Source of the DNA: Candidatus Melainabacteria bacterium
GTDB lineage: Bacteria; Cyanobacteriota; Vampirovibrionia; 2-02-FULL-35-15
Assembly: GCA_016178265.1 (NCBI GenBank)
Contig: JACOTS010000092.1
Coordinates: 1 to 48,186 of the forward strand
Length of the DNA: 48,186 nucleotides
Reading direction: 5' to 3'
Part shown: piece after piece, positions 1 through 48,186 of the stretch
Numbering within the stretch: position 1 is the first letter of the stretch
Layout: every line of letters begins with the position of its first letter
Notes under the pieces: generated by a model
What the model saw: the letters and a program-made list of their open reading frames with translations, nothing else
The model's database searches: none
What the model was told of the DNA's origin: nothing
Made by a program: the position numbers and the translations under genes

Positions 1-289
1 AATATAAATAATATTTACCTTTATAAAATGAGACGTCATGAACTCTGTAAGGACCATTCAAAGCCGGATCATATGGATCAGACAAGCTTACCAATCCCGG
101 GTTTGGCTCTATAGCCATATATAAGTGGCCATGAAGAAAACCTTCTGCTAATTTGTTGTAGTAAGTACCATGACTATTGTAGAAATCAAACTTATTATGT
201 GCTTCTGTTACAGTCCATAAGTAAAACATTACTGCTATCACTAATAATAAACTTCTTAGAATAGTCTTGATTGAAAAAATGTTTTGCAT
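1..289 (-). CDS. Membrane protein, N-terminal part only (gene runs off the left window edge); possibly a GT-C-type glycosyltransferase
   Basis: Not in the supplied ORF track. My own minus-strand translation from the ATG at 289-287 stays open to position 1: MQNIFSIKTILRSLLLLVIAVMFYLWTVTEAHNKFDFYNSHGTYYNKLAEGFLHGHLYMAIEPNPGLVSLSDPYDPALNGPYRVHDVSFYKGKYYLY. This is an N-terminal TM anchor followed by a loop. Co-oriented with the gene at 301-1260 and starts 11 nt after its stop. Family guess is from memory only. Confidence 0.4.
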   Translation of the reverse strand, partial: MQNIFSIKTILRSLLLVIAVMFYLWTVTEAHNKFDFYNSHGTYYNKLAEGFLHGHLYMAIEPNPGLVSLSDPYDPALNGPYRVHDVSFYKGKYYLY

Positions 290-300
290 ATTAGTAAGTA

Positions 301-1260
301 CTAAGTTTGTTTCTTTGTTAATTTCAAACTTAACATTTCAGTTATAGACTGGCGAATTGCTTCATGAGAACTTAGTTTTGCCCTCCAGCCAAGTTTATGG
401 ATTTTATTTAAATTAAATCTAACTACAGGAATATCACCTTTCCAGCCTTTATCTCCTCCGCTATACTCGTATTTTACACTCTTAAGACCCATTACATCTA
501 TTACAATATCTGCTATCTCACGAACGCTAATGTAATCATCTGTAGCAGCATTAAAAATATTAACTGTACTGTTAGTATTATTTATAGCAAAGTCAATTGC
601 ACCAAGAACATCAGAAACATGAATATAAGATTTGCTTTGCTTACCATCTCCAAGAATAAAAAGTTTGCTTTTATCAGCTCTTAATTTCTTAATGAAATCA
701 AATCCTACCCCGTGTGTTTGTCTTGTCCCTACAACATTAGCAAATCTAAAAATCCAAGACTTCATATCAAACATATGACAAAAAGCAGATATTATACTCT
801 CTGCCGCTAGTTTGCATGCACCATACATAGAAACTGGTATAAGTGGACCAAAGTCTTCTGCAGTTTCTACCAAACCAACATTTCCATATACTCCACTGCC
901 GGAAGAAAATACAATTTTATTAACTCCTGACAAACGCATTGCCTCTAAAAGATTATATGTAGCATCAACACCTAATTTTAAGTCTATATCAGTCTGCGTC
1001 ATTGCTTTTGCAATGTCTGGATTTGCTGCAAAATGAAAAACTAAATCATGCCCTACCATTGACTTTTTTACTATTTCAGCATTAAGCAGATCACCTTTTA
1101 TTAAATTAAATCTTTTATCAGAAAAATGATGTTTGATGAATTCTTCTTGCCCTGAACAAAAATTATCAAAGACTGTAACTTGATTATTGGAATTTTCCAA
1201 AAGTTTATCTACCATTGTAGATCCAATAAATCCTGCTCCGCCTGTAACAAAACATTTCAT
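301..1260 (-). CDS. NAD-dependent nucleotide-sugar epimerase/dehydratase (extended SDR, GalE-like)
   Basis: 319 aa. N-terminal Rossmann motif VTGGAGFIGS, catalytic S...YGACK (YxxxK) spacing typical of extended SDRs, GWKGD C-terminal motif. Confidence 0.85.
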   Translation of the reverse strand: MKCFVTGGAGFIGSTMVDKLLENSNNQVTVFDNFCSGQEEFIKHHFSDKRFNLIKGDLLNAEIVKKSMVGHDLVFHFAANPDIAKAMTQTDIDLKLGVDATYNLLEAMRLSGVNKIVFSSGSGVYGNVGLVETAEDFGPLIPVSMYGACKLAAESIISAFCHMFDMKSWIFRFANVVGTRQTHGVGFDFIKKLRADKSKLFILGDGKQSKSYIHVSDVLGAIDFAINNTNSTVNIFNAATDDYISVREIADIVIDVMGLKSVKYEYSGGDKGWKGDIPVVRFNLNKIHKLGWRAKLSSHEAIRQSITEMLSLKLTKKQT

Positions 1261-1277
1261 AGTAATTTTTTATAATC

Positions 1278-2282
1278 CTACTTCACTATAGCCTTCAAAC
1301 AATTATCAAACAATTCCATATTGGACAAAGCTTCGTTTCCTGAACATGGGGCAAGAACAAGTTTTTGTTTTGGGAAGAGTAAGCTTTCCAATTCTCTTGC
1401 AAAAACATCATTGCCATCAGTTTCCACAACTTTTTCTTCTGTTTCTTGCTGAGTACCCCCTTTCATCCATCCCCATTTTTTCCCTCTGATATAAGACTGA
1501 TTTCCATAGCTTCTGTTTCTGCCTATAACCCTTCCATATCCTTCTGTACCATTTACTTCCATTACAAATGTACTTTTCCAGCGAACTATAGATGTTTGTA
1601 TATTAAAAATAACGTTATTATCTCTAAGCAACAAGTGACACTCCTCTTCAATCCCTTTATTCCAAAAACCATCCCATTTAATGCCACTAACTACTTCTAT
1701 ATTCCCACCAGATATAATTCTACACAAATCAAGCAAGTGAATTCCTGGATCTATCAAACAACCCCCACCAGCTTTATCATAGTCTAGCTTCCAGCTATCC
1801 TTCATAGAAGGATTTCCTCCATGACCAAGTATAAAGTTAATTGAAACAAGGTCACCAAACTTATTATTTTTTATATCCGACACGGCTTCATAAATACCTC
1901 TATAAAATCTATAGTTAAATCCAACCCATAACCTCTCCATTGCTCCTTTCACGCTCATTATTTTTTTTGCTTCTTTCAATGAACGTCCTAAAGGTTTTTC
2001 AACCAAAACCTTACACCCATTATTTAATGAAGTAGTAACTAAATCTAAAATCAAATCATGGGGCGTTGCTATAAAAACCCAGTCAGGTTTTTTATCAAAT
2101 ACCTCATCCAGGCTAAATAAAGGACTAGTATCATACTGATCTGAAAGATCTTTTATATCTTCAATTAACGGATCATAAATCCCCACAAGTTGAATTGAAT
2201 TATAAGCTAATTTAAGAGATTGAAGCGCTTTCAATCTTTCTCTGCCAATTAATCCTGCCCCTATTAGTACAATTTTAATCAT
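1278..2282 (-). CDS. Gfo/Idh/MocA-family NAD(P)-dependent sugar oxidoreductase
   Basis: 334 aa. IVLIGAGLIGRER Rossmann start, conserved VLVEKP motif near residue 95, C-terminal alpha/beta domain. 4-nt ATGA overlap with the upstream SDR gene indicates translational coupling. Confidence 0.85.
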   Translation of the reverse strand: MIKIVLIGAGLIGRERLKALQSLKLAYNSIQLVGIYDPLIEDIKDLSDQYDTSPLFSLDEVFDKKPDWVFIATPHDLILDLVTTSLNNGCKVLVEKPLGRSLKEAKKIMSVKGAMERLWVGFNYRFYRGIYEAVSDIKNNKFGDLVSINFILGHGGNPSMKDSWKLDYDKAGGGCLIDPGIHLLDLCRIISGGNIEVVSGIKWDGFWNKGIEEECHLLLRDNNVIFNIQTSIVRWKSTFVMEVNGTEGYGRVIGRNRSYGNQSYIRGKKWGWMKGGTQQETEEKVVETDGNDVFARELESLLFPKQKLVLAPCSGNEALSNMELFDNCLKAIVK

Positions 2283-3052
2283 TCTATTCTTCTTAACTTC
2301 CAGTGACTATCTTTAGACAGTGTTTTACCAGTATTTATAAAGTCTTTCCAATTATCCCTAACATGTACAAAAGATCCAGAAAGAGCACTTGATTTTGCAA
2401 GCATAAATTCTACAATAAAGTTAATGGGTTCCGATATATCAACTTGTGTTTTAACAGTAGCACCAGATGATTTCACTATTTTTAACATCTGAGTATCTAC
2501 AGCACCAGGAGCTAAACAGACAACAATAAAGTCTCCTTTGTCCTTAAGATCTTCATTTAAATTCTCTGTTATTCTAACAATTGCTGTTTTACTAGCTGAA
2601 TATGCTGGAAATTCTGGAAATGAATAAGCAGATCCACCGCCAGCAAAAGTAATTATTCTTCCAAATCGTTCTTTAATCATATGCGGTAATAGCCCTTGAA
2701 GCACTGCAAGATTTCCTAATATATTAACCCTTAAACATTCATCCCACATATTCAATGAGGAATCCAAGAATGGACCATTTGGACCTAAAATTCCTGCAGC
2801 TAAAACAACACCAATTTGTTTAAAGGAAATGCTATTTGCCCAATTTGTAAAAATCTTTTTTGCATTCTCATAATCACTAATATCTAAAATTATTCCTTCA
2901 GCACTACCACCTTTTGCAATAATCTCACTTGCTGTCTTTTTACAATTATTACTTTTTGAAACACATACAACATGTAAACCTTTACTTGCAAGCTTTATAG
3001 CAGCTTCTTTACCGATTCCTTGACCAGCACCTGTAACAATGGCTACATCCAT
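2279..3052 (-). CDS. Short-chain dehydrogenase/reductase (classical SDR)
   Basis: 257 aa. TGAGQGIG cofactor motif and YSASK active-site motif. Confidence 0.85.
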   Translation of the reverse strand: MDVAIVTGAGQGIGKEAAIKLASKGLHVVCVSKSNNCKKTASEIIAKGGSAEGIILDISDYENAKKIFTNWANSISFKQIGVVLAAGILGPNGPFLDSSLNMWDECLRVNILGNLAVLQGLLPHMIKERFGRIITFAGGGSAYSFPEFPAYSASKTAIVRITENLNEDLKDKGDFIVVCLAPGAVDTQMLKIVKSSGATVKTQVDISEPINFIVEFMLAKSSALSGSFVHVRDNWKDFINTGKTLSKDSHWKLRRIE

Positions 3053-3063
3053 TTAACTATTTT

Positions 3064-3744
3064 TCATCCTCCAAAAATTTTTTTAGCAAAAATATAAAGC
3101 AATAGCTTTAGACCTATACCCCATGGATTTCTAACTTTTGTTTCACCAAAACGAGGCATAAAATTAATAGCTCTTTCATGAAATCCTATTTTAGGATTCA
3201 ATGCAGCTACAATCTTTATTTCATTAGAAAATAGCCAATCATTTCTTTGAAGCTTAAATTCTTTCAAAGCAGAAATGTGTATAATCCACATTCCAGAAGA
3301 CCCATCTACCATTTTAGTATTAAATAAAAAATTTGTTATCCATGTTATAAATGTATTTCCTAGAAAATTTCTTTGGGAAATAGCATTTTTATCATCCAGC
3401 GGAAATCTAGAAGCAGATAAAAACTTATGATTCTTTTCTATTGCATACTTTACCAAACCTTCTATTTCACTTGTTGGATAAGTCCCATCAGCATCAAGTG
3501 TAATTAACCAATCTTCTTTAACATTTTCAAAGCCTGTCTTCATAGCACGTCCGTAACCGCGTCTTGGCTCAACAACGATATCAGCTCCAAATTCCTTTGC
3601 AATTTCATGAGTTTTATCAGTACTTTCTCCATCTACAATTAGCACCCTATCTATATAAGAAGGAATAATTCCAAGAACTTTCTTTAATCCTTCTTCCTCA
3701 TTTAAAGTAGGGATAAGCAAACATATTGTTTGGTTATTAATCAT
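3064..3744 (-). CDS. Family 2 glycosyltransferase, small polyprenyl-phosphate-sugar synthase type (DPM1/GtrB/ArnC-like)
   Basis: 226 aa. LLIPTLNEE start, VDGESTDKT and LDADGTYP (DxD-type) motifs, hydrophobic C-terminus. Confidence 0.8.
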   Translation of the reverse strand: MINNQTICLLIPTLNEEEGLKKVLGIIPSYIDRVLIVDGESTDKTHEIAKEFGADIVVEPRRGYGRAMKTGFENVKEDWLITLDADGTYPTSEIEGLVKYAIEKNHKFLSASRFPLDDKNAISQRNFLGNTFITWITNFLFNTKMVDGSSGMWIIHISALKEFKLQRNDWLFSNEIKIVAALNPKIGFHERAINFMPRFGETKVRNPWGIGLKLLLYIFAKKIFGG

Positions 3745-3750
3745 AATGAT

Positions 3751-4884
3751 TTATTTTCCAGCTATTATAAACAAATCGGACCCTTTCATATCCCGCTCGA
3801 AAAGAGATAAGTCATCATTAAAAAATCCCTTTAATAAGTGAGAAGTTGAATTGAAAAATAATGGTTTAAGACCAGCTTTTTCTAAAAGAAATAACATAGC
3901 CTTATAAGAAAAGTAATGAATATGCTCAAGTTTAAAAGAATGATAGTATCTGCCAAAAACTTCATGTTCAATAGACATTAAATTAGGTGTCCTAATTACA
4001 CATATTCCATTTTCTTCCAACAAACTATTAACAGAATAGAGCATAGAGAGTGGATCAACAACATGTTCAAGGGTATCTAAGAGTGTTATAACATTATAGC
4101 TTGTGTGATTTTTAGATAAAAATTGTTCTATAGTTCCTACAAAAGTATCAAAACCAAACTCCTTTTTACATGTGTCACAAGCAAACTTACTCAGCTCAAT
4201 ACCATCATGAATCCATCCATTATTTTCTGCTGCAACACGCATAAATCCATAGCTTGATCCTACATCAAGAAAATTCACTTTTTCAGGAAGCTTATTGTCT
4301 ATTTGATTTGATATATCTATAATTTGCTTTATAACTCTATTTGATTTTTCAGCTCGCCAACTTTTTTGTGCTAAATAATTTCCATATCCAACACTATTAT
4401 CACCATCTTCAAAATAACCTTTATCATAAGATACTAATGTTTTAAAACCAGCTTTTAGATTTAAAAGATCTATCAACCATCCGTATTCATATTTAGAAGA
4501 GCCAACAACAGCATAATTAGATTTGTCTCTTATTCCTATATCCCAAATTTTATCTGAGAGTAATTTCAAGGGACCTTTTAGCCCCAACAGTCTTTTATCT
4601 TCTTCAGGCTCAGAAAGCTTAAGAAAGTTAGCAGTAGCTGACTTTAATATCTCAATTTTTTCTCTATCGCTTAGCTTAGAAAATACTGTATTTTTGCCAT
4701 TAGTGGATAACTTAACAACCTCTTCAACCCATGCTTTTGCTTCTGTATCACCCCAACACATGAGCCTACATAAACCATTTTCCCAGTGATCCAGCGAATC
4801 TTTAAAAACTAACTCACTGTCATGCAAGCACAAAATATTGCTGTTTTCTATAGTCCAGTTACAAGTCAATGATTTTGAATTCAT
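3751..4884 (-). CDS. Class I SAM-dependent methyltransferase with ~190-aa N-terminal domain of unknown function
   Basis: 377 aa. C-terminal half has FLDVGSSYG (motif I) and ITLLDTLEHVVDP plus NGICVIRTPN, typical of class I methyltransferases. The Cys-rich N-terminal region is not recognised. Confidence 0.7.
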   Translation of the reverse strand: MNSKSLTCNWTIENSNILCLHDSELVFKDSLDHWENGLCRLMCWGDTEAKAWVEEVVKLSTNGKNTVFSKLSDREKIEILKSATANFLKLSEPEEDKRLLGLKGPLKLLSDKIWDIGIRDKSNYAVVGSSKYEYGWLIDLLNLKAGFKTLVSYDKGYFEDGDNSVGYGNYLAQKSWRAEKSNRVIKQIIDISNQIDNKLPEKVNFLDVGSSYGFMRVAAENNGWIHDGIELSKFACDTCKKEFGFDTFVGTIEQFLSKNHTSYNVITLLDTLEHVVDPLSMLYSVNSLLEENGICVIRTPNLMSIEHEVFGRYYHSFKLEHIHYFSYKAMLFLLEKAGLKPLFFNSTSHLLKGFFNDDLSLFERDMKGSDLFIIAGK

Positions 4885-5070
4885 GATTTAAATACCAGTA
4901 TAGCCTTGAATTTATTGTTATCGTTGATTTATAAATTAATTTACATTCTGCTTTATACTAACTATTGTTCCCATCCAACTTATTTCCTTAAAACCAATGT
5001 TAAATCATTATCTTTAGGTATCATAAGGCTTAATACTAAGTTTCAAGACAGTTAGGATAAAATTAGTTTA

Positions 5071-5856
5071 GTGAATAAAGAAGATAAAACTGTTACCAAT
5101 GATAGAAGAAATCGCACAGAGGCTAATGAAGTTGCATTTTACTCAACCATCTATCAAAATGAGGCTTACAACAAATTTGGTAATAAGCTTAGACTAAAAA
5201 GAGAACTACACTCACTCTTATCACTTTCAAAAATTAAAAAACTTAACAAGGTATTAAGTATTGGCTGTGGTGATGGCGAATTTGAAAGACTACTTTCTCC
5301 GTATGCAAATCAAATTGTTGGCGTTGATATTTCCCCAGAAGCAATTACACTAGCAAAAAAGAAACAAGAAGAAGCTAATATTCATAACATAGAATACAAA
5401 TGCGAGTCTTTTTATGACCTTCACTGGGATAAAAAGTTTGATGTAATAGTGTGCCTAGCATTTCTACACCATGTTAACGAACAAGATATGCCAAAGTTTT
5501 TAAAGGTAGCATATGATCATGTAGCACCTGGTGGCTTTTTTTATTCACAAGATCCAAATGTTAAGGGTATACTTAGATTTATTGGGAGAAAGGTACTTGG
5601 CTCTACGTATGATAAGTACCACACGCCAGATGAGCGTGAATTAAATCCAGAAGAGTTAAAAGCACAATTACATGAAGCTGGTTTTAGTCATGTAAAAATC
5701 AGTTATATAGATCTTACACTAATTCCGCTAATATATATGTTTACTAAAGGAGTTAAGTGGCTAATGCTTCTTAGTTTATTTACTGATTTTATTTGGCAAC
5801 ATAGTCCACTAGCAAGGTGGTCAAGCGGTTTTGCAGCCATCTCTTGGAAGAAATAA
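5071..5856 (+). CDS. Class I SAM-dependent methyltransferase with hydrophobic C-terminal tail
   Basis: 261 aa, GTG start. VLSIGCGDGEF (motif I), VGVDISPEAI, FDVIVCLAFLHHV, PGGFFYSQDPN. Last ~50 aa are hydrophobic. Confidence 0.75.
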   Translation: MNKEDKTVTNDRRNRTEANEVAFYSTIYQNEAYNKFGNKLRLKRELHSLLSLSKIKKLNKVLSIGCGDGEFERLLSPYANQIVGVDISPEAITLAKKKQEEANIHNIEYKCESFYDLHWDKKFDVIVCLAFLHHVNEQDMPKFLKVAYDHVAPGGFFYSQDPNVKGILRFIGRKVLGSTYDKYHTPDERELNPEELKAQLHEAGFSHVKISYIDLTLIPLIYMFTKGVKWLMLLSLFTDFIWQHSPLARWSSGFAAISWKK

Positions 5857-5867
5857 TGCAAAATAAA

Positions 5868-7148
5868 TTACGATATCCAACCAATAGCAGTAAAACAAAC
5901 ATATATATTTAAATATATTCCAACAATTAAAAGTTTTTTAAATAAAGAGCTTATTTTATCTTTTTGGCTTAACAATAAACTTGAGTATAATATTGCCCAT
6001 CCTAACCAAATCCAAGAAATATATCTGTACTGTACAATAACAGGAGAATTTAAAGCATAGATCATAGCTGAAATTTGGGACAAATGCCCTAAAACAATTA
6101 GCATGCCTGCAGTGCGTGTTAAACCAGACTTAAAAATTGCTTTCAGTGAAATTAGTTTTATTGCTAAATGGACCCATAGTAAAACCCATATCACATTAAC
6201 AGGTGGATATGAAAAAATACACGAACCTATTACTGAATTAATCCATGTATGCATCCAATAATCAGATTCCTTGGTTGCAATGTTGCCTTCATTATGAACC
6301 CAGGGATCTTGCCAAGCTTGAGGTTGAAGCTGTAAAAAAGGTATTCTTACAACTCTTTTAAGCCTTTTCATTACACTATCTGGCTGAAATTCTCTCACAA
6401 TAAACATTTCGAAATTATTTGGGAAAAGTTTATTTGTATAACGATAATTATGGAAAATTAACCATGGAAGATGGAAGACTATTGACAACAACAAAATTCC
6501 TACAATCAATTTTTCTTTTTGCAAAATTGTTTTGGATAATATAGATCTAAGAAAACAAATAATTATCACTGAAATAAGCACAGGGGCTACTGTATATTTT
6601 GTATAAAGTCCTGCTGTAGCAGTTATTAATAAACCAAAAGCCAGGTTTCTAGACCACTGTTTCCAAAGCTTGTAGCTAAAAATGATCGTAGCAATAGATA
6701 GCATTGCTGCTAATGAATCGTTGTTATAAGTAGAAAACAACATTATAAAACCAGGAATTGTAGAGAGAAATAATAAAATTATTATTCGATCAATAGGACG
6801 ATTACTAACTTCCAATAATCCCCAAAACAGCAAACATAAAGTCAGTACACCATATAAAACTGATAATCCCTGAACAAGGTTTATATGAAGTGTTCTATTT
6901 TCTTTTATTACTGAATTAGGAATTATTAAACTATTTATTAAATAAAATAATGGCGGATGATATGTTTGTGTTAATTTACCTTCATAAGGAGCAGGAAGAT
7001 GTTTCTGATTAGAAATTATTTCTGTATACTCAACATGTCCACCAAAATCATAGGTTAAACTTCCTTGAGGTATATGAATAAGAAAACCAGCTGTAACTAT
7101 TAAATATACAGTTATTACAATGGTCAAAGCCGATTTATTACTTAACAC
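5868..7148 (-). CDS. Multi-pass membrane glycosyltransferase, GT-C fold (ArnT/PMT_2-like)
   Basis: 426 aa, GTG start, many TM segments. First loop has YDFGGH and HPPLFY motifs reminiscent of the ArnT/PMT family. Sits in a glycan locus next to polyprenyl-P-type GT2 genes. Confidence 0.55.
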   Translation of the reverse strand: MLSNKSALTIVITVYLIVTAGFLIHIPQGSLTYDFGGHVEYTEIISNQKHLPAPYEGKLTQTYHPPLFYLINSLIIPNSVIKENRTLHINLVQGLSVLYGVLTLCLLFWGLLEVSNRPIDRIIILLFLSTIPGFIMLFSTYNNDSLAAMLSIATIIFSYKLWKQWSRNLAFGLLITATAGLYTKYTVAPVLISVIIICFLRSILSKTILQKEKLIVGILLLSIVFHLPWLIFHNYRYTNKLFPNNFEMFIVREFQPDSVMKRLKRVVRIPFLQLQPQAWQDPWVHNEGNIATKESDYWMHTWINSVIGSCIFSYPPVNVIWVLLWVHLAIKLISLKAIFKSGLTRTAGMLIVLGHLSQISAMIYALNSPVIVQYRYISWIWLGWAILYSSLLLSQKDKISSLFKKLLIVGIYLNIYVCFTAIGWIS

Positions 7149-7191
7149 ACTTATATAATAATTTAACCAACGGTTTGAATCAATATACTCG

Positions 7192-8247
7192 TTACTTCCT
7201 GTTTATTGTCATATTTAATTCTCTTTGTAATGATTGGCGCCTGTTAAATACATTAAACATAACTTTGGACCCATCAAAGTCAAATTTAAATCTCATTCTT
7301 CTCATCCCCGCCTTTGACATTGCATCCGTTAATTTCGCCTGATGCTCCTTCGGACAATAAAATAACATGAAGCCGCCGCCGCCAGCACCTAGTATTTTCC
7401 CTCCAAAAGCACCATTTTTTATTCCTAATTCATACATTTCATCAATTCTCCCACTGGATATTTTCTTTGAAAGTTGTTTTTTCATTTTCCAATGAACATC
7501 CATTAATCTTCCAAACTCATCTAAATTTCCTTTTGAAATTGCATCCAATGTTTTATATCCAATGTCTTTTATCTGATGAAGGCTTTCTACAACTACCTTG
7601 TGAGAAGTGGCCTTTTTATCTTGGGCTGCTGTACTTTGTTCTTGTAATATTTCTGCTGTTGATCTTGTAGTGTGAGTATAATAAATTAACATTGAGCTTT
7701 CAAGCTCATCTATAATATCCTCAGAAATAGGTGGTCTTGTTACTTTTACAATACCGCTCTCATCTATTTCCATAACAATAAAACCGCCAAATGCAGCTGT
7801 ATATTGATCTTGTTTACCGACAGGATTTTTTAAAACATTAATCTCTATATAACAAGCTTCCTCTGCTAAATCCTGTTGGATAATCGGCTCATTTTTATAA
7901 CAATGCAGAGCATTTAAAAGCCCAACCAAGTAACAACCAGAAGACCCGAGCCCCGTTCCTGCAGGTATATCAGCCATTGATTGAATTTCTATTGAGTTTT
8001 TAATACCAACAAGACTTAACGCTTCCCTTACCAAATCATGTTTTACTTCGCTTACATCAAACACTTCTTCATACTTTGAATATTTAACCCTAATTAAATC
8101 ATCTACTATAGGGGTATTAACATTTATGTACATGTATTTGTCGAGTGTAACTGAAAAAATAAAACCACCATGTTCTTTGTAGTAAGAAGGTAAATCTGTT
8201 CCACCACCGCCCAATGTAATTCTAAAAGGGGTTCTGGTTAATATCAT
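7192..8247 (-). CDS. hddA: GHMP-family sugar kinase, D-glycero-alpha-D-manno-heptose 7-phosphate kinase type
   Basis: 351 aa. RTPFRITLGGGGTDLPSYY N-terminus and PAGTGLGSSG (GHMP ATP motif), GAGGGGF near the C-terminus. Directly abuts the nucleotidyltransferase gene (TAA then ATG). gmhA and gmhB lie in the same locus. Confidence 0.7.
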   Translation of the reverse strand: MILTRTPFRITLGGGGTDLPSYYKEHGGFIFSVTLDKYMYINVNTPIVDDLIRVKYSKYEEVFDVSEVKHDLVREALSLVGIKNSIEIQSMADIPAGTGLGSSGCYLVGLLNALHCYKNEPIIQQDLAEEACYIEINVLKNPVGKQDQYTAAFGGFIVMEIDESGIVKVTRPPISEDIIDELESSMLIYYTHTTRSTAEILQEQSTAAQDKKATSHKVVVESLHQIKDIGYKTLDAISKGNLDEFGRLMDVHWKMKKQLSKKISSGRIDEMYELGIKNGAFGGKILGAGGGGFMLFYCPKEHQAKLTDAMSKAGMRRMRFKFDFDGSKVMFNVFNRRQSLQRELNMTINRK

Positions 8248-8964
8248 TTAAGATCCTCTTTCCTTTTTTAACACATTTTCAGTAACACTTAGTGCATCTT
8301 TGGTATCTATTGCTAAAACAAAACTATCTGATAAATAACCTTTTACGTTACATCCTTCTTTAAGCAATTTTGGAAAAACATCTTTGCCAAAATCAGAAGG
8401 GTGGTCTTTTGGAATCATATCAAGAATTTCACGTTCTAAAATATAGATTCCAGAATTTACATACCCTTTTACATCAGGACCACTTCCTTCTATAAAAGAA
8501 ATTACATTGTTATCTTTATCTAACTTTATTTTCCCCCCGGCAATTCCTGAATTCAATGATTTCTCAGGGTCAAATAAGGCAATTGTTGCTTGTGGTTTAC
8601 TAGCTTCATGAAACTTAAACATTTTAGATAAATCAGTATTTGTGTAATTGTCACCGTAAACTACAAAAAACGGAGACTCATTCAAAAAATGAGTAACATT
8701 TAATAATGCTCCACTTGTTCCTAATAACTCTTTTTCATAAGAATAAGTAATATTTACACCCCATTTAGATCCATCAGCAAAATAATTTTTTATTACATCT
8801 CCTTTATAGAATAGAGTAATGCAAATGTCAGTAATATTATGTTTCTTTAGAAGCAAAATATTGTACTCTAGAACAGGCTTACCATTAATTTTATACATGG
8901 GCTTTGGTATATCCTCTAAACCAAGCCTTTTCCCTAACCCTGCTGCTAATATTAAAGCTTTCAT
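8248..8964 (-). CDS. hddC: Sugar-1-phosphate nucleotidyltransferase, D-glycero-alpha-D-manno-heptose 1-phosphate guanylyltransferase type
   Basis: 238 aa. MKALILAAGLGKRL signature of the NTP_transferase family. Context with hddA, gmhA and gmhB. 4-nt ATGA overlap with the upstream epimerase gene. Confidence 0.65.
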   Translation of the reverse strand: MKALILAAGLGKRLGLEDIPKPMYKINGKPVLEYNILLLKKHNITDICITLFYKGDVIKNYFADGSKWGVNITYSYEKELLGTSGALLNVTHFLNESPFFVVYGDNYTNTDLSKMFKFHEASKPQATIALFDPEKSLNSGIAGGKIKLDKDNNVISFIEGSGPDVKGYVNSGIYILEREILDMIPKDHPSDFGKDVFPKLLKEGCNVKGYLSDSFVLAIDTKDALSVTENVLKKERGS

Positions 8965-10091
8965 GTGGTCACTGAAGATTTTGATTCTCGCAAAACATTT
9001 TGGGCTTTCATGGTCTTTTCAACTTCTTCGTATCTATCTTTTAAATCCGGTTGCTTGTAAACCCACTCTAAATAATCTCTGAAAACATCTTCGAGGGTAT
9101 ATTCATTTTTCCATCCAAGTTTTTTTAGCTTTTCGCTTATAGAAACAGTATGTCTTGTATCACCAAATCTATATAAGCCAGAAATAATAGGTTCAATATT
9201 TTTACCAGTAACTTTAATGAGAGTTTTTGTATAATCAATTAAATTAACTCCACTTATCCCACCTACATTAAATGACTCATAATCAGCATCTTTATTTTCA
9301 AAAACAGCTACATTAGCACTTGCAACGTCTAATACATGCAGGTAATCTCTTTGCTGCTTTCCATCTTCATAGATTATTGGTGGCTTATTATTAATAAGCC
9401 TAAGAGTAAATATCCTGCAGACTCCTGAATAAGCATTAAAAAAAGAATTTCGAGGTCCTTGAACAATTGAATATCTCATAGAAACAGTCGGTATTGAATA
9501 TCTTTTCCCTAATTTATGCGCTAATCTCTCTAATGTTTCTTTGGAGATACCATATGCTGTGAAAGGATTAGTAAAAGTTTCATCAATTAAAACAGGTGTT
9601 ATATGTTTATTACAGCCAGATACTGGACAATACATTTCCCAATCTGCTTTATCTAGCTGTTCAACGCTTCTGCTGTCTGGATGTTGAATACCGTGCTCCT
9701 TACAAATATATTTTCCTTCTCCATAAACAGATTGAGAAGATGAAAGAACAATTTTCTTTATATTTAATTTTTTCTCAACAATTAATTCAAATAAAAGAGC
9801 TGTACTGTAAGCATTAGTCTTAATAAAATTACTGAAATCTTTCATATAATCTTGGTAAGCAGCTAAATGAAAAATACCTTCAACTCCGTTTAATGCTTTT
9901 TCCATTGCAGATCTATCAGCAACATCACCTTGCATAAATTCAACACTAGGATCCAAATACTTAGGTTTACCGTAAGGATGAACTCTAGGTTGCAAAAGGT
10001 CAAGCACCCTCACATCGTAACCTTTACTAAGTAATAGATCTACTGTATGAGATCCAATAAAACCAGCACCGCCTGTAACTAATAATTTCAT
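8961..10091 (-). CDS. NAD-dependent nucleotide-sugar epimerase/dehydratase (extended SDR) with a Cys/His-rich insertion
   Basis: 376 aa. VTGGAGFIGSH, SSSQSVYG ... YGISK catalytic elements. About 35 extra residues (KYICKEHGIQHPDSRSVEQLDKADWEMYCPVSGCNKH) lie between the catalytic Ser and Tyr, compared with the paralog at 301-1260. Confidence 0.8.
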   Translation of the reverse strand: MKLLVTGGAGFIGSHTVDLLLSKGYDVRVLDLLQPRVHPYGKPKYLDPSVEFMQGDVADRSAMEKALNGVEGIFHLAAYQDYMKDFSNFIKTNAYSTALLFELIVEKKLNIKKIVLSSSQSVYGEGKYICKEHGIQHPDSRSVEQLDKADWEMYCPVSGCNKHITPVLIDETFTNPFTAYGISKETLERLAHKLGKRYSIPTVSMRYSIVQGPRNSFFNAYSGVCRIFTLRLINNKPPIIYEDGKQQRDYLHVLDVASANVAVFENKDADYESFNVGGISGVNLIDYTKTLIKVTGKNIEPIISGLYRFGDTRHTVSISEKLKKLGWKNEYTLEDVFRDYLEWVYKQPDLKDRYEEVEKTMKAQNVLRESKSSVTT

Positions 10092-10150
10092 TTTTAATAC
10101 TACGTGTTCATCTACAATACTAAAGTATTATATATTGTTTAAAGAAATTA

Positions 10151-11058
10151 ATGAGCAAAAAGCATAACATACTTATAATTGGTGCAGGAAACATAGGTTC
10201 TAGAAGAGCCCATACGGTACAAAAACTATTTCCTTCTTCTAAATTATATATATTTGACACAGATTTTAAAAAAACAAAGCAGCTTGCAAAAGAAGTTAAT
10301 GGGTTTGCTCTTTCATCTTTAAACAAAGGATTGAAAGATAAATGCTTTGTGAAAAACCAATGGGAATGAATTATAAAGAAGCCAAAGAAATTTACAAAGC
10401 TGTGAAAAAAAACAAAAAAAAGTTTAAATGTGGATTTAATCACAGATATCATGGTGGAATTTTAGAAGCCCATAAATTATGCAAAAAAGGCAAAATAGGC
10501 AATCTTTTATTTATCAGAGCTGCATACGGTCACGGAGGAAGAGTTGGTTACGATAAAGAATGGCGTTCTAAGAAATCTTTTTGCGGAGGAGGGCAGTTAT
10601 TGGATCAAGGTTCGCATCTTATTGATTTATGTCAATGGCTTTTTAATTTTGAAAAGCTTAAGCAAGCCAGTGCTATTAAAAAAACAATGTTTTGGAAAAT
10701 GGGAGTTGAAGACAATGCTTTTATTCTTCTGGAAACAAAGACTGGCAAAGTAGCACAAATACATGCTTCCTGGACTCAATGGAAGAACCTGTTTAGATTT
10801 GAAATCTATGGAACTAAAGGCTCAATAGAAGTAAATGGTTTGGGAAGATCGTATGGCATAGAAACATTAAGTATTTCAACTCGTAAAAAGCTCGGCATAG
10901 CTCCAGTGATAAAGAAAAGACAATATAAGGTTGAAAAATCATGGGAACTTGAATGGCTTGATTTCATTCGTGCAATTAATGGAAACAAAAAAATGATGTC
11001 AAATGAGAAAGAATCACTTGAAGTAATGAAAACCATTAACATTTTATATACAAAATAA
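10151..11058 (+). pseudogene. Gfo/Idh/MocA-family oxidoreductase disrupted by an internal out-of-frame deletion (fragments 10151-10369 and 10342-11058)
   Basis: Fragment 1 carries the Rossmann start ILIIGAGNIGSRR and ends in a shifted frame. Fragment 2 begins MLCEKP (the conserved EKP motif) immediately after a TAA at 10339-10341. Alignment by eye to the intact paralog at 1278-2282 shows about 27 residues (the PDWVFIATPH...GCKV equivalent) missing between LKDK and LCEKP. Confidence 0.55.
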
Positions 11059-11061
11059 TTT

Positions 11062-11775
11062 ATGTACGACTTATCCATAGTAATCCCTGCATATAACGAA
11101 GAAAAAAAAATATCTAATGATATTGAAGCTGTAATCTCTTTCTTCAAAACTAATAAAATTGCAGGACAACTAGTTATTGTTGATGATGGCAGCAAAGACA
11201 AAACAAAAGATGTTTCAGAAAAATATGCACAAGATCATAAGTTTATAAAAGTAATTGCGTACAAAACTAATAAAGGAAAAGGATATGCACTGAGAAAAGG
11301 AATGTTGGAAGCAAATGGCGAGATTATCCTTTTTGCTGATGCTGGATTATGTGTACCATTTGATTGTACCTTTAGGGGCATTGAACTAATAAAAAAAGGA
11401 TATGATATTGCACTTGGTTCAAGAAGAAACAAGGCTTCCAAAATACAGATAAAACAGCCTCTTTATAGGCAATTAGGCGCAAAAGCTTTTATGTTTTTAA
11501 TCAAATTATTTGGAGTTATTCCTCAAGGAGTTGAAGATACTCAATGCGGGTTTAAATTGTTTAAAAAAGATGTGGCACATGATATTTATAAAAGGTGTGT
11601 AATAGATAAATTTATGATTGACTTAGAGATGCTTAGAATTGCAACAAAATCCAAGTATAAGATTGCATCATTTCCGGTAGAATGGTCAAACGATCCAGAC
11701 ACACGGTATGATCCTTTTATAGGAACTGTTCAAAATCTTTTACAAATCTTGAAAATTCTGGTACGAAATTATTAA
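11062..11775 (+). CDS. Family 2 glycosyltransferase, polyprenyl/dolichyl-phosphate beta-glucosyltransferase (ALG5/GtrB) type
   Basis: 237 aa. SIVIPAYNEE, VDDGSKDKT, FADAGL (DxD-like), GSRR and DTQCGFKLF motifs. A9 tract at 11102-11110 near the 5' end. Confidence 0.8.
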   Translation: MYDLSIVIPAYNEEKKISNDIEAVISFFKTNKIAGQLVIVDDGSKDKTKDVSEKYAQDHKFIKVIAYKTNKGKGYALRKGMLEANGEIILFADAGLCVPFDCTFRGIELIKKGYDIALGSRRNKASKIQIKQPLYRQLGAKAFMFLIKLFGVIPQGVEDTQCGFKLFKKDVAHDIYKRCVIDKFMIDLEMLRIATKSKYKIASFPVEWSNDPDTRYDPFIGTVQNLLQILKILVRNY

Positions 11776-11814
11776 GGCGGGTATATAAAATAACACTTAG
11801 GAAAGGAATTCGTT

Positions 11815-12429
11815 GTGAAATATATCAAAACTTATTTGGATCAGACTTCACAAATTGCACAAATGCTGGATCATGGTGCAATAAGCAAAGCAGTATCAAT
11901 TTTAAAAGAGACAAGAGAAAGAAAAGGCAGACTATTTATTTTAGGGGTAGGTGGAAGTGCAGGCAATGCATCACATGCAGTTAATGATTTCAGAAAAATA
12001 GCTGGTATTGAATCCTATGCACCAACAGATAATGTATCAGAACTAACTGCAAGAACAAATGATGATGGTTGGAGTTCGGTTTTTAAAAATTGGCTTTTAG
12101 TAAGCAAATTAAATTCAAAAGACACAATAATGGTATTTTCTGTTGGTGGCGGTAATTTAGAAAAAAATATTAGTGCAAATCTTGTAGAAGCCTTAAAACT
12201 AGCTAAAGAAGTGAGCGCAAATATAATAGGCATTGTCAGCAGAGATGGTGGATACACTAAACAAGTTGCAGATAGTTGTATACTAATCCCTACCATGAGT
12301 CCTGAAACCGTTACACCACATGCTGAAGAATTTCAGGCTATTGTTTGGCACCTTTTAGTTTCACATCCTGACATTCAAAAAAATGAAATGAAATGGGAAA
12401 GTGCTGTTAAATCAACACCAGTAAAGTAA
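11815..12429 (+). CDS. gmhA: SIS-domain sedoheptulose 7-phosphate isomerase (phosphoheptose isomerase)
   Basis: 204 aa. LFILGVGGSAGNASHAVNDFRK SIS motif, followed directly by gmhB (stop and start share position 12429). Confidence 0.75.
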   Translation: MKYIKTYLDQTSQIAQMLDHGAISKAVSILKETRERKGRLFILGVGGSAGNASHAVNDFRKIAGIESYAPTDNVSELTARTNDDGWSSVFKNWLLVSKLNSKDTIMVFSVGGGNLEKNISANLVEALKLAKEVSANIIGIVSRDGGYTKQVADSCILIPTMSPETVTPHAEEFQAIVWHLLVSHPDIQKNEMKWESAVKSTPVK

Positions 12430-13013
12430 TGGGGATGGCAAAAGCAATTTTTTTAGATCGTGATGGTGTAATTAATGAATTGGTTTTTCATCCTAAAACT
12501 AAAGAATATGTGGCTCCGCACTTTCCAGATGAATTAAAACTATTTCCCTGGACTATAGATGCAATTAAAACATTTCAACAATTAGGATACAAGCTTTTTA
12601 TTGTCTCAAATCAGCCTGATTGTGCAAAAGGGAAAACAACTCTTGAAAATTTAAATTTAGTTCATGAAAAACTACACAAAATTTTTATCGAAAATAACAT
12701 TACAATAAGTGAATACTTCTACTGCTATCACCACCCAAATGGAATTAATCCTGAACTTACACAGAAGTGTGAATGCAGAAAACCAGGAATATATTTTTTA
12801 AAACTTGCCAAAAAGAAATTTAACATAGATTTTAAAAAATCATGGTTTATTGGAGATAGAGATACTGATATATATTGTGGCCAAAATGCTGGAACAAAAA
12901 CCATTCAAATAAAAGAAGAGAAATCTCTTGAGTATACAGGTAAAAGCTCTCCTGATTTCATTGCTAATAACCTTAAAGAAGCTTGTGAAATTATTAAAAA
13001 GGAAGGATTATAA
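12429..13013 (+). CDS. gmhB: HAD-IIIA D-glycero-D-manno-heptose 1,7-bisphosphate phosphatase
   Basis: 194 aa. AIFLDRDGVINE (DxDG nucleophile motif), VSNQPD, CxCRKP zinc-site-like CECRKPG, GDRDTD. Classic GmhB/histidinol-phosphatase-like HAD layout. Confidence 0.8.
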   Translation: MGMAKAIFLDRDGVINELVFHPKTKEYVAPHFPDELKLFPWTIDAIKTFQQLGYKLFIVSNQPDCAKGKTTLENLNLVHEKLHKIFIENNITISEYFYCYHHPNGINPELTQKCECRKPGIYFLKLAKKKFNIDFKKSWFIGDRDTDIYCGQNAGTKTIQIKEEKSLEYTGKSSPDFIANNLKEACEIIKKEGL

Positions 13014-13142
13014 GCTGGATATTATGTTGAATTGGCTAGAGATTCAAGGATTTTGAATGAAATTAGCTTAATTTTTGATAGGGGTTTCTCTATCTTAGGG
13101 AATAATAAAAGAGTAAAGGAAAAACACAAAGCAGGTGTATTT

Positions 13143-13892
13143 ATGCCAACAGTAGAAACACAACTTTTAAAATCTGTTACTCCTATAAATAAACTGAAAG
13201 TGAAAATATTTGCTGATGGTGCTGATTTAAATGCCATGATAGAAGCAAAAAAAGATGGAGTTGTTAAAGGTTTCACAACAAATCCAACACTTATGAAAAA
13301 AAACGGGATTAAAGATTATGAAGCTTTTGCAAAAGAGGTTTTAAAACATATTACTGATACTCCAATTTCATTTGAAGTTTTTTCAGATGATTTTGATGAT
13401 ATGGAACGTCAGGCAAAATTAATTGCATCATGGGGTAAAAATGTTAACGTCAAAATACCTATAACAAATACAAAAAGAGAATCTTCAATATCACTGGTAA
13501 AAAAGCTATCCGGTGAAGGACTTTCATTAAATATAACTGCAATACTTACACTAGAACAAGTCAAAGCAGTAAGTGAAGTCCTCAATCCAAATGTTTTTAG
13601 TATTGTTTCAGTTTTTGCCGGGCGTATAGCAGATACAGGCAGAGATCCTGTACCTTATATGCTAGAAGCTGCAAATATTTTAAAACCAATCAAAAATGCA
13701 AACTTGCTTTGGGCAAGTTCAAGAGAACTATTAAATATTTATCAAGCTGAAGCAACTGGATGTCATATCATTACTGTTACATATGATATTTTGAAAAAGC
13801 TCAAAAACGTAAATAAAGGGCTTGCTGATCTCTCCCTTGATACTGTGCAAATGTTTCACAAAGATGCCTCTGAATCAGGATTCAGGCTTTAA
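13143..13892 (+). CDS. Transaldolase / fructose-6-phosphate aldolase family protein
   Basis: The ORF track gives 13032-13892. I prefer the ATG at 13143, preceded by AGGTG 7 nt upstream. [18 protein letters not shown] and VNVKIP (Schiff-base Lys region) motifs of the small TalC/FSA-type transaldolases. Confidence 0.7.
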
Positions 13893-15490
13893 TCACCAAC
13901 TTTTTCCTCGTGATAGTCTAATTCAACATTTATATTCCACAGGTTATCTTTTGAATTTATACCATTTACTATATTATCAACTGCTGTCATTGCAGCAAGC
14001 ATTGAATGATCTTGATTATTATACCTGTGCATTCCATTTCTCCCTATTAAGAAAAGATTTTCAATCCCATCTACAAAATCCCTAATCTCCTGAAATCTAT
14101 CATAAGTGCCGAAATAAGCAGGATAAGTTTTTGGCATCCTTATCACAACATGATCTAACACATCCTTTTTATCTATAATTTGAATCTTTGCAAGTTCATC
14201 TATTGCAAATCTTGTAAACTCATCATCTGATTTACTCCACAACTCATCACCAATATTACAAAAATACTCCAAGCCAATCCAAACTTTATTTATATCTGAC
14301 ACCATATAAGGACTCCAATTATTAAATATTTGAAGTCTTCCTAGCTTTACATCACTTTCTTGAATGTAAATCCAATTATCAGGAATTAAATTGTTTATTG
14401 TTTTCAATGCTGTATTATTTTTAATCTTAAGTTTATTTAGCAAAAGTCCTACCGTAATAAAATCCCTGTATATTAATCCATCCGCAACTTCTTGAACAGC
14501 TTTGGGTACAACTTCACCAATTGACTTAACGAGATCCTTGACAGCCATTGTAGAAAAAACATGGTCTCCTTTATATGATTTTTCTTCTCCTGTTATATCA
14601 TTTTTCACTTTTACTTCCTGTGTCCTTTTTCCTTGTACTGTTAAACCAATAACTCTATGGTTTAAATAAATTTCTCCTCCTTTGTCTTTTACAATCCTGG
14701 CAACTTCCTCCCACATCTGGCCAGGACCATATTTAGGGTATAAAAACTGCTCAATTAAACTTGTTTCTACTCCTTTTTGAGCAACCGATGAATCTTTAGA
14801 AAATATACTTTTAAGTGCATGCAAAATTGTCTTAGTAACGGATAATCCTTTAATTCGCTGAGCTCCCCATTCAGGCTTAATTTGACTGCATGGAACCCCC
14901 CATACTTTTTCAGTATAGTCTCTAAAAAACGTCTTATATAATTCATTGCCAAATCTATTAATAAAAAAATCTTCAAGTGATTTTTCAGGCTTTATCGGAA
15001 ATAACTTAATCCACAAATAACTTAAACCTATTTTGAATATTCTAAGTATCCCTAAATTACTAATTGTGTTAAGGTTTAGTGATACAGGATAATTAAAAAA
15101 ATGTCTAAGGAAAAAAATTCTTGAAAGACGTTTTCTAATTAACATTACCAAGTCAAACTTTTCAGGATCTGGACCATTTTCTTCTAAGGCTACTGCTTGC
15201 TTTTTACCCTGATAAGATATTTCCAGAATTAAATCATCTTTGGAAGGGGCTCCTTGTATTGGCAATATGTTATTCCACCATTTCATCACTTTATCTGATT
15301 TTGAAAAAAACCTGTGTCCCCCTATATCAATTCTGTTTCCTTTATAATTTACAGTTCTGGCAATACCCCCCATCATGTCACTTGCTTCAAAAATAATTGG
15401 TTTAATATTTGTCTTATGCAATAACTCATAAGCGGCCGTTAAACCAGCCGGACCTGCTCCTATAATAAGTGCTGTTTTTTTGTTATCCAT
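13889..15490 (-). CDS. FAD-dependent oxidoreductase (amine-oxidase / UDP-galactopyranose-mutase-like fold)
   Basis: 533 aa. [17 protein letters not shown] dinucleotide-binding start, GGHRFF motif. Located in the glycan locus; substrate unknown. Confidence 0.7.
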
Positions 15491-15629
15491 AAACTACTTT
15501 CAAGACGAGTAAAAGGTTTCTACCTACCACCGGCTCATACACTAGCTAGGTAGTAACCAGGATGCTTTAACTTATGGTATATTATAATTTTCCCTTAGCA
15601 ATCAAATATTTATACTTGGTGAGACAAAT

Positions 15630-16976
15630 TTGAAGATATCAGTTATAGGATTAGGTTATGTAGGATTAGTAACAGGCGCTTGTTTTGCTGAACTTGGGCA
15701 TGAAGTATTAGGAATAGATATTGATGAAAGTAAAATCAAGGCATTAAAAGATGGAGAAATGCCTATTTATGAACCTGGCTTAAGAGAGTTAGTACTTAGA
15801 AACAAAACTGACGGCAGATTAAAATTTCAAAGCTCAATTACAAAAGAGATTGATGATTCTCTTTTAATATTTATTGCAGTAGGAACTCCCTCTTTAGAAA
15901 ACGGGAAATCGGATACCACTGCAGTATACAAAGCCATAGACTCTATAATTCCATACATAAAAAACTATAAAATATTTGTTCTAAAATCAACTGTACCAAT
16001 CGGCACTAATGAAGAATTAAAGAAATATTTAGATAATAAATTGAAAACAGAATTTGATGTTGCATCAAATCCCGAGTTTTTAAAAGAAGGTTCTGCTGTA
16101 AATGATTTCATGAAACCTGACAGAATTATTATTGGAACAAACAGTATCAAAGTGGCAGAAATAATGAAAGAACTGTATTCGCACTTCACAAGAAACGGTC
16201 ACCCAATCCTTATTATGGATACTTGTTCGGCAGAAACTGTTAAATATGCATGCAATTTTATGCTTGCTCTTAAAGTTGCATACATAAATGAAATAGCTTC
16301 TCTTTGTGATGCAATAGGAGCAGATATTAGAAGGGTAAGAGAAGGAATTATCTCTGATCCAAGAATTGGTAAGCAGTTTTTATATCCGTCAATTGGGTAT
16401 GGGGGTTCATGTCTGCCTAAAGATGTAAAAGCACTAGCTGATTTTGTAACTGAAAATAAATTGGATTTATTAATCCCTAAAGCCACTTTAGAATCTAATA
16501 TAAGACATTCAAAAAGATTTGTAAGCAAAATAATTGATTGGTTTGGTAAAGCTGATCTTCAAAACAAAACGCTTGCTGTGTGGGGAATCAGTTTTAAAGC
16601 CGGAACAGATGATATTAGAGAATCGCCTTCGATAAATATTATTGAAGGGCTTCTGGAAAAAGGGATAAAGCTTAGATTATATGATCCAATTGCACTAAAA
16701 AATGCTAAAAAGCATTTTGCAAATGATCCTAAAACACAAAATATTTATCTGGCATCTAGCGAGATGGATGCAGTAAAAGATTCGGATGCTCTTGTTGTTT
16801 GCACCGAGTGGTTACAATTTAGAAATCCTGATTTTGAAAAACTTGCATCAATATTAAAAGAGAAAGTAATATTTGACGGCAGAAACCTCTATGACCCTGA
16901 AAAGTTAAAGTTATACGGCTTAACCCATATGGGTGTTGGTGTTTTCTCTTCAAAGATTAGATCAAAGGTTAAGTAA
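15630..16976 (+). CDS. ugd: UDP-glucose 6-dehydrogenase
   Basis: 448 aa, TTG start with GGTGAG upstream. KISVIGLGYVGLVTGACFAE, NPEFLKEGSAV, GYGGSCLPKD (catalytic Cys), GISFKAGTDDIRESPS. Confidence 0.9.
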   Translation: MKISVIGLGYVGLVTGACFAELGHEVLGIDIDESKIKALKDGEMPIYEPGLRELVLRNKTDGRLKFQSSITKEIDDSLLIFIAVGTPSLENGKSDTTAVYKAIDSIIPYIKNYKIFVLKSTVPIGTNEELKKYLDNKLKTEFDVASNPEFLKEGSAVNDFMKPDRIIIGTNSIKVAEIMKELYSHFTRNGHPILIMDTCSAETVKYACNFMLALKVAYINEIASLCDAIGADIRRVREGIISDPRIGKQFLYPSIGYGGSCLPKDVKALADFVTENKLDLLIPKATLESNIRHSKRFVSKIIDWFGKADLQNKTLAVWGISFKAGTDDIRESPSINIIEGLLEKGIKLRLYDPIALKNAKKHFANDPKTQNIYLASSEMDAVKDSDALVVCTEWLQFRNPDFEKLASILKEKVIFDGRNLYDPEKLKLYGLTHMGVGVFSSKIRSKVK

Positions 16977-17017
16977 TGTCATTGCCAACGATATAGTACA
17001 ATATATCCATATGACAT
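16975..17017. repeat. Partial copy of the ATGTCATTGC element between ugd and phoU
   Basis: AATGTCATTGC at 16975-16985 overlaps the ugd TAA stop. A short complementary arm ATGACAT at 17011-17017 coincides with the phoU start codon. Confidence 0.45.
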
Positions 17018-17676
17018 CTACTATACGTACAACTTTTCAGGATGAACTTATAAAGCTCCATAATTTGGTGCTAGATCTTGCTAATAAAGTCAGTGCTAAT
17101 GGTGAACTCTTGCTCAAAGCATTACAAGATAAAGATCGTGTTCATGATTACTTCTTAAAAATTAAATCTACTGACAAAGAAGTTAATGCCGCAAGATGGC
17201 AAGTACATGATTTTGGAGATCAGCTTATAGTACTACAACAACCTGTTGCAAAAGACTTTAGACAAATTATTACTTCAGTTCAGGTTACTGACAATTTGGA
17301 AAGAATAGGAGATCATTTTAAAAAAGCAGCAAGGTTTCTTGAAAAAGCAGATTTGAAAGAAACTGAAATACCTGAAGAAATTATTGAGATGGCAAAGCTT
17401 GGTCTAAAAATGTTAAATCAAGCAATTAATGCATACTCAGAAATATTTCAAGGTAAAACAAATGAGATCGCAAGTATCGATGATGCAGTAGATACTTTAT
17501 ACAAGCAAGCAATTAAAACGGTAGTTAAGCTTTTAAAACAAGCTTCTGAAGAAAAAATTGACGGTTACTCACAACTATTTTTTATTGCCAGGTGCTTTGA
17601 AAGATCAGCAGATCATTCAGCTAAAGTAGGTGAATTGGTTAATTTTGCAATTACTGGAAAAAGAAATATTAGTTAA
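17011..17676 (+). CDS. phoU: Phosphate signalling/transport regulator PhoU
   Basis: The ORF track starts at 16933, overlapping ugd. The ATG at 17011 gives a 221-aa protein. Two PhoU repeats with ERIGDH and ERSADH motifs. Confidence 0.8.
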   Translation: MTSTIRTTFQDELIKLHNLVLDLANKVSANGELLLKALQDKDRVHDYFLKIKSTDKEVNAARWQVHDFGDQLIVLQQPVAKDFRQIITSVQVTDNLERIGDHFKKAARFLEKADLKETEIPEEIIEMAKLGLKMLNQAINAYSEIFQGKTNEIASIDDAVDTLYKQAIKTVVKLLKQASEEKIDGYSQLFFIARCFERSADHSAKVGELVNFAITGKRNIS

Positions 17677-18659
17677 AAGCCTGCTTGACTTACATTAATT
17701 TGATCACCTTGAACTTCTATTACTGTTCCTAAATTTCTATCTCTGGAAGAAAGCGGTAAGTTACATAACTCATGAAGTCCTCTTTTATCTACTTCATACA
17801 TCCACTTATGACAATGTCCTGTTGCAATTAATGCTGGCTTTCCTGTTTCTTGAACATATTTGTGTAAATCATTTATAAGCCATTTTTGTGCAGGTATACC
17901 CTCACCAATTCTTTTAAAATACCAAGGTAAAACATTAAATGGCGGGTGATGAGTTAAAACAAGTATTGGAACTGGTTTTGCAATATCACTTATTGCAACA
18001 TTAAAAAAAGACTGGTTCAAATTATCTTCAAGACCAAACTCAGCAGGTGGAACAGAATTTAAACCTAATACCAACACATTACCTATTTTAAGTGCAAAAT
18101 TGCCGTTGCCATCTTTAAATGGCCTATAATCACTATCACAAAGTGCAAGAGTTCTTTCCCATGAATCACCACTTATTTCCCATAAATCTCTTAGAGCATT
18201 CATTTTATCTTGTATATAAATACCATCTGAATTACCAGGTAAAAATAACGTTGGTGCATTAATTTCATGAACAAGAGTTTTACCGACAATAGTTACATCT
18301 TCTTGTCTTTCTCTATCTCTATTTGCTGTTGTTCTAGATAAGTCAAAAAAATCTCCTCCAAACACTACAAGCTGAGGATTTATTCCATTAACACCAGATG
18401 CAATATTAGAAGTCAAATCACAAAACTCATCTACCGGCATATGCGGCTTTATGTTAGCTTGCACATTTGGCTTAGATTCATACCAAGGAATTAATGTACC
18501 AAAAGCTAAATTTTGAAACCACTTACTCCTTGTTACTACATGCTTCCACCTCAAATCTTTTCTTTCTACAGGCGGTTTTGGAGCACTGCTTCTTGCATGA
18601 AGATCTGATTTAAAAAGTATTGTAAGTGACATATAGTGAAATAATATATCAAGGTTCAA
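17673..18659 (-). CDS. Calcineurin-like metallophosphoesterase
   Basis: 328 aa from a TTG; the ATG at 18632 (MSLTILFKSDLHA) may be the real start. Motifs SDLHA, GGDFFD, LPGNSD, LTHHPP, GHCH. Confidence 0.75.
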   Translation of the reverse strand: MNLDILFHYMSLTILFKSDLHARSSAPKPPVERKDLRWKHVVTRSKWFQNLAFGTLIPWYESKPNVQANIKPHMPVDEFCDLTSNIASGVNGINPQLVVFGGDFFDLSRTTANRDRERQEDVTIVGKTLVHEINAPTLFLPGNSDGIYIQDKMNALRDLWEISGDSWERTLALCDSDYRPFKDGNGNFALKIGNVLVLGLNSVPPAEFGLEDNLNQSFFNVAISDIAKPVPILVLTHHPPFNVLPWYFKRIGEGIPAQKWLINDLHKYVQETGKPALIATGHCHKWMYEVDKRGLHELCNLPLSSRDRNLGTVIEVQGDQINVSQAGF

Positions 18660-18711
18660 TCAAAACATTCTTAAAATAACCTAAAGATTGAGAGTTTACG
18701 TCAGAATTAAA

Positions 18712-19164
18712 TTAGTTTGTTACTAATTCTTCAGTTTTTAATTTAGTTTTTAATACTTTGCTGGCATCGAATTTATGAATTATTCTATGAATTAAAAAAT
18801 ATGTCGAAAACTTTCTATTCGGATTAAAGAACTGGTCACATAGAAAATGTGCTATTAAAGAAGAAGATATTCCAACCCTCCACGGCGTAAGTGATGAATC
18901 TAGCGTAAGTAAAAAGAATAACAGTACAAGTTCATATGAATGTAACGGAACATATAGTTTTCCACTTACCTTTTCATGATGAGCAGAATTCACTTTTTTC
19001 CAGTCCCACCTTTTTCCATGAGCATACAAATAATCAATTATGTGATCCAAATCTATAAGAGTACCAACTAAAAAGCTAGCTAAAGCAGGCCCAACTTCTC
19101 CATAAGCAGCATATATAAAAAGTCCTATACTTGCTGAAACCACAATATGTCCTGAAGTTCTCAT
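18712..19164 (-). CDS. Membrane-bound metal-dependent hydrolase family protein (YdjM/DUF457-like)
   Basis: The ORF track extends to 19272, but those first 36 codons are read through two palindromes. The ATG at 19164 gives MRTSGHIVVSASIGLF..., a typical start for this family. Several TM segments and His-rich motifs (DHIIDYLYAH, HH). Confidence 0.55.
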   Translation of the reverse strand: MRTSGHIVVSASIGLFIYAAYGEVGPALASFLVGTLIDLDHIIDYLYAHGKRWDWKKVNSAHHEKVSGKLYVPLHSYELVLLFFLLTLDSSLTPWRVGISSSLIAHFLCDQFFNPNRKFSTYFLIHRIIHKFDASKVLKTKLKTEELVTN

Positions 19165-19217
19165 AGTTCTAATATAATTATTCACTTGATATGTTAAGTA
19201 ACCGTTATCACTAAACC

Positions 19218-19245
19218 GGCAAATTAAATTCGCATTTAATTTGCC
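19218..19245. repeat. Perfect 12-bp palindrome with 4-nt loop
   Basis: GGCAAATTAAAT (19218-19229), loop TCGC, ATTTAATTTGCC (19234-19245). Exact reverse complements. Confidence 0.8.
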
Positions 19246-19257
19246 TTTGCACCAGCC

Positions 19258-19300
19258 GCTCGGCTTTGCCAAATAAATTGGACAAAGCCGAGCTTTATAT
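19258..19300 (+). terminator. Intrinsic-terminator-like hairpin with no upstream same-strand gene
   Basis: GCTCGGCTTTG (19258-19268), 14-nt loop, CAAAGCCGAGC (19283-19293), followed by TTTATAT on the plus strand. The minus-strand reading lacks a T-tract. Confidence 0.35.
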
Positions 19301-19404
19301 GGTCTTTAAGATTTTTGGAACAGTGTTAAGCAAAATTTGTCTTTTAAATTGAGTTAATCTTACAATTCAACGAAATAGCGAGCTACTTAAAAACAAGGGG
19401 CAGC

Positions 19405-19881
19405 ATGAGAACAGGTATTGGATACGACATTCATAAATTAGGTGAAGGCAGAAAATTAATTTTAGGAGGTGTAACCATACCTTACTCTAAAGGCCTTCTC
19501 GGACATACAGATGCAGACGTTTTAATTCATGCAATTATTGATTCTTTACTTGGTGCTGCATCACTTGGAGATATAGGAAGACATTTCCCGAACACAGATC
19601 CAAAATGGAAAGATGCAAACAGTTTAGATCTTTTAGAGGTAGTTTACATATCATTAAAAAACAAAGGATATAAAATAGAAAATATCGATTCTGTAATCAT
19701 AGCTGAAGAACCAAAGCTCTCACCTTATGTAACAAAAATGATTACCAACATAACAAAAGTGCTTGGCATAAATGAGAGAGCAATTAATATAAAATCAAAA
19801 ACAAATGAAAAAATGGATTCAATGGGGAGAAAAGAATCAATCTGTGCATGGGCAACATGTTGCCTGAGTGAAGAAGCTTAG
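19405..19881 (+). CDS. ispF: 2-C-methyl-D-erythritol 2,4-cyclodiphosphate synthase
   Basis: 158 aa. GIGYDIHKL, GHTDADVLIHAIIDSLLGA, LGDIGRHFP motifs. AAGGGG Shine-Dalgarno upstream. Confidence 0.92.
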   Translation: MRTGIGYDIHKLGEGRKLILGGVTIPYSKGLLGHTDADVLIHAIIDSLLGAASLGDIGRHFPNTDPKWKDANSLDLLEVVYISLKNKGYKIENIDSVIIAEEPKLSPYVTKMITNITKVLGINERAINIKSKTNEKMDSMGRKESICAWATCCLSEEA

Positions 19882-21582
19882 TTAGCTTAGCTCTTTTGCA
19901 CCAAATAAATCTTTTATTGCTCCTGAAAGTGCATCATCTTCACTGCTTGTCTTTAATACAGGCTTTACCAATACATTATCTTTCGTACCTTCTTGAATTG
20001 TACTTGGTCGTGGTAACTGCTCCTGCACCATATTCTTTGGAGCATTCTCAACTACTCTATATTTAATATCTCTTGGCTCAAGCTCTGTTGCATCTTTTAC
20101 TGCTTGCAAGATTATCTCTGCTTTCTTCTTATCACTTTTTAACCTGGGTAAAAACATATCTTTTGTAAGTCCAATTTCAATACAGTCTCCATTCAAAGCA
20201 AGAAGATGTCCCCCTGATTGCATAAGTAACGTTCTTGTAGGATTACTATTTATTAAATTAAGTATTTGTTCCCATGTAGTAGTACTTGGCAATGCTTCTT
20301 CAGCTTTTTCTACTTGAATAGGTTCTATTTCAGACTCATCTTCAACCACATCTGTCTTGAGTTTTTCTTCAGGTTGTATTGAGGTTGATTTTGGTTTCTC
20401 ATTGGATTTTATAGGCTTAGACACACTAGTTCCTGTTAACTTATCTACTTGTTCTTTTAGATCAGTAAGTGAAATTAGAAAATCTTCATCCAACATGCTT
20501 AATATTTCTGTTAAAAAATGCAATTCCTGACTTAAAGAATATCTAAGTTTTGCTTGTCCTTCCTGAAATTTATCAACCAGTTTCAAAATATGATTTATAG
20601 AAACTAGCTTTAGAATGCTCATGTCATCCTTTAACTCTTTAGCAAGCTTAGTTTTACAACTATCATCTGATTTTGCTTTTGCAACATCAATTACAAGACG
20701 GGTGAAGCTCTTGTACAATTCCCCAATATCTTTTCCGCTTTTAACAAGTTCTTCAGCTTTAAAAATTGCTTCTTGTTTGTTAAAAGAAAGAATAGCTTTT
20801 AATAAATCAAACAGAGAAGCTCTATCTACAACACCAAATAACTCATACACCTCATTTACATCTATTTCTTTATCTCCCTCTTGCAAAACACTTATTTGAT
20901 CTAAAAATGAAACCGCATCTCTTAAACATCCACCAGATCTTTTAGTAATAAAGCTTACAATAGAATCAGAAATATTGATTTTTTCTTCTTTGGCTATAAA
21001 TTTAATCCTTTCTTCAAGATCTTTTTCAACCACAAGTTTAAATTCAAGTTTCTGACATCTGCTTATAATAGTAGGGATTACTTTATGTTCTTCAGTAGTA
21101 GCTAAAATAAAAATCACGTTTTTAGGAGGTTCTTCGAGTGTCTTAAGAAGTGCATTAAATGCATGATCTGTAAGCATATGAACTTCATCAATAATATATA
21201 CTTTATATCTTGAGCCATAAGTCCCCAGATTAACCCTATTTATTAAATCCTCAGCATCCTCGACTTTTCTATGACTTGCAGCATCAATTTCTATTACATC
21301 AAGTGAGTTACCTTGCATAATTGAAGTACAACTAACACATTTATTACAGGGACTCTCAGTAATGCCTTTCTCACAATTTAATGATTTGGCAAGAATTCTT
21401 GCAGTAGAAGTTTTCCCTGTGCCTCTTGGACCACAAAAAAGATAAGCATGAACAATTCTTTCAAATTTAATTGCATTGGTTAAAGTCTTAGTCACAACCT
21501 TTTGACCAATCACTTCAGAAAGACTTTGTGGCCTATACTTTAAATAAAGAGGCTTATATTGTTTCATAACTCTAAGCTCCAA
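19882..21582 (-). CDS. dnaX: DNA polymerase III subunit gamma/tau
   Basis: 566 aa. YRPQSLSEVIGQ, GPRGTGKTS Walker A, zinc module CxxCxxC (CNKCVSC), IIDEVHML Walker B, SRCQ sensor. Confidence 0.92.
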   Translation of the reverse strand: MELRVMKQYKPLYLKYRPQSLSEVIGQKVVTKTLTNAIKFERIVHAYLFCGPRGTGKTSTARILAKSLNCEKGITESPCNKCVSCTSIMQGNSLDVIEIDAASHRKVEDAEDLINRVNLGTYGSRYKVYIIDEVHMLTDHAFNALLKTLEEPPKNVIFILATTEEHKVIPTIISRCQKLEFKLVVEKDLEERIKFIAKEEKINISDSIVSFITKRSGGCLRDAVSFLDQISVLQEGDKEIDVNEVYELFGVVDRASLFDLLKAILSFNKQEAIFKAEELVKSGKDIGELYKSFTRLVIDVAKAKSDDSCKTKLAKELKDDMSILKLVSINHILKLVDKFQEGQAKLRYSLSQELHFLTEILSMLDEDFLISLTDLKEQVDKLTGTSVSKPIKSNEKPKSTSIQPEEKLKTDVVEDESEIEPIQVEKAEEALPSTTTWEQILNLINSNPTRTLLMQSGGHLLALNGDCIEIGLTKDMFLPRLKSDKKKAEIILQAVKDATELEPRDIKYRVVENAPKNMVQEQLPRPSTIQEGTKDNVLVKPVLKTSSEDDALSGAIKDLFGAKELS

Positions 21583-22189
21583 GCTCTACCCCGTTGTATT
21601 TATTCATTGTAAACTCTACATTTTGTTCAAGCAGGGTTTCTATTGCCTCAATAGTTAAATTAATAACTTTGCTTAATATTTCCTTTTCTTTATTTGTAAA
21701 TTTACCTAATACATAATCCTTTCGTATATCACCACCGGGATCAGGACCTACACCTATTCTTAGTCTGGTGAATTCTTGCTTTCCTCCAATTGACTCAATA
21801 ATAGATTCAACCCCATGATGTCCTCCTGGTCCTCTTCCATGACTAATCCTTATCTTTCCAAGATCCAGTGCAACCTCATCATGAATGATAAGCAGTGAAG
21901 AAACATTAACCTTATACCAATTTAAAAGTTTATTTACAGCAATTCCAGAATGATTCATATAAGTATCTGGTTTTGCCAAAATAACCTGATAGACCTCTCC
22001 ATTGACCGCTAGTTCTCTTTTTCCACACCAAGATGACAGCTTTTTATCATGCTTTAATTCAATTTGATATTTTTTACCAAATGCATCAACAGCATCAAAC
22101 CCTACATTATGTCTGGTCTCCATATGTTCTTTGTCAGGGTTTCCAAGCCCGACAATTAGTTTATATTTTTGAGGTTTTAGCTCGTTCAC
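21572..22189 (-). CDS. pth: Peptidyl-tRNA hydrolase
   Basis: 205 aa. LIVGLGNP, TRHNVGF, HDE and GHHGV motifs. Overlaps dxr by 29 nt and dnaX by 11 nt. Confidence 0.9.
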   Translation of the reverse strand: MNELKPQKYKLIVGLGNPDKEHMETRHNVGFDAVDAFGKKYQIELKHDKKLSSWCGKRELAVNGEVYQVILAKPDTYMNHSGIAVNKLLNWYKVNVSSLLIIHDEVALDLGKIRISHGRGPGGHHGVESIIESIGGKQEFTRLRIGVGPDPGGDIRKDYVLGKFTNKEKEILSKVINLTIEAIETLLEQNVEFTMNKYNGVELGA

Positions 22190-23327
22190 TTACTTCTCTT
22201 CTAATCCTTGCATCTAGCTCAGTAATTTCATCAAGAGAACTTGGCTCAGATGGTTTATGATTTTCCATTGTGCTAGAGATTATTTTTGGAATATCACCAA
22301 ATTTAATTTCTTCTTTTAAAAACATATCTACTGCAATTTCATTTGCTGCGTTCAAGACAATTGGATAGCTTTTCCCTTCCTTTGCTGCATGGTAAGCAAG
22401 TTTAAGGCATGGAAACTTGTTGAAGTCAGGTGCTTCAAACTCTAATTTTCCAACAGAAAGCAAATCACAAAATAAATTAAACGGAAGTTCTCTTCTTTGT
22501 GGATAAAACAAAGAATATTGGACAGGGAGTCTCATGTCTGTAGCTCCAAGTTGAGCAATAATATTTCCATCAACAAACTCCACTGCACTATGAACTATAC
22601 TTTGAGGATGAATAAAAACATCGATTTTGCCCACTGGTAGTTCAAAAAGCACCATTGCTTCAATTATTTCAAGTCCTTTATTCATAAGTGTTGCTGAATC
22701 AATGGTTATTTTTGGACCCATAACCCATGTTGGATGCTTAAGTGCTTCTTCCTTAGTAGCTTTTTGAATATCTTGTTCTTTCCAAGTTCTAAATGGTCCA
22801 CCAGATGCAGTTAGAATAATTCTTTTAATTTCACTTTCTCTTGCACCACTTATGCATTGATGAATAGCAACATGCTCACTATCAAGAGGAATTATTTCTC
22901 CTTTGTTTCTTTTCAAAAGATTTTTTATTAATCCACCTGCAACTACCAAAGTTTCCTTATTTGCAAATGCAACTCTTTTGCCATGACTTAAGGCTGATAT
23001 TGTAGGTTTTAAGCCCATTGAACCAACCAAGCCATTTACTACAATGTCACATGCAGAAGATGAAATAAACTCTAACCCAACATCATTACAAAAAATTTCA
23101 ATTGAGTGGTCAGAAAGTGTTGATTTTAGCTCCTGAGCTAACTCCGTATCCTTTACAGACACAAATCTTGGCTTATGTTCTTTTATTTGTTCAATTAAAA
23201 GTTGTACATTTGATCCTGCTGCAAGTCCTACAACTTCAAAATCTTCCTTAAATGCTGATAAAACATCAAGGGTTTGCCTGCCTATGGAACCTGTCGAGCC
23301 TAAAACTGAAACCTTGCGTTTTTTCAT
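22161..23327 (-). CDS. dxr: 1-deoxy-D-xylulose 5-phosphate reductoisomerase
   Basis: 388 aa. VLGSTGSIGRQTLDV, LPLDSEH, ASGGPFR, HPTWVMGPKITIDSATLMNKGLE motifs. Confidence 0.93.
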   Translation of the reverse strand: MKKRKVSVLGSTGSIGRQTLDVLSAFKEDFEVVGLAAGSNVQLLIEQIKEHKPRFVSVKDTELAQELKSTLSDHSIEIFCNDVGLEFISSSACDIVVNGLVGSMGLKPTISALSHGKRVAFANKETLVVAGGLIKNLLKRNKGEIIPLDSEHVAIHQCISGARESEIKRIILTASGGPFRTWKEQDIQKATKEEALKHPTWVMGPKITIDSATLMNKGLEIIEAMVLFELPVGKIDVFIHPQSIVHSAVEFVDGNIIAQLGATDMRLPVQYSLFYPQRRELPFNLFCDLLSVGKLEFEAPDFNKFPCLKLAYHAAKEGKSYPIVLNAANEIAVDMFLKEEIKFGDIPKIISSTMENHKPSEPSSLDEITELDARIRREVSERAKTSKI

Positions 23328-23333
23328 GACATT

Positions 23334-26123
23334 CTATTTAAGTAATTCAATTTGCTCCTCTATTGTTTTTATTTGATTTTCAAGCTCATTTACCCTGGCT
23401 TTTACTTCTTCTATTTTATCCTGGGGCGCATTACTAATAAAGTTCGTATTTCTAAGCTTTGATTCTTGACTTTCTTTGTCTTTTTGATACTGTAACTTCT
23501 TTTTATTCAAGGCGTTTAACATATTGTCAAGATCTACAAGTCCTGTTAGAGGAATTAAGATCCTTGTATCTCTAACAAGAGCTCCCGTAGAAGGTTTTAT
23601 TGGTTCAAAGTCATTTAACAGCGTTACTTGTGATTTTGTTAAGCTTTCAATATAAGATGACAGCTTTACTAATGCTTCTTTCTCAAATTTATTTTGAGTA
23701 TAAAGCCTTACATCCATTTCTTTCACCCATGGAATGCCAAGCATTTGCCTTTGGTTTCTAATCTCTCTTGTCGTATCAATAATATAAGAAAATCTGGAAT
23801 ACAAGCTATCATCAATAAATTTAGAATCACCGATAGGCAAAGATGCTTCTACAATAAATCTATTGTCTAATTCAACCTTAGGAAGTGCATTCCACAATTC
23901 TTCTGTAATAAAAGGCATGACCGGGTGAAGCAATCTTATAATTCCATGAATAACTGAATAAAGAATTTTTTGTGTGTTTTCCTTTAGATCAGCATTAGAC
24001 AATTGTTGCTTGGCAATTTCAATGTACCAATCACAAAATTCATCCCAAATAAACCTATAAAGCCACTTAGAGATTTCAGAGAAATTATATCTGGTATGGG
24101 AGAAATCATTTGATATTCTAATTACAAGTTCATTGTAATTATGCAAAATCCAGCGATCTGGAATAGTTAAGTGTCCTAGATTTAACTCTGATAAATCAGA
24201 ATTATACTTTTTGTTCTCCTCCAAATTTTGCAACACAAACCTACTTGCATTCCATAGTTTATTTGCAAACCTTTTATATTGCTCAAGTGTATCTGATTCC
24301 CACTTTCCATCCTTTCCTTTTCTACCTGGAAATCTTACATCCTGGTTTCCTGTAATCCCTACGCTAAAATACCAAAACCTATTTGCGTCTGCTCCATACT
24401 TATCAATCATTTCAAGTGGATCAATTGCATTTCCTTTTGACTTGGACATTCTTTTGCCATCAGGAGTCTGAATAACAGGGTGAATAAGTACTTCTTTAAA
24501 TGGAATATCTTTTACAAACTCAAGCCCCATAAAGACCATTCTAGAGACCCAAAGATTAATAATTTCACGTGCAGTAGCAAGCACACTTGTAGGATAAAAA
24601 GTTTTTAAATAATCAGTGTTTTGAGGCCAGCCAAGCGTTGCAAAAGGCCAAAGAGCTGAGCTAAACCACGTATCTAATACATCAGGATCTTGAACATAGT
24701 TTTCAATATCTTTTGGCGGGTCCTCTCCTACGTAAATATCTTCAAATGACTGATGGCTATCTCCTAACTCCTGACTCCTATCTCCTGCTTTTTTCCTGTC
24801 CACTGATTTCTTATACCAGACCGGTATTTGGTGCCCCCACCATAGCTGTCTGCTTATACACCAGTCCTTAATATTTTTAAGCCAGTTTAAGTAGTGATCA
24901 GTATATCTTTCTGGTATAAACTTTATTTTTTTATCTTTTTCAACAACTTCAATTGCTTTTTTAGCAAGCGGCTCCATTTTTACATACCATTGATCTGAAA
25001 GATAAGGTTCAATAATAGTCCCACATCTATCATGTTTATCTTGTGTTTGATCATATTCTTCAATTTTTTTAAGAAATCCAAACTCTTCTAGCTTCTGTAC
25101 AGTTATTTCTCTTGCTTTGAATCTCTCTATCCCTTTAATTTCATCCGGAATGCCTATATTATTTAAATCCTGAATCTTTCCTTTTGCATCCATAATTACA
25201 GGATAAGGAAAAAAGTGTGTTCCGTACTTTTCTATTTGGTCTTTATTATTATTAAATATTTCATGATCATTTGCATCATGTGCAGGTGTAGTTTTTACCG
25301 CACCAGTGCCAAAATCCATTTTTATAATTTCATCAGAAATAATTGGGATTGTCTTATTAATAAGTGGCAAGTAAACATGTTTTCCTACAAGTTTCTTATA
25401 TCTTCCATCATTTGGATTTATACAAACTGAAATATCACCAAAAAGAGTTTCTGGTCTTGTTGTTGCAACTGTTATACCACCTTTTGAAATATCCTTTAGA
25501 TCAAAGGGGTAAAGGATATGATAAAGCTTGCCTTTTATCTCCTCACTTTCGACTTCCAGATCACTTAAACTTGTTGTGCATTTCGGACACCAGTTAACTA
25601 TCCTTTTTCCTCTATAAATAAGCTTTTTATTATACAGTTCAACAAATACTTTTCTTATTGCTTTTGTGTAATTTTCATCCATTGTAAAAACCAAGCGATC
25701 ATAGTCCATATAACAACCTAGTTTTTTTATTTGTTCAATAATTTCATTTCCGTTCTTTTCTTTCCATTGCCATATTCTCTTTAGAAATTCTTCTCTACCA
25801 ATATCTTCTTTCCTTTTTTTCTCTTTCTTTGAGAGATCTTTTTCAACAACTACCTGTGTGCCAATTCCTGCATGATCAGTTCCGCCTTGCCAAAGCACAT
25901 TTTTCCCACTCATTTTGTTGTACCTAATAAGCACATCTTGAATAGTATTTCCAAATGCATGTCCCATGTGGAGATTCCCTGTCACATTTGGAGGAGGGAG
26001 TGTTATGGAAAAGCTCTCTTTATTTGAATCTGGGGTAGATTTAAAAAGTTTATTTTCAAGCCAAATCCTTAACCATTTTTCTTCAACTTCTTTGGGATTG
26101 TAAGCTTTGTTGATTTCCTGCAT
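23334..26123 (-). CDS. valS: Valine--tRNA ligase
   Basis: 929 aa. PPPNVTGNLHMGH (HIGH), KMSKSKGN (KMSKS), TRPET editing domain, C-terminal coiled coil. Confidence 0.95.
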   Translation of the reverse strand: MQEINKAYNPKEVEEKWLRIWLENKLFKSTPDSNKESFSITLPPPNVTGNLHMGHAFGNTIQDVLIRYNKMSGKNVLWQGGTDHAGIGTQVVVEKDLSKKEKKRKEDIGREEFLKRIWQWKEKNGNEIIEQIKKLGCYMDYDRLVFTMDENYTKAIRKVFVELYNKKLIYRGKRIVNWCPKCTTSLSDLEVESEEIKGKLYHILYPFDLKDISKGGITVATTRPETLFGDISVCINPNDGRYKKLVGKHVYLPLINKTIPIISDEIIKMDFGTGAVKTTPAHDANDHEIFNNNKDQIEKYGTHFFPYPVIMDAKGKIQDLNNIGIPDEIKGIERFKAREITVQKLEEFGFLKKIEEYDQTQDKHDRCGTIIEPYLSDQWYVKMEPLAKKAIEVVEKDKKIKFIPERYTDHYLNWLKNIKDWCISRQLWWGHQIPVWYKKSVDRKKAGDRSQELGDSHQSFEDIYVGEDPPKDIENYVQDPDVLDTWFSSALWPFATLGWPQNTDYLKTFYPTSVLATAREIINLWVSRMVFMGLEFVKDIPFKEVLIHPVIQTPDGKRMSKSKGNAIDPLEMIDKYGADANRFWYFSVGITGNQDVRFPGRKGKDGKWESDTLEQYKRFANKLWNASRFVLQNLEENKKYNSDLSELNLGHLTIPDRWILHNYNELVIRISNDFSHTRYNFSEISKWLYRFIWDEFCDWYIEIAKQQLSNADLKENTQKILYSVIHGIIRLLHPVMPFITEELWNALPKVELDNRFIVEASLPIGDSKFIDDSLYSRFSYIIDTTREIRNQRQMLGIPWVKEMDVRLYTQNKFEKEALVKLSSYIESLTKSQVTLLNDFEPIKPSTGALVRDTRILIPLTGLVDLDNMLNALNKKKLQYQKDKESQESKLRNTNFISNAPQDKIEEVKARVNELENQIKTIEEQIELLK
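24761..24786 (-). repeat. Four copies of CTCCT (plus strand) at exact 7-nt spacing inside valS; AGGAGNN x4 on the coding strand
   Basis: CTCCT at 24761-24765, 24768-24772, 24775-24779 and 24782-24786. On the coding strand this reads AGGAGAT AGGAGTC AGGAGTT AGGAGAT and encodes part of the linker KKAGDRSQELGDSHQ. Confidence 0.8.
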
Positions 26124-26238
26124 ATAGTTATTTTGTAACCTTTATAGAAACTTAATTTTTAAGGATTGCTAAACTCATACTCATTTAGTTAGAGTGATAT
26201 TAGACATTTATTATATTAACAAATATAAGGAATACCAA

Positions 26239-26616
26239 ATGAAAATTAGCCCTAATCAAGAACGTTTCATAAGAGCAATATCTACAGGGTTAGGAGGCAA
26301 TCCTCAAAATGCTTTTAACACTCTAAGAAGTGTAGAATCACTCCCACAATTAGGTCAACTTGCTGAAGCTACCCCAGATGCACAAGAAAATAATAAAACT
26401 TTAGGATGTATCGGTGAAGATGTATTAAATCCTACTAAACTTGATTTTAGGTATGGGGCCGGAAGCTGTGTTGTATTAGTTATGATGTTGGATGAAAATT
26501 CACTAGCTCAAAACAATGAGGGCACTGTTTGCCATTTAAGAGAATGGATTGATCAAATTACAGATGGAAAAGGCGGATCTGTATTTGAAAGAGCACTTGC
26601 AACACAAAGCAGCTAA
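26239..26616 (+). CDS. Hypothetical protein
   Basis: The ORF track starts at 26194. The ATG at 26239 follows AAGGAA. 125 aa, no family recognised. Confidence 0.5.
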   Translation: MKISPNQERFIRAISTGLGGNPQNAFNTLRSVESLPQLGQLAEATPDAQENNKTLGCIGEDVLNPTKLDFRYGAGSCVVLVMMLDENSLAQNNEGTVCHLREWIDQITDGKGGSVFERALATQSS

Positions 26617-26679
26617 AGATTAAGAAACCCTTGATTGTTAAGACCAAAATTTGTTTATATCAATGTAGAGGTCAATAAC

Positions 26680-26820
26680 ATGAGTCAACAGATTTTACCA
26701 ATAGTTTATGGAGCACTTGCAGGGCTTGCAATTCAAATAGGAAAAAGAGGAAGTGATAGGCCACAAACTTCTCTTACAAAACCTACTCAAAAAGTTGACG
26801 AAAAAGCCGATCATAAATAA
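26680..26820 (+). CDS. Hypothetical small membrane protein (46 aa)
   Basis: The ATG at 26680 gives MSQQILPIVYGALAGLAIQIG (one TM helix) followed by a charged tail. No homolog recognised; could be spurious. Confidence 0.3.
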   Translation: MSQQILPIVYGALAGLAIQIGKRGSDRPQTSLTKPTQKVDEKADHK

Positions 26821-26916
26821 TGCCATTAAACTCTGCTAGATAAATCGAAAAACTTTAGTGTAGTTAATACAATCTAGATTCTATGGTAAGATAGACTGCT
26901 TATGTGAGGTAATGCT

Positions 26917-27258
26917 ATGGCATTAGATAAAGAACCTATAGTAGTTTTAGTTACAACTCAAGATATAAATGAAGCTGAAAAAATTGCAGGGGAATTAGTA
27001 AAAGAAAATCTTGCTGCTTGCGTTAATATTGTAAATAAAGTTCGCTCTGTATATAAGTGGCAAGGGGAAGTTTGTAGAGATACTGAAGCACTTTGTATCA
27101 TAAAAACAGTAAAAAACAATTTTGAAGCTTTAAAAGATAAAGTTAAATCAATGCATAGTTACACTGTTCCAGAAGTTATAGGATTGCCTATTGAAATAGG
27201 GTCAGAAAAGTACTTAAAATGGCTTGTTAAAGAAAGTAAGATCCTGGCTAAAACTTAA
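26917..27258 (+). CDS. cutA: Divalent-cation tolerance protein CutA
   Basis: 113 aa. LAACVNIV, SVYKWQGEV and HSYTVPEVI motifs typical of CutA1. Confidence 0.85.
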   Translation: MALDKEPIVVLVTTQDINEAEKIAGELVKENLAACVNIVNKVRSVYKWQGEVCRDTEALCIIKTVKNNFEALKDKVKSMHSYTVPEVIGLPIEIGSEKYLKWLVKESKILAKT

Positions 27259-27414
27259 ATTAATCTAATATATCTCACATTAAGTTAATCAAATATATCA
27301 AAATAACCGTAGATAAAATTATTACTGGACATTAAATGTTATTTCTAATAGAATTAATCTCAATTTGTCGAACTGAATATCTATTAAAAAGTTAGTAAAA
27401 TTCAATGAGGAATT

Positions 27415-29139
27415 ATGACGCTTCTTGCAGTACCAGTTGGTAGGGTAATTGCCGAAAGGCTACACACCACCAAACCTACTACTTTCGTACCACCTAAACT
27501 TCCCGTAAGAGAATCTTTAGTAGTTCATAGAAACGGACATCATGATTTTAAAGTACCAAGTGTATCTAATTTTCTTACTGGACATGGATATTTTGCAGAT
27601 GAGTTTAGAGATTTTGTAGATGGACATCCTCTTGAAAGCATAATTCTAAGACCGCTACATGAGCTTACTTCTACTACAGAACTGCAAAGCGTTTTGGATC
27701 ATATTGAATTTGAGTTAGGTTGCTACCCAAATGGTGCTATTCCTGCATCTACAAGACCTGAAAGCGGTTATTCAAAATTTGCATGGACAAGAGATATGGC
27801 AAATAAAACACTTGCAATGATAGAAGCAGGTGATTTTACCAATGCCAAAAAAGTAGTTTACAGGCTAGCCGAGTTTTACAATGCAAAGGAACAAAGAGAT
27901 AAACTTGTTTCATATCACTGGCATCCACATGGGGATCCTGCAGAGCCTGTTTTAAGATACCAGTCCGGTAATGGACATCCTCCAATAAGAGCTGCTATTG
28001 ATGATAAGGGCGAAATGGTGCACAGTAATCACCCATGGGCACATAACCAGTTTGATGCAATGGGCGCATGGTTATATACCACTTTTTATCTTGCTGATAT
28101 CTTAGGAGATCCTTCACACTCAAGACATGAGCCAAATTTTTATGAGCCTGACTTTCTTAAAAATCTTGACCATCACTTAAGTTTTGGAGATGGTCAAAAC
28201 AGAGATAACTCTGCTGATTCAATCTTTTCTGTAGCATTTAAATCCCTCAATAGAGTAAGAGTATGGGATAACCACGATGTAGGACCTTGGGAAGATGTAT
28301 GGGCAAGAAAAAGAGCCTCAAGTATTGGAATTTGCTTAGCTGCAGCAAAAACTGCTAAAGCACATTTAGAAAAAAACAATTGGTCTAACTTAAATATTTA
28401 TAATAGGGATGACTTTAAAGTTGAGCTTCAAAACTTAATGCATCAATGTGGTATAGCAATTCAACATAGAATTCCCGGTGATGGAAGAGAACCAACAGAA
28501 TGTGATATATTTCCATCTGATTCTGCTTTAACATTTCTTTTATACCCATATAATCCTGGGCTTACTAATGAACAAGAATTGTCTATTTTAAAGTCACTGT
28601 ATACACATAGAATGGGAGCTGTAGGTTTTACAAGAAGAAATGATGATGAATACTTAGGTATGGATTACCACACTAATTTACAAAGCCAAGGAATATATGC
28701 AAACAAGTTTGTCCCTGATTTTAAAGCGGCAGAGTGGACTCTATTTGATCCATATCTTGCTACCTACTATACAAATAAAGTACTTGAACAATTATTTAAA
28801 CACGGCACAATAGACAGAGACAGACTAGAGCTTGCAGAATTTCATCTTAGAAGATCTATGGCACACATTACAAAGGAAGATGAGAAATATACAAAAAGAT
28901 ATTACGTTGCGTCGGGAGAGACACTGAAAAAAGAACTAGTTAAAACTAATGGCAAACGCCTCCCAGAAGCTTACTTTTTTGATTCATTTGCAAATGATGA
29001 AAAAGGCAAATGGAGAGCAAATGAAAACACTCCTCTTCTTTGGACAGAAGCAAATTTTTTAATCTTGCTTAGAAAACAGCTTGAGCTTAAATCAATACTT
29101 GAAAGATATTTCCCTGATATTCATGCAATGGCTGCTTAA
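27415..29139 (+). CDS. Glycoside hydrolase family 15 (glucoamylase-like) protein
   Basis: 574 aa. FAWTRDMA and GPWEDVW motifs, equivalent to the WxRD and catalytic WEE regions of the GH15 (alpha/alpha)6 barrel. GAGGA Shine-Dalgarno. Confidence 0.65.
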   Translation: MTLLAVPVGRVIAERLHTTKPTTFVPPKLPVRESLVVHRNGHHDFKVPSVSNFLTGHGYFADEFRDFVDGHPLESIILRPLHELTSTTELQSVLDHIEFELGCYPNGAIPASTRPESGYSKFAWTRDMANKTLAMIEAGDFTNAKKVVYRLAEFYNAKEQRDKLVSYHWHPHGDPAEPVLRYQSGNGHPPIRAAIDDKGEMVHSNHPWAHNQFDAMGAWLYTTFYLADILGDPSHSRHEPNFYEPDFLKNLDHHLSFGDGQNRDNSADSIFSVAFKSLNRVRVWDNHDVGPWEDVWARKRASSIGICLAAAKTAKAHLEKNNWSNLNIYNRDDFKVELQNLMHQCGIAIQHRIPGDGREPTECDIFPSDSALTFLLYPYNPGLTNEQELSILKSLYTHRMGAVGFTRRNDDEYLGMDYHTNLQSQGIYANKFVPDFKAAEWTLFDPYLATYYTNKVLEQLFKHGTIDRDRLELAEFHLRRSMAHITKEDEKYTKRYYVASGETLKKELVKTNGKRLPEAYFFDSFANDEKGKWRANENTPLLWTEANFLILLRKQLELKSILERYFPDIHAMAA

Positions 29140-30345
29140 TTACTTATTAGTAAGTACTTCTTTTTCTTTAGGGTTTAATTCATACAGTCCTTGTATTGTA
29201 TTTTTATCTCTTTCTGTAAGCTTTATTTCTTTAACTTCCCCCTCAAACATAAAGTCATTTGGATTAGGACTAAATCCCCAAAGTCCAAGTGCATGACCAA
29301 CTTCTCTTGCTGCAATCAGTTTTACCTTTTCAAGCCTCTCTTCTTTCTCAAGCTTTGACAAAGGTTCAAGTGGAAGTGCAATTTGAGACTGAAAATAAAT
29401 ATATGGACTTACCATTATTTTGCCGAGCACACGAAAGTTTTTTTTATCTCTTATTATCGGATAACTATAAGCATCTAATGTTTCAACGAGGCTACTATCA
29501 TTTTTACTTTTTACTGTTAGTTTTGATGGGAATACAACTCTAATTTGAGTGTTTTCTAGAATCTCTTTTTCTTTTTTCTTAGCTTCTTTTTCTGATAGCT
29601 TTGTTACTTGAGAATTATCTACTATTTTGAACTTTAATTTTGGAAGTGCTTCCATCCATACATCTGCACCAGCTAAAAAGGCATTTTCAAATTCTTTAGG
29701 ATACTTAGTAGCATCTGCAAGAGTAGGGAAAAAATAGATATTCAAAGGAGTATTTAAATTAAACCTAACATAAAGTTCTTTGCCTTCATGCTTTGTTTTT
29801 ACAAGCGGCAAATAATCACCACCTGAGATATTCTCCTCACCATGCCTTAAAAGATGACTTAAAAATTGAACTGTTTGTTTTACATTTTCTCTATCAGGTG
29901 CTTCAGGAGGTGCTAGTTTTAAATATTCACTATATGAATCTAAAGCCTTTTTGAACTCTTGTTTTTTTTCATATGCTTGCCCTAATCCAAGATAAGCCAC
30001 CCAAAGAATAGAATCAATTTCAATTGATTTTTTCCAGAAAGTTATGGCCTGATCTACATTTCCTTCTTCCCAGCTTGCAACAGCCTTATTAAATTCAACA
30101 ATTGCTTCTTTTTTATAATATTTTTCTGAAATCTCAAGTGGAAGCTTGGTTTCTTTTACTGGATTTTCACTTAATGAGTTCTTATTTTTTTCTTGATTAG
30201 GAACCTCTTCTTGAGAATGTGAACCTTGAATTATAAAATTTACTAGTATTAATAGGATTAAGAGTGCCTTTTTAAGCATTTTCTCTCTGAAAATGCTTTT
30301 TGGGCTCTGTTCATATTTCTTAACTTGAGATATATTTTTTAACAT
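29140..30345 (-). CDS. Secreted TPR-repeat protein with C-terminal metzincin-like domain carrying a degenerate zinc motif
   Basis: 401 aa; the internal ATG at 30279 gives the signal peptide MLKKALLILLILVNFIIQGSHS. TPR-like region around WVAYLGLGQAYEKKQEFKKALDSYSEYLKLAP. C-terminal AAREVGHALGLWGFS compares with the metzincin consensus HExxHxxGxxH. Confidence 0.6.
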   Translation of the reverse strand: MLKNISQVKKYEQSPKSIFREKMLKKALLILLILVNFIIQGSHSQEEVPNQEKNKNSLSENPVKETKLPLEISEKYYKKEAIVEFNKAVASWEEGNVDQAITFWKKSIEIDSILWVAYLGLGQAYEKKQEFKKALDSYSEYLKLAPPEAPDRENVKQTVQFLSHLLRHGEENISGGDYLPLVKTKHEGKELYVRFNLNTPLNIYFFPTLADATKYPKEFENAFLAGADVWMEALPKLKFKIVDNSQVTKLSEKEAKKKEKEILENTQIRVVFPSKLTVKSKNDSSLVETLDAYSYPIIRDKKNFRVLGKIMVSPYIYFQSQIALPLEPLSKLEKEERLEKVKLIAAREVGHALGLWGFSPNPNDFMFEGEVKEIKLTERDKNTIQGLYELNPKEKEVLTNK

Positions 30346-30395
30346 CTACATTATTTAGTATAGCGTAAGAATCTTTACGAAATGGAGAAAAGAGA

Positions 30396-31190
30396 ATGGA
30401 TGCACTTTTAAAAAGCCATGTTGAATCCATGCAACCTATTCAACAACAAAGCGATGTACAGACTCCACAAAAAGAAAAAGAACCCAAGACAAAAGTTTTA
30501 ATTGTAGATGATGAAGCAACTATAAGAAGAATATTGGAAACAAGACTGAAACTTTCAGGTTACCAAGTAGACACAGCAGTTGATGGTGAAGAAGCAATAG
30601 ATAAATTTAATACTTATCTTCCTGATGTAGTTATCTTAGATATCATGTTACCTAAGGTAGATGGATTTACTGTTTGTAAGGAAATTAGATCATATTCAGA
30701 GGTTCCAGTAATTATTCTTTCTGCAGTAGCTGATGTTCAAGAAAGGATAAAAGGTCTTGAGCTTGGTGCTGATGATTATGTAACCAAACCATTTAGTCCT
30801 AATGAACTTGAAGCACGCATAAGATCAGTGCTTCGAAGAGTAACAGATAGGCCTGTTGAACAAACAAGCGGCAACCCAAACAATGTAATAGTTATAAACA
30901 ATCTAAAAATAGACACAAATAAAAGACAAGTATACAAAAACAACGAAAGAGTCAGACTAACCGGTATGGAATTTAATCTTCTTGAACTTTTGGTTAGTAA
31001 TTCAGGAAAAGCATATTCCAGAGCAGATATCTTGCAACAAGTTTGGTCATATCCAGCTGATCATAGAATTGACACAAGAGTAGTTGATGTCCACATAAGT
31101 AGGCTTCGATCAAAACTGGAAGAAGATCCAACAAATCCAGAACTTATTCTTACTGCACGCGGAACCGGATATATGTTTCAGAAAATTTAA
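30396..31190 (+). CDS. OmpR-family response regulator, RpaB/Ycf27-like
   Basis: 264 aa. VLIVDDEATIRRILETRL, DIMLPKVDG, GLELGADDYVTKPFSPNELEARIRSVLRRV and a winged-helix C-terminus. Very close by eye to cyanobacterial RpaB. Has a 33-aa N-terminal extension. Confidence 0.85.
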   Translation: MDALLKSHVESMQPIQQQSDVQTPQKEKEPKTKVLIVDDEATIRRILETRLKLSGYQVDTAVDGEEAIDKFNTYLPDVVILDIMLPKVDGFTVCKEIRSYSEVPVIILSAVADVQERIKGLELGADDYVTKPFSPNELEARIRSVLRRVTDRPVEQTSGNPNNVIVINNLKIDTNKRQVYKNNERVRLTGMEFNLLELLVSNSGKAYSRADILQQVWSYPADHRIDTRVVDVHISRLRSKLEEDPTNPELILTARGTGYMFQKI

Positions 31191-31227
31191 TGTCATTGCT
31201 TCGTCACCCTGTTCCTCGCAATGACAT
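31190..31227. repeat. Palindromic intergenic element (REP-like): ATGTCATTGC - 18-nt loop - GCAATGACAT
   Basis: 10-bp perfect inverted repeat at 31190-31199 and 31218-31227, starting at the last base of the regulator's TAA stop. No U-tract follows. Same arm sequence as the element at 33759-33788 and the half-site at 16976-16985. Confidence 0.75.
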
Positions 31228-31248
31228 TTCACGATAGTATATCTATAT

Positions 31249-32634
31249 ATGGCTAAAAAGCAATCAAACTTATGGTCCGGTCGTTTTAAAAAGAAATCAG
31301 CAAAGCTACTTAGTGAATTTAACGACAGTTTGTCTTTTGATAAAAGGCTTTACAAGCACGATATAAAAGGCTCTATAGCCTATGCACAGGCACTACACAA
31401 AACAAAAATATTAACTGCTAAAGAAACAAAAAAAATAATCTCAGGCTTAAACAAGATTGAAAAGCAAATAGATTCTAAAAAAGATAAATGGTTTACTGAA
31501 AATCAAAATGAAGACATTCATTCATCGGTAGAAAATAAATTAATAAGCCTAATTGGAGAGCCAGGAAGAAAATTACACACAGGAAGAAGCAGAAATGACC
31601 AGGTTGCAACAGATATAAGGTTATATTTAAAAGATGAGCTAAATCAGATTCTTTTGCTCTTAAAGAAGCTAAGGCAAGCTTTTATAACACAAGCTAAAAA
31701 ACACTACAAAACACTGATGCCAGGGTATACTCATCTTCAAAGAGCACAAATTATAACTCTTGGACATCATCTTTTGGCTTATGAACAAAAATTTTCACGG
31801 GATATTGAAAGATTTCAAGATTCTTTTAAAAGAATTGATGTAATGCCTCTTGGCTCCGGGGCACTTGCAGGATCCAGTTTTAATATCGACAGAAGATTTC
31901 TTGCAAAGAAACTTGGTTTCTCTAAAATATCTGAAAACAGTATAGATGCTGTATCAGACAGAGATTTTATTTGTGAATTTTTATTTAACTGTTCACTTTC
32001 AGGGATCCATTTAAGTCAACTAGGAGAAGAAATTATCCTCTGGAGTTCAGAAGAGTTTAAGTTTATTGAAATATCCGATGCATACTCTACAGGAAGCAGC
32101 ATGATGCCTCAAAAGAAAAATCCTGATATTGCTGAGCTTTTAAGGGGGAAAACGGGTAGGTATCTTGGAAATTTAGTAAGTATTTTAAATGTCCTTAAAG
32201 GTTTACCTCATGCTTATAACAAGGATCTTCAAGAAGATAAAGAGGTTATTTTTGACTCAATAGACACTATAAAAGTCATGTTAAAAATATCCAATGAGCT
32301 CCTACAAAATATTTCTTTTAAGAAGGATAAAATGTATCTGGCTGCTAAAGATAGCTTCATGGCAGCTACTGATGTTGCAGACTATTTAACAAAAAAAGGT
32401 ATTCCATTTAGAACTGCTCATGAAATCACTGGGAAAATAGTTTTATATTGTATTAAAAAGAAAAAACAATTAACAGATTTAAGTATTGATGAGTGGAAAA
32501 AGTTTCACAAACTCTTTAATAATGATATTATTGAAAAAATAAAGGTTGAATCTTGTGTAAATGCAAGAAATCAATATGGTGGCACAGCTCCTGCAGAAGT
32601 ACTTAAGGCCATAAAAAGATGTAGTTCAAAATAA
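31249..32634 (+). CDS. argH: Argininosuccinate lyase
   Basis: 461 aa. LWSGRF start, HTGRSRNDQVATD, GYTHLQRAQ, GSSMMPQKKNPD signature. Confidence 0.93.
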   Translation: MAKKQSNLWSGRFKKKSAKLLSEFNDSLSFDKRLYKHDIKGSIAYAQALHKTKILTAKETKKIISGLNKIEKQIDSKKDKWFTENQNEDIHSSVENKLISLIGEPGRKLHTGRSRNDQVATDIRLYLKDELNQILLLLKKLRQAFITQAKKHYKTLMPGYTHLQRAQIITLGHHLLAYEQKFSRDIERFQDSFKRIDVMPLGSGALAGSSFNIDRRFLAKKLGFSKISENSIDAVSDRDFICEFLFNCSLSGIHLSQLGEEIILWSSEEFKFIEISDAYSTGSSMMPQKKNPDIAELLRGKTGRYLGNLVSILNVLKGLPHAYNKDLQEDKEVIFDSIDTIKVMLKISNELLQNISFKKDKMYLAAKDSFMAATDVADYLTKKGIPFRTAHEITGKIVLYCIKKKKQLTDLSIDEWKKFHKLFNNDIIEKIKVESCVNARNQYGGTAPAEVLKAIKRCSSK

Positions 32635-32652
32635 AAGCTCACCACTTAAATT

Positions 32653-33756
32653 ATGAGAGAAAAAAAGCACAATCAAGCAATGATTCTTGCAGCCGGTGTT
32701 GGTTCCAGGTTGGATCCACTGACAAGAGGAATTCCAAAACCACTTGCTCCAATAGTTGGTGCTCCTGTTATGGAACATATTATTAATTTGTGCAAAGAGC
32801 ATGGGTTTACTGATCTCTCAGCCAATATTCACGTAAAAGCTGACAGAATGCGAGAATATTTTTCAAGCGAAATGACAAGTTCCATTGGAGTGTCATTAAA
32901 AATGGTACACGAAAAAGAACTTACCGGTGTAGCAGGTGGTATTAGAAGCTGCAAAAAATACTTAACACAAGATGTTGTTTTAATTATTATGGGAGATGCA
33001 CTTACTGATGCTAATCTAAGCATGCTTTATGAGAAACATCTAAAGAGTGGTTGTGCAGTCACTGCGGGCATTATGGAAATAGACGATACATCTCAATTTG
33101 GAGTTATTGTAACTGATAAAAATGACAGAATAGTTTCATTTCAGGAAAAGCCAAAGTCAGAAGAAGCAAAAAGCAATTTAGCAAACACAGGCATTTACTT
33201 CTTTAATAAGAGTGTACTTGATGAAATGCCTTCTAAAGAAGAATGTCCGATATATGATGTGGCTAAAGACTTATTCCCAAAACTTATGTCACACAATATT
33301 CTTATGCAAGCTATAAAAATTGAAGGCTATTGGGCTGATATAGGTACATTAAAACAATATAAACAAAGTATTGAGGATATACTTAGTGGCAAAGTAAAGA
33401 TAAAATTTAGTGCTAAGAAAACTAATTTTGGCTACCAAGAACAAAGTGCTGTTCTTGATCCCTCTGTAAAAAATTTAGGCAAGGCTTATATAGGAAAAAA
33501 TGTCAGAATAGGTGCAAATGTTACACTTTGCGGGACAGTATGTATTGAAGAAGGGTGTAGAATTGAAGAAGGAAGTTACATTGATAACTCAATATTATGG
33601 CAACACTCACATGTTTCCAAAAACACAAAAGTAATTAATAGCATTTTAGGAAATGATTGTAAAGTTTCAGAAGGGGTTGAAGTAATATCAAATTCAGTAT
33701 GGGCACCAGAAACAACCATAGAAAGAAGTAGTAAGCCTAATGTGGTACTTAAATAA
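32653..33756 (+). CDS. NDP-sugar pyrophosphorylase (nucleotidyltransferase domain plus left-handed beta-helix)
   Basis: 367 aa. AMILAAGVGSRLDPLTRGIPKPL signature, C-terminal hexapeptide-repeat region. Sugar specificity cannot be told from sequence alone. Confidence 0.8.
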   Translation: MREKKHNQAMILAAGVGSRLDPLTRGIPKPLAPIVGAPVMEHIINLCKEHGFTDLSANIHVKADRMREYFSSEMTSSIGVSLKMVHEKELTGVAGGIRSCKKYLTQDVVLIIMGDALTDANLSMLYEKHLKSGCAVTAGIMEIDDTSQFGVIVTDKNDRIVSFQEKPKSEEAKSNLANTGIYFFNKSVLDEMPSKEECPIYDVAKDLFPKLMSHNILMQAIKIEGYWADIGTLKQYKQSIEDILSGKVKIKFSAKKTNFGYQEQSAVLDPSVKNLGKAYIGKNVRIGANVTLCGTVCIEEGCRIEEGSYIDNSILWQHSHVSKNTKVINSILGNDCKVSEGVEVISNSVWAPETTIERSSKPNVVLK

Positions 33757-33758
33757 TA

Positions 33759-33802
33759 TGTCATTGCGAGCGAAGCGAAGCAATGACAAAACGAGTTTGT
33801 CA
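33759..33802. repeat. Palindromic intergenic element (REP-like) plus overlapping second hairpin reaching the rimM start codon
   Basis: TGTCATTGC (33759-33767), 12-nt loop GAGCGAAGCGAA, GCAATGACA (33780-33788). A second stem, TGACAAA (33784-33790) / TTTGTCA (33796-33802), shares bases with the first and ends on the A of the rimM ATG. Confidence 0.75.
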
Positions 33803-34299
33803 TGTTTTTAGTCGGCACAATTGTTGGAACATTTGGAAATAAAGGAGACTTGAAGATAAATCCTTTAATTCAACCCCCTGATTACCTTTTAGAATTAAGC
33901 GATATTTTTGTAGAAGATTCAAGTGGATTTAAGCAAGAATTTGAAGTATTAAGAGTTAAAAAGCATAAGAATATTTACATTGTTACTCTTCAAGGTGTAG
34001 ATAACATGGATGTTGCAGAAGATTTATGCGGACTTTCTGTATACCTTCCAAGCATTGAATTTAAGGAATTACAGGAAAATGAGTTCTATTACCATGAACT
34101 TAAAGGGTTAACAGCATATGCAGAAAGTGGAAATTTAATTGGTACAGTTGATCATGTTTTAAAAAGCGGGAATGATATCCTTGTAATAAAAGACGAGGAA
34201 GGAAAAGAGATAATGGTTCCTTTCGTTGATGAACTGGTGCCTGAAGTAAATCTCAAAGAAAGAACCATAACAATAAATACTATTGAGGGCTTAGTTTAA
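33802..34299 (+). CDS. rimM: 16S rRNA processing protein RimM
   Basis: 165 aa. VGTIVGTFGNKGDLKINP N-terminal PRC-barrel family signature and C-terminal GKEIMVPFV motif. Confidence 0.85.
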   Translation: MFLVGTIVGTFGNKGDLKINPLIQPPDYLLELSDIFVEDSSGFKQEFEVLRVKKHKNIYIVTLQGVDNMDVAEDLCGLSVYLPSIEFKELQENEFYYHELKGLTAYAESGNLIGTVDHVLKSGNDILVIKDEEGKEIMVPFVDELVPEVNLKERTITINTIEGLV

Positions 34300-34326
34300 A
34301 TATATTAATCGTCTTAGTACACATAT

Positions 34327-34980
34327 ATGAAAGATCCTAGAGATATAAAAATAAAAATCTGCGGCATTACATCTGTTTATGATGCAAGGATGGTTTCTTC
34401 TTTTCCTATTCATGCTATAGGACTGAACTTTGTAAAAAGATCTCAAAGAAAAATCGGAATAAAAACAGCAAGAGAAATAATTGACAAACTACCTCCTTTA
34501 ATAGAAACCGTGCTTGTTTTTGAAAATGAAAAAATAAGCGAGGTGATGTATTTATCCTCAATGCTTGCTGTTACAACTATACAACTGCATGGACAAGAAA
34601 CTGTGTCATATTGCCATGATCTAAAAAGATTTAATAAATACGTAAAAGTTATCAAAGCATTTCCAACCAAAGATACCTCTGTAACAGAACTTAATGCTTA
34701 TAGAAAAGTTTGTGATGGGTTTTTACTTGACTCCTATGATAGAAAAGGTAATCTGGGTGGCTCAGGAAGACCTTCTGACTGGCATATTGCAAGTGAAATA
34801 GTTTCTAAAGCCAAGGTACCAATTATCCTTGCTGGGGGAATTAATCCTCAAAATGTAGGCAGTGCACTTAAAAGAGTACAACCATACGCTATTGACGTAA
34901 ATAGCGGCGTGGAATCACGCATAGGTAAAAAAGATAAAAGTATGATGGAAAAATTGTTTGAGGAAATACATGCTACTTAG
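34327..34980 (+). CDS. trpF: N-(5'-phosphoribosyl)anthranilate isomerase
   Basis: 217 aa. IKICGIT start, QLHG, LLDS and ILAGGINPQNV motifs. Confidence 0.85.
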   Translation: MKDPRDIKIKICGITSVYDARMVSSFPIHAIGLNFVKRSQRKIGIKTAREIIDKLPPLIETVLVFENEKISEVMYLSSMLAVTTIQLHGQETVSYCHDLKRFNKYVKVIKAFPTKDTSVTELNAYRKVCDGFLLDSYDRKGNLGGSGRPSDWHIASEIVSKAKVPIILAGGINPQNVGSALKRVQPYAIDVNSGVESRIGKKDKSMMEKLFEEIHAT

Positions 34981-35008
34981 CATAATCTAATTTAGTTATA
35001 ATAATTAT

Positions 35009-37756
35009 ATGCCTCATTCATCAAAAGAAATAAGGGAATCCTGGATAAACTTCTTCTCTGAGCGTGGACATAAGCATGTTTCAAGCAGTTCACTAATACC
35101 AGATAATCCAACTTTGCTTTTAACCAGTGCAGGAATGGTACAGTTTGTACCATATTTTCTAGGACTTAAAGAGCCTGCTTTCAAAAGAGCTGTAACCATT
35201 CAAAAATGTGCACGTGCCGGCGGAAAAGATTCTGATTTGGAAAATATTGGAAGAACCACAAGACACCATTCATTTTTTGAAATGCTTGGTAATTTTAGCT
35301 TTGGCGATTATTTTAAAAAAGAAGCGATTACATGGGCATGGGATTATGTCACAAAAACATTAGAACTTCCTAAAGATAAATTAATTGTTTCTGTATTTGA
35401 AGGAGACACAGACACTCCTCCTGACGAAGAAGCATATAATATTTGGAAAAAAGAAATAGGATTATCAGATGGCAAAATCAGGAAGCTTCCAAGAAAAGAA
35501 GTTTTCTGGGGTCCTCCTGGACCGACAGGACCTTGCGGACCATGTTCTGAGATTTATTTTGATAGAGGAGATGGTTTTAAAGATCATGACGAGAGATTCC
35601 TTGAAATATGGAATCTTGTTTTTATGGAGCTTGAAAAAGATGAAGATGGAAAGTTCAAGCCTCTTGCAAAGAAAAACATAGACACAGGAGCAGGGCTTGA
35701 AAGAATTGCGCTTTTGCTTCAAAATAAGCCAAATACATTTGAAACTGATCTTTTAAGACCAATATTAGATAGCGTTTCAGAAGTTACTAAAACTAAATAT
35801 ATTGGACAAGAGGCAAGGGACAAGGGACAACAAGTATTAAATTCTGATTTGAGTCTAAAAATAATTACTGATCACTTAAGGTGTATAACTTTTTTAATTG
35901 CAGATGGTGTAAGGCCTAGCAATATAGGGCGTGGTTATGTACTTCGTATGCTTACAAGACGGGCTGCAAGATTTGGATGGCTCTTAGGTACAAAAGAACC
36001 ATTTTTATATAAGCTTCCTAAAATAGTAAGTGACAATTATTCATTTGTGTACCCAGAAATCAGCAAAAACCTAAATGTGATTATTGAAACAATTCAAAAA
36101 GAAGAAGAACGTTTCGCAGAAACAATTGAAAAAGGGCTTATTTATTTGGATGAAGTAATAGCCAACTCAGGAAAAACTATCTCTGGAGAGAAAGCGTTTG
36201 ATTTATATTCTACTTATGGTTTTCCAGTAGAGCTTACTTTAGATATTGCAAAGGAAAAAAATAAAGATATTGATATGAAAAGCTTTGAAAAAGCTAAGGA
36301 GAAACATTCTGAAGTTTCTGGTGGCGAGATGTTTGATGTAAAGCTTACTACTGGAAAGCATTATGGAGAATTACTTAAAGAATTTGGAGAGACAAGGTTT
36401 TTAGGTTACACACAAGAAACTTGCAAAAGCAAGGTATTAGCTTTAATAAATCAAAATAGAGAAATAGTAAATGAGTTAAAAGAAAGTGAAACAGGAGAAC
36501 TTATACTAGATCAAACTGTATTTTATGCAGAATCAGGAGGACAGGTGGGTGACACTGGAAAAATTATTGCAGAAAATAAAGCATTTGAGGTTATTGTTAC
36601 TGATACACAAAAACAGGAAGGACTTTTTGTACACCACATCAAAGTTACCAAAGGAAGCATAAAGCACAATACTACTGTAAATTGTGAACTTGATAGAGCT
36701 AAAAGAAACAGAACCAAACATCACCACAGCGTAACCCACCTAATGCATTCAGCACTTAGAAAAGTATTTGACGAAAGTCTGCAACAAGCAGGATCTGAGG
36801 TAAATCATGAAAGAACAAGGTTTGATTTTACATTGGACAGAGGGGTTACTGATGAAGAAAAAAGAAACATAGAAGACATGGTAAATAACTGGATAAAAAA
36901 GGCACTTCCTGTTGAAGCTAAAGAAATGACATTTAATGAAGCAATGCAAACAGGAGCACTTGCATTTTTTGGTGATAAATACGGAGATATAGTTAGAGTT
37001 CTGAAGATGGGAAATGAAAAAGATCTTGCAAGTGTTGAGCTTTGTGGAGGTACTCATGTACAAAATACAAGTGAAATAGGCGGTTTTAAGATCATAAAAG
37101 AAAATTCAATTGCAGCAGGAACAAGAAGAATAGAAGCTATTGCTGGAGAGGTACTTAAAGAATATATAAAAGAATTAAACGAGAAACATGAAAGGCTTAA
37201 AATAGAGCTTTTGGGAAAAGATAAGAACTTAAAAGCTTCTTTTAAACAGTATGGTTTAGAAGATAAATGGGAAGAATTGACAAAAGAATATGGCAATCTT
37301 GCAACAGATGGGCTAACCCCTGCCATACAAGAGAAATACAAAAAGGCAAATAATATTTTAACTAAAAAATTTGCCACTATTTATACCGATAGTTTAAAAC
37401 TAAAAGAAAGTGCTACAGAAAAACTATCAAATGGTATAAGCCTATTTTGTATAGAACTAGATGATTTCCCTGATGATGTTGTAAGAACTTTCATTGAGGG
37501 AAAACTAAAATCCGAAAAGGCTTATGTAACAATTATTGCAAATATAACTGAAGACAATAAGCTTAAATTTACGGCTGGAGTATCAAAGGATTTAACAGCA
37601 AAAGGGATAAATGCAAAGGATCTTGTAAATAAAGTAGCTGAAGTTACAGGCGGCAAAGGTGGCGGCAAAGATAATTTTGCACAAGCAGGCGGAAGAGATA
37701 TTACTAAGGTAAAAGAAGCTCTTAAAACTGGCAGAGAGCTGATAAGTAAAAATTAG
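35009..37756 (+). CDS. alaS: Alanine--tRNA ligase
   Basis: 915 aa. FFSERGHKHV, TSAGMVQF, RHHSFFEMLGNFSFGDYFK, WGPPGPTGPCGPCSEIYFD, HHSVTHLMH editing-domain motif, CGGTHV, C-terminal GGKGGGK (DHHA1). Confidence 0.95.
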   Translation: MPHSSKEIRESWINFFSERGHKHVSSSSLIPDNPTLLLTSAGMVQFVPYFLGLKEPAFKRAVTIQKCARAGGKDSDLENIGRTTRHHSFFEMLGNFSFGDYFKKEAITWAWDYVTKTLELPKDKLIVSVFEGDTDTPPDEEAYNIWKKEIGLSDGKIRKLPRKEVFWGPPGPTGPCGPCSEIYFDRGDGFKDHDERFLEIWNLVFMELEKDEDGKFKPLAKKNIDTGAGLERIALLLQNKPNTFETDLLRPILDSVSEVTKTKYIGQEARDKGQQVLNSDLSLKIITDHLRCITFLIADGVRPSNIGRGYVLRMLTRRAARFGWLLGTKEPFLYKLPKIVSDNYSFVYPEISKNLNVIIETIQKEEERFAETIEKGLIYLDEVIANSGKTISGEKAFDLYSTYGFPVELTLDIAKEKNKDIDMKSFEKAKEKHSEVSGGEMFDVKLTTGKHYGELLKEFGETRFLGYTQETCKSKVLALINQNREIVNELKESETGELILDQTVFYAESGGQVGDTGKIIAENKAFEVIVTDTQKQEGLFVHHIKVTKGSIKHNTTVNCELDRAKRNRTKHHHSVTHLMHSALRKVFDESLQQAGSEVNHERTRFDFTLDRGVTDEEKRNIEDMVNNWIKKALPVEAKEMTFNEAMQTGALAFFGDKYGDIVRVLKMGNEKDLASVELCGGTHVQNTSEIGGFKIIKENSIAAGTRRIEAIAGEVLKEYIKELNEKHERLKIELLGKDKNLKASFKQYGLEDKWEELTKEYGNLATDGLTPAIQEKYKKANNILTKKFATIYTDSLKLKESATEKLSNGISLFCIELDDFPDDVVRTFIEGKLKSEKAYVTIIANITEDNKLKFTAGVSKDLTAKGINAKDLVNKVAEVTGGKGGGKDNFAQAGGRDITKVKEALKTGRELISKN

Positions 37757-38391
37757 CTGCAGTTAAATACAGCCTTTAAAAGCGGCATTACACCATTTAC
37801 AATATACTGAACTCCAATACAAAGAAGTATAAATCCCATGATTCTATTAAATGAACTGATTGTTGTAGCACTCATTTTTTGTGAGATAAAAGGAGCTAGC
37901 CTTAAAAAGGCATAACATAAAATTGCTACAAGAATAATAGTTAAAAGAATAACAGGATAATGCAGCCAAGATTTTGCATCAGTAGTCATTCCTATAATCA
38001 CAGCAATGGATCCAGGTCCGCTTAAAAGGGGCATTGCAAGGGGTGAAAATGCAATATCATCTTTTTCTTCAGATTCAGTTTGTTCTTTTGGTAAAAGCTT
38101 TTCTTTTTTTTGAAGCATTTCAATTGCAGATCCAATAATCATAAGCCCTCCGGCAATACGAAGCCCTTCAAGTGATATTCCAAAAAATGTTAGAATAACT
38201 CCTCCAGCAATAAAAAATAAAAGCATAATTCCAAGTGCATAAATGCTTGCTTGCTTAGCTATTGCAATTCTTTTTTGTGGGGTATATTTTTCAGTTAGGG
38301 AAACAAAAACAGGCACAGCAAGTAGTGGATCCACTATTGAAAACAGTGAAACAAAAGAGCCTACAAAAAATAACAAGAATTCATTTCCCAT
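37753..38391 (-). CDS. MarC-family (UPF0056) integral membrane protein
   Basis: 212 aa. FVSLFSIVDPLLAVPVF N-terminal family signature and six hydrophobic segments. Confidence 0.8.
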   Translation of the reverse strand: MGNEFLLFFVGSFVSLFSIVDPLLAVPVFVSLTEKYTPQKRIAIAKQASIYALGIMLLFFIAGGVILTFFGISLEGLRIAGGLMIIGSAIEMLQKKEKLLPKEQTESEEKDDIAFSPLAMPLLSGPGSIAVIIGMTTDAKSWLHYPVILLTIILVAILCYAFLRLAPFISQKMSATTISSFNRIMGFILLCIGVQYIVNGVMPLLKAVFNCS

Positions 38392-38449
38392 AAGAAATGG
38401 TATTCTAGCATTTTTTTACGTAATGCATTATTTTAGGGTGTGTCAGAAA

Positions 38450-38560
38450 TTCGAGGATAAAGCGGGTGGCACCGGTGGGGTAGGAGTCAAAAACTGAGGA
38501 ACGAAGTTTTTGAAGGGGACCCCAGAGGTGACAGGACCCGCGTCGTTTGTCATCCTCGAA
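38450..38560. other. GC-rich 111-nt imperfect long hairpin (candidate cis-regulatory RNA or MITE/REP-like element) in the marC / decarboxylase divergent intergenic region
   Basis: Nested complementary segments: TTCGAGGAT 38450-38458 with ATCCTCGAA 38552-38560; GCGGGT 38462-38467 with ACCCGC 38536-38541; CACC 38470-38473 with GGTG 38527-38530; TGGGGT 38476-38481 with ACCCCA 38519-38524; AAAAAC 38489-38494 with GTTTTT 38506-38511. Apical loop TGAGGAACGAA. Composition is strikingly G+C-rich against the AT-rich flanks. Confidence 0.6.
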
Positions 38561-38621
38561 CTCTTTACAGATCCATTATTTTAGTAAGGAATCCATGCGA
38601 TACTATATAAACAAGGGGTAA

Positions 38622-40151
38622 ATGGTGAATAAAAAAGCTACTGAATTAAAAGAACAAAAGCTAGGCGACATAGATGTTAAGTTATTTAAAAAACACGGCT
38701 ATGAGCTAATTGATTGGATAGCTGAATACCTGTCAAACATTGAAAAATACCCCGTTTTATCCCAAGTTAAGCCTGGTGATATTAAAAACAATCTTCCAAA
38801 ATCACCTCCTGAAAAAGGTGAAAGCATGGAAAAAATAATGGAAGATTTTAACAAATACATTGTTCCAGGTCTTACTCATTGGAATCATCCAGGATATTTT
38901 GCATATTTTTCTTGTACAAGTTCATACCCTGGAATACTTGCAGAGCTTCTTACCGCAGGGATAAATCAACAAGGCATGCTTTGGAGAACATCTCCTGCAC
39001 TTACAGAGGTAGAAGAAGTAACATTAGCTTGGCTTAGAGAGTTAATTGGACTGAAAGATGATTTTTTTGGAATAATTTATGATACTGCATCTATTTCTAC
39101 ACTGCATGCAATTGCAACTGCAAGAGAAGCTTTGAACTTAAAAATCAAAGAAGAAGGAATGATAAATAAAAAAGAACTTATGCCTCTTAAGTTATATACA
39201 TCTGAACAAACACACTCATCAATTGAAAAAGCAGCTATTACACTTGGAATAGGACAAAAAAACGTTAGAAAGGTAGCGGTTGATGATGCTTTCCAAATGG
39301 ATCCAAAAGCACTTATAAACTGTATTGAAGAAGATATTAAATCAGATTGTATACCATTTTGTGTTGTTGCAACAGCAGGAACTACCTCAACTACAAGCAT
39401 TGATCCAATCCCTGAAATTGCTGAGATTTGTAAAAAATACAAACTTTGGTTACATTTAGATGCTGCTTATCTTGGTATTGCAGCAATTGTACCTGAAATG
39501 AAACATATTACCGTAGGCTGGAATGAAGTTGATTCTTTTGTAGTAAATCCTCATAAGGGATTATTTACCCCGATGGATTTAAGTGCATTTTACTGTAAAA
39601 AGCCTGAGCTGCTTAAAAAAGCATTTAGTCTGGTTCCTGAGTATCTAAAAACAGATACAGGAGATGAAGCAAAAAATCTATATGATTATGGGATACAACT
39701 TGGAAGAAGATTTAGAGCACTTAAACTTTGGTTTATTATGCGTACTTTTGGAAAAGAGGGTTTAATAAATCGCATTCGTGAAACAATTAATCTTGCAAAA
39801 ACTTTTGCTAAGTGGGTAGAAGAAAGTGAGAAGTTTTATATCCTAGCTCCTGTTACAACAAGTTTGGTTTGTTTTAGATATCTCCCGAAAGACTTAAAAG
39901 AAAAGATAGAAAGAAATGAGAATGTAGAAGCTATTGAAGAATACTTAAACAAATTAAATGAAGAGATTATGAATGCAGTAAATGCAACTGGCAAGGTTTT
40001 TATATCTCATACCAAACTACACGGAAGATTTACGCTTAGGCTTGCTATTGCAAATCTTAGGACAACTGAAAGGCATATAAAAGATGCATGGGAAACATTG
40101 AACCAACTAGCACTAAAAATAGATAAAGAACTTAGAAGCACATTTATATAG
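38622..40151 (+). CDS. PLP-dependent aromatic-L-amino-acid decarboxylase (group II decarboxylase, DDC/TDC-like)
   Basis: 509 aa. HWNHPGYFAYFSCTSSYPGILAELL, SPALTEVEEVTLAWL, HLDAAYLG and NPHKGLF (PLP-lysine motif) closely parallel animal/plant DOPA/tryptophan decarboxylases. AAGGGG Shine-Dalgarno. Confidence 0.85.
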   Translation: MVNKKATELKEQKLGDIDVKLFKKHGYELIDWIAEYLSNIEKYPVLSQVKPGDIKNNLPKSPPEKGESMEKIMEDFNKYIVPGLTHWNHPGYFAYFSCTSSYPGILAELLTAGINQQGMLWRTSPALTEVEEVTLAWLRELIGLKDDFFGIIYDTASISTLHAIATAREALNLKIKEEGMINKKELMPLKLYTSEQTHSSIEKAAITLGIGQKNVRKVAVDDAFQMDPKALINCIEEDIKSDCIPFCVVATAGTTSTTSIDPIPEIAEICKKYKLWLHLDAAYLGIAAIVPEMKHITVGWNEVDSFVVNPHKGLFTPMDLSAFYCKKPELLKKAFSLVPEYLKTDTGDEAKNLYDYGIQLGRRFRALKLWFIMRTFGKEGLINRIRETINLAKTFAKWVEESEKFYILAPVTTSLVCFRYLPKDLKEKIERNENVEAIEEYLNKLNEEIMNAVNATGKVFISHTKLHGRFTLRLAIANLRTTERHIKDAWETLNQLALKIDKELRSTFI

Positions 40152-40319
40152 TATAAGTTTTACTAGAAAAAACAGAAAAATAAGCAGATTTTTATTGCTT
40201 TTAATTGAATTTTAACTATTTTAGAAGTAAATTCTTTAATTTAATCAAATTATTGATTTAATAACTTCAGGATTGAGGAATAACCCTATTAAAAGCTCAC
40301 CAATAGATTATAAATTTAT

Positions 40320-41303
40320 ATGTTGGAAAATTTAAAATATATTGTCGTGGATTTGTTAAGTAATTTTGATCTTAGACTAATTTGGCTTAATATTTTTAAT
40401 TCAAAGCTTAATCTACTCTTAGCATTAATCCCGTGCTTACTTTTGCTTCTCATATTAGAAGCAAAACATTTTGGCTGGAATAATTCGGCACTAAAAAGAC
40501 TAATGAATCCATCAAAGTCTGCACAATTAGATATAGCTTTAGTTATATTATATGCTTCAAGTTTAATCTCTATACTGACAATATTATTTTCTTTTGGTCT
40601 TAGTGAACTAATACCAATTAAAGTTAGAAAATTATTTGGTTTTGGTTTAATTAACTCGATAGATAATATCTATATTCAATATGCTGTCTATATTATCATT
40701 TACGACTTTTTATTCTATTGGAAGCACCGCTTATCACATACTATAAGTTGGTGGTGGCAGCTGCATAAATTGCATCACTCCGCTGAGGAACTTAACCTAA
40801 TTACTGCTGATAGGCTTCATCCACTTGATGAGGTTATAACAAGACTGTTTATGTGCTTGCCACTTGCAATTGCTGGTATTCCACTAGTAGATTTTTTGAT
40901 TCTAACTGTACTACACAGATCACACAGAATGTTAATTCACTCTATGCTGCCTTGGGATTTTGGTTGGCTAGGCAAATACATTTTAATATCACCTATCGCA
41001 CATAGAATACATCACTCAAAATTACCAGAACATACAAATAAAAACTTTAGCAACTCAACACCATTATGGGACAAATTGTTTGGAACTTGGTATGAGGGTA
41101 ACATAATAAATACATCTGTTGGAGTGGAACAAAATACGCATAATAATAAATTATGGTTTGTAGATATTTGGGATTCATACCTTGATTTTTGGAAATATCT
41201 ATGGAAAGATATCAGAATACTTATATTCAGAAAAAGTACTGTTGTTGATAGTTCAACAAGCATAATTATTCTTTTCTTAACTTATTTAGCTATTACAATT
41301 TAG
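40320..41303 (+). CDS. Fatty acid hydroxylase superfamily protein (sterol desaturase-like di-iron membrane enzyme)
   Basis: 327 aa. N-terminal TM segments and three histidine boxes: HRLSH, HKLHH, HRIHH. Confidence 0.8.
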   Translation: MLENLKYIVVDLLSNFDLRLIWLNIFNSKLNLLLALIPCLLLLLILEAKHFGWNNSALKRLMNPSKSAQLDIALVILYASSLISILTILFSFGLSELIPIKVRKLFGFGLINSIDNIYIQYAVYIIIYDFLFYWKHRLSHTISWWWQLHKLHHSAEELNLITADRLHPLDEVITRLFMCLPLAIAGIPLVDFLILTVLHRSHRMLIHSMLPWDFGWLGKYILISPIAHRIHHSKLPEHTNKNFSNSTPLWDKLFGTWYEGNIINTSVGVEQNTHNNKLWFVDIWDSYLDFWKYLWKDIRILIFRKSTVVDSSTSIIILFLTYLAITI

Positions 41304-41311
41304 CAAAGTCG

Positions 41312-42721
41312 TTAATTTAAGTTAGTACTTAGTGTTAGCTGATATATTTTTTCAAGCTTACGGCTTGCTATATCTGATTCAGGATTTAAATTAATAATAA
41401 CTCTATTAAATTGAAGGGTTTTGCCTTCATACTTATTGGGGTTACTAAAATATATAACTTTAGCTAAAGCTCTACACGATTTCTGCTTTTCCCTTTTACT
41501 ATGTTCTTTAGCAATTCGCCTAAGTAAAACATCCCATCTTGATGGATCAAATTGGTTAATCAATTTATCAACACTTAATGGTTCTTCTACTCCTTCGCTA
41601 TTAAAGAGAGAAATCTCCACTGTCTCTTTTGTTGAGGGATAAAAGTGATCAAAGCATGGATATACAGCAAAAGGCCATGAATCAATCTTATTAAAGCCAC
41701 AATAAATTACACAAACTATTATAAAAGTACTGATATAAATAGTGGCATTATGTTCATTAGTTATTCCTGTTGACCTAGCATAATTAATTCTCCTTTTCAA
41801 TATGTTTTCCCAATCAACAAAAGCAAAATATAGTACAAGCAAGTACCAAAATGATATTTTCATAAATACGTAAGTTACACTGTGAAAGATAAGTCCCATT
41901 ATCAACCAATATTTTCTATACTTGTCAGAAAATATCGCAAAAATAAAACTTATTTCAAATAAAATTACTAACAGTCCACCAAATTGGAGAAAAAATGGAT
42001 AATGATCAATTCTAAATAAAGGAGCAAAATCATTTAATCTAGCCCATCTATCATACAAAATAAAATTTAAGTTATCCCCTAAAAACCAATCAACCCCACA
42101 TGACCAAAGTTTCCAAAATCCGGGGAAGAAATATATTAATCCAAGTATCAACCATATAAATCTTATAGGCATAGAGTACATTTCTGGTGCATAGGACTTA
42201 ATTTTAGATTTATTTATTAGAATTAAACTATCAATAGATAGCAAGTCACCACATCTAGCGGTCGACAATATAAAAGAGCACCATAACAAGTGATGGATAT
42301 GATAGCTTTTCCCATATAACTGCGGAATCCCAAGTACATACAATCCTAAAAGTGAAGCTAGAATCATTGATGGCCTTGTAAAAAAGCCTATCATAGAAGT
42401 AAAACAAAAAAAAATGAATAATTGTTTTGCAACTAGTACTAGTTTGCTGTTAACAGGAAATAAGTTTGTAAAATAACCAGAGTCATAAATTAGTTCATCT
42501 GGCAAACTTGAGAGCCAGTAAGAATTATTAAAGCCTTTAAAAGACACTAAAATCAACGCACAAAAGAGGATAATTCTAAAAATAGCTAAGCTTAACATAG
42601 AGGATCTTTGTGGAAACAAAAAGTGCATTAATCTTGTAAAAAGATTTTGCTTTCTAGAAACATACAATAAAAATATACCTAATAAAAGTAAAAATATAAT
42701 TTGAGTAATTAATAGTTCCAT
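41312..42721 (-). CDS. HTTM-domain membrane protein (vitamin K-dependent gamma-carboxylase homolog), paralog A
   Basis: 469 aa. N-terminal SLAIFRIILF motif typical of HTTM domains, multiple TM segments, CGDLLSIDSLI, PIRFIWLILGLIYF, RIDHYP. About 130-aa C-terminal soluble domain. Confidence 0.55.
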   Translation of the reverse strand: MELLITQIIFLLLLGIFLLYVSRKQNLFTRLMHFLFPQRSSMLSLAIFRIILFCALILVSFKGFNNSYWLSSLPDELIYDSGYFTNLFPVNSKLVLVAKQLFIFFCFTSMIGFFTRPSMILASLLGLYVLGIPQLYGKSYHIHHLLWCSFILSTARCGDLLSIDSLILINKSKIKSYAPEMYSMPIRFIWLILGLIYFFPGFWKLWSCGVDWFLGDNLNFILYDRWARLNDFAPLFRIDHYPFFLQFGGLLVILFEISFIFAIFSDKYRKYWLIMGLIFHSVTYVFMKISFWYLLVLYFAFVDWENILKRRINYARSTGITNEHNATIYISTFIIVCVIYCGFNKIDSWPFAVYPCFDHFYPSTKETVEISLFNSEGVEEPLSVDKLINQFDPSRWDVLLRRIAKEHSKREKQKSCRALAKVIYFSNPNKYEGKTLQFNRVIINLNPESDIASRKLEKIYQLTLSTNLN

Positions 42722-42881
42722 ACAGTTAATTGTTAAAGATTTTCTCTATTATTTAAATTCATTTTTATCATATTAATAAGCCATTGTATATCACCATTTA
42801 TCTATTATTAACAACCTTAAGTAGGAATTTATACACAATTAATGTATTCTATAAACACAGATCTCGCGTAAAAGAAATTTC

Positions 42882-43937
42882 ATGGCTAACAAAAGAAAAA
42901 ATATACAAGAATTAAAAATAAATACAATTAATTTGAATCCTCCTATATTCATTGTAGGGGCAGAGAAATCCGGTACTACTTTACTAAGAAAAATTTTAGG
43001 AAAGCATCATAACATTTATGAAATAAAGGCAGAAACCGAGCTATTTAGAAAATTCAAACCACCTATTTATAGTTATTTAAACAAGCTTGAAAAAAATAAA
43101 GAATTTGAAACCCTTATTAAAACAATGCTCACATTTCTTCTATATAAACATGATGGGGCAGTAAATTCATTGCTTCGTAAAGAATATCCCGGTAATGTAG
43201 TTGAGCTCTACAAAGAAATAATTAATCTTAATGAATTAGCTGAGTTAAGAAATAAATACAATGTTTTCAATTTTTGCGCTAACTTTTTAACAATAAAAGA
43301 AACCAAAAAAAGATGGGTTGAGAAGACTCCTTCACATGTAAGAGGAATTAATCATATACTATCCTACTACCCCACAGCAAAAATTATAATCATTTATAGG
43401 GATCCAAGAGCTGTATATGCTTCATGGAAGAATTACAAAAGATTCAAAGAAAGATATTTAAGCAACATAGTAATCTGTACACTTGTTTGGTTAATTGCAA
43501 CTGAAATTAGTCTAAAAACATCAACTGAATTTAGTTCACATTTGTATCAAATACGATATGAAGATTTAGTTGCTGATCCAATTAAAGAAATAAAAAAATT
43601 GTGTGATTTTATTCAAGAGGATTTTGATCCAATGATGATTGATGTTGACGTAGTAAATAGTGCCTACAAAGAACATGAGGTTCAAGAGGGTATACAAAAA
43701 AAATTTAACAATATGTGGGCAGAAAAACTAACAAATTTAGAGATCCTTTTTATTGAGCTAATAACTCGAAAAAAAAGAGAAATACTTGGATATCCTGATG
43801 TAACTGATAAAAACCCAATTTATACCTCTATGCTTTTACCACTGTTTGTAATATATGTAACAATCCAAGCATTAGTTTTTATATTAGCAAAAAGATGGAT
43901 TTGGATTAAGAATAATTTAATGCTGTGGAAAAAATAA
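42882..43937 (+). CDS. PAPS-dependent sulfotransferase with C-terminal transmembrane anchor
   Basis: 351 aa. IFIVGAEKSGTTLL (5'-phosphosulfate-binding loop), WVEKTPSH, IIIYRDPRAVYASW (3'-phosphate-binding motif). C-terminal hydrophobic helix LLPLFVIYVTIQALVFILA. Confidence 0.8.
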   Translation: MANKRKNIQELKINTINLNPPIFIVGAEKSGTTLLRKILGKHHNIYEIKAETELFRKFKPPIYSYLNKLEKNKEFETLIKTMLTFLLYKHDGAVNSLLRKEYPGNVVELYKEIINLNELAELRNKYNVFNFCANFLTIKETKKRWVEKTPSHVRGINHILSYYPTAKIIIIYRDPRAVYASWKNYKRFKERYLSNIVICTLVWLIATEISLKTSTEFSSHLYQIRYEDLVADPIKEIKKLCDFIQEDFDPMMIDVDVVNSAYKEHEVQEGIQKKFNNMWAEKLTNLEILFIELITRKKREILGYPDVTDKNPIYTSMLLPLFVIYVTIQALVFILAKRWIWIKNNLMLWKK

Positions 43938-43962
43938 AACTGTAAAATTGCTTCATAATAAC

Positions 43963-45309
43963 TTAAGGAGTTACTTTGTTAGATTTGTAAAAATATAACA
44001 AGAATAGAGCTATAGAAATAGTGGTGTGTATAAGAGTTGAATAGACAATGCCAATAATACCAAACAAATTAATGCAAATAATATCAAAAAATACATTTAG
44101 TATTACTCTAACCACACTAGTAGCCAGAAGAAACGTGGTTAATTTATTTATTACATAATAGTTCACGAAAATCTTAAATATCATTGCTGGTATCAGTTGA
44201 TAAATAAATACTCCTACTAAACTAGCAATAAGCATTACTTGCTCAGCATTAATATTTCCTCTGTTAAATATAATGTTGGCAATGGAAAATTTAAACAAGA
44301 ATACTATTATACAAATTGGCAAGCAAAATAAAATTGTTTTTTTAGAAGCATCTAATATTTTATTTCTCAGATTGCTCATTGGTTCTAAAAAATAAGAATC
44401 CGACCAATAAGAAAGAAGCACTTTAGAAAATATTACTGCAATTGCATTGTAAAATATTAAATAAATTTTCTCTGCATATTCTAATATTGATAAGTTCCCT
44501 TCCGCAAATATAAATGCAATAGTTTTATCTATTAGTGGATTTATTGCTGTAAGAACCGTAAAAGCAATTTGAAAAAAAGCAATTTTAAAGAAATGTTTTA
44601 ATCGATCTGTTGTGTCTTCATTTAATAAAGAAACAAATTTGTATCCTAATTTTTTTACTGAAACAAAGTATAAATTTAAAAGTAAAACAAATTCGCCAAT
44701 TAAATAACCTATTGCTACAGAATAAATATTAAGCTTAGTGCTAAACAATAAAAATATAATAATAATAGTCAGTGATCTGAATGCCAATGATAATGGATAA
44801 ATCCAGAATTTCTTGTGATAGTTTAAATATCCTTCAAAAATTCCTCCATAAGTATAAAAAAGTACTGTTGGAGACAGAATCAGAATAAAGTCGAATATTG
44901 CTTTTGTATCACGCTGAATTGATGTATTAACTAAGTTTAAAAAAAATTTGGACAAAACCAAGAAAATAATCAAAATAATGAGAATTACGAAGAAAGATGT
45001 TTTTATTATATTGGTAATAAAAACATTTAGATCTTCTTTTTTTGACTTTTTTTCAGCAATAAATGGAACTAATGTTAATTGTCCTGCTGATGAAAAAACA
45101 ACACATAGAAACCAAATGACTGCATAAGCAATAAAGAATGCATCAGTTTGATCACTTACGCCATATTTAATAGCTATAAAATAAGGAATAAGGAAACCTA
45201 TGCACTTACTTGTTATATGCCATAGAGATGTATAGAATGTATCAAAAGCAATTGAGTCAGTCTTAAATGAAGCTAAAATCTTTTTTATAAAATTAATTTT
45301 ATATTCCAT
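43963..45309 (-). CDS. MOP-superfamily flippase, MurJ/MviN-like
   Basis: 448 aa, polytopic. N-terminal GVSDQTDAFFIAYAV resembles the MurJ signature (G.S...DAF..A). Shorter than canonical MurJ. Confidence 0.6.
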   Translation of the reverse strand: MEYKINFIKKILASFKTDSIAFDTFYTSLWHITSKCIGFLIPYFIAIKYGVSDQTDAFFIAYAVIWFLCVVFSSAGQLTLVPFIAEKKSKKEDLNVFITNIIKTSFFVILIILIIFLVLSKFFLNLVNTSIQRDTKAIFDFILILSPTVLFYTYGGIFEGYLNYHKKFWIYPLSLAFRSLTIIIIFLLFSTKLNIYSVAIGYLIGEFVLLLNLYFVSVKKLGYKFVSLLNEDTTDRLKHFFKIAFFQIAFTVLTAINPLIDKTIAFIFAEGNLSILEYAEKIYLIFYNAIAVIFSKVLLSYWSDSYFLEPMSNLRNKILDASKKTILFCLPICIIVFLFKFSIANIIFNRGNINAEQVMLIASLVGVFIYQLIPAMIFKIFVNYYVINKLTTFLLATSVVRVILNVFFDIICINLFGIIGIVYSTLIHTTISIALFLLYFYKSNKVTP

Positions 45310-45367
45310 ATTTTAATCAACCTGTTTTTCTTTATTTTTTGCATAAAGTAATTAACAGTATAATTGG

Positions 45368-46759
45368 CTAATCTATTTTTAGTGAAATTATAGTTTTCAA
45401 GTTAATAGGATTGTTATTATATTCTTCAGGAATAGTAGAAAATAAACCTTCATAAAACACAATATAGGATGCTTCTCTAATATCTGGAATATTATTAAAT
45501 AATAACTTACTAATTGCATTGCATAGCTTTATTTGTTCAGCCTTAGATTTAGAATTCGCGACATAGTTTAAAATATATTCCCATCTACCAGGTTCAATTT
45601 TTTTTTTGATTATGCGAGTATTAATATCAATTTCTTTTCCATCAACATTAAAAGCTTTAATAATCAATGTTTTTTTTCTAAACTGCTTAAAATTAATGAA
45701 TCGATATTGGAGATCTTTGTTGCTAAAATTCGGATAAGCGGAAAAAGGCCATGATTTAATTTCCCTAAACCCAACATATGATTGTATAAGAATTAAAGTT
45801 ACGCCAGTTAAAACTATTGGTACAATTGATTTTTTAACAGTATTAACAGGGCTAGGTTTTACTACATTTTTAATTAGGCTCCCAAAATTAATAAAAGATA
45901 GATAACAACATTGTAGGGTCCAAAAAGAAATGTGCAAGAAGACTAAAGTCAAATTATGAAAAAAGATTCCACAAATAATAGCATATTTTCTCAAATTGTC
46001 AGAAAATATTAAAAATATAAACAATAATTGAAACATGACAATAAGGAATGGAAGACATCTTAATAAAATAGGATAGTGATCAATTCTAAGAATAGGGATG
46101 TTATTGCCAACAAACCAAGTAAACCAATAAGAGTAAAGGATATGTTGAAAGAAAGGAGTATCTGTTAACCAATAATGTTTACTTCCTAGGAGTTTCCATA
46201 TACCTGCATAGAAGTATATAAGTCCAATGAGTATCCATACAAACCTAATAGGAAGTGCATAGAGCACACTGGTTGTATCTTTAATTAAGTTTATAGTCTT
46301 AGTTTTTCTATAATCATCAATAATGCAATCTAGAGACAAACTATCACCACACTTAGACATCAATAACAGTAGTTGAAACATAAACAAATGATGATGAGCA
46401 TGTTGAATCTTTCCAAAAATATGAGTTAGGGCAATTAAGTAAAAACCAGAAACAATGGAAACTCCTATTGAAATATTAGTAAAAAGGCCAAGAAGCGCAA
46501 AGATTGTTGAAATTTTAAATATTATGATAAATATAACTATCAATTGATGTGTGTATGGAATACATTCTTTAATCCACCTTACAGCTGGTTCAGCGATTCG
46601 TAACTCTTCAGGGATATTATAAAACCAAATATAATCAATGTTAAATGAGGAAATAATTAACGTTGAAAATACTACTATTCTAAACATGGCAAGGTTCAAT
46701 GAAGAATCTTTAGCAGTAAAGAATTTGTTGCCTTTAAGGAATAGATCTCTTATAAACAT
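45368..46759 (-). CDS. HTTM-domain membrane protein (vitamin K-dependent gamma-carboxylase homolog), paralog B
   Basis: 463 aa. SLNLAMFRIVVF, CGDSLSLDCII, PIRFVWILIGLIYF, RIDHYP and IFSDNLRKY are collinear with paralog A. 10-nt overlap with the upstream SDR gene. T10 tract at 45598-45607 (A10 on the coding strand). Confidence 0.55.
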   Translation of the reverse strand: MFIRDLFLKGNKFFTAKDSSLNLAMFRIVVFSTLIISSFNIDYIWFYNIPEELRIAEPAVRWIKECIPYTHQLIVIFIIIFKISTIFALLGLFTNISIGVSIVSGFYLIALTHIFGKIQHAHHHLFMFQLLLLMSKCGDSLSLDCIIDDYRKTKTINLIKDTTSVLYALPIRFVWILIGLIYFYAGIWKLLGSKHYWLTDTPFFQHILYSYWFTWFVGNNIPILRIDHYPILLRCLPFLIVMFQLLFIFLIFSDNLRKYAIICGIFFHNLTLVFLHISFWTLQCCYLSFINFGSLIKNVVKPSPVNTVKKSIVPIVLTGVTLILIQSYVGFREIKSWPFSAYPNFSNKDLQYRFINFKQFRKKTLIIKAFNVDGKEIDINTRIIKKKIEPGRWEYILNYVANSKSKAEQIKLCNAISKLLFNNIPDIREASYIVFYEGLFSTIPEEYNNNPINLKTIISLKID

Positions 46760-47745
46760 TTCGCAAAAACCATATTATTACTTTCTATTTGCTCAACTGC
46801 TATTTTGATCCCATCATAAAAGCCAACCTTAGGATAATATCCAAGTTCTTCTTTAGCCTTATTTATACTACATTTAAAATTCCTAGACCAGTCCCATGCA
46901 AGATGCAATTCAGGATTATAAAATCTTACTTTTTGCATTGCCAAATCAATGATTTTATAAGTAACAGATTCATACGGAGGAATAGGTATTAATTTAGGCT
47001 TAAAATTCACCTTGAGCAGCTCACATAGAATCTTATAGATGTCCATGATCTTGTAGTTATCCATATCTGCAATAAAATATGTTTGTCCATTTGCCTTTTT
47101 GCTCTTGCCTGCCAACAATAGTGCATCGATACAATTATCAATGTTACAAAGACTCCTAGAAGATTTACCACTGCCAAAAATTAGAATATATCCTTTTTTT
47201 ACCATCTTTAAAAAATTAGTTTGTCTAGGCGGACCATCAACCCCATATAGCCAGTTTGGTCTTATAATAACCGTATTAATTTTGTTTTCTGTATTATATT
47301 TATTTAGAATTTGTTCAGCCTGTAACTTACTACGTCCATAATGATAATAAGGCGTTGGTGTATCAGATTCCTTGTACTCTGTATCTTTACTTAACCTCAT
47401 CGCTGCAGAAGAAGAGCTTATGTATACAAATTTTTCAACGTTTTTCTTAATAGCATGCTCAACTAAATTCTTAGTTCCTAGATAATTAACTTCATAAAAT
47501 TGTTGAACCTTCTTAGGATGAATTATTCCTGCACAGTGATAAACAATAGATATCCCCTCGCAAACATTTACAAGTGAATCGTTCCTAGTAACATCTGCAA
47601 TAAAAACTTCAGCTCCAATGTTGCGTAGATCACTAGTATCAACATTTGGAAGAGCTATGCACCGAACCCCTACATTATCTTCTATTAGCTTTTTAGCTAA
47701 TTTTGTTCCTAACCATCCAGGTGTCCCAGTAATTAAAGCTTTCAT
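46750..47745 (-). CDS. NAD(P)-dependent epimerase/dehydratase, 3-beta-hydroxysteroid dehydrogenase-like extended SDR
   Basis: 331 aa. ITGTPGWLG (GxxGxxG variant), YISSSSA, YGRSKLQAE (YxxxK), RPNWLYG. Confidence 0.75.
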   Translation of the reverse strand: MKALITGTPGWLGTKLAKKLIEDNVGVRCIALPNVDTSDLRNIGAEVFIADVTRNDSLVNVCEGISIVYHCAGIIHPKKVQQFYEVNYLGTKNLVEHAIKKNVEKFVYISSSSAAMRLSKDTEYKESDTPTPYYHYGRSKLQAEQILNKYNTENKINTVIIRPNWLYGVDGPPRQTNFLKMVKKGYILIFGSGKSSRSLCNIDNCIDALLLAGKSKKANGQTYFIADMDNYKIMDIYKILCELLKVNFKPKLIPIPPYESVTYKIIDLAMQKVRFYNPELHLAWDWSRNFKCSINKAKEELGYYPKVGFYDGIKIAVEQIESNNMVFAKCL

Positions 47746-47840
47746 TTTTTTATCCTAAGAATCTATCATACTAACAAATATACAATGGTAAAATTTCAAA
47801 TTGTAAGATCATCCCCATTCTACATAAGATTTTAAACAAT

Positions 47841-48186
47841 TTATGCTTCATTGTTTTTATTATCAGAACAATTAAATTGTTCTATTGAAAAATCTTTTGC
47901 TAAAAAATATTTTATCTCATAAATTCTATTGTTTTCTTCAATGATTGGAAGTCCAGGAATTAAGTATATTTCACGCCCAGCTTTAAAAGCTTCGGTCACT
48001 GTAACTGCTCCTGGCTTTGTAATAATAATCCCACACTTTTTCATAATAGATACCAACGAGTGAACTTCGTTGTAAATAAACACTCTTGAATCCCCTTTAA
48101 ATTCTTTGGTTAGCTTTCTAAACAATCGAATATTCGCACCACAAACCACATGTAATTTCAGATCTGTGCAGTGCTTATAAAGTAAT
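47841..48186 (-). CDS. Glycosyltransferase, C-terminal part only (GT28 / MGDG-synthase / UgtP-like); gene continues beyond the right window edge
   Basis: The ORF track starts at a GTG at 48149, but the frame stays open to 48186 (upstream residues ...LLYKHCTDLKLH). IITKPGAVTVTEAFKAGREIYLIPGLPIIEENN resembles the C-terminal nucleotide-sugar-binding motif of MurG/MGDG-synthase-type enzymes. Confidence 0.5.
   Translation of the reverse strand, partial: LLYKHCTDLKLHVVCGANIRLFRKLTKEFKGDSRVFIYNEVHSLVSIMKKCGIIITKPGAVTVTEAFKAGREIYLIPGLPIIEENNRIYEIKYFLAKDFSIEQFNCSDNKNNEA

What the first reader, a model, noticed from the sequence alone, without database searches (positions are those of the whole stretch)
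38437..38565. GC-rich 111-nt nested hairpin immediately upstream of the aromatic amino acid decarboxylase gene
In a 230-nt AT-rich divergent intergenic region there is one sharply G+C-rich island. It folds into a long imperfect hairpin with five nested helices (coordinates in the feature list) and an 11-nt apical loop TGAGGAACGAA. It ends about 60 nt before the decarboxylase start codon and about 60 nt from the marC start on the other strand. It is therefore positioned as a 5' leader for either gene. It shares only a TGTCAT core with the shorter palindromic repeats elsewhere in the window. It matches no riboswitch consensus I can recall. It does contain GGGTGGCACCG, which resembles the T-box core GGGUGGNACCG. 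It could be a novel cis-regulatory RNA (sensing ligand, tRNA or amine), a small RNA, or a miniature mobile/REP-type element.
Basis: seen in the sequence. Interest (0 to 1): 0.62.

Follow-up and report, generated by a model that had tools for sequence, protein, structure and literature searches.

The report
Small mobile hairpin repeat (MITE) insertion
The GC-rich hairpin in front of the decarboxylase gene is one copy of a small non-coding jumping element (a MITE) that recently inserted there in one strain of an uncultured groundwater Melainabacteria bacterium; it is not a conserved regulatory RNA, so the finding is essentially ordinary.

Summary
The hairpin is real. It spans 38436-38574, about 44 base pairs (RNA fold -58 to -59.5 kcal/mol, z -4.6 on + and -6.0 on -), at 53% G+C in a 32% genome.

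It is a recent insertion, not a gene leader.
- It is flanked by a perfect direct duplication, CATTATTTTAG.
- It has imperfect terminal inverted repeats.
- Close relatives have an 85-nt marC-decarboxylase spacer with that target sequence only once (two assembled contigs plus one Logan contig with a 148-nt skip).
- Nearly identical copies (96-99%) lie at two unrelated sites, beside rsmE and downstream of tRNA-Ala, each with its own duplication. The rsmE site is empty in the window's own strain.
- In groundwater metagenomes, contig depth rises 10-60 fold exactly over the element, and contigs break at its ends into many different flanks.

Rfam gives no match, T-box included.

A second 139-nt subfamily has other ends and an 8-bp duplication. 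It shares the 80-nt core, with helices kept through compensatory changes.

[quoted passage not shown] The autonomous parent was not found. Any effect on marC or the decarboxylase is untested. Low to moderate interest.

The parts
38426..38436 (.). Upstream copy of the target-site duplication CATTATTTTAG. The identical flank is 11 nt. If the element's end bases G and C are counted in the element, the duplication proper is the 9 nt ATTATTTTA at 38427-38435.
   Evidence: Direct reading. The empty sites L010 and L011 carry this sequence once. The Logan contig joint 38425->38574 has 11 letters that fit either side.
38436..38574 (+). Type a MITE, 139 bp (137 bp if bounded at 38437-38573). It is non-coding, 53% G+C, and folds as a long imperfect hairpin.
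   Evidence: Folds. Missing from orthologous loci. Copies 96-99% identical at other loci. Contig depth rises 10-60 fold between 38436 and 38571.
38436..38458 (+). Left terminal inverted repeat GGGTGTGTCAGAAATTCGAGGAT.
   Evidence: In the copies it pairs with the reverse complement of the right end, GG(G/A)TCTGTAAAGAGTTCGAGGAT. The inner 9 nt, TTCGAGGAT, pair perfectly.
38552..38574 (+). Right terminal inverted repeat ATCCTCGAACTCTTTACAGATCC. Other copies end ...ACAGACCC.
38462..38541 (+). Conserved 80-nt G+C-rich core hairpin, shared with the type b subfamily. Helices are GCGGGU/ACCCGC, CACC/GGUG, UGGGGU/ACCCCA and UCAAAAACU/AGUUUUUGA. The apical loop GAGGAACGA is at 38496-38504.
   Evidence: 54 of 80 positions are identical to L005 3414-3493, with the same helices and compensatory changes. 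The core pattern matches only known copies.
38574..38584 (.). Downstream copy of the target-site duplication CATTATTTTAG.
37753..38391 (-). marC-family membrane protein gene. It is a neighbour, not part of the element.
   Evidence: Pfam MarC, E 3.7e-57.
38622..40151 (+). PLP-dependent (group II) amino acid decarboxylase gene, a neighbour. The start is probably the GTG at 38625, because the ATG at 38622 reads ACG in relatives.
   Evidence: Pfam Pyridoxal_deC, E 6.5e-101. Alignment A3. The relatives' proteins are 508 aa.

Best explanation
[quoted passage not shown] Its host is an uncultured groundwater Candidatus Melainabacteria bacterium.

Likely mechanism (inferred):
- A transposase encoded elsewhere binds the imperfect terminal inverted repeats (GGGTGTGTCAGAAATTCGAGGAT ... 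ATCCTCGAACTCTTTACAGACCC).
- It makes staggered cuts about 9 nt apart in an AT-rich intergenic target and joins the element.
- Repair of the gaps produces the flanking direct duplication.

What is shown:
- In the window's strain the element landed inside the 85-nt divergent marC/decarboxylase spacer and lengthened it to 230 nt.
- The hairpin exists because the element is palindromic over its whole length. It pairs almost entirely by Watson-Crick pairs and so folds on either strand.
- The insertion, its duplication, its mobility and its multicopy state are all shown.

What is inferred:
- The type of transposase (DDE, acting in trans).
- Any effect on expression of the two neighbouring genes.
For: 1. 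Empty sites. L010 (ENA ERZ27293412) and L011 (JGI 3300025142) have the same marC and decarboxylase genes, an 85-nt spacer and a single CATTATTTTAG. A 1878-nt Logan contig in run X5 joins 38425 to 38574, skipping 148 nt, with 11 letters fitting either side.

2. Target duplications at three independent sites. The window has CATTATTTTAG. L003 and L013, beside rsmE, have CAATCATTA(G). L004 and L005, downstream of tRNA-Ala, have CTGCCAACC/CTACCAACC.

3. Reciprocal polymorphism. The rsmE site is filled in L003 and L013 but empty in L012, which is from GCA_016196635.1. That assembly carries the filled marC site (L008).

4. Multicopy state. Logan contig word depth rises from 5.6 to 140 (X1), 9.8 to 556 (X2), 3.5 to 106 (X3) and 4.3 to 47 (X4), exactly between 38436 and 38571. 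Contigs break there into at least 8 different left flanks in X2 alone. The element's words occur in 17 runs of groundwater and sediment metagenomes.

5. Terminal inverted repeats. No ORF attributable to the element; the only ORF of 40 aa or more that reaches into it (38243-38497, +) starts inside marC on the opposite strand.

6. Only 0-2 G.U among 42-46 pairs on the + strand and 1-4 on the - strand. It also folds significantly as DNA.

7. No Rfam family matches.

8. The features match the definition of prokaryotic MITEs: under 500 bp, TIRs, flanking direct repeats, intergenic AT-rich targets, stable stem-loops (PMC10969869).
Against: - No autonomous insertion sequence with these ends was found. 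There is none in the 134 kb of window plus loci held, and none in plasmid, phage or viral collections. Mobilisation in trans is therefore inferred.
- The element is G+C-rich (53%) in a 32% genome, whereas MITEs are typically AT-rich (PMC10969869).
- Depth ratios come from community metagenomes. Copies per genome cannot be separated from copies in related strains.
- The 80-nt core is conserved, with compensatory changes, in a subfamily with different ends. This hints at a constraint on the structure that simple parasitic spread does not by itself explain.
Confidence: 0.9

Rival explanations
1. A MITE that also has a host-level or element-level function through its hairpin. The conserved G+C-rich core might act as an RNA (stabiliser, processing site, terminator/insulator or small RNA) when transcribed from a neighbouring gene. 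Alternatively it might act as a DNA hairpin or cruciform needed for transposition.
For: - Two subfamilies with unrelated outer arms and different duplication lengths (9-11 bp against 8 bp) keep the same 80-nt core and the same asymmetric internal loops.
- The apical 9-bp helix differs at 7 of 9 pairs yet stays paired, and GCGGGU/ACCCGC becomes GUGGGU/ACCCAC.
- Within type b, 3423 A>G and 3481 T>C are the two partners of one pair. Each is at about half the depth in four runs. Other common variants fall in loops.
- Two of the three type a sites lie in divergent promoter regions, 30 and 47 nt upstream of a co-oriented start codon.
- MITE-derived small RNAs and terminator-like MITEs are known (PMC10969869).
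Against: - No transcript data exist. The one run returned for RNA is of unknown kind and holds a single contig.
- No promoter on the + strand and no terminator-like site were found by the consensus scan.
- Pairing is almost purely Watson-Crick on both strands, so nothing points to one RNA strand.
- Only two lineages were compared, and linkage of the two population variants was not shown.
- The orientation bias (2 of 2) has no statistical weight.
Confidence: 0.12
2. A conserved cis-regulatory leader RNA (T-box-like or a new riboswitch) controlling the decarboxylase or marC.
For: - It sits between the two start codons.
- The fold is stable and significant.
Against: - No T-box or other Rfam hit, even at E<=10.
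- Absent from the same spacer in close relatives, whose genes are intact.
- Present at unrelated loci: the rsmE spacer and downstream of tRNA-Ala.
- Flanked by a target duplication.
Confidence: 0.02
3. A REP/REPIN-type or IS200/IS605-type palindromic element, moved as single-stranded DNA by a Y1 (HUH) transposase such as a RAYT or TnpA.
For: - Extragenic, G+C-rich, palindromic and multicopy.
- The structure is conserved through compensatory changes.
Against: - Those elements insert without target-site duplication and lack terminal inverted repeats (established knowledge of the families, not tested here; the REP size and head are as described in the abstract of PMC3733652, listed).
- Here perfect 8-11-bp duplications flank four independent insertions, and the empty sites hold the target once.
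- At 139 nt it is much longer than REPs of 20-40 bp.
Confidence: 0.02

Closest known systems
Prokaryotic MITEs in general, for example QMITE2 of Coxiella burnetii, MITEAba12 of Acinetobacter and Correia elements of Neisseria (PMC10969869, PMC6382973)
   Same: - Short and non-coding.
- Terminal inverted repeats.
- Flanking target duplications: QMITE2 7-9 bp, MITEAba12 9 bp.
- Intergenic AT-rich targets.
- Multicopy, with presence/absence differences between strains.
- Transcripts or strands predicted to fold into a very stable stem-loop.
   Different: - No sequence similarity to any of them was seen (no hits in plasmids or phages).
- It is 53% G+C in a 32% genome, whereas MITEAba12 is 78% A+T and MITEs are typically AT-rich.
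- It is palindromic over its whole length, not only at the ends.
- The parent IS is unknown.
Whole-length palindromic repeats: ERIC/IRU of enterobacteria and Rickettsia palindromic elements (named in PMC10969869; their properties are from my own knowledge)
   Same: Imperfect palindromes of about 100-150 bp, dispersed and able to fold as long hairpins.
   Different: - Here there are clear recent target duplications and matching empty sites.
- There is no sequence relationship, and the host phylum is different.
- No in-frame insertion into genes was seen.
IS66 family, ISBst12 group, for example ISDge4 of Deinococcus geothermalis (PMC12898284)
   Same: The sister subfamily, type b (L005 3385-3523), has ends GTAACTGTTCACCT and GTATCTGTTCACCT. 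The ISDge4 ends are GTAACTGCTCAGCA and GTGACTACTCAGCA. 11 of 14 positions match between GTAACTGTTCACCT and GTAACTGCTCAGCA. Both make an 8-bp duplication.
   Different: - The window's type a ends (GGGTGTGTCAG / GGGTCTGTAAAG) do not start with GTAA.
- Its duplication is 9-11 bp.
- No transposase gene was found.
- The resemblance is a lead for the parent of type b only.
Nezha and other cyanobacterial MITEs (cited in PMC10969869; their details are not held in this library)
   Same: MITEs of the sister lineage of Melainabacteria.

Membership tests
Prokaryotic MITE | Short (under 500 bp) and without a transposase gene | tested here: met
   137-139 bp. The only ORF of 40 aa or more that reaches into it (38243-38497, +) starts inside marC on the opposite strand.
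Prokaryotic MITE | Terminal inverted repeats | tested here: met
   GGGTGTGTCAGAAATTCGAGGAT against GGGTCTGTAAAGAGTTCGAGGAT (reverse complement of the right end). 17 of 23 match, and the inner 9 are perfect.
Prokaryotic MITE | Target-site duplication flanking each copy, with the target present once at empty sites | tested here: met
   Three type a sites have their own duplications. Empty sites were found for two of them: L010, L011 and the X5 contig for the window's site, and L012 and L015 for the rsmE site.
Prokaryotic MITE | Many dispersed copies | tested here: met
   Contig depth rises 10-60 fold over the element, with many different flanks. Three assembled sites. Copies per single genome were not resolved.
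Prokaryotic MITE | A cognate autonomous IS with matching ends in the same or a related genome | not testable with these tools
   None in the 134 kb held. Viral, plasmid and phage collections were negative.
   No T-box match at gathering score in the window, nor at E<=10 in 38350-38680.
T-box riboswitch / any cis-regulatory leader | Conserved position upstream of orthologous genes | tested here: not met
   Absent from the marC-decarboxylase spacer of L010, L011 and the X5 contig.
REP / REPIN (RAYT-mobilised) | Palindromes of 20-40 bp (abstract of PMC3733652), inserted without target duplication (my own knowledge) | tested here: not met
   139 bp with 8-11-bp duplications.
IS66 family (ISBst12 group) derivative | Ends like those of ISDge4 (GTAACTGCTCAGCA / GTGACTACTCAGCA) and an 8-bp duplication (PMC12898284); that IS66-family ends in general begin GTAA is my own knowledge | tested here: not met
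   Type a begins GGGT and has a 9-11-bp duplication. The sister type b does meet both: GTAAC/GTATC ends and 8 bp.

The most novel reading that the evidence does not exclude
The 80-nt G+C-rich core hairpin may be a selected, portable module rather than filler. At least two MITE subfamilies carry it. They have unrelated ends and different duplication lengths, so probably different transposases. The core's helices are maintained by compensatory substitutions. It could be a mobile structured RNA (stabiliser, terminator/insulator or small-RNA precursor) spread through promoter regions of Melainabacteria. Alternatively it could be a DNA hairpin that the transposition machinery itself needs.
Probability: 0.12. 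Interest if true: 0.55.

Novelty: new member of a known kind. Interest (0 to 1): 0.27.

Why it matters
- It removes a false lead. There is no new riboswitch or T-box in front of the decarboxylase gene.
- It documents a previously undescribed MITE family, with at least two subfamilies, that has been recently active in uncultured groundwater Melainabacteria. Insertions differ between co-existing strains.
- Such elements break short-read assemblies. Contigs end at the element's borders.
- They can serve as strain markers.
- By splitting short divergent promoter regions they may change expression of neighbouring genes.
- The conserved G+C-rich core shared by subfamilies with different ends is the one feature that could repay further work.

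Tried and rejected
Searches that found nothing relevant:
- Rfam over the whole window at gathering score: no match.
- Rfam at E<=10 on the region: only chance hits outside the hairpin (SAM-II at E 1.8, CrcZ at E 7.8). Nothing for type b either.
- A second copy inside the window: none.
- A 20-mer scan of 185,579 reference genomes: two chance hits in G+C-rich genomes, where only the 20-mer aligns.
- The metagenome scan: two further chance hits, L006 and L007.
- Viral contigs with three patterns, and plasmids and phages with blastn: nothing relevant.
- RNA runs: one run of unknown kind with a single low-depth contig, so no evidence on transcription.
- Promoter and terminator scan: no + strand promoter, no terminator, and no more hits than in shuffles.
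- Fuzzy search of all held DNA for a full-length IS with the type a or b ends: none.
- The decarboxylase with its ATG start is not on record as a called gene in the contig index, though the same 509-aa sequence is in the protein collection.

Steps not taken or not possible:
- A covariance model was not built. Only two divergent variants were available, and MAFFT mis-registers one strand of type b by one column. Helices were compared by script instead.
- The FEMS review of IS families could not be read.

Readings rejected:
- T-box or riboswitch.
- REP/REPIN.
- IS200/IS605-type palindromic element.
- Intrinsic terminator.

Full report
**The observation**

The 230-nt spacer between marC (37753-38391, -) and a PLP-dependent group II decarboxylase gene (38622-40151, +) contains a sharp G+C island. 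Gene identities rest on Pfam hits at E 3.7e-57 and 6.5e-101. G+C reaches 56% in 100-nt windows against about 30% on either side, and the window as a whole is 32.4%.

The island folds into a long imperfect hairpin.
- As RNA the + strand gives -59.5 kcal/mol (z -4.63) and the - strand -53.3 (z -5.99).
- As DNA it gives -31.8 (z -5.63).
- None of 200 shuffles folded as well in any of the three cases.
- It is the longest local inverted repeat in the 48-kb window.

The full structure spans 38436-38574 (139 nt, about 44 pairs) with a 9-nt apical loop.

**It is not a known RNA**

Rfam release 15 gives no match in the whole window at gathering score. A permissive scan of 38350-38680 at E<=10 returns only two chance hits outside the hairpin and no T-box. 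The resemblance of GGGTGGCACCG to the T-box core is therefore not backed by the model.

**It is an insertion**

The element is flanked by two identical copies of CATTATTTTAG, at 38426-38436 and 38574-38584. Three independent records of the same locus in related strains lack the element.
- L010 (ENA ERZ27293412) and L011 (JGI 3300025142) encode decarboxylases from the same 90% identity cluster and a 212-aa MarC. Their spacer is 85 nt and holds CATTATTTTAG once. The alignment opens a clean gap exactly over the element plus one repeat copy.
- A 1878-nt Logan contig in run X5 is 2-8% diverged from the window. It covers 37900-38425 and then continues at 38574. The joint skips 148 nt, and 11 letters fit either side of it.

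That is the signature of a transposon's target-site duplication together with its empty site.

**It is a dispersed, multicopy, recently mobile repeat**

In Logan contigs of four groundwater metagenomes, summed word depth rises sharply exactly between 38436 and 38571.

| Run | Depth in the flanks | Depth over the element |
|---|---|---|
| X1 | 5.6 | 140 |
| X2 | 9.8 | 556 |
| X3 | 3.5 | 106 |
| X4 | 4.3 | 47 |

Contigs break at those borders and run into many different flanking sequences, with at least eight distinct left junctions in X2. These ratios come from communities, so they are upper bounds for copies per genome.

A metagenome scan recovered full copies at two other loci.
- One lies between rsmE and a 177-aa ORF (L003; also L013). 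It is 99% identical and flanked by CAATCATTA(G).
- One lies downstream of tRNA-Ala(TGC) (L004 and L005). It is 96% identical and flanked by CTGCCAACC/CTACCAACC.

The rsmE site is empty in L012 and L015. L012 comes from NCBI assembly GCA_016196635.1, which carries the filled marC site (L008). So one lineage has marC filled and rsmE empty, and the other has the reverse. This shows transposition after the lineages split.

The source names of the proteins place all these contigs in Candidatus Melainabacteria MAGs. The element's words occur in 17 public runs, nearly all from groundwater or sediment metagenomes.

**Anatomy**

The ends are imperfect inverted repeats: GGGTGTGTCAGAAATTCGAGGAT on the left and, as reverse complement, GG(G/A)TCTGTAAAGAGTTCGAGGAT on the right.

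Because the end bases G and C match the target's neighbours, each boundary is ambiguous by one base.
- One reading is a 139-bp element with a 9-bp duplication. This fits all three sites uniformly.
- In the window, the alternative reading is a 137-bp element with an 11-nt identical flank.

There is no ORF attributable to the element. Pairing is almost purely Watson-Crick, with 0-2 G.U among 42-46 pairs on the + strand and 1-4 on the - strand. The palindrome therefore folds on either strand, and nothing marks one strand as an RNA.

**A sister subfamily with the same core**

A weak BLAST hit led to L005 3385-3523, here called type b. It lies between the converging ends of a 574-aa ORF, whose upstream neighbour carries PmbA/TldD domains, and an HD-domain gene.
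- It is 139 nt long, with ends GTAACTGTTCACCT and GTATCTGTTCACCT and an 8-bp duplication GAAATAAT.
- Its site is empty in L018, from GCA_016196635.1.
- It is also multicopy. Depth rises from about 8 to about 200, with many flanks and more polymorphism than type a.

Its outer arms are unrelated in sequence to type a, but the central 80 nt are 68% identical with the same architecture.
- GCGGGU/ACCCGC becomes GUGGGU/ACCCAC.
- CACC/GGUG is kept.
- The apical 9-bp helix changes at 7 of 9 pairs and still pairs.
- The asymmetric internal loops are kept.

Within the type b population, 3423 A>G and 3481 T>C are the two partners of one pair in the CACC/GGUG helix. Each is at about half of the depth in four runs. 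Other common variants lie in the loop or in unpaired positions. Linkage of the two variants was not shown. Contigs that share only part of the core and then diverge suggest further subfamilies.

**The parent element**

No full-length IS with these ends exists in the 134 kb held. Nothing similar is in the viral contigs, plasmids or phages. The scan of reference genomes returned only chance hits.

From the literature, ISDge4 (IS66 family, ISBst12 group) has ends GTAACTGCTCAGCA and GTGACTACTCAGCA and makes an 8-bp duplication (PMC12898284). That matches the type b ends at 11 of 14 positions, and the duplication length also agrees. This is a lead for type b only. The window's type a has GGGT ends and a 9-11-bp duplication, so its transposase family is open.

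**Mechanism and consequences**

The best-supported mechanism is mobilisation in trans by a transposase that recognises the terminal repeats and makes staggered cuts. This is inferred from the inverted repeats and the duplications. The enzyme itself was not found.

The insertion split an 85-nt divergent control region. It left 44 nt next to marC and 47-50 nt next to the decarboxylase start. The start is probably the GTG at 38625, because the ATG at 38622 reads ACG in relatives. An effect on one or both promoters is plausible but untested. The consensus scan finds no outward promoter and no terminator, and no usable RNA data exist.

**Comparison with what is known**

The element meets the structural definition of a prokaryotic MITE in PMC10969869: short, with TIRs and direct repeats, in intergenic AT-rich targets, and forming a stable stem-loop. 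It resembles QMITE2 and MITEAba12 in size and duplication length.

It differs in three ways.
- It is G+C-rich in an AT-rich genome.
- It is palindromic along its whole length.
- Its core is shared between subfamilies with different ends.

It fails the tests for T-box and riboswitch, and for REP/REPIN and IS200/IS605-type elements.

**Verdict**

This is a new family of a known kind of element. The finding is largely ordinary. The conserved structured core is the one point worth following.

Noticed in passing
L005 3385-3523 (same locus as L016 3717-3855): A second 139-nt hairpin MITE (type b). It has ends GTAACTGTTCACCT and GTATCTGTTCACCT and an 8-bp duplication GAAATAAT. It is multicopy in the same metagenomes, and its site is empty in L018. 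It shares the 80-nt core of the window's element. Its ends resemble those of ISDge4 (IS66 family, ISBst12 group).
   Followed up: yes
L003 2793-2900, L015, and L005 7345-7510: A different repeat of about 100 nt (TATACCGCTCGTTTCGCAC..AATGCTCA..TCGCTCC...CGACGCTTTTTGG..AAATNACACAAAAAGCTTAT) sits in the rsmE spacer of some strains and beside tRNA-Ala. It is absent from that spacer in L012. It may be another mobile or repeated family. No copy is in the window.
   Followed up: partly
window 19258-19293; L005 7683-7712; L012 rsmE spacer: Short palindromes built on TTTGCCAAAT..ATTGGACAAA, for example GCTCGGCTTTGCCAAAT AT ATTGGACAAAGCCGAGC in the window. They recur in intergenic regions of these Melainabacteria contigs and look like a REP-like short repeat family.
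   Followed up: no
window 38622-38627: The ATG at 38622 reads ACG in two related strains, whose proteins are 508 aa. The conserved start of the decarboxylase is therefore probably the GTG at 38625.
   Followed up: partly
L010 431-2224, compared with window 37753-37756: In the related strain a 597-aa gene with no Pfam hit lies between alaS and marC. In the window the ends of alaS and marC overlap by 4 nt, so that gene is absent. This is another strain-specific indel next to the MITE site.
   Followed up: no
window 41312-42721 and 45368-46759: Two paralogous ORFs of about 465 aa with no Pfam match lie 4074 nt apart. They are separated by sulfotransferase and MurJ genes, in what looks like a cell-envelope polysaccharide region (repeats D6 and D14).
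   Followed up: no
runs X4, X5, X8 at window 38437-38471: Contigs match the first 35 nt of the element exactly and then run into unrelated sequence (TCCTCATATGTGTCTTTCTCAGTTCTCAGG). This could be the end of a longer relative, possibly the autonomous parent, or a copy interrupted by something else. The contigs cannot be read further with these tools.
   Followed up: partly

What the first reader, a model, noticed from the sequence alone, without database searches (positions are those of the whole stretch)
40320..48186. Uncharacterised envelope/lipid locus: two HTTM (gamma-carboxylase-like) proteins bracketing a sulfotransferase and a MurJ-like flippase, plus lipid hydroxylase, 3beta-HSD-like SDR and MGDG-synthase-like GT
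Seven consecutive genes are all membrane-embedded or lipid/sugar-acting. They are a fatty-acid-hydroxylase family enzyme with three His boxes, HTTM-A, a PAPS-type sulfotransferase with a C-terminal TM anchor, a MurJ/MviN-like MOP flippase, HTTM-B, an extended SDR of the 3beta-HSD type, and a GT28/MGDG-synthase-like glycosyltransferase. HTTM-B overlaps the SDR gene by 10 nt. Spacers are 8-160 nt. Bacterial HTTM proteins are homologs of the eukaryotic vitamin K-dependent gamma-glutamyl carboxylase and have no established role. I am not aware of a described pathway that couples them to a sulfotransferase and a flippase. My working inference is that a glycolipid or lipid-linked envelope molecule is assembled (GT, SDR), hydroxylated and/or sulfated, and flipped. 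The HTTM proteins would then act on the outer face of the membrane. Most of these enzyme types are better known from eukaryotic endomembranes, as is the adjacent aromatic amino acid decarboxylase.
Basis: partly seen in the sequence, partly recalled or inferred. Interest (0 to 1): 0.75.

Follow-up and report, generated by a model that had tools for sequence, protein, structure and literature searches.

The report
Conserved HTTM–hydroxylase–glycosyltransferase envelope gene set
A Melainabacteria contig carries a real, recurring cluster of membrane enzymes, built around two bacterial relatives of the human vitamin K-dependent carboxylase, that most likely makes and decorates an unknown envelope glycolipid or lipid-linked glycan, giving a concrete system in which to learn what these bacterial enzymes do.

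Summary
All seven ORFs are at the stated coordinates, with the stated overlap and spacers. Pfam confirms FA_hydroxylase, sulfotransferase, MurJ and extended SDR. The GT is only a remote GT28-like fragment.

The two 460-aa proteins get no Pfam hit. They are still HTTM/GGCX-fold proteins: the family profile hits human GGCX at E=3e-8, and GGCX is the only PDB fold match. The catalytic Lys is invariant. HTTM-A keeps the acidic partner residue (Glu), but HTTM-B has Gln. The carboxylase-specific lumenal domain is absent.

The linkage is conserved in at least four independent, rearranged loci (GC 27–63%). The persistent core is HTTM + GT28-like GT + radical SAM/SPASM, plus FA_hydroxylase in this clade. 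The radical SAM gene probably lies just beyond the contig end. Flippase, sulfotransferase, SDR and aromatic amino acid decarboxylase are recurrent accessories.

Across 80 other loci, this HTTM subfamily sits in surface-glycan clusters. The HTTM–hydroxylase pairing has a 2026 giant-virus precedent.

Best reading: a lipid-anchored glycoconjugate tailoring pathway with a quinol/O2-dependent HTTM step. The product is unknown. Interest is moderate to high.

The parts
38622..40151 (+). Aromatic L-amino acid (Tyr/DOPA-type) PLP decarboxylase; probable accessory member of the gene set
   Evidence: Pfam Pyridoxal_deC 6.5e-101. Closest solved structures are Tyr/DOPA decarboxylases, E 2e-110. PLP-Lys motif NPHK309. 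A 72%-identical copy lies directly upstream of MurJ-HTTM in the rearranged locus L002.
40320..41303 (+). Di-iron membrane FA_hydroxylase / 'sterol desaturase' family enzyme, convergent with HTTM-A (8-nt gap)
   Evidence: Pfam FA_hydroxylase 3.9e-31, 108.7 bits vs cutoff 31. His boxes at 136, 149 and 228. Ten invariant His residues in the clade. Orthologs at 50-60% identity are always next to an HTTM gene: L002, L084, L086. More distant FAHs never are: 0 of 80 loci.
41312..42721 (-). HTTM-A: GGCX-fold polytopic membrane protein with an intact Lys204/Glu256/His141 centre, plus a C-terminal domain of about 125 aa with no known fold
   Evidence: No Pfam hit. Homologs carry PF05090. Family profile vs GGCX E 3.3e-8. 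AF2 pLDDT 89.7. Foldseek finds only GGCX. K204 is invariant in 126/126 and E256 is present in 124/126. It is the ortholog of the HTTM in L002, L084 and L086.
42722..42881 (.). 160-nt divergent intergenic region between HTTM-A and the sulfotransferase (presumed promoters)
   Evidence: Gene coordinates. No credible small ORF. No Rfam match. The promoter scan is not above shuffled background.
42882..43937 (+). PAPS-type sulfotransferase with a C-terminal membrane anchor
   Evidence: Pfam Sulfotransfer_3 7.8e-32. PAPS motifs and TM 313-340. Closest solved relatives are the OLS/CurM activating sulfotransferases, Stf1 and TPST. Sulfotransferases lie near HTTM genes in L086 and in 7 of 80 other HTTM loci, versus 0 of 80 control loci.
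43963..45309 (-). MurJ/MVF-family MOP flippase
   Evidence: Pfam MurJ 1.5e-38. Below the NCBIfam MurJ equivalog cutoff, 124.9 vs 235.55. Full-length match to Thermosipho MurJ, E 9.6e-27. Homologs are adjacent to HTTM/FAH in L002 (37% identity) and L086 (24% identity).
45368..46759 (-). HTTM-B: divergent paralog (32% identity to HTTM-A) with Lys189 retained but Gln244 in place of the near-invariant Glu; overlaps the SDR gene by 10 nt
   Evidence: BLASTP against HTTM-A 9e-69. Residue mapping. An HTTM-SDR adjacency also occurs on the P0004 contig/L003. Publicly annotated as a hypothetical protein.
46750..47745 (-). Extended SDR (NAD-dependent epimerase/dehydratase / 3beta-HSD superfamily)
   Evidence: Pfam Epimerase 2.4e-32 and 3Beta_HSD 4.9e-28. 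Best NCBIfam match is HpnA, 7.9e-30, below cutoff. GTPGWLG7 and YGRSK136 motifs. Orthologs occur in L084 (47%) and L003 (53%).
47841..48186 (-). C-terminal third of a GT28-like GT-B glycosyltransferase, truncated by the contig end
   Evidence: Glyco_tran_28_C 2.9e-4, below cutoff. 64%, 49% and 39% identical to full-length GTs of 332-352 aa in L002, L084 and L086. Those GTs align with UgtP-type diglucosyl-DAG synthase across positions 7-313 of 388. In those loci the GT abuts a radical SAM/SPASM gene.
2..292 (-). N-terminal fragment of a conserved unknown polytopic membrane protein that also occurs in the related loci (possible further member; runs off the other contig end)
   Evidence: tblastn: 45% identity over 110 aa to the L002 698-aa protein (E 1e-22), and E 3e-7 to the L084 462-aa protein. 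No Pfam or NCBIfam match for this family.

Best explanation
Window 38.6-48.2 kb is one copy of a recurrent, laterally spread gene set for building and tailoring a lipid-anchored glycoconjugate of the cell envelope (a glycolipid or a lipid-linked glycan).

Shown:
- The gene families are as listed in the parts.
- They recur together in independent, rearranged loci.
- HTTM-A belongs to the GGCX fold and keeps its quinol-activating residues.
- The GGCX carboxylation and substrate-binding domain is absent.
- This HTTM subfamily is generally embedded in surface-glycan clusters.

Inferred mechanism:
- On the cytoplasmic face, the GT28-like GT-B enzyme puts a sugar on a membrane lipid acceptor.
- The extended SDR and the radical SAM/SPASM enzyme remodel the sugar. 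The radical SAM gene is predicted to lie just beyond the contig end.
- The di-iron FA_hydroxylase introduces a hydroxyl on the lipid or hydrocarbon part.
- The membrane-anchored PAPS sulfotransferase sulfates a hydroxyl.
- The decarboxylase may supply an aromatic amine substituent.
- The MurJ-type flippase moves the product outward.
- HTTM-A then uses menaquinol and O2 at the outer face, through a Lys204/Glu256/His141 centre that works like the vitamin K epoxidase half-reaction of GGCX. This would generate the strong base or oxidant for a final modification. The FA_hydroxylase is its obligate partner, as proposed for the giant-virus epoxidase-desaturase modules.
- HTTM-B (Glu to Gln) is a catalytically altered paralog or a non-catalytic partner.

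The product and the exact HTTM chemistry are unknown.
For: Family assignments.

Catalytic mapping: K204 = GGCX K218, invariant in 126/126. E256 = D263, present in 124/126. H141 = H160 (residue roles from PMC12589487 and PMC13486548).

Recurrence in independent loci with shuffled gene order and GC from 27% to 63%:
- L002: AADC-MurJ-HTTM-FAH-GT-rSAM.
- L084: rSAM-GT-x-SDR-FAH-HTTM-U462.
- L086: SULT-rSAM-GT-HTTM-FAH-MurJ, followed by GT-C-like genes, Wzy_C and a lipid A acyltransferase.
- L170: HTTM-GT28_C GT-rSAMs.
- P0004 contig: HTTM-SDR.

Specificity: 0 of 80 distant-FAH loci have an HTTM, and 0 of 80 broad-HTTM loci have an FAH.

General neighbourhood of the HTTM subfamily within 4 kb, out of 80 loci: GT4 28, GT2 15, ABC ATPase 15, PhyH 13, epimerase 8, WelO5-like 7, rSAM/SPASM 4 (only 4 nt away), sulfotransferase 4-7, Wzy_C 4.

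Precedent for HTTM + sterol desaturase fusion or adjacency in giant viruses: PMC13486548. The best viral fold match is that very fusion protein, A0A5K0UBG6.
Against: - No product, substrate or activity is known for any component.
- The GT is only remotely GT28-like and lies below family cutoffs.
- The genes lie on both strands in at least four transcription units, and no promoter or terminator signal rises above background. Co-expression is therefore untested.
- No VKOR, DsbB or DCC quinone-recycling partner is present in the 48-kb window, unlike the viral modules.
- Whether the organism makes menaquinone or PAPS is unknown.
- The MurJ-like gene could simply be the housekeeping lipid II flippase.
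- L001 is the same population as the window and adds no independent support.
- L002, L003 and L084 are all low-GC and may be relatives of the window organism.
- The control set used for the enrichment tests comes from a different collection and is shorter in total.
Confidence: 0.45

Rival explanations
1. Peptide or protein modification system (RiPP-like). HTTM acts on a peptide, as GGCX, MloH and the linaridin HTTM proteins do. The radical SAM/SPASM enzyme, a TPST-like sulfotransferase, the decarboxylase and the GT would be peptide-tailoring enzymes.
For: All experimentally grounded HTTM functions involve peptide or amino-acyl substrates: GGCX, MloH and linaridin clusters. SPASM radical SAM enzymes are often peptide maturases (NCBIfam hit lists). 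The sulfotransferase has weak similarity to TPST1/2.
Against: No candidate precursor ORF lies in the intergenic regions. No protease or peptide ABC exporter is present. The radical SAM domain starts at about residue 40, which leaves no room for an RRE leader-binding domain. The GGCX propeptide-binding and lumenal domain is absent. The neighbours of the subfamily are overwhelmingly glycan genes. The closest sulfotransferase relatives act on hydroxyacyl chains, not on tyrosine.
Confidence: 0.12
2. Modified-quinone pathway. The set derivatises a menaquinone-type isoprenoid quinone itself: hydroxylation by the FA_hydroxylase, then sulfation and/or glycosylation, then flipping. HTTM would bind or epoxidise the naphthoquinone head. 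This is analogous to sulfomenaquinone synthesis in M. tuberculosis (Cyp128 + Stf3).
For: HTTM/GGCX binds naphthoquinol (PMC12589487). The hydroxylate-then-sulfate logic with an adjacent hydroxylase/sulfotransferase pair is established for sulfomenaquinone (PMC7404182). The sulfotransferase family includes mycobacterial Stf1 (2zq5, 4.6e-7) and a relative that JGI names omega-hydroxy-beta-dihydromenaquinone-9 sulfotransferase (P0348).
Against: The Stf3-type label is an automated annotation on a 29%-identical relative. The sulfotransferase is not part of the persistent core: it is absent from L002, L084 and L170. The idea does not explain the radical SAM enzyme, the SDR, the decarboxylase or the glycan-cluster context. 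No quinone biosynthesis genes are in the window.
Confidence: 0.12
3. Galactolipid-type membrane lipid synthesis. The GT28-like enzyme makes a glucosyl- or galactosyl-diacylglycerol, and FA_hydroxylase + SDR act together as a split version of the cyanobacterial glucolipid epimerase MgdE. The HTTM genes would be incidental.
For: MgdE consists of an N-terminal fatty acid hydroxylase domain plus a Rossmann oxidoreductase domain (PMC4742570). Melainabacteria are the sister group of Cyanobacteria (my background knowledge; not tested here). The GT's best matches are diglucosyl-DAG synthases. SDR and FAH are adjacent in L084.
Against: None of the 116 FAH homologs is fused to an SDR. MgdE's reductase is of the classical FabG-like type, whereas this one is an extended SDR. 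The SDR is missing from L002 and L086 although FAH, HTTM and GT are all present. HTTM, not the SDR, is the invariable neighbour of FAH.
Confidence: 0.08
4. No functional unit: a chance run of unrelated membrane and sugar genes, with the MurJ-like gene being the housekeeping lipid II flippase.
For: The genes are on both strands in several transcription units, with no detectable shared regulatory signal. MurJ matches a bona fide lipid II flippase over its full length. A separate glycan cluster and housekeeping genes fill the rest of the contig.
Against: The same protein clades recur together in at least four independent loci, with different gene orders and GC from 27% to 63%. Distant members of the same families are never linked, 0 of 80 in each direction.
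Confidence: 0.05

Closest known systems
Giant-virus vitamin K redox module: VKOR + GGCX-like 'vitamin K epoxidase' + sterol desaturase (Collins et al., PNAS 2026, PMC13486548)
   Same: An HTTM/GGCX-core protein is fused to, or adjacent in opposite orientation to, an FA_hydroxylase/'sterol desaturase' with HXXHH boxes. The catalytic Lys (K218) is retained and D263 is replaced by Glu. GGCX residues 374-418 and the lumenal carboxylase domain are absent. The best viral fold match of HTTM-A is the Yasminevirus fusion protein itself.
   Different: No VKOR in the 48-kb window. These are bacterial proteins with an extra C-terminal domain of about 125 aa and unknown fold. They are embedded with a GT, a radical SAM/SPASM enzyme, a flippase, a sulfotransferase and an SDR. 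No sequence-level link to viral contigs was found. The viral function is itself only a hypothesis.
[quoted passage not shown]
   Same: The same transmembrane HTTM fold (profile E 3e-8; Foldseek E 1.5e-8, TM 0.52-0.55). The Lys/acid/His quinol-activating centre and the SxD and R276/H287 positions are conserved.
   Different: 15-16% identity. The TMD-PBD linker and the roughly 350-aa lumenal propeptide/Gla-binding domain cannot be detected. No Gla-type substrate is evident. HTTM-B lacks the acidic partner residue.
MloH (malonomycin) and the linaridin HTTM proteins (CypH/CrdG type)
   Same: Bacterial HTTM-domain enzymes encoded inside biosynthetic gene clusters. Some linaridin clusters also carry an SDR.
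   Different: Those act on peptide or aminoacyl intermediates in PKS-NRPS or RiPP clusters. Here there is no precursor peptide and no NRPS or PKS, and the context is glycan or lipid.
Lipid-linked glycan and glycolipid pathways (UgtP/YpfP-type GT28 glycolipid synthases; MurJ/Wzx MOP flippases; Wzy_C)
   Same: A GT-B enzyme that aligns with diglucosyl-DAG synthase, a MurJ-family flippase, and Wzy_C/GT-C-like neighbours in L086.
   Different: All matches are far below the equivalog cutoffs. No known pathway of this kind includes an HTTM, an FA_hydroxylase or a radical SAM/SPASM enzyme.
Sulfomenaquinone (Cyp128 + Stf3) and the CurM/OLS activating sulfotransferases
   Same: A hydroxylase is paired with a PAPS sulfotransferase that acts on a lipid hydroxyl. 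The closest solved sulfotransferases are OLS/CurM and Stf1.
   Different: The hydroxylase here is a di-iron membrane enzyme, not a P450. There is no PKS context, and the substrate is unknown.
MgdE, the cyanobacterial glucolipid epimerase
   Same: It combines a fatty acid hydroxylase-type membrane domain with a Rossmann oxidoreductase to act on a glycolipid.
   Different: MgdE is a fusion with a classical SDR. Here the genes are separate, the SDR is of the extended type and is not always present, and no fused relatives were found.

Membership tests
HTTM / VKG_Carbox superfamily (PF05090) | Match to the Pfam model above the gathering score | tested here: not met
   No Pfam or NCBIfam hit for either protein, even at E<=10. 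Many homologs at E 1e-50 to 1e-83 do carry PF05090.
HTTM / VKG_Carbox superfamily (PF05090) | Profile-level homology and fold shared with the GGCX transmembrane core | tested here: met
   Family profile vs GGCX chains: E 3.3e-8 over GGCX residues 47-300. AF2 model pLDDT 89.7. Foldseek finds 16 GGCX entries at E 1.5e-8 to 1e-3 with TM 0.52-0.55; the next hit is at E 0.2.
HTTM / VKG_Carbox superfamily (PF05090) | Catalytic Lys (GGCX K218) and its acidic partner (D263) | tested here: met
   HTTM-A has K204 and E256, and Lys is invariant in 126/126. HTTM-B has K189 but Q244, so it meets this feature only in part.
[quoted passage not shown] | Linker residues about 374-418 and the lumenal propeptide/Glu-binding domain required for carboxylation | tested here: not met
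   A profile of the region after residue 300 finds no GGCX chain at E<=10. The isolated C-terminal domain model (core pLDDT >90) has no PDB neighbour; best E 0.14.
[quoted passage not shown] | Quinol- and O2-dependent epoxidation coupled to CO2 addition | not testable with these tools
   This needs biochemistry: menaquinone epoxide formation and 13C-bicarbonate incorporation.
Giant-virus VKOR-VKE-desaturase module | HTTM core fused or adjacent to an FA_hydroxylase/sterol desaturase | tested here: met
   The pair is convergent with an 8-nt gap in the window. The adjacency is conserved in L002, L084 and L086.
Giant-virus VKOR-VKE-desaturase module | Adjacent VKOR for quinone recycling | tested here: not met
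   Pfam scans of every ORF of 130 aa or more in 1-38 kb, the locus genes, and three smaller ORFs from the gaps found no VKOR, DsbB or DCC.
FA_hydroxylase (PF04116) | Pfam match above cutoff and the histidine-box di-iron motifs | tested here: met
   108.7 bits vs cutoff 31. HRLSH, HKLHH and HRIHH motifs. Ten invariant His residues in the clade. No named equivalog: OlsE scores 84 vs 475 bits.
PAPS sulfotransferase (Sulfotransfer_3 / _1) | Pfam match above cutoff and the 5'-PSB and 3'-PB PAPS-binding motifs | tested here: met
   111.7 bits vs cutoff 27. AEKSGTT27 and RDPRAVYAS173 (reading these as the PAPS-binding motifs rests on my knowledge of the family).
MurJ lipid II flippase (TIGR01695 equivalog) | Score above the curated equivalog cutoff | tested here: not met
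   124.9 vs 235.55 bits. Membership of the Pfam MurJ family is met, 133 vs 27.4 bits. There is a full-length match to Thermosipho MurJ, E 9.6e-27.
GT28 / MGDG-synthase-like glycosyltransferase | Glyco_tran_28_C above cutoff and an MGDG_synth or Glyco_transf_28 N-terminal domain | tested here: not met
   The window fragment scores 21.3 and the L002 ortholog 20.5, against a cutoff of 22 bits. No N-terminal domain hit. UgtP-type NCBIfam models score 58-63 vs 500 bits. The resemblance is remote, but it spans the whole length.
3beta-HSD-type SDR | A specific assignment to 3beta-HSD rather than to sugar-nucleotide epimerase/dehydratase | tested here: inconclusive
   Epimerase scores 112.7 and 3Beta_HSD 98.4 bits, both above cutoff. 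PDB neighbours mix UDP-sugar epimerases and NSDHL at similar E-values. HpnA and OleD are below cutoff.
RiPP cluster with a radical SAM/SPASM maturase | Precursor peptide ORF and an RRE/leader-recognition domain | tested here: not met
   No credible small ORF. The radical SAM domain starts near residue 40 in the orthologs. No specific maturase family is matched.
MgdE glucolipid epimerase | FA_hydroxylase domain fused to a classical SDR domain | tested here: not met
   No fusion among the 116 FAH homologs. The SDR here is of the extended type, whereas MgdE is FabG-like.

The most novel reading that the evidence does not exclude
This HTTM subfamily has about 1,900 representative clusters across many phyla, and its members are publicly annotated as 'hypothetical' or merely 'HTTM domain-containing'. 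It may be an unrecognised class of quinol/O2-driven enzymes that modify surface glycans or glycolipids on the outer face of the membrane. The chemistry could be carboxylation or some other base- or oxidant-requiring C-H chemistry on a sugar or lipid. These enzymes would work together with iron oxygenases (FA_hydroxylase here; PhyH or WelO5-like enzymes elsewhere) and radical SAM enzymes. On this reading the Melainabacteria locus is the bacterial counterpart of the giant-virus epoxidase-desaturase module. Vitamin K-type chemistry would then have a widespread non-protein substrate in bacteria.
Probability: 0.25. Interest if true: 0.85.

Novelty: new variant of a known kind. Interest (0 to 1): 0.6.

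Why it matters
What bacterial HTTM proteins do has been open since the domain was named in 2004. The only grounded examples act on peptides.

This locus and its relatives provide three things:
- A compact, conserved and transferable gene set in which HTTM has fixed partners: a di-iron hydroxylase, a GT-B glycosyltransferase and a radical SAM/SPASM enzyme.
- A natural catalytic variant. HTTM-B carries Glu to Gln next to an intact paralog.
- A link to the giant-virus epoxidase-desaturase modules.

Together with the finding that the whole subfamily lives in surface-glycan clusters, this makes the question directly testable by heterologous expression, lipidomics or glycomics, and detection of quinone epoxide.

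If the HTTM step acts on a glycolipid or glycan, it would extend vitamin K-dependent chemistry beyond proteins. It would also reveal a new envelope component in the non-photosynthetic sister lineage of Cyanobacteria.

Tried and rejected
1. Direct Pfam/NCBIfam and PDB sequence searches with the single HTTM proteins found nothing. A family profile was needed.
2. Split-MgdE idea for FAH + SDR: rejected as the main explanation. There are no fusions, the SDR class is wrong, and the SDR is not constant.
3. Peptide-substrate search: no credible small ORFs in the 160-168-nt spacers.
4. Rfam scan of the whole window: no hits. The promoter/terminator scan was not above shuffled background, so the operon structure is unresolved.
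5. The search for a VKOR, DsbB or DCC partner in the window found none.
6. Viral contig scan with the family motif: no match.
7. The FAH-anchored metagenome scan returned only distant FAHs (40% identity or less) with no linked partners. It was useful only as a control.
8. C-terminal domain: no sequence or structural neighbour, so the substrate-binding part stays uninterpretable.
9. Tests of general linkage between HTTM and the window's FAH, MurJ or GT across 80 genome loci were negative.
10. L001 was first taken as a related genome. It proved to be the same population (partner proteins 99-100% identical) and was discounted.
11. The literature searches found no paper that links HTTM proteins to polysaccharide or glycolipid clusters.

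Full report
**Provenance and layout.** The window is a complete 48,186-nt contig of a Candidatus Melainabacteria MAG (locus tags HYR97_; proteins MBI1858495-99). HTTM-B is publicly annotated only as 'hypothetical protein'. Positions 0.3-17 kb hold a separate sugar-nucleotide/glycan cluster, and 17-38 kb hold housekeeping genes. The finding occupies the right end. GC falls from 32-35% to 26-31% there, which may simply reflect the membrane-protein composition.

**Checking the observation.** All seven ORFs, the 10-nt HTTM-B/SDR overlap and the spacers are as described.
- Pfam confirms FA_hydroxylase (3.9e-31), Sulfotransfer_3 (7.8e-32), MurJ (1.5e-38) and an extended SDR (Epimerase 2.4e-32, 3Beta_HSD 4.9e-28).
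- The His boxes and PAPS motifs and the C-terminal anchor of the sulfotransferase are present.
- The GT is a 114-aa C-terminal fragment, just below the Glyco_tran_28_C cutoff. Its full-length orthologs elsewhere (332-352 aa) align over their whole length with UgtP-type diglucosyl-diacylglycerol synthase, but far below the cutoff.
- The SDR cannot be assigned specifically to 3beta-HSD rather than to sugar-nucleotide epimerases.

**Are the two 460-aa proteins HTTM?** Neither matches any Pfam or NCBIfam model, even at E<=10, and a single-sequence PDB search found nothing. They are paralogs with 32% identity. Three independent routes establish the assignment:
- Homologs at E 1e-50 to 1e-83 carry PF05090, and many are fused to a DCC (PF04134) domain.
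- A 49-sequence family profile hits human GGCX at E 3.3e-8 over GGCX residues 47-300.
- A high-confidence AF2 model (pLDDT 89.7) matches only GGCX structures in the PDB (16 entries, E 1.5e-8 to 1e-3, TM 0.52-0.55). The next hit is noise.

**Catalytic anatomy.** I mapped the profile alignment onto the roles described in the GGCX structure papers.
- Lys204 of HTTM-A corresponds to the catalytic base K218 and is invariant in 126/126 relatives.
- Glu256 corresponds to D263 and is Glu in 124/126.
- His141 corresponds to H160.
- The SxD, R276 and H287 positions are also conserved.
- HTTM-B is one of only two sequences with Gln at the D263 position. In GGCX, D263 substitutions other than Glu abolish activity, so HTTM-B is probably catalytically altered.
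- After the HTTM core comes one more TM helix, a conserved DSWPF..YP.F motif and a domain of about 125 aa. This region has no detectable sequence similarity to the GGCX carboxylation linker or lumenal domain. The domain folds confidently on its own but has no structural neighbour.

These proteins therefore keep the quinol-activating ('epoxidase') half of GGCX but not the demonstrable carboxylase or substrate-binding half.

**Is the clustering conserved?** Yes, but only within a specific protein clade.
- L001 is the same population as the window and was discounted.
- L002 (GC 31%): AADC-MurJ-HTTM-FAH-GT-radical SAM/SPASM.
- L084/85 (GC 27%): rSAM/SPASM-GT-unknown-SDR-FAH-HTTM-unknown polytopic protein.
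- L086 (GC 63%): sulfotransferase-rSAM/SPASM-GT-HTTM-FAH-MurJ, followed by two GT-C-like genes, Wzy_C and a lipid A acyltransferase.
- The P0004 contig/L003: HTTM-SDR.
- L170/171 (GC 49%): HTTM-GT28_C GT (overlapping) followed by five radical SAM genes, without FAH.

The gene order differs in every case and protein identities are 24-60%, so the linkage is under selection.

The persistent core is HTTM + GT28-like GT + radical SAM/SPASM, plus FAH in this clade, where it is always the direct neighbour of HTTM-A's ortholog. In L002 and L084 the radical SAM gene sits immediately upstream of the GT. The window ends inside the GT, so its radical SAM gene most likely lies just beyond the contig end (inference). 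The aromatic amino acid decarboxylase, a Tyr/DOPA-decarboxylase type at E 2e-110, stays attached in the rearranged L002 locus and probably belongs to the set.

The other end of the window (2-292, minus strand) encodes the N-terminus of the same unknown polytopic protein seen in L002 and L084.

**How general is it?**
- In 80 HTTM-anchored loci from reference genomes of many phyla, there is no FAH, MurJ-like gene or U698-type protein, by tblastn and by HMM. There is one GT28-like GT.
- Radical SAM (6), sulfotransferase (7) and extended SDR (13) genes are modestly enriched relative to 80 FAH-anchored control loci (0, 0 and 1; p = 0.028, 0.014 and 0.001). The control set is shorter in total and comes from another collection.
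- Conversely, none of the 80 distant-FAH loci has an HTTM.
- Unbiased clustering of neighbours within 4 kb of the HTTM genes, annotated with Pfam, shows the general habitat of the subfamily. That habitat is surface-glycan biosynthesis together with non-heme iron oxygenases. Counts out of 80 loci: GT4 28, GT2 15, ABC ATPase 15, PhyH dioxygenase 13, epimerase 8, WelO5-like oxygenase 7, rSAM/SPASM 4 (only 4 nt away), Wzy_C 4 and DegT-type aminotransferase 4.
- The subfamily has about 1,900 representative clusters at 50% identity, of which 658 are at E<=1e-30.

**Comparison with what is known.** The closest precedent is the giant-virus module described in August 2026 (PMC13486548). In that module a GGCX-like 'vitamin K epoxidase' retains K218, has D263 replaced by Glu and lacks residues 374-418. 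It is fused to, or lies in opposite orientation beside, a 'sterol desaturase' (the FA_hydroxylase family), next to a VKOR. The best viral fold match of HTTM-A is exactly the Yasminevirus fusion protein. The window differs in several ways. It has no VKOR, DsbB or DCC. Its HTTM proteins carry an extra C-terminal domain. The context is GT, radical SAM, flippase, sulfotransferase and SDR.

Other bacterial HTTM precedents, MloH and the linaridin clusters, act on peptide-type substrates. Here there is no precursor ORF and no RRE on the radical SAM enzyme, and the genomic context is glycan biosynthesis.

The sulfotransferase's closest solved relatives are the CurM/OLS enzymes, which sulfate a hydroxyacyl chain, and mycobacterial Stf1. 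One relative carries an automated Stf3 (sulfomenaquinone) label. In the sulfomenaquinone pathway a hydroxylase and a sulfotransferase act in turn on menaquinone. That is an attractive but speculative analogy for the FAH + sulfotransferase pair.

The MgdE (FA-hydroxylase + Rossmann) analogy for FAH + SDR was tested and found weak.

**Verdict.** This is an uncharacterised, conserved envelope or lipid-type gene set containing HTTM proteins, but its core is HTTM + GT + radical SAM (+ FA_hydroxylase), not HTTM + sulfotransferase + flippase.

'Gamma-carboxylase-like' applies only to the quinol-activating core. The two paralogs are not equivalent, and the HTTM-hydroxylase pairing now has a published viral precedent.

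My best mechanistic reading, at a confidence of about 0.45, is assembly and tailoring of a lipid-anchored glycoconjugate with a menaquinol/O2-dependent HTTM step coupled to the di-iron hydroxylase. Peptide modification, quinone derivatisation and galactolipid synthesis are less likely rivals. No product or activity is known, and co-transcription, quinone supply and PAPS supply could not be tested from this contig.

Noticed in passing
window 2-292 (- strand): The left contig end encodes the N-terminus of a homolog of an unknown polytopic membrane protein. That protein recurs in the related loci (L002 6470-8563; L084 7432-8820) and has no Pfam or NCBIfam match. It continues the minus-strand glycan operon, so both contig ends carry pieces of the same recurrent gene set.
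   Followed up: partly
window 301-16976: A separate sugar-nucleotide/glycan cluster: two epimerases, GFO/IDH/MocA oxidoreductases, an SDR, two GT2s, two methyltransferases, a PMT_2-like GT-C, GHMP kinase + nucleotidyltransferase, SIS + HAD (heptose-type), a transaldolase-like gene, an amine oxidase-like flavoprotein and UDP-glucose 6-dehydrogenase. It could supply precursors to the focal locus.
   Followed up: partly
window 45368-46759 (HTTM-B residue 244): HTTM-B has Gln where 124 of 126 family members have Glu (the counterpart of GGCX D263). It also departs at two other near-invariant positions (W147 to M, G209 to K). Only one other sequence (P0060) shares the Gln.
   Followed up: yes
window 40001-48186: GC content drops to 26-31% across the locus, against 32-35% for the rest of the contig. 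This could reflect membrane-protein codon composition or lateral origin. The same module exists at 63% GC in L086.
   Followed up: partly
L017 1119-4304 and the other Crocinitomicaceae/Flavobacteriales loci (L021, L030, L037, L041, L048, L054, L055, L062, L064, L068): In Bacteroidota, HTTM genes sit next to PhyH dioxygenases, WelO5-like 2OG oxygenases, a Wzt-like ABC ATPase and, in L017, a 1,062-aa UbiA-GT4-SGNH fusion protein. A second type of iron oxygenase thus recurs beside HTTM.
   Followed up: partly
L008, L030, L037, L068: A radical SAM protein with an N-terminal SPASM/twitch-type domain lies about 4 nt from the HTTM gene. This suggests translational coupling in lineages unrelated to the window.
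   Followed up: no
L170 3015-12498: An HTTM gene overlaps a GT28_C glycosyltransferase. It is followed by five radical SAM genes, a DegT-type aminotransferase, an AMP-binding enzyme, an ApbA-type reductase and a methyltransferase. This is a radical SAM-rich variant of the module without FA_hydroxylase.
   Followed up: partly
L005 11933 and L086 2818-4167: Another unknown protein of about 449 aa, soluble by hydropathy and with no Pfam hit, recurs near HTTM and sulfotransferase genes in two unrelated loci (27% identity, E 2e-33).
   Followed up: no
homolog list of window 42882-43937: Several Melainabacteria relatives of the sulfotransferase are fused to a class I methyltransferase domain (about 550-580 aa; for example P0252). 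One relative carries an automated 'omega-hydroxy-beta-dihydromenaquinone-9 sulfotransferase' label.
   Followed up: no
window 27415-29139 (+), 26194-26616 (+), 18712-19272 (-): Three ORFs (574, 140 and 186 aa) have no significant Pfam match. The 574-aa protein has only a sub-threshold Glyco_hydro_15 hit.
   Followed up: no
homolog list of HTTM-A: A large share of the family is fused at one end to a DCC/DUF393 thiol-disulfide oxidoreductase-like domain (PF04134). The window's proteins instead carry the unknown C-terminal domain. The DCC domain might stand in for VKOR-type quinone recycling.
   Followed up: no
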